Assembly: GCA_963701295.1 (NCBI GenBank)
Contig: OY969585.1
Span: 1,664,001-1,728,000 of the forward strand
From: Ignavibacteriota bacterium
GTDB taxonomy: Bacteria > Bacteroidota > Ignavibacteria > UBA10030
Direction: 5' to 3'
DNA: 64,000 nt
In this document: piece after piece, positions 1-64,000 of the stretch
Position numbering within the stretch: position 1 is the first letter of the stretch
Layout: every line of letters starts with the position of its first letter
The notes under the pieces: generated by a model
The model's database searches: none
Told to the model about the DNA's origin: nothing
The model's input: the letters and a program-made list of their open reading frames with translations, nothing else
Position numbers and translations under genes: made by a program

Positions 1-1434
1 CTAACCGGTGCGCAGATTGTTTCTGCTTTAACTTATGGTAACCTTAACCTGGATAATATTAGCGGTATAAACACAACAGGTGGAGCTGTAACGGTTAATG
101 GAACACTGAATACAACAGCGGGTGGTACATTAAATATGGGAACAAATGCATTAACCATAGCCATAGTAAACCATGCAGGTATATTGAGAACTCAAAACAC
201 TAGTGGTATACCTATTACTAGTGGAAAAACCTGGGGTGGAACAGTGACTTTTGATGCTAGTAATGTTCAAACTATTCCTGCATCAACATTTAGTAATTTG
301 ATACTTAATAACGCGAGTGGTGCATCATTGGGTGGATCAGCAACAATTAATGGCACACTCACTTTCTCTGCAGGCAATATCACACTTGGTGCCAATACCT
401 TAACACTTGGTGGTACAGTGAGTGGTGCAGGCGATGGAAAATGTATTGTAACCAGTGGTGCAGGTGTTGTCTCTCGCGCTATTTCAGCGGCAGGCAGCTT
501 TACCTTCCCCGTTGGAACAGCAGCCCGCTGCAATCCAGTTACTCTTAGCAATGTTGCAGGCGGTACATACACAGCGGCTGTTGTGGCTGGTGAATCCCCC
601 GCAACCACGAATGACGCAGCTGCTGTCGGCAGAACATGGAATCTGGCAGGAACCGGACCTGTTGATCTTACATTTATTTGGAATGAGGGCGATAAGGGTA
701 GTTCCTGCAATCCAATTCAATGCACAGTATGGAATTATAATGGATCGTGGGTAGATATGGGTGGCGGTACAAGTACCGTAACGTCCCCGGTAGATACTAC
801 AGCGATGGCAGGAATGTCACTCACTCATTCTTCATGGACAGTAGGTAATACCGGAGCATTGCCTGTACAAATGACATCCTTTACAGCAGTTCTGCAGGGA
901 ACAAGTGCATTGCTTAAATGGTCAACAGCAACAGAGACGAACAACTCGGGCTTCCAAATTGAGCGAAGCATTGAGGGATCCAGTGTTTGGGCAGAAGTTG
1001 CGTTTGTCAATGGTGCAGGCACGAACAGCTCACCGAAAACATATTCTTATGAAGATAAGAACCTTGCTCCCGGTAAGTATGTCTATCGCATTAAACAGAT
1101 AGATAATGATGGAAAGACAACAATCTACAATCCGAATGCATTACCGAAAGTGGATGCAGGAGTATCGAACACACTTCAACTGTGCGGCAATTATCCTAAT
1201 CCGTTTAACCCGACAACGAACATGCAGTTCTCAGTACCTCAGGACGGATATGCATCGTTGAAGGTGTATAACATGTTAGGTCAGGAAGTAGCGACGTTGT
1301 TTGCAGGAATGGCAAAAGCTGGTCATTATATTCCAGCGACGTTTAATGCTTCACGATTGGCATCGGGCATATACTTTGCGCGCTTGCAGTATAGCGGCAA
1401 GAGCTTAATGCAAAGAATGCTGTTGATGAAGTAA
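1..1434 (+). CDS. T9SS type A sorting-domain protein, Gly/Thr-rich beta-strand passenger, 5'-truncated by the window edge
   Basis: The frame is open from position 1 (LTGAQIVSALTYGNL...). The C-terminus has the LPVQMTSF Ig-like linker, GNYPNPFNPTT and a ...SGIYFARL...MLLMK tail. Confidence 0.85.
   Translation, partial: LTGAQIVSALTYGNLNLDNISGINTTGGAVTVNGTLNTTAGGTLNMGTNALTIAIVNHAGILRTQNTSGIPITSGKTWGGTVTFDASNVQTIPASTFSNLILNNASGASLGGSATINGTLTFSAGNITLGANTLTLGGTVSGAGDGKCIVTSGAGVVSRAISAAGSFTFPVGTAARCNPVTLSNVAGGTYTAAVVAGESPATTNDAAAVGRTWNLAGTGPVDLTFIWNEGDKGSSCNPIQCTVWNYNGSWVDMGGGTSTVTSPVDTTAMAGMSLTHSSWTVGNTGALPVQMTSFTAVLQGTSALLKWSTATETNNSGFQIERSIEGSSVWAEVAFVNGAGTNSSPKTYSYEDKNLAPGKYVYRIKQIDNDGKTTIYNPNALPKVDAGVSNTLQLCGNYPNPFNPTTNMQFSVPQDGYASLKVYNMLGQEVATLFAGMAKAGHYIPATFNASRLASGIYFARLQYSGKSLMQRMLLMK
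874..1433 (+). repeat. Copy 1 of a 560-bp T9SS C-terminal cassette (copy 2 at 3102-3661)
   Basis: By eye, 12 mismatches in the first 174 bp, then 386 bp identical (1048-1433 = 3276-3661). Confidence 0.95.
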
Positions 1435-1535
1435 TGAAATTATTTATTTGGTCAGAAATCCCGCTGTTCTTTAACGGGACTATTGATAAACAGATAATAA
1501 CGTAAAAAACAATTATTCAAATAAATAAAAAACAA

Positions 1536-1571
1536 AAATAAAGGCGGCAATCATTCTCGCCGCCTTTATTT
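1536..1571. terminator. Intrinsic terminator hairpin, possibly bidirectional
   Basis: aataaaggcggc-aatcattctc-gccgcctttatt with A/T tails on both sides. Confidence 0.75.
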
Positions 1572-1634
1572 ATATGGCTTAACGAAACAGAATGATGCAT
1601 TAGTTTCATTATAACTGTCACTCTAGGAATCTCA

Positions 1635-3662
1635 ATGAATAAATATTTCAAAGTTCACATTTCTTGTATATTGATATTTTGCTTGGTTTTTATAACTGAG
1701 TCTGTTGCTCAGACTTTTACTGGTCAAGAACTTTTAGCACGCCCAACGGATCATTCCATAACACTCAATGTTGTTTCAAGTTCTGCCCTTTATGCTTATG
1801 TAGAGTGTGGTGTATCATCAGGTATATATACCATCACAACATCAACAGTAAGCCAGGCTGCCAATGAACCGATTGTAATTGTAATAGATGGCTTAAGTGC
1901 TAATACAAAATATTATTACAGGTTAAGATATAGCACTAGCGGTTCAGGCACTTTTTTAGCAAGAGCCGAGCATACTTTCACTACGCAAAGACCAGCTGGG
2001 AGTACATTTACATTTGATGTTACTTCTGATTCACATGTTAACATAATGCTGGGCAGTGCTGCTACGTGGCAGCAAACTTTAACAAACGTTGCAAATGACA
2101 ATCCTGACTTTCTTCTTGACCTTGGCGATACATTCGCAATGGATAATGTAACCTCTGAAGTAACTGCCCGTACAAATTATCTTTTCCAGCGTACCTCTAC
2201 TACTCTGGGACTTGTGAGTCCTTCTGTTCCTATATTTATAGTTGTAGGAAACCATGAGAATCAAGAGGGCTGGCATCTTAATGATAACAGCAATCCCTTT
2301 CTCACAGAACCGGTGTGGGGTACAAATTCACAAAAAAGATACTTCCCCAATCCGGTTCCCAATGATTTTTATACTGGAGATACAGACACTTATTCTGGAC
2401 TTAACGGTGATCAGTTACATGAAGATTATTATGCCTGGACATGGGGCAATGCACTCTTTGTAGTTATAGATCCCTTTTGGTATACAACAGAAAAACCATT
2501 TATTGGGAATATCGGTGGAGGAGAACCAGGAACTGGGACCGGTGATAGATGGGATTGGACCGTAGGACAAACACAATATAACTGGTTAAAACAGACTCTC
2601 GAGAATAGTAAAGCCACCTACAAATTTCTCTTTATGCACCATATGACCGGAGGTGTAACCGTTGGAGCTAATGATGGAGATTATATACGGGGTGGAGCTT
2701 ACGCTGTACCGTATTGTGAGTGGGGAGGTTATAACGAGGACGGTACTACCTATGCTTTCAATACTAGACGTTCTGGGTGGTATGCTCCGATTGAACAGGT
2801 TCTCATGGAAAATGGTGTTACTGCTGTTTTCCATGGCCATGATCATCAGTATGCCTATGAGATACGTGACGGCATAGTCTATCAGTCACTCCCTGCAGCC
2901 GGTTTTTCCGGACCTGGATTTAGTATCTATAGTCAAACTAATCCGTTAACGTATAAAGTCTTAAACAGCCCGGGTCACCTTCGGGTTACGGTTACACCTT
3001 CACAAACAACAGTAGATTATATTAATTCCACTGCTGCTAATGGATCTAACGGATCGGTTGCTTACTCGTACACCATAAATGATCCTCTTCCTGTTGAGCT
3101 TACATCCTTTACGGCGGTTTTGCAGGGAACAAGTGCGTTGCTTAAATGGGCAACAGCAACAGAGACGAACAACTCGGGCTTCCAAATTGAGCGAAGTGTT
3201 GAGGGATCCAATGTTTGGGCAGAAGTTGCATTTGTCAACGGTGCAGGCACGAGCAGCTCACCGAAAACATATTCATATGAAGATAAGAACCTTGCTCCCG
3301 GTAAGTATGTCTATCGCATTAAACAGATAGATAATGATGGAAAGACAACAATCTACAATCCGAATGCATTACCGAAAGTGGATGCAGGAGTATCGAACAC
3401 ACTTCAACTGTGCGGCAATTATCCTAATCCGTTTAACCCGACAACGAACATGCAGTTCTCAGTACCTCAGGACGGATATGCATCGTTGAAGGTGTATAAC
3501 ATGTTAGGTCAGGAAGTAGCGACGTTGTTTGCAGGAATGGCAAAAGCTGGTCATTATATTCCAGCGACGTTTAATGCTTCACGATTGGCATCGGGCATAT
3601 ACTTTGCGCGCTTGCAGTATAGCGGCAAGAGCTTAATGCAAAGAATGCTGTTGATGAAGTAG
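1635..3662 (+). CDS. Secreted metallophosphoesterase (FN3/purple-acid-phosphatase-like N-domain plus calcineurin-like domain) with T9SS sorting domain
   Basis: Signal peptide; motifs SDSH, LGD, GNHE, MHH, GHDH; T9SS tail. Confidence 0.85.
   Translation: MNKYFKVHISCILIFCLVFITESVAQTFTGQELLARPTDHSITLNVVSSSALYAYVECGVSSGIYTITTSTVSQAANEPIVIVIDGLSANTKYYYRLRYSTSGSGTFLARAEHTFTTQRPAGSTFTFDVTSDSHVNIMLGSAATWQQTLTNVANDNPDFLLDLGDTFAMDNVTSEVTARTNYLFQRTSTTLGLVSPSVPIFIVVGNHENQEGWHLNDNSNPFLTEPVWGTNSQKRYFPNPVPNDFYTGDTDTYSGLNGDQLHEDYYAWTWGNALFVVIDPFWYTTEKPFIGNIGGGEPGTGTGDRWDWTVGQTQYNWLKQTLENSKATYKFLFMHHMTGGVTVGANDGDYIRGGAYAVPYCEWGGYNEDGTTYAFNTRRSGWYAPIEQVLMENGVTAVFHGHDHQYAYEIRDGIVYQSLPAAGFSGPGFSIYSQTNPLTYKVLNSPGHLRVTVTPSQTTVDYINSTAANGSNGSVAYSYTINDPLPVELTSFTAVLQGTSALLKWATATETNNSGFQIERSVEGSNVWAEVAFVNGAGTSSSPKTYSYEDKNLAPGKYVYRIKQIDNDGKTTIYNPNALPKVDAGVSNTLQLCGNYPNPFNPTTNMQFSVPQDGYASLKVYNMLGQEVATLFAGMAKAGHYIPATFNASRLASGIYFARLQYSGKSLMQRMLLMK
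3102..3661 (+). repeat. Copy 2 of the 560-bp T9SS C-terminal cassette
   Basis: Aligns to 874-1433 at a constant offset of 2228. Confidence 0.95.
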
Positions 3663-3687
3663 ACATCAATAATCTTTTTTAACCGGA

Positions 3688-3725
3688 TGTGCGGTCTCTG
3701 AGTAAGGGGGCTGCACATTTTTTTA
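3688..3725 (+). terminator. Intrinsic terminator
   Basis: atgtgcggtctct...gggggctgcacat stem with G-U pairs, followed by a T-run. Confidence 0.65.
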
Positions 3726-3944
3726 CTCAATACCTCAAATTCCTCAGTGTTTGTAGAATCTACAATCATCGATCAACTACCACGTATTGTAACCGCAATA
3801 ATTTGCCTTTAAAAGTCTATAAATCAGATTGTTTTCGGCTATTTTCTTCCCTCGTTAATGATTTTTCTTTTGCTTCAGCAATAATCCAAATGGCACAACG
3901 AATGACTCTCTTATGCCAGAGGAACAAAGGAAATGGAAACAGCG

Positions 3945-5672
3945 ATGAAAAGAAGAATCATATATCTCGGTTTACAACTTTTACTAATTGGTGCGTTCGT
4001 TCATACTTCAGCTCAGACTTCGACATACAAAGATGTCCTCGTGGTGATTAACTCTGCAAGCGGAATTTCAGATAGCGTGGGAAGCTATTTTGCAAACATC
4101 CATAATATTCCCGTACAAAATATTGTCCGCATTACCGCACCGACAACCGAAGAAATCGACAGTACCCAATTTGAAAATCTTCGCACGCAAATACAATCGG
4201 CTCTCATTTCCCGCAATATAAAAGACAGTATTAACTATATCGTCACCACGAAAGGTGTCCCTCTGAAAGTCCATCGGTGGACGCCAGACGCTAATTCATC
4301 CGTCGAAAGCGAATTAACGCTGATCTTCAGCCCCTACGCTTCTTATATTGGTCAGAATGGCAGAATAATTTCTCCCTACTATAATCAACGACAAAATTTT
4401 ACACGCGCAAAATATGGGATCTATCTCGTAACTCGTTTAGATGGATATTCCTATAACGACATTAAATCACTTATAGACCGTTCATCCTCTGTTCCCCGTT
4501 CTATCCCCAGCGGCGCAACATTTGTCCTTGATCAGGATCCGACGTACGCGACTTCAATACCGTATTTAAATACATATCTCTCAAATGCAGCAAATTTATT
4601 ACGCACACGAGGACAGACTTGTATTTTAGATACAACAACAGTTTACTTGACTCATCAAACAAATGTTCTTGGGTATGTCAGCTGGGGAAGCAATGATCGA
4701 AATCAGCAGAACTATACAAGTAATGGGAAGCCAATGAATACGTATCTTCCAGGTGCCATAGCTGAAACGTATGTTTCGACTTCAGCGCGTAGTTTCGTGA
4801 ATCCTCCGACGTATGGACAATCATTGGTTGCCGATTTGATTGCTGAAGGCATCACGGCTGTAAAAGGGTACGTATATGAGCCGTATTCAAATGCAATGAG
4901 CGATGCCAGTATTCTCCTTCCGATGTATGTGGATGGTTACACGGTAGCCGAATCATATTACGCCGCCTCTTACTTCCTCGGATGGATGGATGTGGTGATC
5001 GGCGATCCAAAATTCAGGATCTTACCCACACGCATGCCGGCAGACACAGCGACTTCACAAGATAATAAGAATGGGCAGTCACTTCCGGTTCAGCTTACTT
5101 CATTTACCGCTGCTGCTGCGAAGAACATTGTGCAGCTCAACTGGCATACTGCATCAGAAACGAACTGTTATGGATTTGAAGTTGAAAGGAAAATGATAAG
5201 CGATCAACAATCAGCAGTCGGCAATGAGCAATGGGTAAAAGTTGGCTTTGTCAATGGCGCCGGCACGAGCAGCTCAGTGCACGATTACCGTTTCTCCGAT
5301 CAAATTCTATCAAGCGGACGTTACGCTTACCGCATAAAGCAAATAGATAACGATGGTTCATTTACATATTATGGCAATGCTGAAGTTGCCGTTGATATGG
5401 CTTCGAAGGAATTCTCGTTGAAGGGCAACTATCCGAACCCATTCAATCCATCAACCACCATCGAGTTCACAGTACCTGAAAATGGCTATGCCACATTGAA
5501 GGTATACAACGTGATCGGACAGCAAGTAGCAACGTTGTTTGATGGGATAGCAAAAGCAGAACAGTATAACAAGGTGACATTTAATGCGTCGCAATTGTCA
5601 AGCGGTATTTATTTTAGCACATTGGAATTCAATAATCAGCGGCTCGTCAAAAAGATGTTGCTGACAAAGTAA
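3945..5672 (+). CDS. TIGR03790-family protein with T9SS sorting domain (start 3933 or 3945)
   Basis: DVLVVINS..S..V..YF...HNIP; YLVTRLDG; GAIAETYVSTSARSF; DLIAEGITAVKGYVYEPY; IGDP; T9SS tail. Confidence 0.8.
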   Translation: MKRRIIYLGLQLLLIGAFVHTSAQTSTYKDVLVVINSASGISDSVGSYFANIHNIPVQNIVRITAPTTEEIDSTQFENLRTQIQSALISRNIKDSINYIVTTKGVPLKVHRWTPDANSSVESELTLIFSPYASYIGQNGRIISPYYNQRQNFTRAKYGIYLVTRLDGYSYNDIKSLIDRSSSVPRSIPSGATFVLDQDPTYATSIPYLNTYLSNAANLLRTRGQTCILDTTTVYLTHQTNVLGYVSWGSNDRNQQNYTSNGKPMNTYLPGAIAETYVSTSARSFVNPPTYGQSLVADLIAEGITAVKGYVYEPYSNAMSDASILLPMYVDGYTVAESYYAASYFLGWMDVVIGDPKFRILPTRMPADTATSQDNKNGQSLPVQLTSFTAAAAKNIVQLNWHTASETNCYGFEVERKMISDQQSAVGNEQWVKVGFVNGAGTSSSVHDYRFSDQILSSGRYAYRIKQIDNDGSFTYYGNAEVAVDMASKEFSLKGNYPNPFNPSTTIEFTVPENGYATLKVYNVIGQQVATLFDGIAKAEQYNKVTFNASQLSSGIYFSTLEFNNQRLVKKMLLTK

Positions 5673-5715
5673 TTCCGTTGTGTGGCATGCTCTCTGTCTC
5701 CTTTCAAATGTTGGA

Positions 5716-5784
5716 TTCCAAAAAGAATTAATCCCTTTTTCATCCTTTTGGGCGATTCCCGTTTATATAAATCATGAGTATTCT
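5716..5784 (+). promoter_or_regulatory. Conserved upstream box, copy 1, with -10 element TATTCT at 5779
   Basis: aaaagaattaatccctttttcatccttttgggcgatt; four copies in the window, each 23 nt before TAnnnT. Confidence 0.75.
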
Positions 5785-5896
5785 TGTCTACGGTTACAGA
5801 GAAAAGAGAGAGAATTATTCTATATCTCGAAGGTAGATGAAATAGTTGTACACATGTATGGAAATTGAATTGTTTGGAGTTTAAGGAGAATACATC

Positions 5897-6208
5897 ATGA
5901 ACTGGGATCGTCTGGAGGGACAGTGGAAGCAGCGAAGAGGGAAAGCTGTGTATCATTGGGGTAAAACGATGAACGACGAATTATCAGCGGTCTTGGGTAA
6001 GTATGAAGAGCTCGTTGGAAAACTTCAAGAGAAATACGGAATTGCCAAAGATGAAGCCAGACACCGTGTGGATGATTATAAAATTATCGTTGAACAGCTT
6101 AAGCAGGCCAATGGCAAATTAGTAAAGCTACATAAAGCATCGAACAATAAAAAGAAATCGGACAAACGGCAGATGAAATTAAAGGTATCGTCAAGGAAAA
6201 GAAAATGA
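5897..6208 (+). CDS. csbD: CsbD-family stress protein with basic C-terminal extension
   Basis: MNWDRLEGQWKQ.RGK....WGK...D.L....GK.E.LVGKLQEKYG; strong RBS AAGGAG. Confidence 0.85.
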   Translation: MNWDRLEGQWKQRRGKAVYHWGKTMNDELSAVLGKYEELVGKLQEKYGIAKDEARHRVDDYKIIVEQLKQANGKLVKLHKASNNKKKSDKRQMKLKVSSRKRK

Positions 6209-6277
6209 CTCATAGGGAACGGCTGTTCTATTCATCGATCACTATGCATCAAGCAGCAACACAAGGATAATGCATCT

Positions 6278-6397
6278 ATGAAAAAACAAAACATAGTTTC
6301 ATGGTTAGTAGACCGGAACTCATATCCTGGAGTTTTTTTGGTTCTCCTTTTCGTAGTCTTGTCAATTATGTTATTCTTCGACGGACTTTTTCGTTGA
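6278..6397 (+). CDS. Putative 39-aa single-pass membrane protein (below the track cutoff)
   Basis: MKKQNIVSWLVDRNSYPGVFLVLLFVVLSIMLFFDGLFR; AAGGA upstream. Confidence 0.45.
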   Translation: MKKQNIVSWLVDRNSYPGVFLVLLFVVLSIMLFFDGLFR

Positions 6398-6655
6398 CGA
6401 CGATTCCGGTAATTGTCGTCAATGCTTTAGGATAAATCTATCAGATCGCAAAGCGGGAAAACCGGAAGAAGAATTTAACGGCTTCAGATTTTGTATTACC
6501 GAGGCAGCAGAACGTATCCCCCGGAAAGGCTATCGTACACTATATTCTATCCAAGCTCAAGAGTTTGTGAAGATGCGGTAATTTAAGGGCTTGGGTTGTG
6601 TCAAGAGATAATGATAAATCAAGGAATGAATGGAATCGATAAAGAAAGACTTGTT

Positions 6656-8944
6656 ATGGAAAATGGTTCAATAATTAACCGAATTGCATTTATCGGCAAT
6701 TACTTGCCGCGCCATTGCGGCATTGCTACGTTTACAACAGATTTATGTGAAGCTGTCGCATCGGCGTATAGTGAAACAACATGTATTGCTTTACCGGTCA
6801 ATGATATCGAAGCCGGTTACCCTTATCCGGCCCGGGTTCGCTTTGAACTGATGGAGAAAGACATCCATTCGTACACGCGAGCAGCCGACTTTCTCAATAT
6901 CAATAATGTCGATATGGTCTGTCTGCAATTCGAGTATGGAATCTTCGGTGGAAAATCGGGCAGCCACATCCTCACACTCTTGCGTGATCTGCGAATGCCG
7001 ATTGTCACAACGCTGCACACCATACTTGACTTCCCAACCCCTGATCAGCGATTGGTGTTGGAAGAAGTTTCCGCTCTTTCTGATAGGTTGGTTGTCATGA
7101 GTGAACGCGGCTCTAAATATCTGCAAAAAATCTATCATGTATTGCCGGAAAAGATTGATCTGATTCCGCATGGGATTCCTGATGTGCCGTTCGTTGATCC
7201 AAGTTTCAATAAAGATCTATTTGGCGTGGAAGGTAAAATCGTTTTACTGAGTTTTGGTTTACTCTCAGAGAATAAAGGAATCGAGACCGTTATATCTGCC
7301 CTGCCCGACATTGTTGTGCGCTATCCCGACATTGTCTATATTGTTGTTGGTGCGACACATCCTCATGTTATTCAGCATGAAGGTGAAACGTACCGGCTCT
7401 CTCTTCAGTGGTTGGCCCAACAGAAGGGCGTAGAAAGTCATGTAATCTTTTACAACCGCTTTGTCAGTCTGGAAGAACTTATTGAGTTTATCGGAGCCGC
7501 TGATATCTATATTACACCCTATTTAAACGAGGCACAGATTGTATCCGGAACCCTTGCGTACACATTAGGAGCGGGTAAGGCGATCATCTCTACACCATAT
7601 TGGTACGCACAGGAGATGCTTGCCGATAAACGAGGTGTGTTTGTCCCCTTCCGTGATCCCGCAGTCTTGGCTGAGCAAGTGATAAACTTGTTGGGCAATG
7701 AAGCAGAGCGGCACGCAATGCGAAAGCGTGCGTATATGTTTGGACGATCGATGATTTGGTCCGAAGTGGCGAAACGCTACATGGAAAGCTTTGAACGCGC
7801 TCGAGCAGAACGCCGCCATTATATCCCGCCAGGGTTTATTGCAAAAGCACTCGATAAATATCCGAGTGAATTACCTCCGCTCAAAATAGATCACTTTCGA
7901 GCTATGACAGATGAAACAGGAATTTTGCAGCATGCTCTTTTTGCAGTGCCCAATTATTCTCATGGATATACAACTGATGACAATGCACGTGCCCTTTTGG
8001 TGAGCATTCTCTTATATGAACTAGGGAACAGCGAGAGTGTAGGATTAGCTTCCCGCTATCTCGCTTTCCTCGGATTTGCATTTAATACTCAGAATAAACG
8101 TTTTCGAAATATCATGGATTATCAGCGTAAGTGGTCAGAAGACATAGGTTCGGACGATAGCCACGGTCGAGCACTTTGGGCACTAGGAACCGTCTTGAGC
8201 CATTCTACGACACCGTCATTCAATAGTATGGCAGGCTGGTTATTCGAGCAAGCCCTTCCTTCCATCCTTGTAACGACCAGCCCGCGTGCCTGGGCATTTG
8301 CACTCATCGGCATTTCCGAGTATTCACAAAAATATTCTGGCGATCGGATGGCTCTTCAGGTCACCGAAGAATTGGCAGGCCGGCTTTTGAAATTGTATAA
8401 AAGTAATCGTTTGGAAGAATGGCGCTGGTTCGAGAGAAAACTTACGTATTGCAATGCGGCTCTGTCTCATGCTCTTCTCGTCTGCGGCAGATCCATTCCA
8501 AACAATGCAATGACCGATGCCGGTTTGGAATCGTTGCATTGGCTGGCTGGTCTACAGTGTGCAGGGGAGGGACATTTTGTTCCGATAGGTTCGAACGGGT
8601 TTTATCAGTATGGAAGCGAACGTGCTCGTTTCGATCAGCAGCCGATTGAAGCACAAGCAATGGTTTCGGCTTGTCTTGAAGCATACAGAATTACTGGAGA
8701 CAAACATTGGAACAAAGAAGCCCGGCGGTCATTCGAATGGTTCCTTGGACATAACGATTTAAAACTTCCGTTGTATGATGCAACCACCGGCGGCTGCCGT
8801 GACGGTTTACATCCAGACCGGCCGAATGAAAATCAAGGCGCAGAATCAACGCTCGCATTTCTTCAGTCCTTATTGGAATTGCGAATAGCCGAACAAACAC
8901 ATTTATCTATGGAGGCATTATTAAAACGAACAATCAGCACTTAG
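6656..8944 (+). CDS. GT4-family glycosyltransferase fused to a C-terminal (alpha/alpha)6-barrel-like domain
   Basis: IAFIGNYLPRHCGIATFT; FGLLSENKGIE; YITPY..E.QIVSGTLAY; C-domain YTTDDNARAL, FDQQPIEA, NQGAESTL. Confidence 0.85.
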   Translation: MENGSIINRIAFIGNYLPRHCGIATFTTDLCEAVASAYSETTCIALPVNDIEAGYPYPARVRFELMEKDIHSYTRAADFLNINNVDMVCLQFEYGIFGGKSGSHILTLLRDLRMPIVTTLHTILDFPTPDQRLVLEEVSALSDRLVVMSERGSKYLQKIYHVLPEKIDLIPHGIPDVPFVDPSFNKDLFGVEGKIVLLSFGLLSENKGIETVISALPDIVVRYPDIVYIVVGATHPHVIQHEGETYRLSLQWLAQQKGVESHVIFYNRFVSLEELIEFIGAADIYITPYLNEAQIVSGTLAYTLGAGKAIISTPYWYAQEMLADKRGVFVPFRDPAVLAEQVINLLGNEAERHAMRKRAYMFGRSMIWSEVAKRYMESFERARAERRHYIPPGFIAKALDKYPSELPPLKIDHFRAMTDETGILQHALFAVPNYSHGYTTDDNARALLVSILLYELGNSESVGLASRYLAFLGFAFNTQNKRFRNIMDYQRKWSEDIGSDDSHGRALWALGTVLSHSTTPSFNSMAGWLFEQALPSILVTTSPRAWAFALIGISEYSQKYSGDRMALQVTEELAGRLLKLYKSNRLEEWRWFERKLTYCNAALSHALLVCGRSIPNNAMTDAGLESLHWLAGLQCAGEGHFVPIGSNGFYQYGSERARFDQQPIEAQAMVSACLEAYRITGDKHWNKEARRSFEWFLGHNDLKLPLYDATTGGCRDGLHPDRPNENQGAESTLAFLQSLLELRIAEQTHLSMEALLKRTIST

Positions 8945-9870
8945 AACTTTTTCATCGTCATAACCTGAATCCTATTCTTACAGCTGCTCATTGGCCATAT
9001 CCCATTAATAGTGTGTTTAATCCAGGCGCGACTTTGTTGCCGGATGGAACTACCCTCCTTTTGTGCCGTGCGGAGGATCGGCGCGGGCATTCACATCTCT
9101 GTGCTGCTCGCTCTGCCAACGGCGTGGATAACTGGCAAATTGATTCTCATCCAACTTTCATGGCGGATCCCGATCACTTCCCTGAAGAACTCTGGGGTAT
9201 TGAAGACCCGCGAATTACATTTGTGCCGGAATTAAAAAAATATGCTATTGTCTATACCGCCTACACGCATGATGGTCCTGGTGTAGCCTTGGCGCTCACA
9301 GAAAACTTTGATACCTTCGAGCGATGCGGGTTAATCATGCAGCCAGAGGATAAAGATGCGGCTCTATTACCACGTCGCATTAACGGCCGTTGGGCTTTAA
9401 TCCATCGCCCGGTGAGTGCTCAGGGTGCTAACATGTGGATATCGTATTCGCCTGACCTTCGATATTGGGGCGGTCACAAGCTAATGCTTATAGCTCGGAA
9501 GGGCGGGTGGTGGGATGCAAATAAAATAGGACTTTCATCCCCGCCAATCGAAACACCGCAAGGCTGGCTAACGATTTACCATGGTGTGCGGCAGACAGCG
9601 TCCGGTTGCATTTACCGCTTAGGACTTGCGCTGTTTGATTTGGATACGCCTGAACACTGCCTTAAGCGCAGCACTGAGTGGATGTTCGGCCCGGAGCAAG
9701 CCTACGAGCGACGCGGTGACGTGGATGATGTTGTCTTTCCGTGTGGATACACTATCGCCCCTGACGGCGACACGATCCGGATGTATTATGGTGCGGCTGA
9801 TTCGAGCATTGCATTAGCCACGGGCAGTATCCACGCTATGTTAGAATGGCTTGAACAGCACAGCAAATAA
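8926..9870 (+). CDS. GH130-family glycosidase/phosphorylase; the expected start position reads ACG (8926), first canonical start is GTG 9013
   Basis: NPIL...WPY..NSVFNPGA; GIEDPRI; DKDAALLP; LIHRP; YHGV; VVFPCG; YYGAADS. Confidence 0.85.
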   Translation, partial: TNNQHLELFHRHNLNPILTAAHWPYPINSVFNPGATLLPDGTTLLLCRAEDRRGHSHLCAARSANGVDNWQIDSHPTFMADPDHFPEELWGIEDPRITFVPELKKYAIVYTAYTHDGPGVALALTENFDTFERCGLIMQPEDKDAALLPRRINGRWALIHRPVSAQGANMWISYSPDLRYWGGHKLMLIARKGGWWDANKIGLSSPPIETPQGWLTIYHGVRQTASGCIYRLGLALFDLDTPEHCLKRSTEWMFGPEQAYERRGDVDDVVFPCGYTIAPDGDTIRMYYGAADSSIALATGSIHAMLEWLEQHSK

Positions 9871-9891
9871 AACTTAAATAAGGAGAAAATC

Positions 9892-10026
9892 ATGAGTAAA
9901 GGTCAAAACAGTAAAGATGGTTCAAAGAAAAAACCAGCAAAAACCATGAAAGAAAAAAAGGCGGCTAAAAGAGAGAAGAAAAGTGGAAAGATTAACCAAG
10001 GAATGGTTATTCAACCACATATGTGA
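9892..10026 (+). CDS. Small Lys-rich protein, 44 aa (below the track cutoff)
   Basis: MSKGQNSKDGSKKKPAKTMKEKKAAKREKK...; perfect AAGGAG RBS; resembles a widespread small basic peptide family. Confidence 0.65.
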   Translation: MSKGQNSKDGSKKKPAKTMKEKKAAKREKKSGKINQGMVIQPHM

Positions 10027-10412
10027 GATTTTAAATGAAGGAAATAAAACCCGCCGCCCTCAGAATAGTATCGATCTCAGGGATCGGCTAGACCGGGTTA
10101 ATATTCTGGTTTTGCCGGAATTAAGTTTTCTGAGGAGATATGTTGAAATTTCCACATTGGATATATCCCGTCAAGACGCATGTAGTATGAAGTACTATTC
10201 AGATTTATCTGTATGGTATGCCTCTGGATCTTCGGATCGATAATAGTAGGTGCAGGTATTCTGATATGATTTTCATGAAAAAACTATTTGTAAAGAAAGA
10301 ATAATTACCTCTCCCGTTGTTCTTTTCTCGTCAAGTATTCTTTATGTCATGGGTAATTCTGGTCGGTTTCATGAGGTAGATTAATAGTGGTTGAACTAGA
10401 AAGGTGAATTCG

Positions 10413-10793
10413 ATGAAAAAAAATGTGGGTTTGTGGATTGACCATAAGAAGGCTGTGATTTTTAGTTTGGCAGATGAAGGAGCTGAAATAAAACGAATAT
10501 CGTCAGAATTAAAAAATGATGTCCTGCTCCCCGGAGGGGCGCAAAAGGAATCTGTAGAGGAACATGGGGACAAGCGTTTAACCGGCCATCTGAACAATTA
10601 CTATGATGAAATACTCTCTTATATGCGTGATGCGGAATCTATTTTGATATTTGGCCCCGGTGAGGCAAAGGTCGAACTTAAAAAACGTCTTGAGAATATG
10701 GAACTAAATGGACACATTGTTGGTATTGAAACAGCAGACACGATGACAGATAACCAGATTGTGGCAAAAGTACGCCAACGCTTTCTGAAATAG
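10413..10793 (+). CDS. Hypothetical protein, eRF1-domain-2/host-attachment-like family
   Basis: GLWIDH.KAVI; ILIFGPGEAK; ETAD.MTDNQIVAKVR. Confidence 0.65.
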   Translation: MKKNVGLWIDHKKAVIFSLADEGAEIKRISSELKNDVLLPGGAQKESVEEHGDKRLTGHLNNYYDEILSYMRDAESILIFGPGEAKVELKKRLENMELNGHIVGIETADTMTDNQIVAKVRQRFLK

Positions 10794-10935
10794 AATCTGC
10801 TTTCCCGGGACACTCTCTCCATAGGAATGGTCATCACAGAATATATTGTCACGTTGGAAACAACAAAAACATTTCCTTACAAGAGGTTAAAATCATGAAA
10901 AAACTAAATGATGGAATTTCTATATCGGTGCTCGC

Positions 10936-12411
10936 ATGACAAATACAGAGGACAAACGACACCGTTCCATCCTGCAACGAATTGCACATCGGGCGATGAT
11001 AGAAAGAGGACTTCTTCCAGATTTTTCTTCTCAGGCGATTGCCGAGCTTAACGGAATTCAAGGGGCTTCCACAACTGTTGAAAAATCGACGCGTGATCTT
11101 AGGAATCTTGCATGGTGCTCTATAGATAATGATGATTCGCGCGATTTGGATCAGCTTACTGTTGCCGAAAACATGCCGGAGGGAGCAGCAAAGATTCTTG
11201 TCGCCATCGCCGATGTTGAAGTTGTCGTCAAGAAGCAATCAGCGCTTGACGATCATGCAGAGCACAACACCACCTCGGTCTATACCGCTGCGCAGATATT
11301 CCCAATGCTGCCCGAGAAGCTCTCGACCGATCTCACATCTCTCAACTTTGAATCAGACCGCCTTGCCATCGTCATTGAAATGGTTATTGCCGGCGACGGC
11401 TCGCTTCAAAGTTCGGATATTTATCGAGCGGTGGTTTGCAATCGTGCAAAGCTTGCCTACAACAGTGTTGCTGCTTGGTTGGAAGAAACTGGGCCAATGC
11501 CGCAGGCAATCGGTTTAGTCAATGGCCTTGACGAAAATCTCCGACTCCAGGACCGCACAGCCCGAAAGCTGAAATCACTCCGGCACGAGCACGGTGCGCT
11601 TGATCTCGAAACAATAGAAGCCCGCCCTATATTTGAGGGAGATGAGATCAAGGACTTAGCAATTGAAAAAAAGAACAGTGCCAAAGGTATCATAGAGGAC
11701 TTTATGATTACGGCAAACGGTGTGACGGCACGATACCTTGCAGACAAAAAGTTTCCATCGCTACGGCGTGTTGTCCGGACACCAAAACGCTGGGATCGAA
11801 TCGTCGAGATTGCCTTAGAACACAATTTCACACTTCCTCAAGAGCCCAATTCAAAAGCCCTGGATGAATTCTTGCTTTCTGCAAAAACTGCGGATCCACT
11901 TCGCTTTCCCGATCTTTCTCTTAGTGTCATCAAGCTCTTAGGCGCCGGTGAATATGTCGTCGAACTTCCAGGCAGAGATTCTGCTGGACACTTCGGCCTT
12001 GCAGTCAAAGATTATTCTCACTCCACTGCACCGAACCGCCGATATCCCGATTTGATCACGCAGCGGTTAGTGAAAGCTGCGATGGCGAAGGATCCCATGC
12101 CGTATACGACTGATACATTGGCAGAACTCGCAAAGCACTGCACTGAAAATGAGGACGCGGCGAAAAAGGTTGAACGGCAGGTTGGAAAATCTGCAGCAGC
12201 TATGGTATTGGAGTCAAAAATAAATCAACAGTTCGATGCTTTTGTGACAGGCGCATCTGCTAAAGGAACGTGGGTCCGTCTTCTACATCCGCCTATTGAA
12301 GGAAGACTGGTGAGCGGCTTTGAAGGCTTGGATGTTGGCCACAGAATCCGAGTACAGTTACTGCACACTGATGTAGAGCGGGGATATATTGATTTTAAGA
12401 AAGTGGAATAA
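10936..12411 (+). CDS. RNB-domain exoribonuclease (RNase II/R-like, short form)
   Basis: SIDNDDSRDLDQ; AIADV; HFGLA..DYSHSTAPNRRYPDL; C-terminal S1-like domain. Confidence 0.9.
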   Translation: MTNTEDKRHRSILQRIAHRAMIERGLLPDFSSQAIAELNGIQGASTTVEKSTRDLRNLAWCSIDNDDSRDLDQLTVAENMPEGAAKILVAIADVEVVVKKQSALDDHAEHNTTSVYTAAQIFPMLPEKLSTDLTSLNFESDRLAIVIEMVIAGDGSLQSSDIYRAVVCNRAKLAYNSVAAWLEETGPMPQAIGLVNGLDENLRLQDRTARKLKSLRHEHGALDLETIEARPIFEGDEIKDLAIEKKNSAKGIIEDFMITANGVTARYLADKKFPSLRRVVRTPKRWDRIVEIALEHNFTLPQEPNSKALDEFLLSAKTADPLRFPDLSLSVIKLLGAGEYVVELPGRDSAGHFGLAVKDYSHSTAPNRRYPDLITQRLVKAAMAKDPMPYTTDTLAELAKHCTENEDAAKKVERQVGKSAAAMVLESKINQQFDAFVTGASAKGTWVRLLHPPIEGRLVSGFEGLDVGHRIRVQLLHTDVERGYIDFKKVE

Positions 12412-12510
12412 TTTATAGAGAATGATTTCGTCGTGTTTGCCAGGCGATGATAACCCAATTGTTGTTTGGACCAAAGGGGACGAATATGATGTTCATCAAG
12501 GAGATGTAAA

Positions 12511-13602
12511 ATGAAAAACGTTGGGTTATTGAGCCCTTACAAACTAGGTAACATTGATCTGAAAAATCGAATCGTTATGGCACCAATGACGCGCTCTCGT
12601 GCACCGGGTAATGTGCCAAACGAATTAATGGCCGAATTCTATGGACAGCGTGCTACCGCAGGACTCATTATTACCGAAGGGACGTCTCCTTCGCCGAATG
12701 GTCTCGGTTACAGCCGTATCCCCGGAATCTTTAGCGGAATACAAGTGGAAGGTTGGAAGAAAATTACACATGCCGTACATTCCAAAGGTGGAAAAATATT
12801 TGTTCAGCTCATGCATACCGGGCGCATCTGCCATCATGCAAATATGCCAAAAGACGCAGTAATTATTGCGCCCTCTGCCGTGAAGCCAGCCGGACAAGTG
12901 TGGACAGACGCTCTGGGATTGCAGGATTTTCCTATCCCCAAAGAAATGGTTATTGAAGAAATAAAACATACGATACAAGAATACATTACCGCTGCGGCGA
13001 ATGCGATAAAAGCCGAATTTGACGGCATAGAACTCCATGGTGCCAATGGATACCTCTTAGAGCAATTCTTGTCTCCTGTGAGTAATAAAAGAAATGATGA
13101 CTACGGAGGCAGTATAGAAAACCGTTGCCGTTTCCTTTTGGAAGTAGTGCGAGGCGCGGTCAAAACAATTGGAAAGGAGAGAGTCGGTATACGTTTATCT
13201 CCTTACGGTGTAGCAAGCGATATGCCTTATTATCCTGAAATTGATAGCACATATAAGTATCTTTCTGAGCAGCTCAATCACATGGAGATCCTGTATATCC
13301 ATATTGTAGACCACAGCAGCATGGGAGCACCAGCAGTGCCTATCGAGATTAAAAAAGCTATCCGCGAAAGATTTCAAGGTGTAATTATTCTGAGCGGTGG
13401 ATATACAAAAGAACGCGCTGAAAACGAAGTACAAGGCGGACTTGCAGAACTTATCGCATTCGGCAAACCATTTATTAATAATCCTGATCTCGTTGAACGA
13501 TTCATTAACGGCTGGCCGATTTCAAAGGAGCTTGATATGAAAACATTCTATTCTCCAGGTGAAAAAGGATATACAGACTATCCTTTATATGCTGTTAGTT
13601 GA
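12511..13602 (+). CDS. Alkene reductase, old yellow enzyme (NemA-like)
   Basis: NRIVMAPMTRSRA; ELHGANGYLLEQFL; NKR.D.YGGSIENR.RF; GYTDYP. Confidence 0.9.
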   Translation: MKNVGLLSPYKLGNIDLKNRIVMAPMTRSRAPGNVPNELMAEFYGQRATAGLIITEGTSPSPNGLGYSRIPGIFSGIQVEGWKKITHAVHSKGGKIFVQLMHTGRICHHANMPKDAVIIAPSAVKPAGQVWTDALGLQDFPIPKEMVIEEIKHTIQEYITAAANAIKAEFDGIELHGANGYLLEQFLSPVSNKRNDDYGGSIENRCRFLLEVVRGAVKTIGKERVGIRLSPYGVASDMPYYPEIDSTYKYLSEQLNHMEILYIHIVDHSSMGAPAVPIEIKKAIRERFQGVIILSGGYTKERAENEVQGGLAELIAFGKPFINNPDLVERFINGWPISKELDMKTFYSPGEKGYTDYPLYAVS

Positions 13603-13624
13603 CGAACAGTAAAAGAATTATATT

Positions 13625-14122
13625 ATGAAAATACACTTGCCCGAGAACGAACAGAACCTTCTGCCGCCGGCTGATTGGGCGGCAGAAATTCAGAGATTGC
13701 AAGAAAAGCTAATAAATGAACGCGACCGAAACCTCCGCACACTTGCAGACTTTAAGAATTATCGCCGCCGCATTGAACGTGATGGCAATACGATTGCCAA
13801 GGAAAGTGAGCGGGGAATGTTGCTTCCTCTGCTAGATATCGTCGACGACATGGAAAAAGCGCTTCAGAGTGCAAATGATGTGAAGCAACCCTTTGTGCAA
13901 GGTGTGCAAATCATCTATCAAAAACTTCTTGCCCTGTTGGAGACATATGGAGTTCTCCCTTTCGAAAGTGTTGGTACGCCATTCAATCATAATTTGCATG
14001 AAGCTGTGGCGATGGCGAAATATGAAGGTAGTGAACCGGGAACCGTTGTTAATGAATTGCGTCGCGGCTATCTCTGGAATAATGAACTACTGCGCGTTGC
14101 GCAAGTACGAGTTGCCGGATGA
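13625..14122 (+). CDS. grpE: Nucleotide exchange factor GrpE
   Basis: RTLADFKNYRRR; LL.IVDDMEKAL; G.PF..NLHEAV; GY......LR.AQV.V. Confidence 0.9.
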   Translation: MKIHLPENEQNLLPPADWAAEIQRLQEKLINERDRNLRTLADFKNYRRRIERDGNTIAKESERGMLLPLLDIVDDMEKALQSANDVKQPFVQGVQIIYQKLLALLETYGVLPFESVGTPFNHNLHEAVAMAKYEGSEPGTVVNELRRGYLWNNELLRVAQVRVAG

Positions 14123-14173
14123 TAAAGATCATGTGTGATAGCGCCCCGGAAATAAGTATAAAAAGGTAAAACT

Positions 14174-15100
14174 ATGAACTACAAAGATTACTACAAGGTA
14201 TTGGGCGTCGGAAAAACAGCCACAACGGAAGAAATCAAAAAGGCATATCGAAAGCTTGCCAACAAATATCACCCTGACAAAACCAAAGGAGACAAAACAG
14301 CCGAAGAGAAGTTTAAGGATATCAATGAAGCCAATGGAATTCTCAGCGATCCGGTGAAGCGAAAAAAATACGATCAGTTTGGCGCAGATTGGAAGCAGTA
14401 CGAGGCAGCCGGAGCGCAACCGGGCGGATTCGATTGGTCGAAGTATACAAGCGGCCGTGGCGGACAAAAACACACCATGAGTCAAGAAGAGTTCAGCGCG
14501 ATGTTTAATGAGGATGGCGGCGGTGATATTTTTGAAACTCTTTTCGGACAGCATTCCAGAGAAAGGCATGGGAAAAGGAACAGGGCGATCAAAGGAGAGG
14601 ATTCGGAAGCTGAGACGACACTCTCGCTTGAAGAAGCCTATCATGGTTCGACCCGGTTTCTTAAGGTCAATGGTCAAACAATCAAGATCATTTTGAAGCC
14701 AGGGATCATGGATCAGCAAGTATTAAGATTGGAAGGCAAGGGAGGCCATGGGTTGAACGGCGGCGCAAACGGCGATCTTTACATCACCATCAAAGTCGTA
14801 TCACATCCGGAATTTCAGCGGAGAGGAAATGATCTTTACTGCGATAGGCCGGTCGACTTGTATACTGCCGTGCTCGGCGGTAAGGCGCGGATCAAAACCT
14901 TGAAGGATACGGTCAATGTAGATATTCCCAAAGAAACGCCCAACGGCAAGATGCTGAGACTCATGGGTCTCGGGATGCCGGTGTATGGCACAAAAAACGA
15001 ATTTGGGAACCTCTATGTCACTATTGTCATTCAACTACCCGATCATCTCAGTGAGCAAGAAATCGAATTGTTCAGGAAACTATCTTCACTACGGAAATAA
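14174..15100 (+). CDS. cbpA: DnaJ-class chaperone without zinc finger (CbpA-like)
   Basis: J-domain with HPD, G/F-rich linker, DnaJ_C; no CxxCxGxG repeats. Confidence 0.8.
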
Positions 15101-15431
15101 ACTCCGTTCGCATTCAGATCAGTCTCATTCTACTGTCAAGCGATATTCAATCTTGCACCTCATGGAAGTTCTCTGTCTGTCAGGACGCACGCTAAATAAA
15201 CTGCGGGTAAAAAAATCTTAACAGCATATGAAAATGACTGCGTTACAGGCCTGGGCATATCTTGTATTTTATTTTTAAAATCATTAATTTTCTAACAACA
15301 ACGAGTGTAATCTGAGCAGATAAGTAAAGGGAGATCGCGCCGATTTTCTGAAATCAAGAGAGAGATCAGAATACTGCAACACCTGAGCTCGGAGGTTTCG
15401 ATGCGTCATAGAAATAAAGTGATACTATCCT

Positions 15432-16081
15432 ATGAAAAAAATTAGAATACTCATCATAGACGATAATCGCGTTTTGCGCGAGGGTATCACGACGATGCTC
15501 AATGAGCAGGCAGATATGCACGTCACGGCTACCATAGGAAGCGGCAATAATATTCTGCTGAAAGCAAGCCAAGCAAAACCTCATGTTATTCTTATGGACA
15601 TGGGTATGAAGGATTTCAAAGATGTGTCCATTGTAGAATCGATACGGAAAAAAATGCCGGAAGTGAAAGTGATCGGAATGGGGTTTGTCCCGACACAATC
15701 AGACATCGTTGAGTTTGTTGAAGCAGGAGCATCGGGTTTCATTCTGAAAATCGCGACAGTAAAGGAATTTATCGGCACCATTCGATCTGTGGCAAAGGGA
15801 ATAAAAGTTCTCCCCCCTCTCTGGCCGGTTCACTTTTTACTCATGTGATTGAGCTTGCTCTTAAAAAGAGGAAGGGAAGAACAACCAATGTTGTGCGGAT
15901 GACGAAACGCGAACGTGAAATAATCGTACTGATTGCTGATGGCCTGAGCAACAAAGAAATTGCCCAGCAGCTGAACATCGCTACCCATACGGTGAAAAGC
16001 CATCTGCATAACATCATGGAAAAATTAGCCCTGCACAGCCGCCTGCAAATAGCAAAGTATACCCGCGAAGAGAACTACTAA
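15432..16081 (+). pseudogene. NarL/LuxR-family response regulator split by a 1-nt frameshift in a C6 run (15812-15817); may be a sequencing error
   Basis: REC domain (IIDDN, LMDMGM, GASGFILK) in one frame; LuxR HTH (MTKREREI...GLSNKEIA..LNIA.HTVKSH..NIMEKL) in another; one extra C joins them. Confidence 0.85.
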
Positions 16082-16255
16082 TTTTTGTTGTACAATATGA
16101 CAATGCTACTAAGAAACTTTATTTATCCGCATCCTTAAAAAGAAAATTCCCAAAACAACACACGATCTCTCCTCTTTATTTACTCGTGTTACGCATGAAC
16201 TGAAAACAACCATCGGCGTGCTCAATTCCAAAAAAGCTTCGATCTCTCTATATAT

Positions 16256-16468
16256 GAAACTGCCTAAAAAAGTACCCCATCATTGCGATCCCGCTGCTTT
16301 ATAGCGGGAGAAGCAATCTGCAACCATCTGTTTTGCTTAGTAAACCTTGTTTTGTCCGTCTCAACATTGATGAGTTGAGATCTCGTTCCGACAAAGTCGG
16401 AACGGATGGATTGCTTCATTCGCTTCGCTCACTCACAATGACTGTCTCTTTGCTTTTTAGACAGCCTC
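16256..16468. mobile_element. Non-autonomous palindromic element (MITE/REP-like), degenerate copy
   Basis: Imperfect terminal IRs (gaaactgcctaaaaa / tttttagacagcctc); internal tcattgcga...gaagcaatc...gattgcttc...caatga arms; cgttccgacaaagtcggaacg hairpin; related to 21102-21259. Confidence 0.65.
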
Positions 16469-16656
16469 AAAAAGGGCAGGTGAATAGAGCGATTTCTCAC
16501 TGTGATCTGCAAAGTTGGGCTTTCTGCGTAACATCAGTTATTTAGTATTTTTCCCTTTATGAGAATGCTTTTCATCCCCAACACCGGGCGTTTCTTTTTG
16601 CCCTTCTGATCAAACCAGTTCGTTTGTTTTTCATGAGCCTGTTTATATTTAGGCTC

Positions 16657-16725
16657 TTCTAAAAAGAATTAATCCCTTTTTCATCCTTTCGGACTATTTC
16701 TGCTAAACAAAAACATTGCTACAAT
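16657..16725 (+). promoter_or_regulatory. Conserved upstream box, copy 2, with extended -10 TGcTACAAT (TACAAT at 16720)
   Basis: aaaaagaattaatccctttttcatcctttcggactatt; 23-nt spacing to the -10. Confidence 0.75.
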
Positions 16726-16835
16726 TTTACGCCTCACTCTATAAGAGTGATTATCTCTTTTCGAAAAGGGAGATGGGGTTTGTGGAAAATAATTACGTAA
16801 TCATTGTACCGGATTTTTAAAAAAAAGGGTAAGCT

Positions 16836-17393
16836 ATGATGAATCAAAGAATATTTGAAAAGACAGCTCTTCCGCATATGACCATTCTCCATGCTTATGC
16901 ATTGCATCTGACTATGAATTCCGAACATGCGAAGGATCTCTTGCAAGAAACGTATCTCAAAGCATATAGATTCTGGGGCAATTTTGAAAAAGGAACAAAT
17001 ATCAAAGCGTGGTTATATTGTATTATGAAGAATTCATACATAAACTTCTATAGAAAAGAAATAAAAGAGCCGAAGAAGGTGGAATATCAAGAATATCACT
17101 TGCCTTATAGCACGACACAAGAGGCATCTTTCGACAAAAAACATCTTCCGGAAAAGACTTACGATGAAATATTTGGTGACGAAATTGCCCGATCCATCGA
17201 ATCGCTAAAAGATTCTTTCAAGAACATCATCCTTCTCAGCGATGTTGAGGGGCTCACGTATAAAGAAATTGCAAAAGTGATTGATTGCCCGGTAGGTACT
17301 GTACGTTCTCGCTTATATAGAGGAAGAAGCCAATTAAGGAAAAAACTCTTCAAGTATGCTAAGAAGAACGGATATATCCTCCAGGAGTCTTGA
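16836..17393 (+). CDS. ECF-type sigma-70 factor (SigH/SigR-like); no adjacent anti-sigma gene
   Basis: DLLQETYLKAYR; GTN.KAWLY.IMKN; region 4 TYKEIAKVIDCPVGTVRSRLYRGR. Confidence 0.9.
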   Translation: MMNQRIFEKTALPHMTILHAYALHLTMNSEHAKDLLQETYLKAYRFWGNFEKGTNIKAWLYCIMKNSYINFYRKEIKEPKKVEYQEYHLPYSTTQEASFDKKHLPEKTYDEIFGDEIARSIESLKDSFKNIILLSDVEGLTYKEIAKVIDCPVGTVRSRLYRGRSQLRKKLFKYAKKNGYILQES

Positions 17394-17445
17394 ATGTACA
17401 GTTTCCATGAAAGCACACATTCAGTTAAAAAACCGGCGGCATTCC

Positions 17446-17514
17446 TTCCAAAAAGAATTAATCCTCTTTTCATCCTTTCGGACTATTCCTTCTCAATGCA
17501 ATCATTGGTATACT
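17446..17514 (+). promoter_or_regulatory. Conserved upstream box, copy 3, with extended -10 TGgTATACT (TATACT at 17509)
   Basis: ttccaaaaagaattaatcctcttttcatcctttcggactatt; 23-nt spacing to the -10. Confidence 0.75.
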
Positions 17515-17565
17515 TCTTCACGATAGTTCAGGGGATGAGCACTTGAAAGAAAAGGAACTTGCATA

Positions 17566-17877
17566 ATGAACTGGGATAGAATTGAAGGACAGTGGAAGCA
17601 GCGAAGAGGAAAATCGGCGCACCATTGGGGAAAATTAATGAACGACGAGCTTGCTGCCGTCGCGGGGAAACACGAACAGCTTGTGGGAATGCTCCAAGAG
17701 AAATACGGTGTTGTCAAAGAGGAAGCCAAGCGGCAAGTTGATGAGTTCAAAAAAGTTATCGAGCAATTGAAAAAGTCCAATGCCAACCTCATGAGATCAC
17801 AAAAATCATCGAGAAAAAGAAGGAAGAAGTCGAACGGAAAATCGGTAAAAGTAAAAACATCGTCGAGGAAACCGTAA
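17566..17877 (+). CDS. csbD: CsbD-family protein with basic C-terminal extension (paralog of 5897-6208)
   Basis: MNWDRIEGQWKQRRGKSAHHWGKLMNDEL...LQEKYG; same 103-aa length as the first copy. Confidence 0.85.
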   Translation: MNWDRIEGQWKQRRGKSAHHWGKLMNDELAAVAGKHEQLVGMLQEKYGVVKEEAKRQVDEFKKVIEQLKKSNANLMRSQKSSRKRRKKSNGKSVKVKTSSRKP

Positions 17878-17985
17878 ACCATTAAGGGAAATTAGTGAGC
17901 GACGAGTTTGCTAACAATGTGGGAAGCACGAACAGCTTTTGGGAATTCTTCAAAAGAAATACGGTATTATAAAAAAAGGAAAGCC
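17878..17985 (+). pseudogene. Degenerate internal fragment of a third csbD copy
   Basis: accattaagggaaattagtgagcgacgagtttgct...cacgaacagcttttgggaattcttcaaaagaaatacggt aligns to 17621-17727. Confidence 0.7.
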
Positions 17986-17989
17986 TTTT

Positions 17990-18205
17990 AATGATCTCTG
18001 TGGATATGGAATTACGCACTCAATCAAATCTCTGCCAAATAATTTAAGGACTGTCGTATTACTCAGTGATTAAGGTTTGCTGAAATTGCAAAAATACTTG
18101 CTTGTCCAGTAGGTACCGTGCGCTCACAGTTGTACAGGGGTCGAAAATTACTCTAACAAAAGCTGGTAAATTATTCTATAATTGATGGTTATATTTTAAG
18201 GAAGT
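17990..18205 (+). pseudogene. Relic of an ECF sigma factor region 4
   Basis: Translates EIAKILACPVGTVRSQLYRGRKLL*QKLVNYSIIDGYIL, colinear with the C-terminus of 16836-17393; contains stops and indels. Confidence 0.75.
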
Positions 18206-18353
18206 TCGAAAATTCGGAGGATCTGCAAAAAGACAATTTCAAGTAAGGATTGTATACGTTTGCTCTTTGCCGCAGTCTCTGTGTTATATCGGATCAAAAA
18301 CGAATCCACGATCCGGTGTTTTTATCTCCAATTTTATCGGTAATTCCCCGCAC

Positions 18354-18418
18354 TAAAGGGATTAATCCCTTTTTCATCCTTTTGGGCTATTCCCAATAAA
18401 ATATTTCATCATTACAAT
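18354..18418 (+). promoter_or_regulatory. Conserved upstream box, copy 4, with -10 TACAAT at 18413
   Basis: aaagggattaatccctttttcatccttttgggctatt; 23-nt spacing to the -10. Confidence 0.7.
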
Positions 18419-18653
18419 TATACACTTGAGCAGAGGAGTCTTCCACCCTCGAAGGATGGAAGAGAAAGGGCTTATGAAGCAGAGTGAGGCAAAGAGAGAA
18501 TGCTTTCCCGCCAAAGAAATAGAAAATATTCTGAAATCTAAGATAATCACAAAACAAGATTCTATAATAAAAGGAAGAAAGATATAACATAGTTGATTGT
18601 TGTGATATGTTTTCCGTGTCATGAATAAAATCACCACCTGGAGGGTCTTCAAT

Positions 18654-21066
18654 ATGAAAAACGACAGGAAAATAGAGCACGAATTGATTGCAGAGTTAGA
18701 ATCTGCCTATCAAAAAGTATATGAAATGGAAGCGCTGCTGAAGGAACATGGGCACAAAGAAGGAGGTGAAACGGAACGCCCCCAGACTATGAGTGATGTG
18801 CGAGATTCCGAAATCCGCTACCGGCGGCTCTTCGAAGCTGCTAAGGACGGTATTCTGATTCTCGACGCCGACTCAGGCGCAATCACCGATGCGAATCCTT
18901 TCATCAGGGAAATTCTCGGATATTCACCACAGGACTTGATAGGAAAACGATTGTGGGAAATCGGTGCATTCTTTGATGTCGTAGCCAGTAAAGCTGCGTT
19001 TGAAGAATTACAGCGGAAGGAATATATACGCTACGAGAATCTGCCGTTACAGACCAAAGATGGACAGTTGCGTGAAGTGGAATTCATCAGCAATGTCTAT
19101 GAAGTCGACTTAAAAAAAGTTATCCAATGCAATATTCGTAATATAACCAAGCGCAGAGAAGCAGAAAAGGCTCTAAAGGAATCTGAGATTCGTTACCGGC
19201 GCCTGTTTGAATCGGCGAAGGATGGCATTCTGATTCTCGATGCAGAAACCGGCAAGATTATCGACGCCAACCCATATCTCCTGAAAATTCTGGACTATTC
19301 TCATGAAGAAGTGGTAGGAAAGGAATTGAGGGAAATTGGGCCCTTCGAGAATATTATTGCAAACCAGGATATTTTTCGAAAGTTGCAGGATCATGAATAT
19401 GTTCACTATGAGCATTTCCTTCTTCAAAACAAAGAAGGTGTAACTATTCATGTGGAGTTCGTGAGTAACTTTTACTATGTGAACGAGCGTAAAGTTATCC
19501 AATGTAATATTCGTGATATCACAGAGCGCCTGAATGCAGAGAAAGCATTGAATGAGAGTGAGGAGCGCTATCGGTGCCTAGTGGAGTTTTCTCCAGATGC
19601 CATTATGGTGCACAGCTATAATAAGATTGTATACGTCAATCCTGTTGCCATCAGACTCCTCGGAGCACACTATGCATCGGAACTACTGGGTAAGCCAGTT
19701 TTCGATATCGTTCACCCGGATTATAAAGAATCTGTGCGTCGTCGGGTTACGACAGGAATAATTGGTCATAAGACTTTGCCATTGATGGAGGAAAAATTTC
19801 TCCGGTTGGATGGATCTACTATTGATGTCGAAGTAGCTGCTCTACCAATTGAGTACGATGGGATGCCCGCCATGCCGGATATTGTACGTGACATCACGGA
19901 AAAAAAGAAACTTCAACAGGAACTGCTCCAATCGCAGAAAATGCAGAGTATCGGCACAGTTGCAGGCGGTATTGCCCACGACTTCAATAATATCCTCGGT
20001 ATTATCCTTGGATACACATTGTTGATTGAGAAGAGTAAATTTAATGCTCAGAAGCTGTCCGAAGGCATTACGGCTATTAATCTTGCAGTCAAACGAGGTG
20101 CGGCGCTTTGTCCGTCAGATTTTAACGTTTGCGCGGAAAACGGACATTTCGTTCGAACCGTTAGATCTTGCAGATTTACTCCAAGAGCTTTTTTCCATGC
20201 TCGAACAAACTTTCCCCGAGATTATCACCTTCAAGAAAATCTTTCCAACGAACATTCCATTCATTCTCGCTGATCGTACACAGATTCATCAAGCGCTGTT
20301 AAACCTTTGCGTCAATGCTCGAGATGCCATGCCCGATGGTGGATCTATTATCATCCAGGTAGAGAAGCAAACTGGAAAACAATTGAAAGAACAATTCCCA
20401 GCTGCCGATCAAAATTTGTATGTCTGCATCAGTGTGACTGATACAGGAGAAGGCATGAATGAAGCAACACGTTGTAGAGTATTTGACCCATTTTTTACAA
20501 CAAAGCCAAAAGGAAAAGGAACAGGCCTCGGTTTGTCTGTTGTCTATGGTATTGCACAAGCACATCAAGGTTTCATCAACGTGGAGAGTGAATTGGGACA
20601 TGGAACTACCTTCCGACTGTACTTCCCGATTCCGAACATAAGCAAGACACCAGACGATTCTCCACAAGCAGAACCTTTTGAGATTGGCGGTACAGAAACA
20701 ATTCTACTTGTGGAAGATGAAGAACTTCTCCTCGAGATGATGCGTGTCTTGCTTGAATCCAAAGGGTACAAAGTATTTGTTGCACACGATGGCGCGGAGG
20801 CGATCGAAATGTACAAAAAACACATGCAGGAAATCGCCCTTGTGCTTACTGATATGGGTCTCCCTATGATGACAGGAATCGAAGAGTATGAAAAACTCAA
20901 AGAGATAGATCCGGGTGTCAAGGTAATTTTGGTCAGCGGATTTTTTGAACCGGAGGAGAAATTTGAACTCCTGAAAGCCGGAGCGAAGGGCTTTCTCCAA
21001 AAACCATATATGTCGGATGAAGTTCTTCGGGCACTCCGCGAAGTACTGGACAAAAAAAGTATATAA
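18654..21066 (+). pseudogene. PAS x3 - HisKA - HATPase - REC hybrid histidine kinase, split by one extra T near 20108 (probable sequencing error)
   Basis: Tandem SEIRYRRLFE.AKDGILILDA PAS repeats; AHDFNN H-box; [30 protein letters not shown]; C-terminal REC. Confidence 0.85.
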
Positions 21067-21101
21067 GGATATTCGATGCAATGCCCATCTGCGTGGCGAT
21101 T

Positions 21102-21259
21102 GAGGCTGTTCAGAACGTCGAGAAAAAGTCATTGCGAGAGGATCCCGAACGACAAAGTCGTTCGGGAGACGAAGCAATCTGCAATCCTAAGCGGAAAAAA
21201 AAGTGAGATTGCTTCGCTTTGCTCGCAATGACACGAACAAGAACTTTATGAACAGCCTC
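21102..21259. mobile_element. Non-autonomous palindromic element (MITE/REP-like) with terminal inverted repeats
   Basis: gaggctgttcagaa / ttatgaacagcctc (13/14 IR); gtcattgcgag...cgaagcaatct...agattgcttcg...ctcgcaatgac arms; cccgaacgacaaagtcgttcggg hairpin. Confidence 0.75.
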
Positions 21260-21306
21260 TATAAATAATTGTTGGTATGGATGAATAATCTTTATTAAAC
21301 CTCTCT

Positions 21307-21930
21307 ATGTTTATTATCTATCTTCTTGAAGGATTTGCAATAGGATTCTTACTCGCAATGCCGGTAGGGCCCATCGGAGTTCTCTGTGTCCGGCGCACTC
21401 TCACATACGGCAACTATCATGGGTTTATTGCCGGACTCAGCGGCGCCTCGGCAGATGTTATCTATGCTCTTGTCGCAGCTTTCGGCATCACGCTGATCTC
21501 AGATTTCGTCACGGGATTTCAACACTGGATTCGACTTGCAGGCGGGGTCCTGCTTTTATTTTTGGGTCTTTACATCTTCCGTTCCCATCCAACTGAACAT
21601 GCCGCACCCAAGCAATTAAATGAACATACGAAGGTATTTATCTCGACGTTCCTTCTCGCCCTGACGAATCCTATGACGCTGTTTGCTTATGCGGCAGTCT
21701 TTTCAGGTGTTAGAAACGGGCATATCGGTAACAATCGAATTTTCCTTCCACTGCTCGTTGCCGGTGTTTTCTTCGGTTCGTTATCCTGGTTTTCGTTACT
21801 CACGAGTTTGACATATTTTTTCAAGAAGAGCATCACAAGTAGTGGACTTACCATCGTTAACAGAATCGCTGGCTGTCTGCTGATGTTCTTTGGCGTTATT
21901 GCTATCTGGATCGGTGCGAATAGGCTCTAG
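21307..21930 (+). CDS. LysE-family translocator
   Basis: AMPVGPIGVLCVRRTL; ADVIYA; LALTNPMT; six hydrophobic segments. Confidence 0.85.
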   Translation: MFIIYLLEGFAIGFLLAMPVGPIGVLCVRRTLTYGNYHGFIAGLSGASADVIYALVAAFGITLISDFVTGFQHWIRLAGGVLLLFLGLYIFRSHPTEHAAPKQLNEHTKVFISTFLLALTNPMTLFAYAAVFSGVRNGHIGNNRIFLPLLVAGVFFGSLSWFSLLTSLTYFFKKSITSSGLTIVNRIAGCLLMFFGVIAIWIGANRL

Positions 21931-22276
21931 AGTATGGTACATGGAACTATACAATTCCGTCATGGAAAAACCTGTATACTCAAAGCCATGTAACAGGTTG
22001 AATAACAAAAGCGAGCAAACCTGTACATTGCTATTCACTCAGTGGTTTGTTACTTTAACGCCTATAGTGTCATGGCTCTCTACCAAAAGGGGTTGGATAA
22101 AAGAGTATGTACATAAGGAACAGTTTTAATGGGTTGTTGTCAGTTCTTCTACCGTATGTGTTTAATAAAAATCCAACATCTGTAAAATCTTTTTTCCACA
22201 TCACTCAGTTTTCTTATACTTTTAAAATTTTCATCCTGATAAGCACAGAGCAATTTGCAATCCAGGACTAGCGAGC

Positions 22277-25162
22277 ATGAAATTTGAAAAATATTTCATA
22301 CTTATATTCCTCGGTGTATTGATTTTGTTCGCTGTAGCGTTGTACACCATCTATTCTGGTGTCAAGGAGCAAACAATTCAGGACTTGAATATCGGCCAGA
22401 CGATTCACGCCCAACAAGCTGCAGCTGGGATTAGAGACTACATGACGAATGTAATTAGCACGCTGAATTTCCTCTCTCGGTTCCCAGAAATTATCGAACT
22501 GAATGCTCAGGGCAAACGTATCTTGATAAATTACCAAAACCTGAATTCCGATGAAATAAAAAGTATTACGCGCGTCAATGCACGAGGGAAGATCATCTAC
22601 ACGGTTCCTTTAAAAGAATCAATTGGGAAAGATATCTCGAATCAGGATCATATTCGTCTCAGCATGAAGATGCGCCAAATTGTCGTCAGTGATGTTTTCA
22701 TGGCAGTTCAGGGATTTAGAACAGTTGCTATACATGTTCCTGTGTTCAAGAATGGGACGTATGATGGAACTATAGCGTTTCTTTTATCTTTTGACAAGAT
22801 TGCACAAAAATATATCGAAAACATCCGCATCGGAACAAATGGATATGCTTGGGTTGTTAGTGAGAAAGGGATTGAGATTTCCTCTCCCTTCCCTGGTCAT
22901 ATCGGAAGAAATGTTTACGATACTTACAAGGAATTCCCTGAAATCATTTCTATGGTTGGTGAAATGCTCAAAGGGAAAGAAGGAATCACAGCATACCATT
23001 ATAATAGAATCCAGGATACATCTGATGAAAAAATTCTTAAGCATGCAGTCTATTTGCCTATTTCCTTCGGTAATACCTTCTGGTCTATCGTAATTGCCAC
23101 ACCAGAAGACGAGGTTATTGCCTCCCTATCGGGATTTAAAACAAATCTATTTTTGATAACCATCGCTTTGTTAATGATTTGTGTGATTTGTATGTATCTC
23201 ATTGTCAGATTTCAAGTAATTACTGGAGAACAAATAAAACGGGAAGTCGTTTTGAGTGCCCTTCAGGAAAGTGAAGCTCATTATCGCTATCTATTCGAAC
23301 AAAACCCTATGCCTATGTTGATTTACGAGTTAGGCAGTCTTATTATCCTTGCAGTAAACGATGCATTCGTAGCACACTACGGTTACAGCAAGACTGAAGC
23401 ATCAACGCTACATCTCACCGATCTTTACCCAGAATCTGAAAAGAAAGCTATTGCTGATCTCATTAAGACTTTGCATGGACACGCCTATGTTGGAGAATGG
23501 CATCATCTGAAAAAGGATGGAACATTGATAACGATAGAACCCCGTTCACATGGATTTTCTTATGAAGGACGTGCGGCGCGTATTGCTGTTATTAACGATA
23601 TTACCGAACGCAAAATGATGGAAGAAGCAGTTCAGGAAAGGGAGCGGCAGATTTCTTTGATTTACGATACGGTCGGGGATGTCATATTCAATCTGAAAGT
23701 GGAAAAGGATGGAAGTTACTCCTTTGCGTCTGTCAACCAGTGTTTTCTCTCGACTACAGGGTTGCAGGCTAACCAAATAATAGGAAGACGATTACAGGAT
23801 ATTATTCCGGAGCCGTCCTCGTCGCTAGCGCTGGCGAAATATGCAGAAGCAATTCGAGAGAAAAGGATAGTACGATGGGAGGAGACTTCAGAGTATCCGA
23901 CGGGGCAGTTGATCGGGGAGGTGAGTATTGCCCCAGTGTTTGATGATTCGAACAACTGTGTCGGTCTGGTTGGCTCAGTCCATGATATTACAGGGCGCAA
24001 GCGGATGGAGGAAGCATTACGACAAAGTGAACAGCGATACAAACAACTTCTCGAATCTATCACCGATTATACCTACTCTGTTGAGATTCAAAATGGTCGT
24101 CCTATGAAAACCGTTCACGGATTCGGATGCGAAAAAGTTACGGGGTATACACCTGACGACTACTCAGTTATTCCAAAGCTCTGGCTTCAAATGGTACATC
24201 CTGACGATCAGAAAGTAGTGGAGCATTATGCAGATCCTCTCTGTGAAGGAAAAGAAATTCCAGCTCTTGAGCACCGTATTATTCATAAAAACGGATCGAT
24301 TATTTGGGTTAGAAATACATATGTATTGAAGCATGATGCAAACGGGAAGGTTGTAGGATACGACGGACTTATATCTGATATAACAGAACGTAAACAGGCT
24401 GAAGAAGAAATCCGCAGACTTAATGCTGAACTTGAAGACCGCGTGGTCAAACGTACCGCTCAACTTGAAGCAGCGAACAAAGAACTCGAAGCATTTTCCT
24501 ACTCTGTCTCCCATGATTTGCGTGCACCATTGCGGCATGCAAGCGGCTATGTCGATCTGCTTGTGAAGAAGTGTAAATCCGATCTCTCAGAAAAAGGCCA
24601 GCATTATCTAAGCTCTATCGCAGATTCTGTTCATCAGATGGGTGTCCTCATTGACGACCTGTTGCAATTCTCAAAGACCGGACGAATCGAGATGCGTCAG
24701 TCGGTTTCGGACATGAATGTAATACTTGGAGAAGTCATGGAATCTCTGCGACATGACAATTCTAACCGCATGATCAAATGGATTATCGGCAAATTACCAT
24801 CTGTGTTTTGCGATAGTTCAATGCTGAAGCTAGTATGGGTGAATCTGTTGAGTAATGCTGTCAAGTTCACACGCACAAGGGAAAACGCCAGGATAGAAAT
24901 TGGAGTTCAAGAAGAGGAGAAGGAATTCATTTTTTATGTGCGAGACAATGGAGTAGGATTTGATATGCAGTACGCACAAAAGTTGTTTGGAGTTTTCCAG
25001 CGCCTCCACTCCATGGATGAATTTGAAGGAACCGGTATTGGACTTGCTAATGTGCGCCGTATTATATCACGTCACGAAGGGCGCACATGGGCTAAAGCTG
25101 AGCTGGATAAAGGAGCAACATTCTATTTCACATTGCCAAATTATAAGGAGAAGAAGCTGTGA
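22277..25162 (+). CDS. Cache plus multi-PAS sensor histidine kinase
   Basis: Two TM helices flank a Cache-like region; three PAS domains; ELEAFSYSVSHDLRAPLR; NLLSNAVKFT; DNGVGF; GTGIGLA. Confidence 0.9.
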   Translation: MKFEKYFILIFLGVLILFAVALYTIYSGVKEQTIQDLNIGQTIHAQQAAAGIRDYMTNVISTLNFLSRFPEIIELNAQGKRILINYQNLNSDEIKSITRVNARGKIIYTVPLKESIGKDISNQDHIRLSMKMRQIVVSDVFMAVQGFRTVAIHVPVFKNGTYDGTIAFLLSFDKIAQKYIENIRIGTNGYAWVVSEKGIEISSPFPGHIGRNVYDTYKEFPEIISMVGEMLKGKEGITAYHYNRIQDTSDEKILKHAVYLPISFGNTFWSIVIATPEDEVIASLSGFKTNLFLITIALLMICVICMYLIVRFQVITGEQIKREVVLSALQESEAHYRYLFEQNPMPMLIYELGSLIILAVNDAFVAHYGYSKTEASTLHLTDLYPESEKKAIADLIKTLHGHAYVGEWHHLKKDGTLITIEPRSHGFSYEGRAARIAVINDITERKMMEEAVQERERQISLIYDTVGDVIFNLKVEKDGSYSFASVNQCFLSTTGLQANQIIGRRLQDIIPEPSSSLALAKYAEAIREKRIVRWEETSEYPTGQLIGEVSIAPVFDDSNNCVGLVGSVHDITGRKRMEEALRQSEQRYKQLLESITDYTYSVEIQNGRPMKTVHGFGCEKVTGYTPDDYSVIPKLWLQMVHPDDQKVVEHYADPLCEGKEIPALEHRIIHKNGSIIWVRNTYVLKHDANGKVVGYDGLISDITERKQAEEEIRRLNAELEDRVVKRTAQLEAANKELEAFSYSVSHDLRAPLRHASGYVDLLVKKCKSDLSEKGQHYLSSIADSVHQMGVLIDDLLQFSKTGRIEMRQSVSDMNVILGEVMESLRHDNSNRMIKWIIGKLPSVFCDSSMLKLVWVNLLSNAVKFTRTRENARIEIGVQEEEKEFIFYVRDNGVGFDMQYAQKLFGVFQRLHSMDEFEGTGIGLANVRRIISRHEGRTWAKAELDKGATFYFTLPNYKEKKL

Positions 25163-25602
25163 ACGATTTAAGAACAATATTGCTTGTCGAAGACAATCCA
25201 AAGGATGTCGAATTGACTCTTGAAGCGCTGTCTGAACATAATCTTGCGAACCAAGTAACCGTCGCAAAAGATGGTGTGGAAGCAATGGAATTTCTCCGCT
25301 GTGAAGGGAAGTACAAACTGCGCAAACAAGGGAATCCTGCAGTATTGTTGCTTGATATCAAGATGCCCCGGATGGATGGCATTGAAGTGCTAAAAGCTAT
25401 TCGAAGTGATCCTATGCTGAAAACTCTCCCGGTAGTTATGCTTACATCCTCTCGCGAGGAACCGGACTTAAAAAAAAGTTATGAACTGGGAGCTAATGCT
25501 TATGTAGTCAAGCCGGTCGATTTCCAAGATTTTATTGAAGCAGTGAAGCAGGTTGGCGTGTTTTGGGCGGTTATTAATGAGGTTCCGCCAGAGAGGGTGT
25601 AA
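25159..25602 (+). CDS. Single-domain response regulator (Rcp1-like)
   Basis: ILLVEDN; LLDIKMPRMDG; LTSSREE.DL...Y.LGANAYVVKP; GTGA-type overlap with the upstream kinase stop region. Confidence 0.9.
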   Translation: MNDLRTILLVEDNPKDVELTLEALSEHNLANQVTVAKDGVEAMEFLRCEGKYKLRKQGNPAVLLLDIKMPRMDGIEVLKAIRSDPMLKTLPVVMLTSSREEPDLKKSYELGANAYVVKPVDFQDFIEAVKQVGVFWAVINEVPPERV

Positions 25603-25606
25603 GCAA

Positions 25607-28600
25607 ATGAAAAAGAAAACTATTGATAAGACATCGTTAAAAGTCCTGTACCTTGAAGACTCTCCTCGAGATGTTGAGATCATACGAGAGTTACTGACAG
25701 AAGCAGGATATGATCTCAGTATGGATTGTACTGAGGGAAAAAAGGAATTTACCTCTATACTTCATAGCCGTACGTATGATGTCATTTTAAGTGATTTCAA
25801 ATTACCCGAATTCGATGCGTTCGGGGCATTGAAGTTAGTCATGGATATCTGCCCGGATGTTCCCTTCATCTGTGTCTCCGGATCTATCGGTGAAGAAACT
25901 GCCATTGAACTTATAAAGGAGGGAGCTGTCGATTACGTCTTAAAGGATCGTATGGTAAGACTTCCTTTAGCTATTCAACGGGCACTTGATGAAGTAAGAG
26001 AAAGAAAATCACGACTTGGGGCGGAGGAGGATTTAAGAAAAATCGAGCAATACAATAAAATCATCACCGAGATGACCACGGATTATGTTTTTATTGTTGA
26101 CGTCGATTACCAACACAATCTCAAACTACGCTGGATTTCAAAGAACCTTGTCCAAATAACTGGAAGAACAACCAGCGATGCCGTGACTTCTGATCTTTGG
26201 AAACAAATCATACACCCTGAAGATGTCGGATATTTCTTCAAATTCATTGAACAGATACTTACTACTACTAAATCAGGAGAGATAGAGTGTCGAAGCATCA
26301 CAAAATTCGGTACAGAACGATGGGTACATGTATTCGCCAAACCAGAAACCGATGAGCATAACCGAGTCATTACGATTATTGGTGCAGTCAAAGAAATCAC
26401 TGAACGCAAGCGGTCAGAGGAGGCATTACGGAAAAGTGCCGAACAATACCACATAACTTTTGAGAATACCGGAACGGCAACTGTTATTATTGAAGAAGAT
26501 GCTACGTTGAGTCTCGTGAATACGGAATTTGAACACTTGTCAGGGTATTCGAAAGATGAAATTGAAGGAAAGAAAAAATGGACAGAATTTGTCCTGAAAG
26601 AAGATTTGGAATACATGATCACACAACATAAATTGCGAAGAGAAAGAGCTGAAGCTGCAAAAAAACAATACGAATTTAGATTTGTTGACCGGTTTGGTAC
26701 AATTCACAATATCCTGCTGTTCATCGATGTTATAAAAGAAACAAAAAAGAGTATTGCTTCACTCCTGGATATCACTGAGCGCAAGAAGGTGGAAGAAGAA
26801 TTCAAATTCAGTAATATCCTTCTATCCACCCAGCAGGAAGTCTCCTTAGACGGCATCCTTGTGGTCGATGAAAGCAGTAAGATTCTATCGTATAATCAAC
26901 AGTTTGTTAAAATGTGGGATATTCCCCCTGAAGTAATAGAGACACGATCTGATGAGATTGTCTTGAAGGTGACGTTGAAAAAGTTGGAAAACCCTCAACG
27001 ATTTCTTGAAAAAGTTAATTATCTCTATGCCCACAAAAATGAGACTAGTCGGGATGAGATTGTCTTAAAAGATGGCCGGATATTTGAGCGCTACTCTGCA
27101 CCCATGCTGGGAGCAGATGTAAAGTATTATGGTCGGGTGTGGAACTTTCGCGACATTACCAAGCGCAAAAAGGCAGAAGAAGCTCTGCTTGAGAGTATGG
27201 CGAAATATCGAACCCTGGTAACACAAAGTCCGGATGGAATTTTCATTGTGGATTTATCTGGTGCTTTTTTATCCGTCAATAAAGCTATGTGTGATAACCT
27301 CAAATATTCCGAGGAAGAATTTCTTTCTTTGAAGATATGGGATATTGTGCCTCAACAATACTTGCCGCTTCATAAGAATAGATTAGCGGCTATAATAAGA
27401 GGAGAAAGTAAAAAAGACACTGCAGAATATGAAGTAAAAGGAAAAGACGGAATTGTACATTTCATCGAAGTCCTATCAGCACCTTATTATAAGGACAAAG
27501 AAATAATTGGATTTCAAGGTATTGCCCGCGACATCACTGAACGCAAGCGTGCAGAGGAGGCAGTTCGGCAGTCCGAAGAAAAATTTCGAATGGTGTTCGA
27601 AAATGTATTTGACGGAATTTGTATCTACAGCGAAGATCCTGATCCCTATAAAAGAAGACTCATTGAGTGTAATGAACGGTACGCCGCTCTGGCAGGCCGA
27701 AGTCGCGAGGAACTACTTCAGCTTGGAAGCACACAAGAACTCCAGAAAACGCTTGAAGCCAAGGCAAATGACAATCGCGTAGAATCCTTGGCTAAGGGAA
27801 AGGCATATCAGGGCTCCTTTTCGTGGATTCGACCAGATGGAAAGGATAATATTATAGAGTTTGTGGGTGTTCCGATCACTTGGCAGGGAAAGTCACTCTC
27901 GATTGGCATTGATCGCGACATCACCGAGCGGAAACAAATGGAAGAGGGGCTGCGCCAAATGCAAAAGTTGGAAGGATTAGGAACACTTGCCGGAGGGATT
28001 GCGCATGATTTCAACAATATTCTAGGAATTATACTGGCATATATCACAAGCATCAAGCGGTTTAAAGGTGATACAAAGAAATTAGAACTCGCTATTGATA
28101 CTATCACAAAAGCTGTGGATCGAGGTAAAACACTTGTTCAACAGATATTAACCTTTGCAAGAAAAACGGAAACAGAATATGGAGCGGTGAATGTAAATGA
28201 TGTTGTCATGGAAATTATGACTATGGTCTTTGAAACTTTTCCTAAAATCCTTACCTATACACAAAATTTCGATAAGAGTATTACGTTTATCAATGCCGAT
28301 CGTTCCCAGTTGTATCAGGCACTGTTGAACCTTTGTGTGAATGCACGGGATGCGATGACGAGGGGCGGTGTTCTTACCATCAATACACGTATGGTGTCTG
28401 GAGCAAGTCTGCGTAATCAGCATCCGGATGCTGCTGCGAGCAGTTATGTCTGTATTGAAGTGAGTGATACAGGGGAAGGGATGACCGAAGAGATACGAAA
28501 GAGAATTTTTGAGCCGTTTTTCACCACGAAGGGAATAGGAAAAGGAACCGGATTAGGATTATCTGTGGTGTTCGGAGTTGTTCAAACCCATAAAGGATTT

Positions 28601-29089
28601 ATTGATGTAGAAAGCGAACTTGGTAAGGGAACGACCTTCCGCTTGTATCTGCCCGCTTCGCAAGCAATAGAGTCAGTCATTGAAAAAGAGGAAGAAACGT
28701 TGGAAGAGATTCCGGGCGGAACAGAAACGTTGTTGGTGGTGGAGGATGAAGAGACACTGTTGCTGTTTCTCCAGACTGCGCTTGTGGATAAAGGATACAA
28801 GGTTCTTTCTGCTAAGGATGGACTAACGGCATTGAGAATCTATCAAGAGAGAAAGAACGATATCTCACTTGTGTTGACCGATCTCGGATTGCCTAGTATG
28901 ACCGGATTGGAAGTGTGTCAACATATCAAAGCAATCGATCCGCATGAACACATGATCCTAGCGACAGGGTTTCTAGATCCGGATATGAAATCAGAATTTC
29001 TGAAAGCGGGGATACAGCATTTTCTCTATAAACCGTATGATTTCAAGAAAGTTCTGAAAGTGGTACGGGAAGTGTTGGATGAGAAATGA
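25607..29089 (+). CDS. REC - PAS x5 - HisKA - HATPase - REC hybrid histidine kinase
   Basis: N-terminal REC (LEDS, SDFKLP); repeated DITERK PAC ends; AHDFNN; GTGLGL; C-terminal REC. Confidence 0.9.
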
Positions 29090-29163
29090 ATAACTGTCAT
29101 AGTGCCGTCAGGATTTACGTCCTGGCAGTAAGTAGGGCAGACGAAGCGAGCTTAAGAATAGGG

Positions 29164-29187
29164 GTGTCAGAAAGGAATTCCTGACAC
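29164..29187. terminator. Hairpin between convergent genes
   Basis: gtgtcag-aaaggaattc-ctgacac. Confidence 0.45.
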
Positions 29188-29210
29188 TACAAAAATAGAA
29201 ATATATCTGT

Positions 29211-29921
29211 TTATTTGTGGTGAGTCTTCTCCTTGCTGAATCGTAGATGAACAAAGTCTATGATCCTCTGTTTATAGATGTATCCGAGGACAAACAATAT
29301 ACTTGCGATAACAGAAACGATGACGGCGATGAGGTATTCGCTCGATTGTATCTCCGCACCGATAAAGGAAGACCCAATCATAGCGGGAGTGCGTGCAAAA
29401 GTTATGATGATGAAGAATAGAACAGGCTTGATCGGAGTGAGTCCGGCGATATACACAAGAATATCCTTGGGAATGCCGGGTATGAGGAACAAGAGAAATA
29501 TGGTTGTTTCGAGTTTTGGACTATTCATCAAGGCGCTGAATTTTTCAAGTTCTTTCTCGGAAACAAATTTCTTAACAAGAGGAAAACCAAAAAGCTTCAC
29601 ACTTGAAAAAACAATGATATACCCGACCGTTATGCCAATGGTAGAATAGACTGTGCCCAAGATAGTTCCGAATATATATCCTCCCGCGATCTGCACTGGT
29701 TCTCCCGGTATGACTGCTATCACCACTTGAAGCACCTGGAAAAGCATGAATACCACAGCGCTCCAAGGACCGAATGATAACAGGTATTCTCTGAATTTAT
29801 GAGGGTCACTGACCAACCTTGTCAGCTCTGGCCCGAAACGGATCGTTACATAGACAATCGCTCCCACAAACAGAGAAGCGAGAATAATATTGAGAGCAAT
29901 AAGAGGTCTCAATTTTCCCAT
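29211..29921 (-). CDS. TVP38/TMEM64 (DedA/VTT, SNARE-associated) membrane protein
   Basis: QVLQVVIAVIPGEPVQIAGGYIFG; FLIPGIPKDILVYIAGLT. Confidence 0.85.
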   Translation of the reverse strand: MGKLRPLIALNIILASLFVGAIVYVTIRFGPELTRLVSDPHKFREYLLSFGPWSAVVFMLFQVLQVVIAVIPGEPVQIAGGYIFGTILGTVYSTIGITVGYIIVFSSVKLFGFPLVKKFVSEKELEKFSALMNSPKLETTIFLLFLIPGIPKDILVYIAGLTPIKPVLFFIIITFARTPAMIGSSFIGAEIQSSEYLIAVIVSVIASILFVLGYIYKQRIIDFVHLRFSKEKTHHK

Positions 29922-30028
29922 AGTACTTCTTTCACCTCATTATTGGAACTATCCCCATGACTATCAAAAGAATAGTCAGATACAGATTCTCTTTTTTATA
30001 ATGCATCCAGCAATTGCCGAATACGCAA

Positions 30029-30226
30029 TCATTTTTTCTCGGACTTATCGTCGATCTGCTTCACTTCTTTATCGACTTCTTCCTGTATATCGCGTGCTGC
30101 CTTTCGGAACTCTCGAATACCCTGGCCAAGTCCTTTCATTATTTCTGGAAGTTTCTTAGGGCCAAAGAAAATAATGATAATCAATAAAATGAGGAATAAT
30201 TCTGGGCCGCCAATATTTCCAAACAT
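30029..30226 (-). CDS. tatA: Twin-arginine translocase TatA/E
   Basis: MFGNIGGPEL...FFGPKKLPEI.KGLGQGIREFRKA. Confidence 0.9.
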   Translation of the reverse strand: MFGNIGGPELFLILLIIIIFFGPKKLPEIMKGLGQGIREFRKAARDIQEEVDKEVKQIDDKSEKK

Positions 30227-30347
30227 GATGCTTCTCCTTTATTGTAATAATAATTTCGTACAAGCTATATATGAAAATTTGAGAGTCAATGAAACAATAT
30301 CAATGTATATTTTCATGGGTCATCTCGAGAGAATAATATAACTCACA

Positions 30348-31538
30348 TTACTTTACTGGAACATACGTGCTCGCACCCAATGGAAGAATCTTCATCGTTA
30401 CACCTGCTATGAATGTCCCGGGATCGGCCACGGTTATAAAGAATCCGGGTGAGAAGTAAGATGATGAAATTACACCAGGATACACATTCAATCGAAACCG
30501 GCAATTCCTCGATGCTGAATATACCATAGACGCAAGAAGAGAGTTATTTCGATCATAGTATATTCCTGCCATCAGTCCTGATTCTATTGTATTTGAGGGA
30601 ACGCCATTCTGTACTGGTAAGCTTTTTACGCCTGTCGATGCCAACCCGGCACCTATAGAAATGGCATCTTCTGTGTTTTTTTTGAAGGAGAGTCCGAAAA
30701 TTGCAAAGTTGCCAAAATGAAAGAATACGCTTGTTGATTTCGACTTTGTCAATGCATATTTCATAACAAAATTCTGACCTGCATTACGGAATGCTAGCGG
30801 GGCGAACGAAATCGCAACAGGCTGAGACCAATCGTTCAGATTCAACTCGGAAGAAAAGAATTTCGATACTTCATCGGAGCTAAAGAGCAGAATTCCAAGA
30901 GGGTGAAAGATGAGGAAGTCAGGGATACAATCTTCATTTGGATAAATATAAGGACCGTTTTCCACCATCTCGTTGAAGAATTCACTTGCCATAACGGTAA
31001 TTGCCCCCAACACGGAGGGTAGAGGATAACCATTGAAATCATACCATTCAGCAATTTTACGCGAGACCATTCCGCCGCCAACTATATGGAGCATATAGTT
31101 CGGAACCCATTGGGTACGGTTCATGTCGAGGCTGGTGGGGAATATTTCTTGGCTCAGAAACCGGTTCCAGCCAAAATCACTAATGACCGGAAGAGGAGAT
31201 ATAACGCTGCGCCAGACACTTGTTGCACCTTTTTTCCATGGGATCGCCTCAAAGGTACTTGGCCGGTCGAGTTGCTGGTATGTGTCACAACCGCCGTTGA
31301 CAAAGACCGAGATGGGATTAAAAAGTGCTTCTGACCCGTAGTCGTATGAACGGAAGAAATAATAATTATTTTCTTGTCCGTACAGCTCCCAAGGAAAAAA
31401 TAGAATGCAAGAACAAATGGCGCAGTATATTGCTGTTATGAAAGGTGTCCGTGTATAATTCTTCAATGGATTCTTAAGGTCTGTCAGAAAATAATATTTC
31501 CAAAATGCAAGATGCAAAGTTATTCCTGTGTTACGCAA
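30348..31538 (-). CDS. Hypothetical secreted or outer-membrane protein (start uncertain)
   Basis: Long ORF with a signal-like segment and an amphipathic beta-rich C-terminus; NYMLH..GGG motif. Confidence 0.6.
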   Translation of the reverse strand: MRNTGITLHLAFWKYYFLTDLKNPLKNYTRTPFITAIYCAICSCILFFPWELYGQENNYYFFRSYDYGSEALFNPISVFVNGGCDTYQQLDRPSTFEAIPWKKGATSVWRSVISPLPVISDFGWNRFLSQEIFPTSLDMNRTQWVPNYMLHIVGGGMVSRKIAEWYDFNGYPLPSVLGAITVMASEFFNEMVENGPYIYPNEDCIPDFLIFHPLGILLFSSDEVSKFFSSELNLNDWSQPVAISFAPLAFRNAGQNFVMKYALTKSKSTSVFFHFGNFAIFGLSFKKNTEDAISIGAGLASTGVKSLPVQNGVPSNTIESGLMAGIYYDRNNSLLASMVYSASRNCRFRLNVYPGVISSSYFSPGFFITVADPGTFIAGVTMKILPLGASTYVPVK

Positions 31539-31612
31539 ATATCAAAATAAAAAAAATGCTAATCTTTAGCTGTTTTTAGTTATGTGTAAAAAAATATGAA
31601 GAAGGAGAGTGG

Positions 31613-32059
31613 TCAGATCTGGAGCTTACAGAGAGAATAAAAATCGAAAAGATGAACATGAAGGACGGTATGTTCTATTCTTAAGCCCCTGTGAAATAAT
31701 AGGGCAGCCTCTTCAGTCATTGTCGGCTCAGCTGCAAGAGATACGCTATCTTCGTCGATAAGGTAGATAGGCTGATCTGAATTGCTGTCCGGCCGATAAG
31801 CACGATTCTCTGTTGTTCCGGAATGGGCATAGAGTATGACTTGTTCATCATTGCGAGAACCAACCATCTCTGTGCTCTGTCCTTCATATTCTTCCCGTAT
31901 CATAGCATGCGACGTGAAGATAGCGTCTGCATTAATCGCATCGAGAAAGAAAGCCAATGAGATTGTGAGCAAAAAAATATTTGAGAGTAATGTATTCAAC
32001 AATAGAGAATTCCGGAATGATCGTTCATTCAGGATATTGAAAAACACGGAGAGATGCAA
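31613..32059 (-). CDS. Hypothetical protein with one N-terminal hydrophobic helix
   Basis: ORF fits the local gene orientation; no recognised motif; weak start. Confidence 0.35.
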   Translation of the reverse strand: MHLSVFFNILNERSFRNSLLLNTLLSNIFLLTISLAFFLDAINADAIFTSHAMIREEYEGQSTEMVGSRNDEQVILYAHSGTTENRAYRPDSNSDQPIYLIDEDSVSLAAEPTMTEEAALLFHRGLRIEHTVLHVHLFDFYSLCKLQI

Positions 32060-32399
32060 ATGACTCTAAGTAAATAACATAATTTTGCTAGCCATCATAT
32101 TCCTACAAAGCCAAAATTCTTTTTGACTAAAGCGTTGTAATTGATCAGATGGAGGGAAGATTAGATTACGATGCTGTCATTGTCGTTTAAGAAGAATTCC
32201 AATGTGTTATTCCAATCGGGATTAGTCTAAAATATTTGTCGTGGAGCCCTTTTTTCCCGTGGTTATAATTTCTTTAATCAGAGTTATGGAGATACTTTAT
32301 ACTAGTTCGAACCACTATTGCTTTGTATGCCAGAGTGGAATCCAGCGGTTGCCTGCAACTTTGAAGAGAATTTTCTTATTGTAATTTGTGAATATCTGT

Positions 32400-32951
32400 T
32401 TATTCCAGTTTGAAAGCCACAGTTAATGAAAAATTTAATGTGTCATCACACTTGATCCCCAGCAAGGAGGGCCGCTCTACTTTGAAATCAGTTAAGCTGA
32501 GATCAAAATAACCTTGCACTTCAAGTCTGTTTGGTGACCATTGTGTTATCGCTGCTATCATGATGTCTTTTGTGATGCCGTGAAATGTGAGTTTTCCCAT
32601 CGCTTTAAGACTGTCGCCATTCTGAACAATGGAAGTGCTTGAGAATATCACATCAGGATATGTGATTGCATCGATCACTTCCATTGCGTGCGAGTCGCGA
32701 TTTGAATTACCACTGTTGAAAGTCGTGACATCTATTTGTACCGACACCGTTTTAATTTCTTTCTTTGCAGGGTTGATTTCAATGCGGCAGTCTATTTCTT
32801 TGCTTGTACTTTCCATATGATGGAGTGGATGTGAGAGCAAGTACGTCACCGATGTCTCATTTTTGCTGCACTCAATTGACTTCGTTTGGCCAACAGCACA
32901 AGATAGCGCCAGAAGCATCCATCCGAAAATAAATACTGTTTTTGTTTTCAT
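32400..32951 (-). CDS. yceI: YceI-family periplasmic lipid/polyisoprenoid-binding protein
   Basis: Signal peptide; F.SGNSNRDSH; YP...F.S; GKLTFHGITK. Confidence 0.85.
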   Translation of the reverse strand: MKTKTVFIFGWMLLALSCAVGQTKSIECSKNETSVTYLLSHPLHHMESTSKEIDCRIEINPAKKEIKTVSVQIDVTTFNSGNSNRDSHAMEVIDAITYPDVIFSSTSIVQNGDSLKAMGKLTFHGITKDIMIAAITQWSPNRLEVQGYFDLSLTDFKVERPSLLGIKCDDTLNFSLTVAFKLE

Positions 32952-32961
32952 CGTGTTCCTC

Positions 32962-33637
32962 TTAGAATGTTATGACGATTAATGATGCCGTCAGCGCCGC
33001 GGCGGTGATATATGCGGATGCCTGATGGAAATGTGCGGTTTGGGATGATGTGGCACGACGACTGATCAATGTGCCGAGTATTGGGGTTATGATCATTCCT
33101 GTAAAGTGAACCCAAGCGAGTGCTTTATGAATCGTTATCGGTACTAACTTCGTCTCGGCGAATCATTGGAGGCGGCGAAAGTACCGAAAGCAATCCGGTC
33201 GCTGAATATGATACGATCGTTGCAGTTACAAAAAGTTGATGGTTGCTGCGATAGCTTTTTGCATTGTTGCCGTTAATCATCTTTTGACCGTAATAGATTG
33301 CGGTATACATGCTTCCAAGCGTTATTACCCCACCTATGAGGTGAGCGGTAAGCATGCCGCGGCGGAGACTGAGTTCACTCTTGCGTACTTCCGGTGTCAG
33401 CGGAGAAGCCAAACCCATGTTTCTGAAAAGACCATCTTCATCCCATAGATATTTTTCCATAAAGCTTGCATTCGTTGGAATCAATTTGCGTTTTGGAGGT
33501 CGTGAAAGAGAATCGGGCGGTGTGTCCGGCAGGCCAAACAACAGTTGGTTTCTCAAAGAAGGTTGGAATACAAATTCTTGAGCTTGTAGGTTTTGCATGC
33601 AGATGATAACAATTGTGCATACAAGATAGGGTTTCAT
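32962..33637 (-). pseudogene. Signal peptide plus 4-TM His-containing membrane protein, frameshifted near 33140 (probable sequencing error)
   Basis: After the shift the frame reads TIHKALAWVHFTGMIITPILG...HFHQASAYITAAALTASLIVITF* and stops 10 nt before the yceI start. Confidence 0.7.
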
Positions 33638-33814
33638 TGTTCACCTTTCCGATGAGTGATGAATAGTATACTTCAATTAAAGGGCTTATATAATTACCTT
33701 AGAACAACCGAATCACATCGAAAATATTGATGGAAGTGTGTCGTTCAAACAAAACAACATAAAAAGAAGTCTAGTCCCTATAAATCGCCATTGTGCCGAT
33801 ATCATCATGGCGAA

Positions 33815-34300
33815 TCATGAAGGCGGCGAAAACAATTCGAGCAAACCTGTTACTGAATATGAGATGACGGTTGTTATTTCAAAGAGTTGACGGTCTTCGC
33901 GATATTTTCTATTATTATTGCCGTCAATCATCTTCTGACCGTAATAAGTAGCTGTTATAATGGATCCCAAGGTTACAAGTCCGCCAATGAGGTTTGCGGT
34001 AGGCACCGCGGATTGTAGAGATAGTTCATTCCTCGGCGCACCCGCTGTCAGCGGAGAAGCTAAATCCATATTCCTGAAAAGACAATCTTCATCCCACAAA
34101 ACTCCTCCCATAAAACTCACATCTGTTGGCATGAATCTGTGCTTAGATGCTGATGGAATAGAATTGATGCCTGCGTCCGGCGGCCCATAAAGTAATTGGT
34201 CACTCAAAGATGGCTGGAATGCAGATTCTTGAGCTCGCAAGTTCTGCATATAGAAAATAACCACTGCACATAAAAGATAGAGTTTCATAAATAACCTCAC
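33815..34300 (-). CDS. Truncated paralog of 32962-33637 (2 TM, His residues lost)
   Basis: Colinear: FQPSL..QLL.G.PD, LWDED.LFRNM.LASPLT, LIGG..TLGS, YYGQKMI.GNN, SYS.TGLL...SPP then stop. Confidence 0.65.
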   Translation of the reverse strand: MRLFMKLYLLCAVVIFYMQNLRAQESAFQPSLSDQLLYGPPDAGINSIPSASKHRFMPTDVSFMGGVLWDEDCLFRNMDLASPLTAGAPRNELSLQSAVPTANLIGGLVTLGSIITATYYGQKMIDGNNNRKYREDRQLFEITTVISYSVTGLLELFSPPS

Positions 34301-34595
34301 AAATGAGTGATGCGGAATTTATTCTTCTATCAACTGTAGGCTCTTTGTTCCTTTCTCATCCCCTTTGCAGATTATTCAGTATGAACTTGATGTACTTTAT
34401 TAAACACAGCGGAAGTTGTGTACGTTCCAGTTATTTTATTTATCAAGCCGTTATTATTATTTAAGAATGTTCGAATTATATTAAAGAATCCGATCTATAT
34501 TCATCACGATGACTGTTTTTCTTCCATTTGCTCGTGTCCGATAATTCTCATAAGGCGTAATAAAACAAATTTGCCACTTCAACCGAAAAGTACCT

Positions 34596-36803
34596 TTAAT
34601 GTCTTCCTTCATCTTTGTTTGTACCGCGTTTCGGTGCAGTCCGAGGAGGAGGCAGTGCCCTAGGACTTGAAGTACGTTCGGCTGCACGCTGGCGCACTTC
34701 GCTGTCATGGACTGCTGCTTGTTTTGCTGGTGCCTCGGGTGCATTTTTCCATGTATTTTGATCACGTTGCTGCCAGCCTTGAGAAGTTCTTCGCAAGACA
34801 CTGCCGTCCGGGGCTGCATAAACATTATTCTCTGTTGACGAAGAGTGCGTCACGATTCGTGGTGTGGGTCTTGAAATCGCTCGCGGCATAGGTTGTGCAA
34901 CAGGAGATGTTACAGGCGTGACAATCGGGCGAACTTCGGGTGCAGTCGTCCTTGTTACTTCTCTTACAGGCATTGGCGTCTCACTCACCAACGGTCGTCT
35001 TATGCCGGATCCTCTAAGGTCGTAGAGAGTTGCAGCGCGCTGTATACCGGAAGTACGTCTTACATCATTCGATGTTCTCCCAACCGGTGCGCTCGCTATT
35101 GCTTGGCGATACACTGGATGGTACCCTTCACGATATACTGGTCTTGCAGCTGGACGGTATACCGGATGGTATTCTGCTGGACCCCACCATCCTGCATGCT
35201 CAACTCTTGGTTGGCGTGCGAACCATCCATGTGGCTGCCCCCAACCTGCTCCGAAAGACCAGCCTGACCACGGATCGTAGTGAACATTGAATCCCCACGT
35301 CCACGGCCGTGGATAATATGCATGCCTGTACCATGGATGATAATTGTATCCCGTTCCGTACACAACCGTCCTGCCATAAACATAACATCCAGTGTAACCT
35401 GCGGTATAACCGACATAAACAATATCGGGAGTATAGGTGTACACGCGAACATAGCGGACACAGTATATAGGATAACGAGGTGGAATTGTATAAATAACAT
35501 CAGGAACGCTGATACAGACTTCCCACGGACCATAGGGAGTCGCACTTTCAAACCATACTCCTTTATCACAGTCGTAAAACCGTCCATTGACGTGAATGAC
35601 TGCAGTCGATGTATTTACGGCGTAATCCATTCCCGTGTTCTCAATCGGTTCAAATTGCGGATCTCCGTCGTATTCAACCTGAGTTGTTGTTTGCAAGCGG
35701 TCCACCTCTGCCATTTGAGGAATCTGCGCATCAAAGACAGCTTCTTTTGCCGGCACTGTTCCGGCGACATTCGCGAGTACATCATCGCGCTCTGATCCGG
35801 GAGGAATTTTTTTGAAATCACCAGGAAGCTTTTCAGATGCAATGAACGTCCACGGGCCCGTCAATCTCTTTGCCATGTACCATCGTCCGGAGATAAGGAT
35901 GAAGTACTGCTGAGTATCAATTTCAAGAAACACCCGGCTTGGAGTATTGCTCGCATAAAGAAGTCCAGTTCCCTGGATAGGTGCAAGCTGCATAGGACCG
36001 TCGGTGGCAATCAATTCAGTCGGTTCTGTGCTCACGATAATCTCCGGCACTTTTCCGGTTTTCGACACAATATCGTTTGTCGTCGAATCTTCATCCGATT
36101 CTTCGTCGGATTTCAATTGCTCGAAAAGATCGACAACAGATTGTGGGGAAGTATCTGCTTGTTGCCAGGGTCCCCTGATCATCTTTGCACTAAACCAAAA
36201 ATCTCCTCCGTGAAGATAGAACGTATTGCTGGTAAAATCCTGAACCAAAAAATACGGTGTATTGATAACGCGCTTCAGTGATGTTCCGTTGTTATCACTG
36301 AGAATTGGATCGCCGTCAATCCGAACGAGCACAGCAGGATGATCCATCACAATGATCTTGGGTGGAATCAATTCAAGTTCACGAGCGGTTTCCCGCTCTT
36401 TCTGTGCCGTCTCAACACTTACGAGAAGCAGGTCGAGAGAAAAAGTGAGATCAAATCGTGGTATCATCTCTTCCAATGCTGCAGCAATCTTTGCTGTGTC
36501 CGCATCTGTTTCTGAAGGGAATCTAATCCTTCGCACTTCCATCCCTTCGAGCTTCACCGTACGTGTCGGGCGGTCAGTCATGACTTTGCAATCCACCCAG
36601 ATGGCTCCGAAGATCGGCTCATCCTTCCCGTTGGGGATGATGGAAACGGCGGCGCGGGCTTTCAGAGAATTTCCCGAGTACGATTCAATCTGAGGTTGGT
36701 ACATTGTAATTGTGCCTTCAGAACTCAGTACCTCGCGGGGCCAGTCGTCTGCATAGAGAAATGTTGTCCAGCAAGTTATGAATGCGATGAGTAAGTATTT
36801 CAT
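34596..36803 (-). CDS. Secreted hypothetical protein (family often annotated as carbohydrate-binding family V/XII), Tyr/Trp/Gly-rich and Pro/Arg-rich tail
   Basis: Signal peptide; YQPQ; GPW repeats; VYGTGY.Y.PW; low-complexity C-terminus. Confidence 0.7.
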   Translation of the reverse strand: MKYLLIAFITCWTTFLYADDWPREVLSSEGTITMYQPQIESYSGNSLKARAAVSIIPNGKDEPIFGAIWVDCKVMTDRPTRTVKLEGMEVRRIRFPSETDADTAKIAAALEEMIPRFDLTFSLDLLLVSVETAQKERETARELELIPPKIIVMDHPAVLVRIDGDPILSDNNGTSLKRVINTPYFLVQDFTSNTFYLHGGDFWFSAKMIRGPWQQADTSPQSVVDLFEQLKSDEESDEDSTTNDIVSKTGKVPEIIVSTEPTELIATDGPMQLAPIQGTGLLYASNTPSRVFLEIDTQQYFILISGRWYMAKRLTGPWTFIASEKLPGDFKKIPPGSERDDVLANVAGTVPAKEAVFDAQIPQMAEVDRLQTTTQVEYDGDPQFEPIENTGMDYAVNTSTAVIHVNGRFYDCDKGVWFESATPYGPWEVCISVPDVIYTIPPRYPIYCVRYVRVYTYTPDIVYVGYTAGYTGCYVYGRTVVYGTGYNYHPWYRHAYYPRPWTWGFNVHYDPWSGWSFGAGWGQPHGWFARQPRVEHAGWWGPAEYHPVYRPAARPVYREGYHPVYRQAIASAPVGRTSNDVRRTSGIQRAATLYDLRGSGIRRPLVSETPMPVREVTRTTAPEVRPIVTPVTSPVAQPMPRAISRPTPRIVTHSSSTENNVYAAPDGSVLRRTSQGWQQRDQNTWKNAPEAPAKQAAVHDSEVRQRAAERTSSPRALPPPRTAPKRGTNKDEGRH

Positions 36804-37126
36804 TATATTTCTCCTTTTTGTCTTAGACTGTAGCGAACTGTCAGTTAAAATTTCGATCTATCAATGTCCGATCAACCATTCTAAAGGTACGACGTATGAG
36901 ACAACAAAAAGGTGCCAATAAATTGGCTTACTTTCCAGTTTTTCATTGTCAATCCGGTGTGTCCGTTATGCGGATCTGTTTTTTGGCCGTTCTCTGATGT
37001 ATCGATTTTCTCAAATCGTTTCAGCGCGGTCTTTTCGGATGGATGCCATCAATGCAGCCGACTGAGTTCAATCCTAAATGACCAGTCATGTTAATCAAAA
37101 GGTAAAATCTGTAGATAAAAAATCTT

Positions 37127-37966
37127 CTAACGTACAACAATCCGTTTCGAGTCGATAGCATACGCTGCAAAGTACCCTAGTGCGCCACCGCTGATATTCG
37201 TGTTAGGATTTGCCGGTGCGAGCGACGTTGGGCTTTGGTCGGATGTAAGAATATCGGCAAGCGTGTGGAAGTAGTCATAGGTTGCTTTGTCAATCGACAA
37301 CAAATCTATCGTGATCGTGTCGCCAGGATTGACATTTCTCCCTGCGCGGATTCTCACGGCCATTTCATTGCCATTTGTTAATTTGTCTGTGTAAAGACGG
37401 TACCTGCGCCCGTCAATTGAATCCGCAGGAATCAGGGCACTTGATTTAGCGTTGACCCGATAGTAGTTGCCCAACGCCGGAGGGTCTCTAAACACGACGT
37501 AAATATCGTATCCCTTGTCACCATCGAACCCCTGTCTCGGCACGTCATACAGAGAATCAATAAAAACCTTTGTCGGCATAGATGACGTTGCATCGTATTC
37601 TTTACCTTTTACAACTACCGACAGTTGATAGCTATTGCCGGGCACGCCCTGTACGGTTGAAGTCTGATATGTTCCACTTACTACTTCTTTCAATGTATCG
37701 CGATGTCCCATATCATCGGACATAATAATGAGTGCATTGGAAACCGGCGGAAAATACAACGATGGCGTAAAGTAATCTCCGGTCATGCTGAGGAGGACAG
37801 AGTATGGACCAGGATGATCCTGAACGACACCGTCAATGACAATGTTCGGTGAATTTTGGTTCAAATTAATCGAAACAACTTCCTGGCAAGATGTAATGCC
37901 ACATGCCGTCGCTGCCAGGATGATGAAAAGTGTTAGGCGATTTATGAACATTGCGTTTGATCTCAT
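37127..37966 (-). CDS. DUF4249-family lipoprotein
   Basis: Lipobox ITSC; IVIDG; F.DP....NYYR; TNISGGALGYF; lies downstream of a TonB receptor. Confidence 0.8.
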   Translation of the reverse strand: MRSNAMFINRLTLFIILAATACGITSCQEVVSINLNQNSPNIVIDGVVQDHPGPYSVLLSMTGDYFTPSLYFPPVSNALIIMSDDMGHRDTLKEVVSGTYQTSTVQGVPGNSYQLSVVVKGKEYDATSSMPTKVFIDSLYDVPRQGFDGDKGYDIYVVFRDPPALGNYYRVNAKSSALIPADSIDGRRYRLYTDKLTNGNEMAVRIRAGRNVNPGDTITIDLLSIDKATYDYFHTLADILTSDQSPTSLAPANPNTNISGGALGYFAAYAIDSKRIVVR

Positions 37967-37979
37967 AGGACACCACAAA

Positions 37980-40303
37980 TCAGAAAGTGAAATTATATGT
38001 GACGGATGGAATGATCGGGAAGATTGTTGTTTGCACAGCTTGGGTATTGTTGGGATTGTTGGGGTCCTGACGGAATTCAATCGAATATGCGTTCATCCGG
38101 TCATAGGCATTATAGATAGAAAAATTCAAATTGGAGTGCGGTCCCAATTTCCAGGTGGCAGATAGGTCCAGACGATGATAGGCCGGCATGCGGTACCCAT
38201 TTCGTTGCGTGTAATAGGGAACCAATCGTCCATCGACATAATAGTTTCCGTTCGGAAACGTCACAGCATTTCCTGTGTTGTAGACCCACGTGGCCGAGAA
38301 ATTCCACGTACTGGAATAATCATAAATGAAAACGACAGAGATATCGTGCGTCCTGTCTTGTCTCGCGGGAAAGGGCTGGTCATTGTTGATTTGCGCAAAC
38401 TGTTCCTCTGATCTGGAAAGAGTGTATCCAATCCAGCCGCTGATCGGACCATATCGTTTCCTCATAAGGAACTCCGCCCCGTAACTCCACGCCCTGCCAT
38501 AGAGAAGAAGAGCCTCGACATTGGGATTGAGTTGAAGATCCGCGCCATTTTTATAATCGATGACGTTATGCATGTTCTTGTAATACACTTCGAAGGAAGA
38601 TTCAAACGCGTTGTCGCCGAAATTTCTGAAGTATCCGAGTGTTCCTTGATCGGCATATTGCGGTGCCACATTGTTGCTGCTAGGAACCCACAGATCGCTT
38701 GGGTTCGTTGAAGTAGAATTGGAAAGGAGGTGAAGGTATTGTGTGGTCCTTGTGTAAGACGCTTTGATGGAGCTTGTTTCATCTAAGCAGAAAATTCATG
38801 GAGAGACGCGGCTCAAGATTCGTATATGTTTTGATAAATTTCCCCGAAGGAGTACGTTGCGGTATCGATGACATTTCCATCTTGATCGTACGAATAGATA
38901 TGGCCGGGGCCCAACAGGCTAAACGTAGAGAACCTCAAACCATAATTAACCTTGAGATCGGGGAGCACATTCAGTTCGTGTGAGAAATAGATTCCGTTTT
39001 CCAGACCATATCGATGCTCAAGATTGAGGCTATTTGTTCCACTTGACGTTGTTGCCGTGACGGAGCCTGGCATGAATGTGTGATACATAGAGTTGATGCC
39101 AAATTTTAATGTGCTTTGCGAATTCGTGAAATATTGAAAATCCATTTTGAAATTCAGGTCTTGTATGCCCGATGAAATTTGAGATTGGCTAGTGCTGGTT
39201 TCATCAGAGCTGCTGTAGTTGTAGTCGCTCACAATGAATGATGTATTGGAAAAAAGGTGATCTCCAAAAATATGATTCCAGCGTAAGGTCGCGGTGGTGT
39301 TTCCCCAGTTGAATCCGAAATAATTAGGGTAGTCGAAGTTGTCTCTTCCAAAATAACCGGAAAGAAAAACGCGATCCTTGTCTCCAAGCGTATAGTTTGC
39401 TTTCATATTGAGATCATAAAAGTACACACTTGCCCGGTTAATCATCGTGTCTTTGGATAATCTCAGGAAAATATCTACATATGTTCGCCTTGCGGAGATA
39501 ATAAACGATCCCTGATCCTTGACGATCGGGCCGTTCAACATGAGTCTCGAATCAATCAACCCGATTCCTCCTGAACCTCCGAATTCTTTCATGTTCCCAT
39601 CGTTTGTCCGAATATCGATGACCGAAGAGAGTCGTCCACCGTATTCGGAGGGCATACCACCCGTTATAACTTCCACATCCTTGATGGCGTCGGCATTGAA
39701 TACGGACAAGTATCCCAGAAGATGGGATGGATTGTAGACGGGGGCTTCATCCAAGACGATCAGATTCTGATCAATACCGCCTCCTCTCGCATAAAATCCG
39801 GTACTTCCCTCTCCTGCTGATTTCACGCCCGGAAGCAGCTGAATCGTTTTCAGAATATCCTTTTCTCCTAATAACACGGGGATAGATTTTATTTCATCTA
39901 TTTCAATTTTTTGGGCACTCACCTCCGTTGACGTAATATTTGCATTCGTCCTCTCACCCGATATCACCACTTCACCGACTTTGATAGGCTGGGGAAGAAG
40001 ATTAAAATTTACTATTTGATTATGGTCGAGTACAATGGTATCGGCTGCTGTTTTAAATCCGAGATACTGTACCAGCATTGTGTATGTTCCCAGCGGAAGC
40101 GTAAGAGAATAAAAACCGTACGCATTTGAAACGACTCCCACACCTGACAGCTCTTTTACGACAACTGCGGCGCCTATAAGAGCCTCGCCGGTTTCACCGT
40201 TTTTGACGGTCCCGCTCATTGTTTGTTTCGTCTGTGTGAATGTAATACTGCTGGGGAAATGGAGAAGAAAAAGTGTTGTAATGATTACAGCGGGAATCTT
40301 CAT
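37980..40303 (-). pseudogene. TonB-dependent receptor (CarboxypepD-reg-like N-domain, plug, barrel) with two single-base frameshifts near 38838 and 38785
   Basis: GEKDILKTIQLLPGV; RGGG.DQNL; YGGRLSSV; restored LEPRLS.NFL.DETSSIKASY; YHRLDLS; terminal YNFTF. Confidence 0.85.
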
Positions 40304-40666
40304 ATGTTAATCAACGTTATTGGAGAGAATTTTGTTCCCGTCGACAGGAGAGTTCGTGTAATGCTGGGGTGTCGACGAGTGTCACGAAAATTTTATCGCG
40401 CTTATGATATGAAGCAATGTCATGAAGAGGAATACCGAAGATGTTCTGTTCTGCTGTAGCATGAACTCCCACAATGAACGGGAGTACGTGCAGAGAAGGG
40501 ATGGTGCATAATTTATAAAATATCTGCCGGGTGAATGGGTTTTCTAACCATTCGAGATGAAACCGGCGGATACATCAAAGCTCGTTCTATCAGAGATGAT
40601 CTCGGAATCCTAAGGTCTGAATCGAAACATATCAGACCTTAGCATCATCCGTAATAAGCAATTGAC

Positions 40667-41078
40667 TTACTTTGTATACTTAAATCCCCACCAACTGCTT
40701 TTTCTGCCTTCTTTCCCATCGGGACCCACGGCCCAGACTCTCCAGCGCCCAGATTGTTTACCCACAAAATCAAACTTATAGATTGTAGCTGTACCTGTCG
40801 ATGTTAGTGCTAATGGTTCCCATTTTGTATCATGCATATTCAACTTCAACCATGTAACTTGCTGCCCCCTTCACTGGACTCCATCGCAATGCGGTGTGGC
40901 GGGGAAAATTATGAAAAGCTGTCCCCGAAGTTGGGGAAACCATAGATGGAGGGCGGAGAACAACTGGCCTTTCCACCTTAACCGTTCGTTCCTGTGCCGA
41001 TCCGAAGGAAATAAATAAAATTGAAGTCGTGATGATAGAGAGTGCGACTATTTTTATTTGGCTCTTGATTTTTCTCAT
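40667..41078 (-). pseudogene. Small secreted protein with an FN3-like domain, frameshifted near 40835
   Basis: Signal peptide; LRWSPVKGAASY.VEVEY continues in a second frame as DTKWEP...WRVWAV...G..S.WW.F. Confidence 0.6.
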
Positions 41079-41457
41079 TTGTTGGTTCTTCCGGTCTCAA
41101 TGTTTTATGTCGTTGAAAAAATGTTTTGCGATCACTTTCACATCCTTATTTAATTCAGGAAGGAATGAATTATAAGTTATAATAATTATGATACCGTATG
41201 ATTCCTATCATCGGTAGAATTTATTTTGGAAAATGAAATCGATAGGATGCCTCATCATAACACTGGAAATCTCGCAAGTGAAATAACTGTGAATAAAATA
41301 TGCAAGAGATCAATAAAACGCAAGTATGCCGAGGAAAATAAAAACTTACAGCAACGCAAACAATAAATGAAAGAACTTGACAACCATTATTCATTTCCCT
41401 ATTATTTATTTCAGTATCTTTATCCATCTATTCTCATTACTCAACAGGAGGTATGTT

Positions 41458-42171
41458 ATGAAGGGTAAATATTCGGTTATCATCTTAGTCGGCGTGATTC
41501 TTTTCGCAGCAACTGTTCTTTTAACGCAAGGAGCCATTGCCAATATCACCGTCAATCAAACCGTTGATAAAATCACCATCAAGGGCGATAAGGGTAAAGG
41601 AATCGCTTCTGATAAATTCGCGCTCAGCAAAGACGGATGGTATATTATTAAGATTTCGTACACAGGAGCCGCTTACAGTGTTTGCCAGCTTTCACTTGTC
41701 ACACAGAAAATGATTACTGACAAACAAACAATCGGCGGCGGAATGTTAACTAACTGGATAGGGCCGAATACGACCGAGAAAATCCCGCATAAAGGATTGG
41801 TAAAGTCCGAAGATTATGTGATCTATGTGGTAGATGCTGGAGGACCGTGGACTGTCGAGATTTTAAAGAGCCCGAAGCCCTCACCGGTATCCACCAGCAC
41901 TACCTTCAGTGGTACTACGGATAAAGTGTCACCTTTCTTCCACCTGAAGAAGGGATCTGCAAAATTTACGATGCACCAGAAACTGAAAGGCAAATTCTCT
42001 TCGCGCCTTGAGGTCGACCTGATCAATGCTGATACAGGTGCTTTTATGAGTTACCTATGCCACAATGCAATCGAACCTACACAGATGGCGAAGGTAGACA
42101 TACCGGTAGCCGGCAACTATATACTTGAGGTTTCTGGCGGCGACAACTGGGATGTATCGTACACCCAGTAA
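41458..42171 (+). CDS. Secreted hypothetical protein with two repeated beta-sandwich halves
   Basis: AGGAGG RBS; signal peptide; internal repeat (F.L.K.G...YVIYV..AGGPWTV / F.LKKG...YILEV.GG.NWDV). Confidence 0.7.
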   Translation: MKGKYSVIILVGVILFAATVLLTQGAIANITVNQTVDKITIKGDKGKGIASDKFALSKDGWYIIKISYTGAAYSVCQLSLVTQKMITDKQTIGGGMLTNWIGPNTTEKIPHKGLVKSEDYVIYVVDAGGPWTVEILKSPKPSPVSTSTTFSGTTDKVSPFFHLKKGSAKFTMHQKLKGKFSSRLEVDLINADTGAFMSYLCHNAIEPTQMAKVDIPVAGNYILEVSGGDNWDVSYTQ

Positions 42172-42555
42172 ATATTCGAGTATGAGCTGATGGCATAAAA
42201 GAAAAGTGAAACAATAATGTAAGATTACGTAATTTTTTTATTTTCGTAACCTTTATTATTTAACACCTCGCGTACCAAAAGAGGGTTGAAAGTCATTAAG
42301 GCTAAATGGACGAAAATCCCGATCAGTTATTAGCGATCTCGGGATTCTTCTTGAGTCCTTGTAGCAGGGCGCGCTATTTTGTTCAGTCACAACTCCTTTA
42401 ATCAATTTTCTTTTCCTTCTTTGTTTTTTTCATTTCTATCTTGATGGTCTTTCCATTAACGCTTAAAACAATTCTTTTATTTTATTCCCCACCGTAACCT
42501 AAACTTCATAAGTGACATCGGGATACTTTAATATATCTGATGAAGTATAAGTGAA

Positions 42556-43623
42556 TTATCTCCCGAATACGAGAATAACAAAAGTGTCAGGAATGATGTT
42601 TGGTCGCGGATGCGGTCGTTCCGGCGTTGGTTCCGGCGGAGGACCAAACTGGGCTGTTGCAAGAAATATGTTGTGAGTTTTTGCATCGATTGCCATCGTT
42701 CGAGCACCGCGTTGGGTCGGAATGGTCTCGATGACGCTGAATTGGTCCGGGGAATCCTCGTGAACGACTGTGAGTGTGCCTTCGCCATTGGAACTGAACG
42801 CCAGTTGAGTTGCAGGATCAAATACCGCCGCATCAGTTCCTTCGCCAATAGAGATGGAAGATATAACGCTGCCGTTGTCAGTGTTTAGCACTATCATCTT
42901 CTTGTTTTCGCATGCAGAAAACAATCTTTGATGTTGTCGATCAATGGCAAGTCCGGATGGACTTTTGCCCGGTGCTAAAGGCCACCGTGATTTGACTTCA
43001 AGTTTTCGTGAATCAAGAGCAATGACTTCACTTTTGTCGTCCAGATTGACATAGACCATTCCATTACCGTCTGCAACTGCGAATTCCGGATGTCCACTCA
43101 GCGCAACCGTTCCTGCGGTATTGCCCGTCTTTGCATTGATTACTGAGGCTGACGAACTGCCCCGATTGAATGCAAACACCTGGTGTGTTGCGGGATCGTA
43201 TAAAATCGCATCGGGATTCTTTTCAACCTTTAGAGAACCAATCGGTTGGTATGTGTTGAGATCAAAGATAATGACAGACGAATCTCGTCCATTACTAGTA
43301 AATCCGCGTCCGAGTTCGGAAGCAACAGCAATTCCATGCACGCCATTCGTATTTGGAATATCGCCAACGACATTTCCTGAGTCCGCGTCAACTACAACGA
43401 CATGTGTCGACCGTGAAATATATAATCGCCGCGCATCGCTATCAACATAGAGATAATCCCATCCTCCGCTGCCGCCGAGGTTCAATTTCTTTATGAGACG
43501 ATATCCGCTGGTAACGGAACTCTGGTTGGATTTTGATCGTGCATTCCCCGTTTTGGAAAATCCGTATATGGAGAGCGCCAAAAAAAGAATAGGTAGTATA
43601 AACTGTCGTATTGATAATTGCAT
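42556..43623 (-). CDS. YncE/YVTN-family beta-propeller protein
   Basis: GGWDYL; GVHGIA; NPDAILYDP; PSGLAID; TQRGARTMAID. Confidence 0.85.
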   Translation of the reverse strand: MQLSIRQFILPILFLALSIYGFSKTGNARSKSNQSSVTSGYRLIKKLNLGGSGGWDYLYVDSDARRLYISRSTHVVVVDADSGNVVGDIPNTNGVHGIAVASELGRGFTSNGRDSSVIIFDLNTYQPIGSLKVEKNPDAILYDPATHQVFAFNRGSSSASVINAKTGNTAGTVALSGHPEFAVADGNGMVYVNLDDKSEVIALDSRKLEVKSRWPLAPGKSPSGLAIDRQHQRLFSACENKKMIVLNTDNGSVISSISIGEGTDAAVFDPATQLAFSSNGEGTLTVVHEDSPDQFSVIETIPTQRGARTMAIDAKTHNIFLATAQFGPPPEPTPERPHPRPNIIPDTFVILVFGR

Positions 43624-44251
43624 AATCGTTACTCCTTATGATGCGATTATAAAATGAATGATATCGGCTTCTATGAGAAGAATATGCACGTTCCATTTTA
43701 ATGAATGGCGTGAAAAAATGATGAAAAGAAGATGAAAACTTTCAGGAAGGTCGGTCTGGTTGGAGTCGAAAAGATTACTGTCCATACGAAAAACCTGAAA
43801 CCAGTGCCAACTATCTGTGTAACTGGAACCGCATAGCATAATGACAGTGATGAGAATATCATAATCATATCATAGCAAAGCAAGTGAAAATGCTCGGTGA
43901 GGTTGAACGTTTTCTTTATATTCCAAAGCATTAAACTCCATTTTTAGTTTTTTTGAAATAGTGGATACGTAAACGACGTATTTTCTTGACAATCACTCAC
44001 AAAACATTTATGTTTGACATTAATGGACAGTGATAAATACTAAATATAAGGAGACAAAAAAAAGAGAAATTCTATTAGACTATCGAGCCTTTTCACAAGG
44101 AGGCGAGCATCATTATTGATCCTGGCCCCGGACATCTCAATCATCGAATCAGCCATTACTCCCCCCCACTAACTTTAAGTCAACACTATGGAAAGGCAAT
44201 CTCGCATAGCTTAGTGCGATAGTTATCCCTCAATTATCCCTATAACAAAAT

Positions 44252-45580
44252 ATGGAGGTTGTCATGTCATCATTTGATTACTCATGGAAGAGAGTTGCGA
44301 TACAAATGTTGATGGTCTCCGCTGGTCTCTTCTTTGCATCTTGCAAACATGAAACTACATCGGAACCCACCACTCCACAACAAAACAGCATCACAATCAA
44401 GGTCCAGGCAAACACGGGCGATACCTTGAAGCTAACAAATAGTCAGGGCGATGAAATCACTCTCGCGATACCACCATGGTCGCTGGATAGCACGATAATG
44501 ATAACTGTTCTTGCGCTCAAGGCTGCGCCAGTAAATCCAATTGCAAAAAACATTTTTCCCGGGGTGAACATCCTTCCGGACGGGATCGTTCTTGAGCGAG
44601 GAGCACGTTTGTCGGTCCACTGCGCATCCGGTCAGCTCGACACTACACGATGCATGCTCATGTATGTAAAAAATGCCGCACAGGTCTTGCCCATCGGAGA
44701 CCGACGAGTTACACCAACAACCCTCGAAGGGACCATCTATCATTTCAGTAATTACTCAGGTGGAGAACCAACCTCTTCAGAAGCAGACGACCAATCGAGC
44801 GGACTCAATGGTTTCATAATGTCGAGTCCGTTGGCGTGGGGCGAATTGTACGACTATGTGAATGCGAGGCTTATGTGGTGGGACTATTACTACATGACGG
44901 GACAAAATGCCAAAGCTGACGTGGAGAAGCAAGAAGCAAGTCAGGCGGTCAATGACGCTGCAAATGCAATCTTGAATATGCCTCCCCCTCAGGATCCATG
45001 TGGTGCATACAAGCTTGCGGTGGCCAAGATCGCAGAACTTGTGTGGGCGGGAGTAGTCGACGACGAGGGTCTCAGTGCGCAGATGTCTGATCTGGTGACC
45101 CAGGTGAATAACAAATGCCTTTTAACCGGCACATTGGAATACAACCACGATTTGACAATCTCATCAGGCAACAACTATCATCATGAAATAGTCACTGGAA
45201 CATTTCCTTTTTCTGTCAACACCGTTGTTGAGCCAATTGGTCAGATTCAAGGAGGAGGAAGCGGAACCATTACCTTGACGGGAGCGGCGGGAGATTGCAC
45301 CTACTCTGGCGGGGGTAAGATCAATGTTACACTAGGAGGTGAGGAAACTGTCGATGAAATGGGCGCGGGATATCTGGAATTCACTCTGGATGAATCATGG
45401 TACTGTCCAGGTTCAATAATAAATTATTGTCCCAATGGTACAACATCATCGCAGTTGCCATGTACTGAGGTTACACCGAAACTCAGGATCCTTCTGCAAG
45501 ATGGCGTTACTTCTGTTCAACCATTTCTTATGGGTTCGGGATCGTATACTTATACCTTGCATATAACACGCGTTCCGTGA
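44252..45580 (+). CDS. Hypothetical lipoprotein with a ZU5-like N-terminal region
   Basis: Lipobox FASC; LAIPPWSL...I.V; PDG..L; I.HFS.Y. Confidence 0.65.
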   Translation: MEVVMSSFDYSWKRVAIQMLMVSAGLFFASCKHETTSEPTTPQQNSITIKVQANTGDTLKLTNSQGDEITLAIPPWSLDSTIMITVLALKAAPVNPIAKNIFPGVNILPDGIVLERGARLSVHCASGQLDTTRCMLMYVKNAAQVLPIGDRRVTPTTLEGTIYHFSNYSGGEPTSSEADDQSSGLNGFIMSSPLAWGELYDYVNARLMWWDYYYMTGQNAKADVEKQEASQAVNDAANAILNMPPPQDPCGAYKLAVAKIAELVWAGVVDDEGLSAQMSDLVTQVNNKCLLTGTLEYNHDLTISSGNNYHHEIVTGTFPFSVNTVVEPIGQIQGGGSGTITLTGAAGDCTYSGGGKINVTLGGEETVDEMGAGYLEFTLDESWYCPGSIINYCPNGTTSSQLPCTEVTPKLRILLQDGVTSVQPFLMGSGSYTYTLHITRVP

Positions 45581-46452
45581 TCTTGATAATATGCAGAAGG
45601 TTTTCTCTTGAAAATATCGATGGTACATTATGTTCAGCGAGTATGATAGTCAGCTATTATATTCACGGAGTCGCTGATCGAGATCAGGTGTTTGCTCTCT
45701 ATAGTGATAAACCTCTTTGCTCTATACCATATATACAAATGTATGAAGTACATAAGAAATCCCTTCAGATTTTCATCGATGAAGATTTCTTCTTCAGAAT
45801 TTGCGCGTGAGCGCGTGTTACACATCATAGAAAAATCGATCCTGTGTTAAAGGAAATGCTTAATTTTTTGATCCTAAACGGATGAGATAAATAAAACGGC
45901 ATGCATACTGTCAAGTTCAAAAAATATTGTCTACATAGTTCCTATATCGGCCCGCAATTTAGATGTGCCTTTTATTCTGATACTCGCTTTGAAAAAATAA
46001 ATCACGAGTGGTTTTCATTTGGCCATCTCTATTGTGTAAAGAAATATGGTCCTCTTTTATTAATTTTTAATCTTTTTTAATTTTATGCTTGCAACTTGTT
46101 TGAATAAACCTTAATTATTAATAAAGAAGTGAAGCTCACTAATTAATTTATTGTGCAAGCGATAGATAAGTAAAACCTCATCGATCGTTTTAAGGGATTG
46201 GTAGGCGGAACACCGACCGAGTATCAGTTCCCTTCTTTAGAAATCCTAATTGGTGACCCCAATTTATAAAAATTGATCAGCATGCAAGTGCTATAGTATA
46301 TGGATACGAGTGAATCGTGAAATCTCAAAAACAAATACAGCTAGTGGTAGGATAAAACAGTGATCATAGTGATGTATGGATGACTCGCAAAGTGATTGTT
46401 TCTATGGGATTGTTCAAACACAAATTGTAGCTGGTCAATACTTTTATTTAAA

Positions 46453-46866
46453 ATGAAAAATCCATCAATCAAAATTTCTCTCTTTCATTGTTCAAACTCA
46501 ATTTCCCCCGAAGAAATAAATCAAATAAGTTCGCAATTGGGTGAATTTGAATTAAATACTATCAGTGTGCCATGTTCAGGGAAAATCGCTATTGAATATA
46601 TCTTAAAATCTATCGAGACGGGATCCGACACCGCGATACTTGCCGGCTGTATGACGGGTGAATGCAAATTACTTCAAGGCAATCTCCGTGCACGTAAACG
46701 AATAGACGCTATAAACGATCTTTTAAACGAAACAGGCATAGGAAGCGATCGCGTCTCGTTTATCCAAATCGATAATAAAAATAAAACCGAAAATAGTATA
46801 AATGAATTAACAAGTTGCATCCGGCAAATAATAAACGAACAAGAAAAAGTAACTGAAACATTCTAA
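46453..46866 (+). CDS. MvhD/FlpD-like [2Fe-2S] protein, divergent
   Basis: FHC..., VPCSGK, AGC..GEC...GN..A.KR; lacks the CxxCAY.AAD segment. Confidence 0.75.
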   Translation: MKNPSIKISLFHCSNSISPEEINQISSQLGEFELNTISVPCSGKIAIEYILKSIETGSDTAILAGCMTGECKLLQGNLRARKRIDAINDLLNETGIGSDRVSFIQIDNKNKTENSINELTSCIRQIINEQEKVTETF

Positions 46867-46875
46867 AACAATACA

Positions 46876-47766
46876 ATGGACAGCTTACTAGCAAAAAAAA
46901 TTGAAGAAGGGGATTTCATTATTACTGCCGAATATCTTGCAGGCACTAATATTGATTACGATCCTATCAATAAATCACAAATTCCAGGTGTGCTGGCGGT
47001 GAACGTAGCAGATAATCCGTATGGTCCTATTATATCAGGATTGGCATCGGCGATAAAATTAAAACAGGCAGGAATCGAGCCGATATACCAAATTGTTACC
47101 CGTGATCGCAATAGGATCGCTCTTCAATCCGATATCTTAGGTGCAGCGTCTCTGGGCATTAAAAATATATTATGCCTTTCTGGATATCATCAAAGCATAA
47201 CGGAAATTCCGCAATCGGCAAATGTGTACGATGTCGACTCTATTCAACTGATAGACCTTATAACAAGGATGAACAACGAAAGGGTTCTTCTCAACGGCAA
47301 AAAAATCGGCGGCGATTTTTCTATGCTTGTCGGTGCAGTTGCAAATCCTTATTTAAGGCCACTTGAACTTAATATTATGCGTTTGGCCAAAAAAATTAGG
47401 GCCGGGGCAAAATTCATACAGACACAGGGTGTCTTCAATACTACCGATTTTCATGAATGGTTAGACGCGGCATATCAGGAAGGTTTGACGGAGAAGGCCG
47501 CATTCATTGCAGGAATTTATCCGCTTGAAAGTTATGATGAAGCGATTAGTCTCCTGAAAAAACACACAGATTTTTACATACCCGAGTCGCATATCAATAG
47601 TATGAAAGATGCCGGCGGCCCTGCCGAACAAAAGAAAAGAGGCATCGCAATCTGTGTCGAAACGATCAATAAAATAAAGGAAATGAAGGGATTGAGCGGC
47701 ATCCATATCATTTCTGGCGGGAAAGAAGATATTATAAATGAAATCATTTCTGATGCCGGATTATAA
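46876..47766 (+). CDS. metF: MetF-like (MTHFR-family) flavoprotein with altered active-site motifs
   Basis: VADN; RDRNRIALQSDILGA; AGAKFIQTQ; but EYLAG replaces ExxPP and SGYH replaces xGDx. Confidence 0.8.
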   Translation: MDSLLAKKIEEGDFIITAEYLAGTNIDYDPINKSQIPGVLAVNVADNPYGPIISGLASAIKLKQAGIEPIYQIVTRDRNRIALQSDILGAASLGIKNILCLSGYHQSITEIPQSANVYDVDSIQLIDLITRMNNERVLLNGKKIGGDFSMLVGAVANPYLRPLELNIMRLAKKIRAGAKFIQTQGVFNTTDFHEWLDAAYQEGLTEKAAFIAGIYPLESYDEAISLLKKHTDFYIPESHINSMKDAGGPAEQKKRGIAICVETINKIKEMKGLSGIHIISGGKEDIINEIISDAGL

Positions 47767-47776
47767 TTAGTTACGT

Positions 47777-49177
47777 ATGCCTGAAAAATATCATATTAAA
47801 ACTAGCCACGTTTTACCCAGACTTCCCCGCATTGGGAAATGTGGAATTGTGGACTGGCGCGAAGACTGTGCACGATGCCATAACTGCGTAAAAAAAGCAT
47901 GCGTCTACGACAAATATCGGGAAGAGGGCACATTCATCAGGGATTTGGACGAAGTCCATGCACTCTATTATGAATGCATGGGATGTTTTTCTTGCGTCCA
48001 GAATTGTACGAAGAATTTATTAACGCTAGCCTTAAATTCAGAATATCAAAAACTCGGCAACGAATATTGGAAGCCGCAAATTTTGAGCACAACTTGGTTA
48101 GAGGCAGAAACGGGAAAAGTCCCAGTATCGGGCGCCGGTTACAGGGGCAAATTTTCAGGTCCCGGGTTCGATTCCATGTGGACCGATATGTCCGAAATTG
48201 TTCGCCCTACACGTGACGGTATTCACGGAAGAGAGTATATTAGTACATCCGTAGATATCGGGAAAAAACCTTCCTTCCTAAATTTTCAGAACAATGAGCT
48301 AGCAACAGTTCTTCCTCCTCTTATTTCTATTCCATTCCCTGTTGTTTTTGACGTGTCTTCCGAAAAACATGCGCTTCCCGTTCTTGAGCCTTGTATTATT
48401 GAGACTGCAAAACAAACAGGACTTATCGCTATTATCGATTCAAGGAAGTGGGAAACGATAAAACTGCCTCACAAAGAGGGCTATCTGAACAATATTGCCT
48501 TCTTTTTAAATCCGGATGGGCCGCAGATATCGAAAGAAATTCTCAATAAAACAAGGCTGGTGGAAATTCCGGACAATAAAAATATCGAGCAACGAATCGC
48601 ATCAATAAAGAAAAATCATCCCGGAATAATTATTGCCGTGCGGATATTCATGGATGAAAAAGTTGTAAAACGTGTCGATGAATTGTCAAGAATCGACATT
48701 GAAGCCGTTCATCTGATTGCCGACCTCAACGGCAATGAAATTAATTCAAACAATCCCCGATTCATGAAGGATATTGTCCGAGAAGTTCATGGATGCTTGA
48801 TAAAAAATGAAAAGAGGGATGAAATAACTCTCATTGCCGGAGGTGGAATCGGTTTATCCGAACATGTCGCTAAAGCTATTATATGCGGCGCCGATCTGGT
48901 TTCAATTAATCTGCCGCTGTTGATTGCAATCGAGTGCCGCTTGTGCGAAAGCTGCAAGCCCGGCAACTACTGTCCTGCAAAATTAGACACAGAAATCGAT
49001 TTGCAATACGGGGCCGCACGTATGACCAATTTAATTGGTGCATGGCATTGGCAATTAGTAGAACTAATGGGAGCAATGGGTATGCGAGAAGTGCGAAGAC
49101 TTCGCGGCGATGTTGGGCGCGCAATGTTTAAAGATGAAATTGAAGAAGAAATTTATGGGCCGATCTTTAGAAAATAA
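47777..49177 (+). CDS. Glutamate synthase FMN-domain (GltB2)-like subunit with N-terminal ferredoxin, catalytically degenerate
   Basis: CARCHNC..., CMGCFSC...C; GGGI...AKAI.CGAD; CRLCESC...CP; lacks MSFG, QGAKPG and GGTGA. Confidence 0.75.
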   Translation: MPEKYHIKTSHVLPRLPRIGKCGIVDWREDCARCHNCVKKACVYDKYREEGTFIRDLDEVHALYYECMGCFSCVQNCTKNLLTLALNSEYQKLGNEYWKPQILSTTWLEAETGKVPVSGAGYRGKFSGPGFDSMWTDMSEIVRPTRDGIHGREYISTSVDIGKKPSFLNFQNNELATVLPPLISIPFPVVFDVSSEKHALPVLEPCIIETAKQTGLIAIIDSRKWETIKLPHKEGYLNNIAFFLNPDGPQISKEILNKTRLVEIPDNKNIEQRIASIKKNHPGIIIAVRIFMDEKVVKRVDELSRIDIEAVHLIADLNGNEINSNNPRFMKDIVREVHGCLIKNEKRDEITLIAGGGIGLSEHVAKAIICGADLVSINLPLLIAIECRLCESCKPGNYCPAKLDTEIDLQYGAARMTNLIGAWHWQLVELMGAMGMREVRRLRGDVGRAMFKDEIEEEIYGPIFRK

Positions 49178-50726
49178 AATTGACCTGGAAAACGTACTCC
49201 CCGGCAACACTTTTAAAACCCGTGTTCCGCAAGTCGAGGTCGAAAAAAATATTAAACCGGCTCCTTCGAGGTACCGCAATGAAATCGCAAAATATCTCAT
49301 CTATCGTGATGAGGGAAAATGCACAATGTGCGGGACATGTGTAAAGACATGCACAAAGGGCGTTCATGTCCTGAAAAAAGGTTATAAGTTATTTGCTACT
49401 CCATTAAGCTATAAGTGCAATGGGTTCGTTTGCGAGAAGACCGAAAATTTTTGTGTCGCAAAATGCCCTAACGGTGCTTTAAGATTGAAAAAAAATCCGA
49501 TAATGGAAGTTATGGGAGATTACAGATGGACGTCGGACATGATTCTTGCAACATGGAGAATGGCCGAGACCGGAGATATTCTTCCTGAGGATTCCGATTT
49601 TGTATATGAGACCGGTGACTCCGGTGGAGGATTCGATAGAATTCGAATTGTGTTTCCTGACAAGCCCGCAACAGTCGACTCCGATGAAATTGATATCAGT
49701 CTTGAGCTGAACAGGAGAAACGATGGCAGGCCGAAGATAAAAATTGATGTGCCCTGGTATGGCGGAGGGATGTCATTCGGCTCTATAAGCAATGTCACCC
49801 AATTGTCGAAGGTCAGAGCAGCATCTGCATGGAATACTTTTTCCTGTTCCGGCGAGGGCGGTTACATGGAACGCCTGCGGCCGTATGACGACCATATGAT
49901 AACACAGGTTGCTACCGGACTTTTCGGTGTGAGAGAAGAAACAATACAAAGAGTTCCGATCGTCGAATTCAAATATGCTCAAGGCGCGAAACCCGGTTTA
50001 GGTGGCCACTTGCTGGGCACGAAGAATACTCCCGCTGTTGCAAAAATGCGAGAAGCTGTTCAGGGAATTCCATTATTCTCTCCGTTCCCCTTTCACAGTG
50101 TCTATTCAATCGAAGACCATATGAAACACATCGATTGGATAAAACATATAAATCCGAGAGCTCTGATCTCCACAAAGGTTTCTACTCCAACCGATGTAGA
50201 TATGGTTGCCGTTGGAAGTTATTATGCAGGCACGCACATAATACATATAGATGGAGGGTATGGAGGCACGGGAGCTGCTCCTGATATAGCCAAGAAGAAT
50301 ATTGCAATGCCTATAGACTACGCCATCCCGAAGGTTCATAATTTTCTTTCAGCAGAAGGTATCCGCGACGCCGTTGTATTGATAGCAAGCGGCGGTATAC
50401 GTAATTATTATGATATCGCGAAGGCGATTTGCCTCGGTGCCGACGGAGTTGTAATCGGAACTGCAGAATTGGTAGCACTGTGCTGCCTAAGATGCAGCAG
50501 ATGCGAAAGCGGCAAAGGCTGCCCAAGAGGTATTGCGACAACAAATCCGGAACTTGCAGCACAAGTTACTATTGAATGGGGAACGCAGCGTATCATCAAT
50601 CTTTACAACGCCTGGTCAATCGGATTAAAAAACATATTAAGACGCCTCGGCTTGAAAACCGTTAAAGAATTACGCGGAAGAACGGATTTGTTAATACATC
50701 TGGATATCTCGAAGAAGCAAAGTTAA
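49155..50726 (+). CDS. gltB: Glutamate synthase FMN-domain subunit (GltB2) with N-terminal ferredoxin; start uncertain
   Basis: GMSFGSIS; SGEGG; QVATGLFGV; EFKYAQGAKPGLGGHL; DGGYGGTGAAP; SGGIR; CLRCSRC...CPRGIAT. Confidence 0.85.
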   Translation: MGRSLENKIDLENVLPGNTFKTRVPQVEVEKNIKPAPSRYRNEIAKYLIYRDEGKCTMCGTCVKTCTKGVHVLKKGYKLFATPLSYKCNGFVCEKTENFCVAKCPNGALRLKKNPIMEVMGDYRWTSDMILATWRMAETGDILPEDSDFVYETGDSGGGFDRIRIVFPDKPATVDSDEIDISLELNRRNDGRPKIKIDVPWYGGGMSFGSISNVTQLSKVRAASAWNTFSCSGEGGYMERLRPYDDHMITQVATGLFGVREETIQRVPIVEFKYAQGAKPGLGGHLLGTKNTPAVAKMREAVQGIPLFSPFPFHSVYSIEDHMKHIDWIKHINPRALISTKVSTPTDVDMVAVGSYYAGTHIIHIDGGYGGTGAAPDIAKKNIAMPIDYAIPKVHNFLSAEGIRDAVVLIASGGIRNYYDIAKAICLGADGVVIGTAELVALCCLRCSRCESGKGCPRGIATTNPELAAQVTIEWGTQRIINLYNAWSIGLKNILRRLGLKTVKELRGRTDLLIHLDISKKQS

Positions 50727-50741
50727 CATCCATCAGAATTT

Positions 50742-53405
50742 ATGAATTCTAACAATGTTAAAAATATTCTTCAATCGAAAAGAAATCTAAATAAGACGCT
50801 TCAACTGCCTGATAAATCGAACGCAATGGAAGCTGAAGGCGGGTGCGGTGTTGTAGGATTTTGTTGCACCGAGCCGGTTCCGGGGAAGCATATTCACGAA
50901 CCTTCAAGATTGATGCATAACCGCGGCAACGGCAAAGGCGGCGGAATAGCAGCGGTTGGTTTTATTCCCGATCAATTAGGCGTATCAAGGGAAATGCTCG
51001 ACGATTGTTATATGCTCCATATTGCATATCTTGACCCTTCCGCTCGTCCCGATGTTGAAAAAAAATATGTTGATCCTGTGTTCGATATAAAAAAATCCGC
51101 TAAGCTCAATACGGTCGACGATTGGAAAAGTGTTCCCGGGCTTGAAGTCAAACCGCCCGATGTTTACCGATATTTCGTACGTGTTCAAGACAGCGTTCTA
51201 AGTAAATTTATATCTGAAAACACTTTTGCAAACATTGACCGGCGAGATGTTGAAGATGAGTTGGTCAACCAAAACAGTTTCAAACTTAACCATGAATTTT
51301 ATGTTGCTGCAAAAAAGCAGACGGCTTTTGTCATGTCGCATGGCCGTAATATTATGATCCTGAAAGTTGTCGGTTATGCTGAAGCGGTAACTCAATATTA
51401 TAAGATTGATGATCTTTGTGCTCATGTCTGGATTGCACATCAAAGGTATCCGACAAGAGGCCGGGTCTGGCATCCGGGCGGTGCCCATCCATTTACTGCA
51501 ATGAATATGGCGCTTGTACACAATGGCGATTTTGCAAATTATCATTCAGTAACGGAATATTTAAAACAGCGCAATATTTATCCACAGTTTATAACCGATA
51601 CAGAAGTGTCGGCACAGATGTTCGATTTGTTGTCGAGAATATACAAATATCCGGTAGAATATATAATAGAAGCATTAGCGCCAACGACAGAACTTGACTT
51701 TGACCGCCTGCCGAAGGAAAAGCGGGAAATCTACCGGGCAATTCAATCGACACATATGCACGGTTCCCCGGACGGGCCATGGTTCTTTATCATTGCACGT
51801 AATCTTATTGAGAACCGCAAATTCCAATTGCTGGGCATCACAGATACAGCAATGCTGAGACCGCAGGTCTTTGCATTTGTCGACGGCGAAGTTCAAGTCG
51901 GAATTATCGGCTCCGAAAAACAGGCAATTGATGCGACGCTTGAGAGTCTAGCAAAGAATGATAAACGAATTTGTCCAATTGCTGATAAATACTGGAATGC
52001 CAGAGGTGGGAGCTATTCCGACGGCGGAGCTTTTATGTTCGATATTGTTCCAGATAGTGAAGGCAAATACAGGCTGGAGTGTAAAGATAAATTCGGAACC
52101 CCGGTTGTAATAGCAGAAAAAATCGAAAGCTGTGATTTTACAAAAGAAATTCCGGATGCGACGAATAAGGAACAAATCGAAAAAATAATTAACGAATATG
52201 CTTCTGCGGGAAAATATATTTTTGAATTTGTCAGGGACAACATTCCGCAATGGTCATTCGACGATATCCGTATTGCATGTCGGGCTATGAGAGACCTCGG
52301 CAAAGACAGTGAATTCACATTATATACAATCAATACCCTGACTTTATTAAATGACAGGCATTATCAGACAGGTGATAAAAGACGGTCACACATTCTTCAA
52401 ATAATTCGGACCGAACTGAATTCATTATTCATGAATATTCCAAGGTTGCGTTCTGAAAATGATGAATCGTCTGAGTACCGCCTGTTCGATTTTGAAACAA
52501 GAAGCGAGCTGCGTGGACCAAAAGACAAAGAAAAAACACTGGTGATAAATTCGAAAAAATTTCCGCCGGAAGGCAATGAATGCGATGCGATGTATCTTGT
52601 CAGAGCTTACAAATTAGGTTGGAAGAATTTTATCCTCTTTCATTGCGCAGGCCAACGTTATGTCGGATGCGGTTTCGGACCCGAAACTCATGACCTGACA
52701 ATCGACATTTACGGGAGTTCCGGCGATTATCTTGGTTCCGGTATCGATGGAATGACTATAACCGTTCATGGCAACGCCCAGGACCAGTTAGGCCAGATAA
52801 TAAAGCAAGGAAAATTAGTTATTCATGGTGATGTCGGCCAAACATTTTTATACGGCGCCAAAGGAGGTTCTATATTTGTGAAAGGAAACGCCGCTGGCCG
52901 GCCAATGATTAATTCTGTCGGAAGGCCCAGGATTGTTATCAATGGCACAAGTCTCGATTTTCTCGGCGAATCATTTATGGCGGGCGATCCTCATAATAAA
53001 GGTGGGTTTGTGATCCTCAACGGTATGAAGTTTAATGAAGAAGGCCAAGTCGTACCTCTGCCGGAACCATATCCGGGAAGCAACCTTTTTTCTCTTGCAT
53101 CAGGAGGCGCAGCTTTTATTAGGGATCCTAAGCGGCAATTAATTACAGAACAGTTAAACGGCTGCATTTTTTCTCCCTTTACGGAAAAAGATTGGGAATT
53201 GATAGTACCATATCTGACGGAGAACGAAAAGCTCTTCGGAATTAAAGTAGATGATTTACTGACAGTAAATGGTAAAAAACTTAATCCGATGAAAGTTTAT
53301 CGCAAAGTTTCACCCAGTATCGAGGGCACTCCATCTACGCCTGAACAAGATGTTTATGGAGAAGAGGAGGAAGTCGATGAACTCGCCGAAGAAGTACTTG
53401 AATAA
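50742..53405 (+). CDS. Glutamate synthase amidotransferase (GltB1) fused to a GXGXG (GltB3) domain
   Basis: EGGCGVVG (Cys35), HNRG, HQRYPT, AHPF, HNGDFAN, TDTEV; C-terminal GSSGDYLG/GNAQDQLG/GDVGQTF/GNAAGR repeats. Confidence 0.85.
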   Translation: MNSNNVKNILQSKRNLNKTLQLPDKSNAMEAEGGCGVVGFCCTEPVPGKHIHEPSRLMHNRGNGKGGGIAAVGFIPDQLGVSREMLDDCYMLHIAYLDPSARPDVEKKYVDPVFDIKKSAKLNTVDDWKSVPGLEVKPPDVYRYFVRVQDSVLSKFISENTFANIDRRDVEDELVNQNSFKLNHEFYVAAKKQTAFVMSHGRNIMILKVVGYAEAVTQYYKIDDLCAHVWIAHQRYPTRGRVWHPGGAHPFTAMNMALVHNGDFANYHSVTEYLKQRNIYPQFITDTEVSAQMFDLLSRIYKYPVEYIIEALAPTTELDFDRLPKEKREIYRAIQSTHMHGSPDGPWFFIIARNLIENRKFQLLGITDTAMLRPQVFAFVDGEVQVGIIGSEKQAIDATLESLAKNDKRICPIADKYWNARGGSYSDGGAFMFDIVPDSEGKYRLECKDKFGTPVVIAEKIESCDFTKEIPDATNKEQIEKIINEYASAGKYIFEFVRDNIPQWSFDDIRIACRAMRDLGKDSEFTLYTINTLTLLNDRHYQTGDKRRSHILQIIRTELNSLFMNIPRLRSENDESSEYRLFDFETRSELRGPKDKEKTLVINSKKFPPEGNECDAMYLVRAYKLGWKNFILFHCAGQRYVGCGFGPETHDLTIDIYGSSGDYLGSGIDGMTITVHGNAQDQLGQIIKQGKLVIHGDVGQTFLYGAKGGSIFVKGNAAGRPMINSVGRPRIVINGTSLDFLGESFMAGDPHNKGGFVILNGMKFNEEGQVVPLPEPYPGSNLFSLASGGAAFIRDPKRQLITEQLNGCIFSPFTEKDWELIVPYLTENEKLFGIKVDDLLTVNGKKLNPMKVYRKVSPSIEGTPSTPEQDVYGEEEEVDELAEEVLE

Positions 53406-53429
53406 TAAAAATATATTTTCGAAATAAAT

Positions 53430-53978
53430 ATGCCCATAGTCATTAGTAAAGAAAAGTCAGAAACTACTTTATTGCAGACTGTCAAGGAACAATCCGGCGT
53501 CGATATCTCTGGATGTCTGCAATGTAAAAAATGCACCAACGGCTGTCCGGTAACAGCGCTGGTTAAAGTACCTCCTTCGGAAATAATTAGAAGGCTGCAA
53601 TTGAACGCAGACGATTCGATCTTAAACAGCGATCTGGTATGGATGTGTGCTTCGTGTGAAACATGTTTTTCCCGTTGCCCGATGCAAATCGATATGGCAG
53701 CTGTTATGGATGCTCTGCGGATCATCTCGGTCAAGAAAAACGCATCCAAGCAGAAGGGCAATGTTCCACTATTTAACCGATGGTTTCTGAAAACAATTAA
53801 CATATTTGGCAGGACATATGATCTGGGAATGATTGCAGCTTATAAGATTGGAACTGCGAGCTATTTCCAGGACACGGATAAATTTCCAATGATGCTTCAA
53901 AAAAGGAAGATAGCGTTATTCCCGTCTTTCAAAGCCGATAAAAAATATGTAAAAAGAATATTCAAGAAAAAGAAGTAA
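53430..53978 (+). CDS. hdrC: Heterodisulfide reductase subunit C
   Basis: CLQCKKCTNGCP; WMCASCETCFSRCP. Confidence 0.9.
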   Translation: MPIVISKEKSETTLLQTVKEQSGVDISGCLQCKKCTNGCPVTALVKVPPSEIIRRLQLNADDSILNSDLVWMCASCETCFSRCPMQIDMAAVMDALRIISVKKNASKQKGNVPLFNRWFLKTINIFGRTYDLGMIAAYKIGTASYFQDTDKFPMMLQKRKIALFPSFKADKKYVKRIFKKKK

Positions 53979-54047
53979 TGCAGACCCTTTCCCGGCTTTG
54001 TAGAATTTAAGAAAGTCCGGAAAAAAGTTTTGGAGAATTATAAGAAA

Positions 54048-54917
54048 ATGAAATATGCGTATTATCCTGGATGTTCGGCGGAGTCAACGGCACGCGACCA
54101 ATATATGTCGATTCGAGAAGTCTCGAAAGCTTTGGACATAGAATTGATTGAACCAAAGGGTTGGACTTGCTGCGGATCGACACCGGCTCACCACACAGAC
54201 AGAATTCTATCTTTTGCTCTTCCTGCAGCCAACCTGCTCATGGCCAAAAAAATGGGTCTCGATATGGTTGTATTTTGTGCAGCCTGCTATAACAGAATGA
54301 AAGTCGCCAATTATGAAATTCGAACAAACCTCAAAGTCAGAAAAGAAATATCGGATTCATTGGGAGAAGATTACGATGGTAGTGTGGATGTTCATCATTT
54401 TGTAGAAGTGCTTATCAAGGATATTGGAATTAAAAAGCTGCAGGAAATCTTCACACATTCGTTGGATGGATTAAAAGTGGTCAATTACTATGGCTGTCTG
54501 CTCGTACGGCCGCATAAAGCGACTAATTTTGACGATCCTGAAAATCCAATGATGATGGACAGCCTTGTTACGATCATGGGCGGCGAGAGCATCGATTGGC
54601 CCCATAAAGTTGAATGCTGCGGTGGAGGATTTGCTCTCACACGGACAGATATCGTCATCGAACTTTCCAACTCCATTTTGGGGATGGCAAAAGCAGCCGG
54701 AGCGCAATGTATGGCGGTAGCCTGTCCTATGTGCCAGGTAAATTTAGATTTAAGGCAAAGCGATATAAATAAAACAAAAGGCACAAACTATGATATCCCG
54801 ATTGTTTATATAACTCAGCTTGTGGGATTATGTTTAGGAGTTCCTCCCGAAAAGCTGGGTATGGATAAATGTATTGTCTCTCCAAAGCCGATTATTGAGG
54901 CTGTAATAAGCAATTAA
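54048..54917 (+). CDS. hdrB: Heterodisulfide reductase subunit B
   Basis: Two CCG domains: YYPGC..CCG..CAAC and YYGC..CCGG..CPMC. Confidence 0.9.
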   Translation: MKYAYYPGCSAESTARDQYMSIREVSKALDIELIEPKGWTCCGSTPAHHTDRILSFALPAANLLMAKKMGLDMVVFCAACYNRMKVANYEIRTNLKVRKEISDSLGEDYDGSVDVHHFVEVLIKDIGIKKLQEIFTHSLDGLKVVNYYGCLLVRPHKATNFDDPENPMMMDSLVTIMGGESIDWPHKVECCGGGFALTRTDIVIELSNSILGMAKAAGAQCMAVACPMCQVNLDLRQSDINKTKGTNYDIPIVYITQLVGLCLGVPPEKLGMDKCIVSPKPIIEAVISN

Positions 54918-54934
54918 CAAAGAAAGATTTATTC

Positions 54935-57900
54935 GTGAAGATTGAAAAGAAAAAGATGACAGGCGCTGTATTGGTTGAAGGCGGAGGTATTGCGGGTGTT
55001 CAGGCGTCTCTCGATCTTGCTAATTCAGGATACAAAGTCTACCTAGTAGACCGCTCTGCAGCTATCGGCGGTATGATGTCTCATCTCGATAAAACTTTTC
55101 CTACAGGCGATTGTGCAACATGTATCGTTTCGCCTAAACTGGTTGAATGTTCCAGAAATCTTAATATTGAAATTCTCACACTTTCGGAATTAGAAAAAAT
55201 TGAGGGGGAACCGGGGAATTTTAAAGTCACGGTAAAAAAATCACCGCGATACATCGATGAAAAAATCTGCAACGATTGTGGCGAATGCACAAAAGCATGC
55301 CCTGTCGATGTAAGCGATAAGTTTAACCGCGATCTTAGTACACGAAAAGCGATACAAAAGTATTATGCGCAGGCTGTTCCCAACAAACCTAATATATTGA
55401 AACTTGGACATTCACCCTGTAAAATAAAATGTCCGGCTCATATCAATGTTCAGGGATACATTCAATTAATCAAAAAGAAAGAATATCTCAAAGCCGTAAA
55501 TCTTATTCGTGAAAGAAATCCGCTTGCCGCTATATGCGGACGGATCTGCCCTGCTCCATGCGAGGCAGCCTGCACGCGCTCCAAAGTCGACAGCTCACTG
55601 GCCATCAGACAATTAAAAAGATTCGCATCCGATCAGGAAATAAAATTGTATAGATCCGGGAAGTTGACACTGCCCGAACAAAAGAATCCTCCTTCAGATG
55701 CCAAGAAAATCGCCATTGTAGGCGGCGGGCCAGCAGGATTAACTGCGGCAGGCGATTTAGCCGAAAAAGGATTCACTGTAACTATATATGAATCGAGGGA
55801 TTCTGCGGGAGGAATGCTTTATTGCGGGATTCCCCGATATAGACTTCCAAAAGATATACTTGATTATGAAATAGAGTTAATAAAACGTAAGGGCGTTCAA
55901 ATTATTCTGAATTGTACTATCGGTAAGGACAAAGTTTTTTCAGAATTGAAAAAAGAAAATAGTGCAGTGTTTATCAGTGCCGGTGCGCATATCAGCAGAA
56001 AATTAGGCATAAGTGGCGAAGATAAAAAAGGTGTGAACTATGGGGTAGAATTCCTCAGGCAGGCAGCGAACGAAAAGAACATGCCGCAGGTCAAGGAAAA
56101 TGTTGTGGTTATCGGTGGAGGAAATGTCGCAGTTGATGTAGCCAGAACAGCACTGAGACTTGGCGCTAACAGAGTTGAACTCATCTCGCTCGAGCAGCGC
56201 AATGAAATGCCTGCATATAAAGATGAGATTAAGGCAACCCTCGAGGAAGGGATTGTGATACGAAACGGATGGGGTCCGAAACAAATACTCGGCAATGGAT
56301 CTGTTACAGGAATAGAACTGAAACAATGTATTTCCGTATTCGATACAGACGGCAAGTTTAAACCGTCTTACGATGAAAACAAAACTTCTACAATCGATAC
56401 CGAGCAGGTAATTGTAGCTATCGGTCAAATGGTCGACGGCGATCTAACCAAGCACATCGGAATCGATATCGAACGCGGATGTTTCAAAGCAAATCCTGTC
56501 ACACTTGAAACTTCGATGGAAGGAATCTTTGCAGGCGGCGATAATGCATCCGGACCGGGTAGCGTCATAGAAGCTGTCGCCGCTGGAAAACGTGCCGCGG
56601 AATCGATCAGCCGCTATCTCAACCATGAAGATTTGCTGCCCGACCGGTTTGAACATTCGCTGAAACCATTTCCGGAAGAATTGCTCCCCTCTGCAAAGAG
56701 GGTCGCAAAAAAGAACCGTGCTTCAGCCGATGAACTTACAGTTGACAAACGCATAAATAATTTTAACGAGATTGAATATCCTTTTTCAGAAGAAGATGCA
56801 ATTGGGGAAGCTGAAAGGTGCTTGAACTGCGCTCAATGCTCTGAATGTATGGAATGTATTTCGGCGTGCGAAAAGAAAGCAGTCAATCACAGTATGAATG
56901 AGAAAAAAGTAGAATTGGAAGTAGGCGCAGTCATACTTACTACTGGCTTCGATGAATATGATGCAGAGCAAAAAGGAGAATACGGATTTAACCGCTATCA
57001 GAATGTTCTTACCAGTGTCCAATTTGAGCGAATGCTTTCCGCTGCAGGACCGTATCTCGGCCATGTTGTGCGCAGGGACAATGGCAAAGATGCAAAACGG
57101 ATAGCATGGATTCAATGCGTGGGTTCCCGCGATTCAAAATCCGGAAACGAATACTGCTCATCCATATGCTGTATGGCGACGACCAAACAAGCCATGATTG
57201 CTTCCGAGCATCTGAACGGGCTGCAGGGAACGATCTTTAACATGGATATCAGGGCGCATGGAAAAGATTTCGATCAGTATTATGAACGCGCGCGCGCAAT
57301 GAAGAATATCGAATATATTAAAAGCATGCCTTCTCGAATTATTGAGATGCCCGGTTCGAACGATTTGAGAATAACCTATGTAGATCCTGTACAAGGATAC
57401 ACGGAGAAGGAGTTTGATCTCGCAGTGTTGGCAGTCGGTCTGGATCCGAAAATTTCGGTTACTGAAAGTGCGCGCAAACTTGGAATTGAAATTAATGAAC
57501 ACGGGTTTTGCAAAACAGACAGGCTGTCGCCACTGGCTACCTCTAAACCAGGCGTATTTGTAGGAGGAGCGTTCCAGGAGCCAAAGGATATTCCTGAAAC
57601 AGTTATACAGGCAAGTGCTGCTGCTGCAATGGCGATGGAATTATTGTCGCCTTCACAAAATACATTAGTTACTTCAAGAGAATATCCGTACGAACATGAT
57701 GTTACCGATGAAAAGCCCAGAATAGGCGTATTTATTTGTCATTGCGGCATCAATATAGCAGGTACTGTCGATGTAGAAAAAGTAACGGAATCGATTAAGA
57801 GCGAACCCGGAGTCGTATTTGCTTCACATACGATGTATACTTGCTCCGATTCTAGTTTATCGAATATGAAAGAGCAAATAGCAAAGGACAGGTTAAATAG

Positions 57901-59392
57901 GATCGTCGTGGCTTCGTGTACTCCGAGAACACATGAGCCTATCTTCCGTGAAACCTTGAGGGAAGCGGGGCTTAATCCTTACTTATTTGAACTGGCAAAC
58001 ATCAGGGATCAATGTTCATGGGTGCATTCATCTGAACCTAAAAATGCAACTCTCAAAGCAGTCGAGCTTGTAAAGATGTCCATCTCGAGGGCATTCAGGC
58101 TCATGCCTCTTGAAGGAGAAAAAATTCCAATTCACCAGAATGCTGTTATCGTCGGAGGAGGCGTAAGCGGGATGTCCGCGGCATTATCGCTCGCCGAGCA
58201 AGGATATGATGTCGAGTTGATCGAAAAGTCTTCCCAGTTAGGCGGAAATTTGTCTCTTGTCCACTCTACTCTCGAAAACGAGAACATCGATAAGTTCAAA
58301 ACTGATCTTATTGAGAAAATCAGTACACATAGAAACATCGACTATCATCTGAATTCTACAGTTGAAAGCGTTACGGGTCATATTGGGGAATTTAAAATTA
58401 ATATTATGAAGGACGACAAACCGAAAGAATTTACCTGCGGGGCTATAATAATTGCAACAGGCGCAAGGCCCGCCGAGACAAAAGAATATACTTATGGAAC
58501 TATCAAAAATGTAAAAACACAAATAGAATTAGAGAGTTTGCTTAATAAAGGCAAAATTGAAAAAAGAGGCCAGACGTATGTGATGATCCAATGTGTGGGT
58601 TCGCGCAATTCGGAAAATCCATATTGCAGCAGAATTTGCTGTTCCATGGCGATCAAGAATGCATTAAGAATTAAAAGAGAAGATCCTGCTGCAAGCATTT
58701 ATGTCCTATACAGGGACATCAGAACGTATGGTTTTAGGGAAATATATTATAAGCATGCACGTGAAGCCAATGTGGTTTTCATAAGATATGATGAAAAGAA
58801 TCTGCCTGTCGTATCTGATGTGAACGGTGTGTTGAGTTCGGTGAAAGTGGAAAGTCCGGATTTTCCAGAACCTATTGTAATAGAAGCCGATCAGCTTATC
58901 CTAAGCACAGGAATAAAAGCCGAGAAGGACAATAAAGTCCTTTCAGATATGCTTAAGGTGCCGCTCAATGCGAACGGATTTTATGTTGAAGCCCACATGA
59001 AATTGAGGCCCGTGGATTTTGCTACAGAAGGATTGTTTGTATGCGGATTGGCCCATTCACCAAAAATGATAGACGAGAATATTTCACAGGCGAAAGCTGC
59101 CGCTGCTCGTGCTGCAACGATTTTATCAAAAACCCATTTGGAAGTAGGAGCACAGGTTTCGATTGTAAATCAAAATAAATGCATATCGTGTATGACATGT
59201 GTGAATGCCTGTCCGTATGGCGCTCCATACTGCAATTATAACCACAAAGCAGAAATTGAAAGAGCGAAGTGTATGGGCTGTGGAATATGCGCATCTGAAT
59301 GCCCTGCACGTGCAATTCAACTTAATCATTTCAAGTCAGTACATTTCAATGCCATGATAGACAATTTATTTCATGTAGAAGAAACCGTATAA
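54935..59392 (+). CDS. hdrA: Large HdrA-like flavoprotein (HdrL-type) with an inserted GltD-like NAD(P)H module and two HdrA FAD modules
   Basis: GGGIAG, DKTFPT.DC..C, QCVGSRD, YCSSICC; insert CP.HIN..GY...NPL..ICGRICP.PCE.AC, GGGPAG, GGGNVAVD; second module FICHCG, ASCTPR, NIRDQCSWVH; C-terminal ferredoxin. Confidence 0.9.
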   Translation: MKIEKKKMTGAVLVEGGGIAGVQASLDLANSGYKVYLVDRSAAIGGMMSHLDKTFPTGDCATCIVSPKLVECSRNLNIEILTLSELEKIEGEPGNFKVTVKKSPRYIDEKICNDCGECTKACPVDVSDKFNRDLSTRKAIQKYYAQAVPNKPNILKLGHSPCKIKCPAHINVQGYIQLIKKKEYLKAVNLIRERNPLAAICGRICPAPCEAACTRSKVDSSLAIRQLKRFASDQEIKLYRSGKLTLPEQKNPPSDAKKIAIVGGGPAGLTAAGDLAEKGFTVTIYESRDSAGGMLYCGIPRYRLPKDILDYEIELIKRKGVQIILNCTIGKDKVFSELKKENSAVFISAGAHISRKLGISGEDKKGVNYGVEFLRQAANEKNMPQVKENVVVIGGGNVAVDVARTALRLGANRVELISLEQRNEMPAYKDEIKATLEEGIVIRNGWGPKQILGNGSVTGIELKQCISVFDTDGKFKPSYDENKTSTIDTEQVIVAIGQMVDGDLTKHIGIDIERGCFKANPVTLETSMEGIFAGGDNASGPGSVIEAVAAGKRAAESISRYLNHEDLLPDRFEHSLKPFPEELLPSAKRVAKKNRASADELTVDKRINNFNEIEYPFSEEDAIGEAERCLNCAQCSECMECISACEKKAVNHSMNEKKVELEVGAVILTTGFDEYDAEQKGEYGFNRYQNVLTSVQFERMLSAAGPYLGHVVRRDNGKDAKRIAWIQCVGSRDSKSGNEYCSSICCMATTKQAMIASEHLNGLQGTIFNMDIRAHGKDFDQYYERARAMKNIEYIKSMPSRIIEMPGSNDLRITYVDPVQGYTEKEFDLAVLAVGLDPKISVTESARKLGIEINEHGFCKTDRLSPLATSKPGVFVGGAFQEPKDIPETVIQASAAAAMAMELLSPSQNTLVTSREYPYEHDVTDEKPRIGVFICHCGINIAGTVDVEKVTESIKSEPGVVFASHTMYTCSDSSLSNMKEQIAKDRLNRIVVASCTPRTHEPIFRETLREAGLNPYLFELANIRDQCSWVHSSEPKNATLKAVELVKMSISRAFRLMPLEGEKIPIHQNAVIVGGGVSGMSAALSLAEQGYDVELIEKSSQLGGNLSLVHSTLENENIDKFKTDLIEKISTHRNIDYHLNSTVESVTGHIGEFKINIMKDDKPKEFTCGAIIIATGARPAETKEYTYGTIKNVKTQIELESLLNKGKIEKRGQTYVMIQCVGSRNSENPYCSRICCSMAIKNALRIKREDPAASIYVLYRDIRTYGFREIYYKHAREANVVFIRYDEKNLPVVSDVNGVLSSVKVESPDFPEPIVIEADQLILSTGIKAEKDNKVLSDMLKVPLNANGFYVEAHMKLRPVDFATEGLFVCGLAHSPKMIDENISQAKAAAARAATILSKTHLEVGAQVSIVNQNKCISCMTCVNACPYGAPYCNYNHKAEIERAKCMGCGICASECPARAIQLNHFKSVHFNAMIDNLFHVEETV

Positions 59393-59394
59393 AG

Positions 59395-59868
59395 ATGAAT
59401 GATAAGACTTTTGAACCGAAAATAATAGCCTTTTGCTGCCATTACTGTGCTTATGCATCGGCCGATTTGGCCGGTTCGATGCGGCTGCAATATCCATCAG
59501 GAGTGCGTATAATTCGTACACCCTGCACAGGTAGACTCGAAGTGGAATATTATATGAGAGCATTTGAAAACGGCGCCGATGGTGTTCTGGTAGCCGGCTG
59601 TCTTGAAGGCGGATGTCATTTTATAGAAGGAAATTTATTAGCTAAAAAGAGGGTCAGCGCTACCAGGGACATCCTTCAAGAAAGCGGTATTGAAAAAGAA
59701 CGCCTGCGAATGGTAAACATATCTGCAGCAATGGCTACTAATTTAGCAGCAGTCATCAACGAGATGGTAAACACAATTAAAGAACTCGGTCCCAATCCTA
59801 TTCGAAAGACAAATAACGGGCCGGAGGTTGAATATAAAGAATTTGAAATGCTTAAATCACAGCAATAA
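59395..59868 (+). CDS. mvhD: MvhD/FlpD [2Fe-2S] subunit
   Basis: FCCHYCAYASADLAG; PCTGR; GADGV.VAGC.EG.CHF..GN. Confidence 0.9.
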   Translation: MNDKTFEPKIIAFCCHYCAYASADLAGSMRLQYPSGVRIIRTPCTGRLEVEYYMRAFENGADGVLVAGCLEGGCHFIEGNLLAKKRVSATRDILQESGIEKERLRMVNISAAMATNLAAVINEMVNTIKELGPNPIRKTNNGPEVEYKEFEMLKSQQ

Positions 59869-59894
59869 ATTATTATGAACAAAATGGATTTACC

Positions 59895-60563
59895 ATGATA
59901 GTCGCTCAACGGAAAAAAATACCGGAAATATTTAATGTCATTCAAGAGCATAAAAATGTCTTGGTTCTCGGATGTGGCACGTGTGTTACTGTATGCCTTG
60001 CCGGGGGCGAACGTGAAGTTTCAATCATATCCTCGGCGCTCAGAATTGCATCTCGCAAAGCTGGTAAGAAAATTAAAGTCAACGAATTTACTATCGAACG
60101 CCAATGCGACAATGTTTTTATAGAAGGCGCTGCTGAAGAAATCAAAAATAACGATGCGGTCCTTTCATTAGGCTGCGGAGCAGGAGTACAGGCAATAGCG
60201 GAACGTTACCCCGATATGCCGGTATATGCAGGTCTTGATACTGCGTTTCTTGGTATACTCGAATCGAGAGGTGTATGGACGGAAAAATGCATGCAATGCG
60301 GGACTTGTGTTCTTTCTGATTTTGGCGGGATATGCCCGGTGACACGATGTGCAAAACACATGCTCAATGGTCCTTGCGGCGGCTCTCGTGAAGATAGATG
60401 TGAAATTAGGGCCGATCAACCATGCGCGTGGCAACTCATTTATAAGAGATTAAAGAATATCAATCAGTTAGATAAAATTGCTAAGGAGCATCCTATTAAG
60501 GATCGGAGCAAAAGCATTGATGGCGGTGTCCGAACAATTATTCGCGAGGATCACAGGATATGA
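59895..60563 (+). CDS. metV: MetV, zinc-finger/Fe-S partner of MetF
   Basis: GCGTCVTVC.AGG; ERQC; GCGAGVQ; C..CG.C.L...GGICP.TRC.K..LNGPCGG...CE...CAW. Confidence 0.9.
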   Translation: MIVAQRKKIPEIFNVIQEHKNVLVLGCGTCVTVCLAGGEREVSIISSALRIASRKAGKKIKVNEFTIERQCDNVFIEGAAEEIKNNDAVLSLGCGAGVQAIAERYPDMPVYAGLDTAFLGILESRGVWTEKCMQCGTCVLSDFGGICPVTRCAKHMLNGPCGGSREDRCEIRADQPCAWQLIYKRLKNINQLDKIAKEHPIKDRSKSIDGGVRTIIREDHRI

Positions 60564-60706
60564 AAAGTGCTATTTGTGACGTGAATATTATGGTATGAAA
60601 TCCATTTTAGATATGCGGTATGGCGCTGGTTCTCCTTAGCTTCAGATCTACTTTAATGTCTAGTGTTATGTTGTTTCATATTTCGTCCATAATGATGTGC
60701 GATTCG

Positions 60707-61535
60707 TTATTGTAGAACGACATTAATAAAAAGACTATCGCTGGCAAACGCTGTAAATATACCTAACCCATTATTGACATTTGTCAGTGGTTCGTTGAGA
60801 CTTCGAGAATCCTGCTGCCGGGATTTATAGAGATTTACATATTCTTGATTTACCCGATAGACCGTTACTTTATATTTACCGGTATAACTGATATCCTGAT
60901 CAAAGACTCGATAATGATCTTCTGCGGTAGGTTCCGTTACAAACCGACGGTTGCGAAAGAAAGATATTGTATCCGATTGAAGCGCTTGACGGGTCGAGTC
61001 AACACTCTCGACAACCACATAATAAGGATCTGCAGCAGGATTACTCCAGGAAACAATTAACGAATCTGAAGACGTAATCGTTTCACGTGTTCCGCCATAT
61101 CGCGTAGTTACTGAGTCTGTCGTAAATGTCATAGTCGAAATGTTCGCGGATAAACCCTGCGGCTTCGGTGGCACAGTGGTCTGCGCTGTTGAGATCATTC
61201 CATTGTAGCTCACTTCAATTCTGTATTGGTCATTAGATCGAACGGAAAGATCGGTTCCTGCATAATAATATTTTCCAGTACCTCTGATTGGAAGGAGCCA
61301 ACTGATAGCTCGAATTATTTTTATAAAGGGTGACATTTGCTGTTGAAACTGGTGTGTTGACCGTATCGAAACTTGAAAGCGGCCTGCTTAACATAACAGT
61401 AATTTCCGTGACGGGTTCATTTGCATACAAATATGCTTGGAGCACAATCTGTTGACTCTCGGGAATGACAGGATTCTTCTCACAGCCCGAAACCACCAGG
61501 ATAAGCACGCAGAAAAGACGAATACTTTTTTTCAT
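60707..61535 (-). pseudogene. DUF4249-family lipoprotein, frameshifted near 61285 (probable sequencing error)
   Basis: Lipobox VSGC; VLQAYL; second frame carries G.Y, TTVP and TNVNNGLGIF. Confidence 0.75.
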
Positions 61536-61545
61536 GATCGTTCCC

Positions 61546-63975
61546 TTAAAATTCATATTGAACAAAAACAGATGGAAGGAAACCCAATCCAGTCACCGCT
61601 GTTACAATGATCGGTTGAGTATTCAAATTGTATTGGTAGTATGATATATTGACATGGTTATAGACATTGAAGAGCGAAATACCGACGTTCAATGACGATT
61701 CTTCCAAACGGAATTTCTTTGAGACACTGAGATCCAGCCGCTGATAATCGGGCAAGCGATAGGCATTCTGCCCGCTGACATGCGTATAGCTGTACGCAGT
61801 GCTATCTAGAAGAACAAGAGAGTATTGACTGATAGGTGCTGTATATGGCTTTCCGGTTGCATAGATTAATGTTGCAGAAACGTTCCAGTCGCTTCCGAGA
61901 TCAACATTACCAACGATCTTCAACTCATGCGTCTGATCATTGTCTGCAGGAAAATATTGGCCATCATTCAACTCCGGATAGCGATCCTCTGCTTTGCTCA
62001 GAGTATAACTGATCCATCCAGTTAAGAATCCGCTCTTCTTTTGTAATAAGCATTCCACACCTTTCACACGTCCGTCACCGCTTAAAAACGTGTATAGATC
62101 AAGCGGATCACGGCGATAGCGTTGGGTAAACTCGACCAGATTGCTTAAGTCTTTATAAAAGCCTTCGACATCAACAACATATAATTCATTTTCCCATTCC
62201 ACACCAGCAACAGTATGGATCGCTTTGCTTGGTAACAGCGAATTATCTGCGAGGATCCAGAAATCACGGCTTGCTTGCGTAACATCTTCATTTAATATTT
62301 GGTTTACAAACTGATGATGGATGCCATAAGCTGCTTTCAGGGAGATATCGTCGGTAAGTTCATAACGCGACGAAAGTCTCGGCTCCAGATACCATGAATT
62401 TGTCTCTGAGTAATAATTAGATCGCAATCCTCCAGTCACAGAGAACCGATCAGAGAGCGTCCATTTATCTTGAATATATGCCGCAGCCAACGATCCATGC
62501 TGATTCAAAGCCAGAATATTTTGTGTCTCTTGTGATGAATTAAGACCCGAGAGTGAATATTGCACTGCTGTTTGAGATACCTGGAAACCAAACCCTAACT
62601 CATGTGCCGACGTCAGTTTCCAGACATTATCTTCCGAAAAGTTCATATCATCAATTTTATTATTTTCATCAGTCGAAAATTGTGTTGCATTAGTTGTTTG
62701 CGATCCTGTATTTGAAGTAAATGCACTAGTGTAACCGTTGTATGCGAGAATCACGTTAGAATAAAAGTCATCACCCCATTGCGCAAACAGCTTGATACTT
62801 GCACCATCGTTCCCTTGCTGGGTGTTGTTTGAACTCGACGGTACACGAAATCCGAAACCAAAACCAGAGCCGTTTTGAGTTGATGATTGCTGGCTTAGGT
62901 CATAATCATCAGAACTTTTATAATAACTCGCAGACAAAATATATTTCGATGCGATGGTGTAGGAATATTTCGCATTCAGATCAAGGAATGCCGAACTCGG
63001 AGTCTGTTGTTGCGAATATGCACTGCCAAATCTTCCACCTCTTTGCGACCCGCTCGTTGATTGCGGTGCATCAGTGCCGGTAAGTAATTTATAGATACTA
63101 TTATAGGCATTGCTCGCAATAATATCACTATACGATCTGCGTGCAGAGATGAGAAACGAGCCATCTAATAACGGTCCTTCGAGAGTTGCATTACCGCTGA
63201 GCAAACTCAATCCGGCAACTCCATGGATCTCATCCGAATTACCTGTCTTCCCGACCATATCGATGACACTCGATAGCCGTCCGCCATATTTTGCCGGAAA
63301 AGCACCTTTATAGATCTGTACATCTTTAATGGCATCAGGATTAAATGCGCTGAAGAATCCAAAAAAATGATCAACATGATACACCGTCATTCCATCAAAG
63401 AGAATGAGATTCTGATCAGGCGTGCCGCCACGAACATACAGGCCAGACGATCCATCGTTCGTCGCTGAAATTCCGGGAAGCAGTTGGATTGAGCGAAAGA
63501 TATCCACCTGACCGACACTTGGAAGTGTCGCAATCTGTGTTGGTGATACCGTTGTGAGGCTAGGTGTTGATTCTGTTTTTATAAAGTTGGATTGAGCTGC
63601 TGAAACAGTCACTCCTTCCACATTGATGGACGTTTGTCTCATTTTGATAAGCATTCCTGTATTCTTTGAGTCTTGATCAATCGGAACTTCAACTTGAAAA
63701 TATCCCATATAGGTCACTTGAAGAAAGCACAGTGAATCAGGGACATTGTGCAACAGAAAAAATCCTTCGACATTTGTTTGTGTGCCAATTTTCGTCCCTT
63801 TGATCATCACGTTGGCATAAGGCAATCGCTCCTTACTGTTACCATCTATGACTTGTCCGGAAATAGTTTTGGATTGTCCCAAAAGAGGAATGTAAAGGAA
63901 GACCAAACACACTCCCATACTTAATAACCAAGCAGAAAGAAAGAATCTTAGTTTCTTATCGGGCATGGAATTCAA
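61546..63975 (-). CDS. TonB-dependent receptor (CarboxypepD-reg-like N-domain, plug, barrel)
   Basis: DIFRSIQLLPGI; VRGGTPDQNL; KYGGRLSSV; LEPRLS; YQRLDLS; terminal YEF. Confidence 0.9.
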   Translation of the reverse strand: MNSMPDKKLRFFLSAWLLSMGVCLVFLYIPLLGQSKTISGQVIDGNSKERLPYANVMIKGTKIGTQTNVEGFFLLHNVPDSLCFLQVTYMGYFQVEVPIDQDSKNTGMLIKMRQTSINVEGVTVSAAQSNFIKTESTPSLTTVSPTQIATLPSVGQVDIFRSIQLLPGISATNDGSSGLYVRGGTPDQNLILFDGMTVYHVDHFFGFFSAFNPDAIKDVQIYKGAFPAKYGGRLSSVIDMVGKTGNSDEIHGVAGLSLLSGNATLEGPLLDGSFLISARRSYSDIIASNAYNSIYKLLTGTDAPQSTSGSQRGGRFGSAYSQQQTPSSAFLDLNAKYSYTIASKYILSASYYKSSDDYDLSQQSSTQNGSGFGFGFRVPSSSNNTQQGNDGASIKLFAQWGDDFYSNVILAYNGYTSAFTSNTGSQTTNATQFSTDENNKIDDMNFSEDNVWKLTSAHELGFGFQVSQTAVQYSLSGLNSSQETQNILALNQHGSLAAAYIQDKWTLSDRFSVTGGLRSNYYSETNSWYLEPRLSSRYELTDDISLKAAYGIHHQFVNQILNEDVTQASRDFWILADNSLLPSKAIHTVAGVEWENELYVVDVEGFYKDLSNLVEFTQRYRRDPLDLYTFLSGDGRVKGVECLLQKKSGFLTGWISYTLSKAEDRYPELNDGQYFPADNDQTHELKIVGNVDLGSDWNVSATLIYATGKPYTAPISQYSLVLLDSTAYSYTHVSGQNAYRLPDYQRLDLSVSKKFRLEESSLNVGISLFNVYNHVNISYYQYNLNTQPIIVTAVTGLGFLPSVFVQYEF

Positions 63976-64000
63976 TTCCTTATAGTAATAAATTGAATAA

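Follow-up and report, generated by a model that had tools for sequence, protein, structure and literature searches.

A conserved 37-bp box upstream of promoter-like sites in Ignavibacteria and its candidate NarL/LuxR-type activator

The stretch of 64,000 nucleotides of Ignavibacteriota DNA analyzed here (the window) carries four copies of a 37-bp box which is likely to be the operator of activator-dependent sigma70 promoters, bound and switched on by a NarL/LuxR-type regulator encoded in its neighborhood and probably serving general stress [Table 1]. In Ignavibacteria, and also in certain soil and sediment bacteria outside this class, the box is a conserved element at a fixed distance before promoter-like sites of stress-type genes; it is almost certainly a promoter element.

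The box and its distance to the -10 hexamer

The four copies listed in a preliminary description of this DNA are all present and form a real 37-bp element in matrix scans of the genome against controls, although the start positions proposed at the time were 5 nt too early for the first three copies and 1 nt too early for the fourth. A matrix built from these copies scored 7 sites of the 3.64-Mb genome higher than 10 bits; the control, the genome reversed and complemented, gave a single site at that threshold and none higher than 12 bits. A refined matrix returned the same 7 sites and none in the control. Outside the window, strong boxes precede a radical-SAM gene (C1:1631145) and a long ORF resembling a secreted protein (C1:1901429), and a weak one lies at C1:1629222. 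The downstream genes are those initially assigned, Pfam identifying CsbD, an ECF sigma factor, CsbD and a PAS hybrid kinase, and in all four cases the hexamer begins exactly 23 nt after the 3' half-site. The two direct half-sites and the inverted one were correctly recognized, but a fourth, which points the other way and overlaps the first direct one, had been missed. The two csbD genes share 77% DNA identity over 167 bp.

Table 1. Features of the box-associated region (positions in the window)
Feature	Position	Strand	Remarks
Box 1, 37 bp	5721..5757	+	7-2-7-like dyad 5740-5755; TT of -35 at 5756
Predicted -10 hexamer TATTCT, promoter 1	5779..5784	+	spacing conserved in relatives
csbD-1, CsbD-like small protein	5897..6208	+	PF05532
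NarL/LuxR-type regulator with pseudo-receiver domain	15432..16081	+	PF00072 and PF00196 on two halves
Partial degenerate box copy	16569..16600	+	~100 nt upstream of Box 2; common to relatives
Box 2	16662..16698	+	dyad 16681-16696
Predicted -10 hexamer TACAAT, promoter 2	16720..16725	+	
Island ECF sigma factor	16836..17393	+	best model SigH_actino-like, below cut-off
Box 3	17451..17487	+	dyad 17470-17485
Predicted -10 hexamer TATACT, promoter 3	17509..17514	+	
csbD-2, CsbD-like small protein	17566..17877	+	Pfam
Decayed CsbD-sigma4 chimera gene	17880..18246	+	no start codon found, 10-nt deletion, internal stop
Box 4	18355..18391	+	dyad 18374-18389
Predicted -10 hexamer TACAAT, promoter 4	18413..18418	+	
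PAS hybrid histidine kinase	18621..21066	+	3 PAS, HATPase_c, REC (Pfam)

The box pattern is present in 22 of 41 relatives (one of which, G025, failed the matrix and was dropped) and, class-wide, in 38 of 251 genomes; the controls of both searches gave no match. The motif scan of the genome and its relatives that had been proposed as a check reveals a positional bias, the sites being intergenic and ahead of genes on the same strand: relatives contain 226 sites of the gap-free 37-bp box, of which 221 lie clear of long ORFs and 213 have a same-strand ORF start within 450 nt, counts that come from a matrix trained partly on sites near regulators and from related genomes that are not independent. 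In a genus-dominated set of 103 sites, obtained from 106 by removing duplicates and sites below 30 bits, TAnnnT falls in one and the same column in 84. With one site per spacer family, it stands at the exact column in 51 of 73 sites and within 1 nt of it in 61, and spacer conservation drops to 0.36 bits per column or less. The claim that the intervening sequence differs thus holds across families but not within the 103-site set, where an ATCAT-like stretch is kept; given this stretch, and the fact that a single spacer family accounts for 104 of the 226 sites, many copies of the box are related by descent. Alignment A2 comprises 82 of 83 sites, one low-scoring partial copy being omitted. Records titled Fibrobacterota, Latescibacteria and Delongbacteria likewise contain both box and regulator, so that the circuit had been ascribed to too narrow a lineage.

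The candidate regulator and its association with the box

The gene product encoded at 15432 combines a receiver fold with a C-terminal LuxR/GerE helix-turn-helix, which places it in the NarL/FixJ (LuxR-HTH) family; no second member of its subfamily was found in this genome. An intact ortholog aligns over its full length to VraR and NarL, and the top PDB matches are VraR, NarL, DesR and DosR (35%-level relatives). Against the NCBIfam models for NarL, NarP, MctR, MadR, UvrY, UhpA, CsgD and RcsB, two orthologs reached at best 130 and 141 bits, far below the cut-offs (130 bits compared to 250 for NarL/NarP), and our search for a characterized member of the subfamily found none. A quick version of the regulator tree comprised 141 sequences. 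Among 123 subfamily sequences, the acidic E/D pair of the active site is kept in 118 and 117, the Asp in 116 and the Lys in 121, while the Thr/Ser at the end of beta4 is replaced in 121 (Asp in 61, Gly in 60) and retained as Ser in 2; 18 of 18 other NarL proteins carry Thr or Ser at this position. This replacement makes the domain a pseudo-receiver by the definition set out in PMC12632262, although, relative to the atypical orphan response regulators described there, the conserved Asp and Lys indicate that it is not of the aspartate-less kind. A HisKA_3-type H-box, as a partner kinase would carry, was detected in only 3 of 79 neighborhoods, each time beside a second, canonical NarL gene. Given a receiver devoid of Thr/Ser and the lack of a traveling partner kinase, the activity of the regulator would probably depend on protein amount, a partner or a ligand and not on ordinary phosphorylation. 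The 123 sequences have almost the same recognition helix, matching a box whose sequence barely varies across phyla.

Co-occurrence and physical linkage point to this regulator as the likely reader of the box, as was suspected from the outset. Of 150 class genomes, 33 have both, 3 only the box, 3 only the regulator and 111 neither; on closer inspection, one of the box-only genomes has a regulator gene cut by a contig end, and two of the regulator-only genomes have weak boxes next to the regulator gene. Of 120 subfamily genes, 79 are followed by a box at a distance of at most 1 kb, compared to 1 of 17 other NarL genes; in this genome, the first box downstream of the regulator gene is Box 2, whose position is the most conserved. 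For 30 of the 120 genes, including all those of Gemmatimonadales and Vicinamibacterales, three loci titled Chlorobiaceae and that of G085, no box above threshold is found nearby, and inspection of the Gemmatimonadales, Vicinamibacterales and Chlorobiaceae regulators for a variant box yielded nothing clear beyond weak look-alikes of at most 6 bits. Taken as predicted binding, recognition of the box by this regulator family is well favored.

Promoter architecture and competing explanations

Housekeeping promoters of this genome, counted as TTG-N3-N17-TAnnnT, peak at 396 compared to 118-173 at other spacings, and the box promoters, with a TAnnnT -10 and a TT at a 17-nt spacer, have the housekeeping form. 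In the -35 hexamers of the six strong boxes, TT precedes a C or a T, and no genome-wide peak is seen for TT[ACT]-N17-TAnnnT; since the -35 thus keeps little beyond TT, the box promoters look weak unaided. Taking the -10 to span -12 to -7, the 3' dyad (columns 19-34, with the -10 at column 58) extends from -51 to -36 and is centered at -43.5. It is an imperfect, 7-2-7-like dyad, TCATCCT-TT-(C/T)GGNCTA, whose 3' half-site ends at -36 and touches the -35. Farther upstream, two half-sites around -61.5 overlap in a way inexplicable by a single NarL dimer. Seven regulator genes led by a box have their ATG 5 nt past the hexamer, at the expected start site, as in leaderless mRNAs. Spacing and dyad center bear out the activator-site geometry beside a weak -35 that had been postulated. 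The mechanism class, NarL-type activation at -43.5, is already known: the NarL site at Escherichia coli yeaR, as described in PMC10853779, is an activating 7-2-7 dyad centered at -43.5 just upstream of the -35, bound by a protein of the same NarL/LuxR fold, and the A/T-rich dyad center of the box corresponds to where alpha-CTD binds in the yeaR structure reported there. The box system differs in its half-site sequence and in the two extra overlapping half-sites near -61.5, and its regulator differs from NarL by a receiver lacking Thr/Ser and by the absence of a linked sensor kinase. Its targets are stress and envelope genes rather than genes of nitrate respiration.

Alternatively, the NarL-type gene may merely travel with a box that is read by the island ECF sigma factor, its class-wide paralog or another protein. 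Box and regulator share one island and could be co-inherited, ECF genes have a box in front of them in 12 cases, and seven genomes (G002, G009 with 6-8 sites, G013, G030, G186, G248 and G275) have the box and no detected regulator. ECF-type promoters, however, carry a -35 of the GGAAC type, whereas the TAnnnT and TT of the box promoters stand at the housekeeping spacing; neither the distribution of the close island ECF (at least 64%; 3 of 251 class genomes) nor that of the core ECF (207 of 251) matches that of the box (38 genomes), and no other gene family approaches the constancy of the regulator around it, the next most frequent being present at 19 of 79 loci that were themselves chosen by the regulator. 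We thus regard reading by another factor as improbable. Repression by the same regulator through blockage of the -35 region would fit a half-site that touches the -35, but the promoters look weak on their own, and -43.5 is an activating position for NarL in PMC10853779. Activation is very probable, and repression correspondingly improbable.

A mobile-element end or a neutrally duplicated cassette devoid of regulatory role might explain why copies cluster in islands, why one spacer family is so large and why the same upstream module leads the ECF gene here and csbD in relatives. This is very unlikely, as only 6-7 copies exist per 3.64 Mb, all before same-strand genes, box and -10 persist in several phyla and beside 73 unrelated spacers even as the spacer randomizes, and none of the 60 most frequent neighbor clusters was recognized as a transposase or integrase in a Pfam scan of part of the clusters. 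We give even less credence to the box acting as RNA, in the form of a terminator or hairpin closing the upstream gene at its 3' end. A palindrome with a T run after it can be read in the 5' half of the box, which often closely follows the stop codon of the regulator, but complementarity equals the expectation from column composition in 16 of 17 column pairs (only columns 7/10 exceed it, 46 versus 35.6), window positions 1-30000 have no Rfam match, and a terminator would not be expected to keep a constant spacing to a -10 downstream of it. Compatible with an activator-operated box, although itself rather unlikely, is a regulon real in relatives and dead in this strain, with regulator, kinase and chimera as pseudogenes and the boxes as recent orphans. 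Three broken genes lie within 6 kb: a 1-nt deletion in a C/T run near 15810-15817 splits the regulator gene, a 1-nt insertion near 20107 splits the PAS kinase gene, and the neighboring chimera gene shows clear decay. The intact frame is present in related contigs and genomes, orphan boxes are found elsewhere (G002), and the island has 2 lesions in ~3,945 codons against a background of 5 in 64,258 (P ~0.04). Yet the regulator and kinase lesions are both single-base indels at base runs and frameshifts affect 5 of 158 conserved orthologs, including hisF, miaB and rsmB, which points to assembly errors, and with the refined matrix the six boxes of this genome score as high as those of relatives. 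The regulator frameshift may be either an assembly error or real, the two DNA sequencing runs compared containing only relatives, mostly less than 90% alike; on balance, we lean towards an intact regulator in this strain.

Targets, proposed mechanism and relation to known systems

Foremost among the 213 box-led ORFs (only sites above 25 bits entered this set) are 35 CsbD-like proteins, the largest class; 12 ECF and 9 KaiC proteins are also present. Other targets include ice-binding, YtxH, DUF3185, DUF5670, DUF4398, BrkB, rubrerythrin and flavin oxidoreductase proteins. Typical targets of a general stress regulon such as CsbD are thus present, while control by an alternative sigma factor is not apparent, the promoter form being sigma70-like. 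Judged from target identity only, a general-stress role is somewhat favored; "stress" may nevertheless be too narrow a term, given that 143 of the 213 ORFs fall outside the five main classes, many of them envelope or secreted proteins without known family.

We propose that a regulator dimer would occupy the dyad at -43.5 and that further subunits may bind around -61.5, forming a cooperative array that would recruit the housekeeping RNA polymerase to the weak promoter. A second regulator paralog is box-led in many genomes and would there give rise to a cascade. The island ECF and the PAS kinase may be local recruits to the regulon. More speculatively, Ignavibacteria and several other uncultured soil phyla might possess a general stress response without a stress sigma factor, in which a phosphorylation-independent pseudo-receiver array of three or four subunits, a homo-oligomer in this genus and a paralog pair elsewhere, would sit on the 37-bp operator at both the class I (-61.5) and the NarL (-43.5) position, the CsbD-sigma4 chimera having evolved in this genus as a decoy on the ECF branch; we hold this extended version to be doubtful.

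YtxH, DUF883 and pyruvate oxidase are SigB/RpoS targets, and CsbD is a leading target of the SigB, RpoS and EcfG regulons as it is here. Unlike in those regulons, the box promoters combine a housekeeping sigma70 form with an upstream operator, so that the master switch would be a transcription factor rather than an alternative sigma factor. DosR has sensor kinases and hypoxia targets that have no counterpart here, and its box sequence is not known to be related. According to PMC13486717, DosR/DevR of Mycobacterium tuberculosis likewise pairs one NarL-family activator with the housekeeping polymerase to control a broad survival regulon, but is activated by phosphorylation. CsbD is placed under stress sigma factors in several species in PMC10294668, and KaiC-like proteins are described as aiding stress resistance in Pseudomonas (bioRxiv 10.1101/2022.01.26.477890). 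The literature searched, outside of which lay subscription journals, curated regulon databases and supplements, yielded no description of the box or regulon; the yjbJ motif presented in PMC11109978 is an unrelated Streptococcus RNA. For a large group of mostly uncultured bacteria with hardly explored gene regulation, the analysis supplies an exactly defined operator, a master-regulator candidate and a list of targets; if stress induction holds true, this would be a general stress response relying on a transcription factor together with the housekeeping polymerase instead of SigB, RpoS or EcfG. A large family of Thr-less pseudo-receivers with a candidate target site may also offer a handle on how such domains switch, which PMC12632262 calls a mystery.

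The cascade to the ECF sigma factor envisaged in the preliminary description is retained in part: the box does lead ECF genes in 12 of the 213 ORFs, but only in close relatives. The island ECF is a paralog of the class-wide ECF at C1:781287, its restriction to 3 of 251 class genomes suggests a local add-on rather than the circuit core, and nothing was identified downstream of it. The proposed feedback on the kinase finds no support, as PAS kinases make up only 4 of the 213 ORFs, the PAS kinase here has a HisKA-like H-box and a C-terminal receiver but no HisKA_3 domain, and the regulator lacks the Thr/Ser. We note that two structure predictions of the CsbD-sigma4 chimera gave a mean pLDDT of 44, and that in relatives the chimera is intact, box-led and under selection.

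Box elements and the promoters they precede

The four copies of the box reported in the preliminary description are real: they lie in the window sequence, align without gaps and stand ahead of the genes named for them, in that order (see table). The TAnnnT hexamer begins 23 nt past the 3' half-site in all four, so the claim of a fixed distance holds as well. A matrix built from the four copies returned seven sites above 10 bits on the single 3.64-Mb contig, against one in the reversed and complemented controls and none there above 12 bits, and a refined matrix likewise gave seven sites against none in the controls. The box is thus a rare and specific element rather than a genome-wide repeat. 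A short palindromic REP-like repeat with ten genome copies (strict pattern) was noted at 16400-16445, between the regulator and box 2, and again at about 21150-21230.

Positions of boxes and of CsbD-sigma4 chimera loci (window positions unless a contig or locus is named; boxes are 37 bp, ungapped; C1, contig of this genome; L, loci of relatives)
Feature	Location	TAnnnT start	Remark
Box 1	5721	5779	precedes CsbD gene
Box 2	16662	16720	precedes ECF sigma gene
Box 3	17451	17509	precedes CsbD gene
Box 4	18355	18413	precedes PAS hybrid kinase gene
Extra box	C1:1631145		precedes 677-aa radical-SAM gene, box-led in many relatives
Extra box	C1:1901429		precedes long ORF resembling secreted protein
Weak extra box	C1:1629222
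Chimera remnant	17880-18246
Intact chimera	L037:9398-9829		box-led
Intact chimera	L151:7706-8137		box-led
Intact chimera	L027:11276-11707		box-led

Beyond this genome, a 21-letter box pattern occurs in 22 of the 41 related genomes searched (one of which, G025, later failed the matrix) and a longer pattern in 38 of 251 class genomes, with no match in either control. Among 226 distinct sites, only five fall within ORFs of at least 150 aa, and a same-strand ORF starts no more than 450 nt away at 213. Counting box columns from its start, TAnnnT begins at column 58 in 84 of 103 sites, a set drawn mostly from the genus and non-independent, its spacer retaining an ATCAT-like stretch; one spacer family accounts for 104 of the 226 sites. 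When a single site per spacer family was retained (73 sites), spacer information fell to at most 0.36 bits per column, and the hexamer still began at column 58 in 51 sites and within one base of it in 61. The same reduced set retains TT at columns 35-36, where a -35 element would start given a 17-nt spacer. In form, then, the element is a promoter. Ordinary sigma70 promoters are in use in this genome: across 1,191 upstream regions TTG-N3-N17-TAnnnT was counted 396 times, compared with 118-173 for the other spacings; starts of TT followed by A, C or T gave no spacing peak in these regions, and the Bacteroidetes-type TAnnTTTG was not enriched in upstream regions of the genome (166 against 180). 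As the -35 of the box promoters in this genome is TT followed by C or T, they look weak without help. In seven box-led paralogs of the regulator, the NarL/LuxR-type gene at 15432, the ATG lies 5 nt past the hexamer, at the predicted start-site position; this fits leaderless transcripts and lends indirect support to the predicted start. For the four promoters of the window, the predicted starts fall near 5790, 16731, 17520 and 18424.

If the -10 is taken to occupy -12 to -7, an imperfect 7-2-7 dyad covers columns 19-34 (-51 to -36); it is centred at -43.5, and its central TT hardly varies (68 of 73 sites at either position). The half-site recurs in the same direction at columns 8-13, 11 bp upstream of that of the dyad, and a fourth copy, in the opposite orientation, overlaps it at columns 4-9; this upstream pair is centred at -61.5. 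According to PMC10853779, NarL activates yeaR through a 7-2-7 site likewise centred at -43.5, with the alpha-CTD in the minor groove at the site centre.

The neighbouring regulator as candidate reader of the box

Seven genes of this genome encode LuxR-type HTH proteins above cut-off. The 15432 gene is the only one of these to belong to a subfamily set on a long, fully supported branch apart from other NarL proteins (quick tree; 123 subfamily rows, 18 others). With the strict box pattern, the subfamily was found in 32 of 38 box-positive genomes against 29 of the remaining 213. A box profile, trained partly on regulator-adjacent sites, was applied at E <=0.001 to 150 class genomes (their identity inferred from family tallies) and found both box and regulator in 33, box alone in three, regulator alone in three and neither in 111; related genomes in these counts are non-independent. 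The co-occurrence recurs within eight families of the class (f1, f8, f12, f17, f21, f22, f23 and f28), in each of which some members have both and others neither. When the discordant genomes were followed up, the regulator of G138 proved to be truncated at a contig end and those of G156 and G164 to adjoin weak boxes (16-20 bits), leaving G002, G030 and G085 discordant; pattern searches had G009, G013, G186, G248 and G275 as discordant. Of 120 subfamily genes, 79 are followed by a same-strand box no more than 1 kb away, compared with one of 17 other NarL genes; the box was absent from the tested range for 30 of the 120, including all Gemmatimonadales, all Vicinamibacterales and three Chlorobiaceae-titled loci. 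There is almost no variation in the recognition helix, Thr187, Glu197 and Lys198 each occurring in 123/123 subfamily sequences. Box and regulator also adjoin in one genome of another class of the phylum and in records titled Fibrobacterota, Latescibacteria and Delongbacteria. The box overlaps the regulator stop codon in G492 and in three records, Fibrobacterota-like or other.

These distributions bear on what else might read the box. Were it read by the island ECF sigma factor or by its core paralog, boxes should be matched by those genes; a close island ECF turned up in only 3 of 251 genomes and the core paralog in as many as 207, and the proposal fails. That the box acts as an RNA hairpin is unlikely, since for 16 of 17 column pairs complementarity is no higher than expected from column make-up, and an Rfam scan of window positions 1-30000 gave no match. 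We consider it likely that the box is the operator of sigma70 promoters that the neighbouring NarL/LuxR-subfamily regulator would activate and that serve probable general-stress genes.

The regulator belongs to a large family (E 1e-40 was passed by 7,830 of the 7,999 candidates scored; the best 120 measure 195-241 aa, and the intact orthologs of G001 and G004 have 216 and 214 aa), and it reached no named NCBIfam family. Residues assigned by alignment to VraR and NarL indicate an atypical receiver: the subfamily keeps the acidic pair, Asp (116/123) and Lys (121/123), while Thr/Ser is replaced by Asp in 61 and Gly in 60 of 123 sequences, and the Pro found four residues past Asp in all 18 other NarL proteins is outside the six commonest residues there. 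PMC12632262 defines a pseudo-receiver as a receiver missing any of five residues and describes characterised ones as mostly orphans; the Thr/Ser replacement brings the subfamily within that definition. Of 79 neighbourhoods, only 3 contain a HisKA_3-type kinase, which in each of them sits next to a canonical NarL gene of its own. Other families of the class carry tandem regulator paralogs with a box between them; this complete genome has a single regulator, so a heterodimer is not obligatory. The second gene of such pairs often starts 5 nt past the -10 hexamer, leaderless-like (L187, L194, L200, L202, the 5901-7632 region of L204, L131, L135).

A search of openly accessible papers found no description of box or regulon. 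The mechanism class, NarL-type activation at -43.5, is already known; this system would vary it in three respects, in that its operator is long and holds four half-sites, its pseudo-receiver is an orphan and CsbD-type genes are served by housekeeping promoters.

Target genes and the state of the locus

The 213 box-led ORFs include 35 CsbD-like proteins, 12 ECF sigma factors, nine KaiC, two radical-SAM clusters of nine, eight ice-binding proteins, ten (strict rule) or 12 (clustering) paralog regulators, four CsbD-sigma4 chimeras, four PAS kinases, three LysE and three DUF4398, with YtxH, DUF3185, DUF5670, BrkB, rubrerythrin, flavin oxidoreductase, SPFH, a TPP enzyme, glycosyltransferases and outer-membrane proteins as singles or pairs. 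YtxH and pyruvate oxidase are linked to SigB/RpoS. For several species, CsbD is described as a gene that stress sigma factors control (PMC10294668), and Pseudomonas KaiC-like proteins as contributing to stress resistance (bioRxiv 10.1101/2022.01.26.477890). Many targets have no family, so a "general stress and envelope" role is what we infer and may describe the regulon. The proposed feedback on a kinase is not conserved, as the few box-led PAS kinases attest, and the proposed ECF step would apply in close relatives, where the gene is box-led, and is limited to them. Over 181 bp, the module that follows the regulator gene shares 82% identity with the one leading a CsbD gene in the related genome G001: the promoter module persists and its target gene is swapped. 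Ten targets form a small family (74-114 aa) with a conserved FIGWQ motif and no Pfam match (L197:498-743, L178, L196, L173, L046:8054-8395), at times fused to DUF932.

The chimera remnant derives from a 144-aa protein in which the N-terminus of CsbD is fused to sigma region 4 of the island ECF factor. The gene is full-length in G003, G004, G011 and G010, the last lacking the island ECF, and shorter in G001 and G008. Its dN/dS, 0.24-0.45 across three pairs where the ECF gene gives 0.13-0.19, points to purifying selection. Homologs form about 40 sequence clusters; sigma region 2 is missing from 40 of 46 matches, conservation lies in the sigma4 half, and most chimeras have Cys in place of the recognition-helix Arg of GTVRSRL. 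As a guess, the chimera might be a decoy for an anti-sigma factor or polymerase.

Next to the regulator and kinase this chimera gene is truly decayed, and both neighbours carry frameshifts: a 1-nt deletion in a C/T run near 15810-15817 in the regulator and a 1-nt insertion in a T run near 20107 in the kinase. Of 158 conserved orthologs in the assembly, 5 are frameshifted, among them hisF, miaB and rsmB, so errors of this kind occur in it; at that rate, however, the chance is 1.7% for a gene as long as the regulator and about 4% for two such lesions within the island. Two related contigs have an intact frame at 15810. On balance, the regulator is fairly likely to be intact in the living strain.

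Further apparently split genes, at 33125-33637 and 37980-40303 and including an outer-membrane-receptor-like gene in three pieces, are consistent with assembly indel errors. At 8944-9013, the glycoside-hydrolase-130 gene is missing the first part present in its orthologs (285 aa here, 316 aa there), its frame extending back into the end of a glycosyltransferase gene with no clear start codon. Positions 46396-60563 hold a cluster that, judged from the translations, looks like glutamate synthase subunits with HdrABC/MvhD heterodisulfide-reductase-like and methylenetetrahydrofolate-reductase-like genes. At 136-3662, two neighbouring secreted proteins share an almost identical C-terminal 190-aa sorting module, the outcome of a recent duplication.
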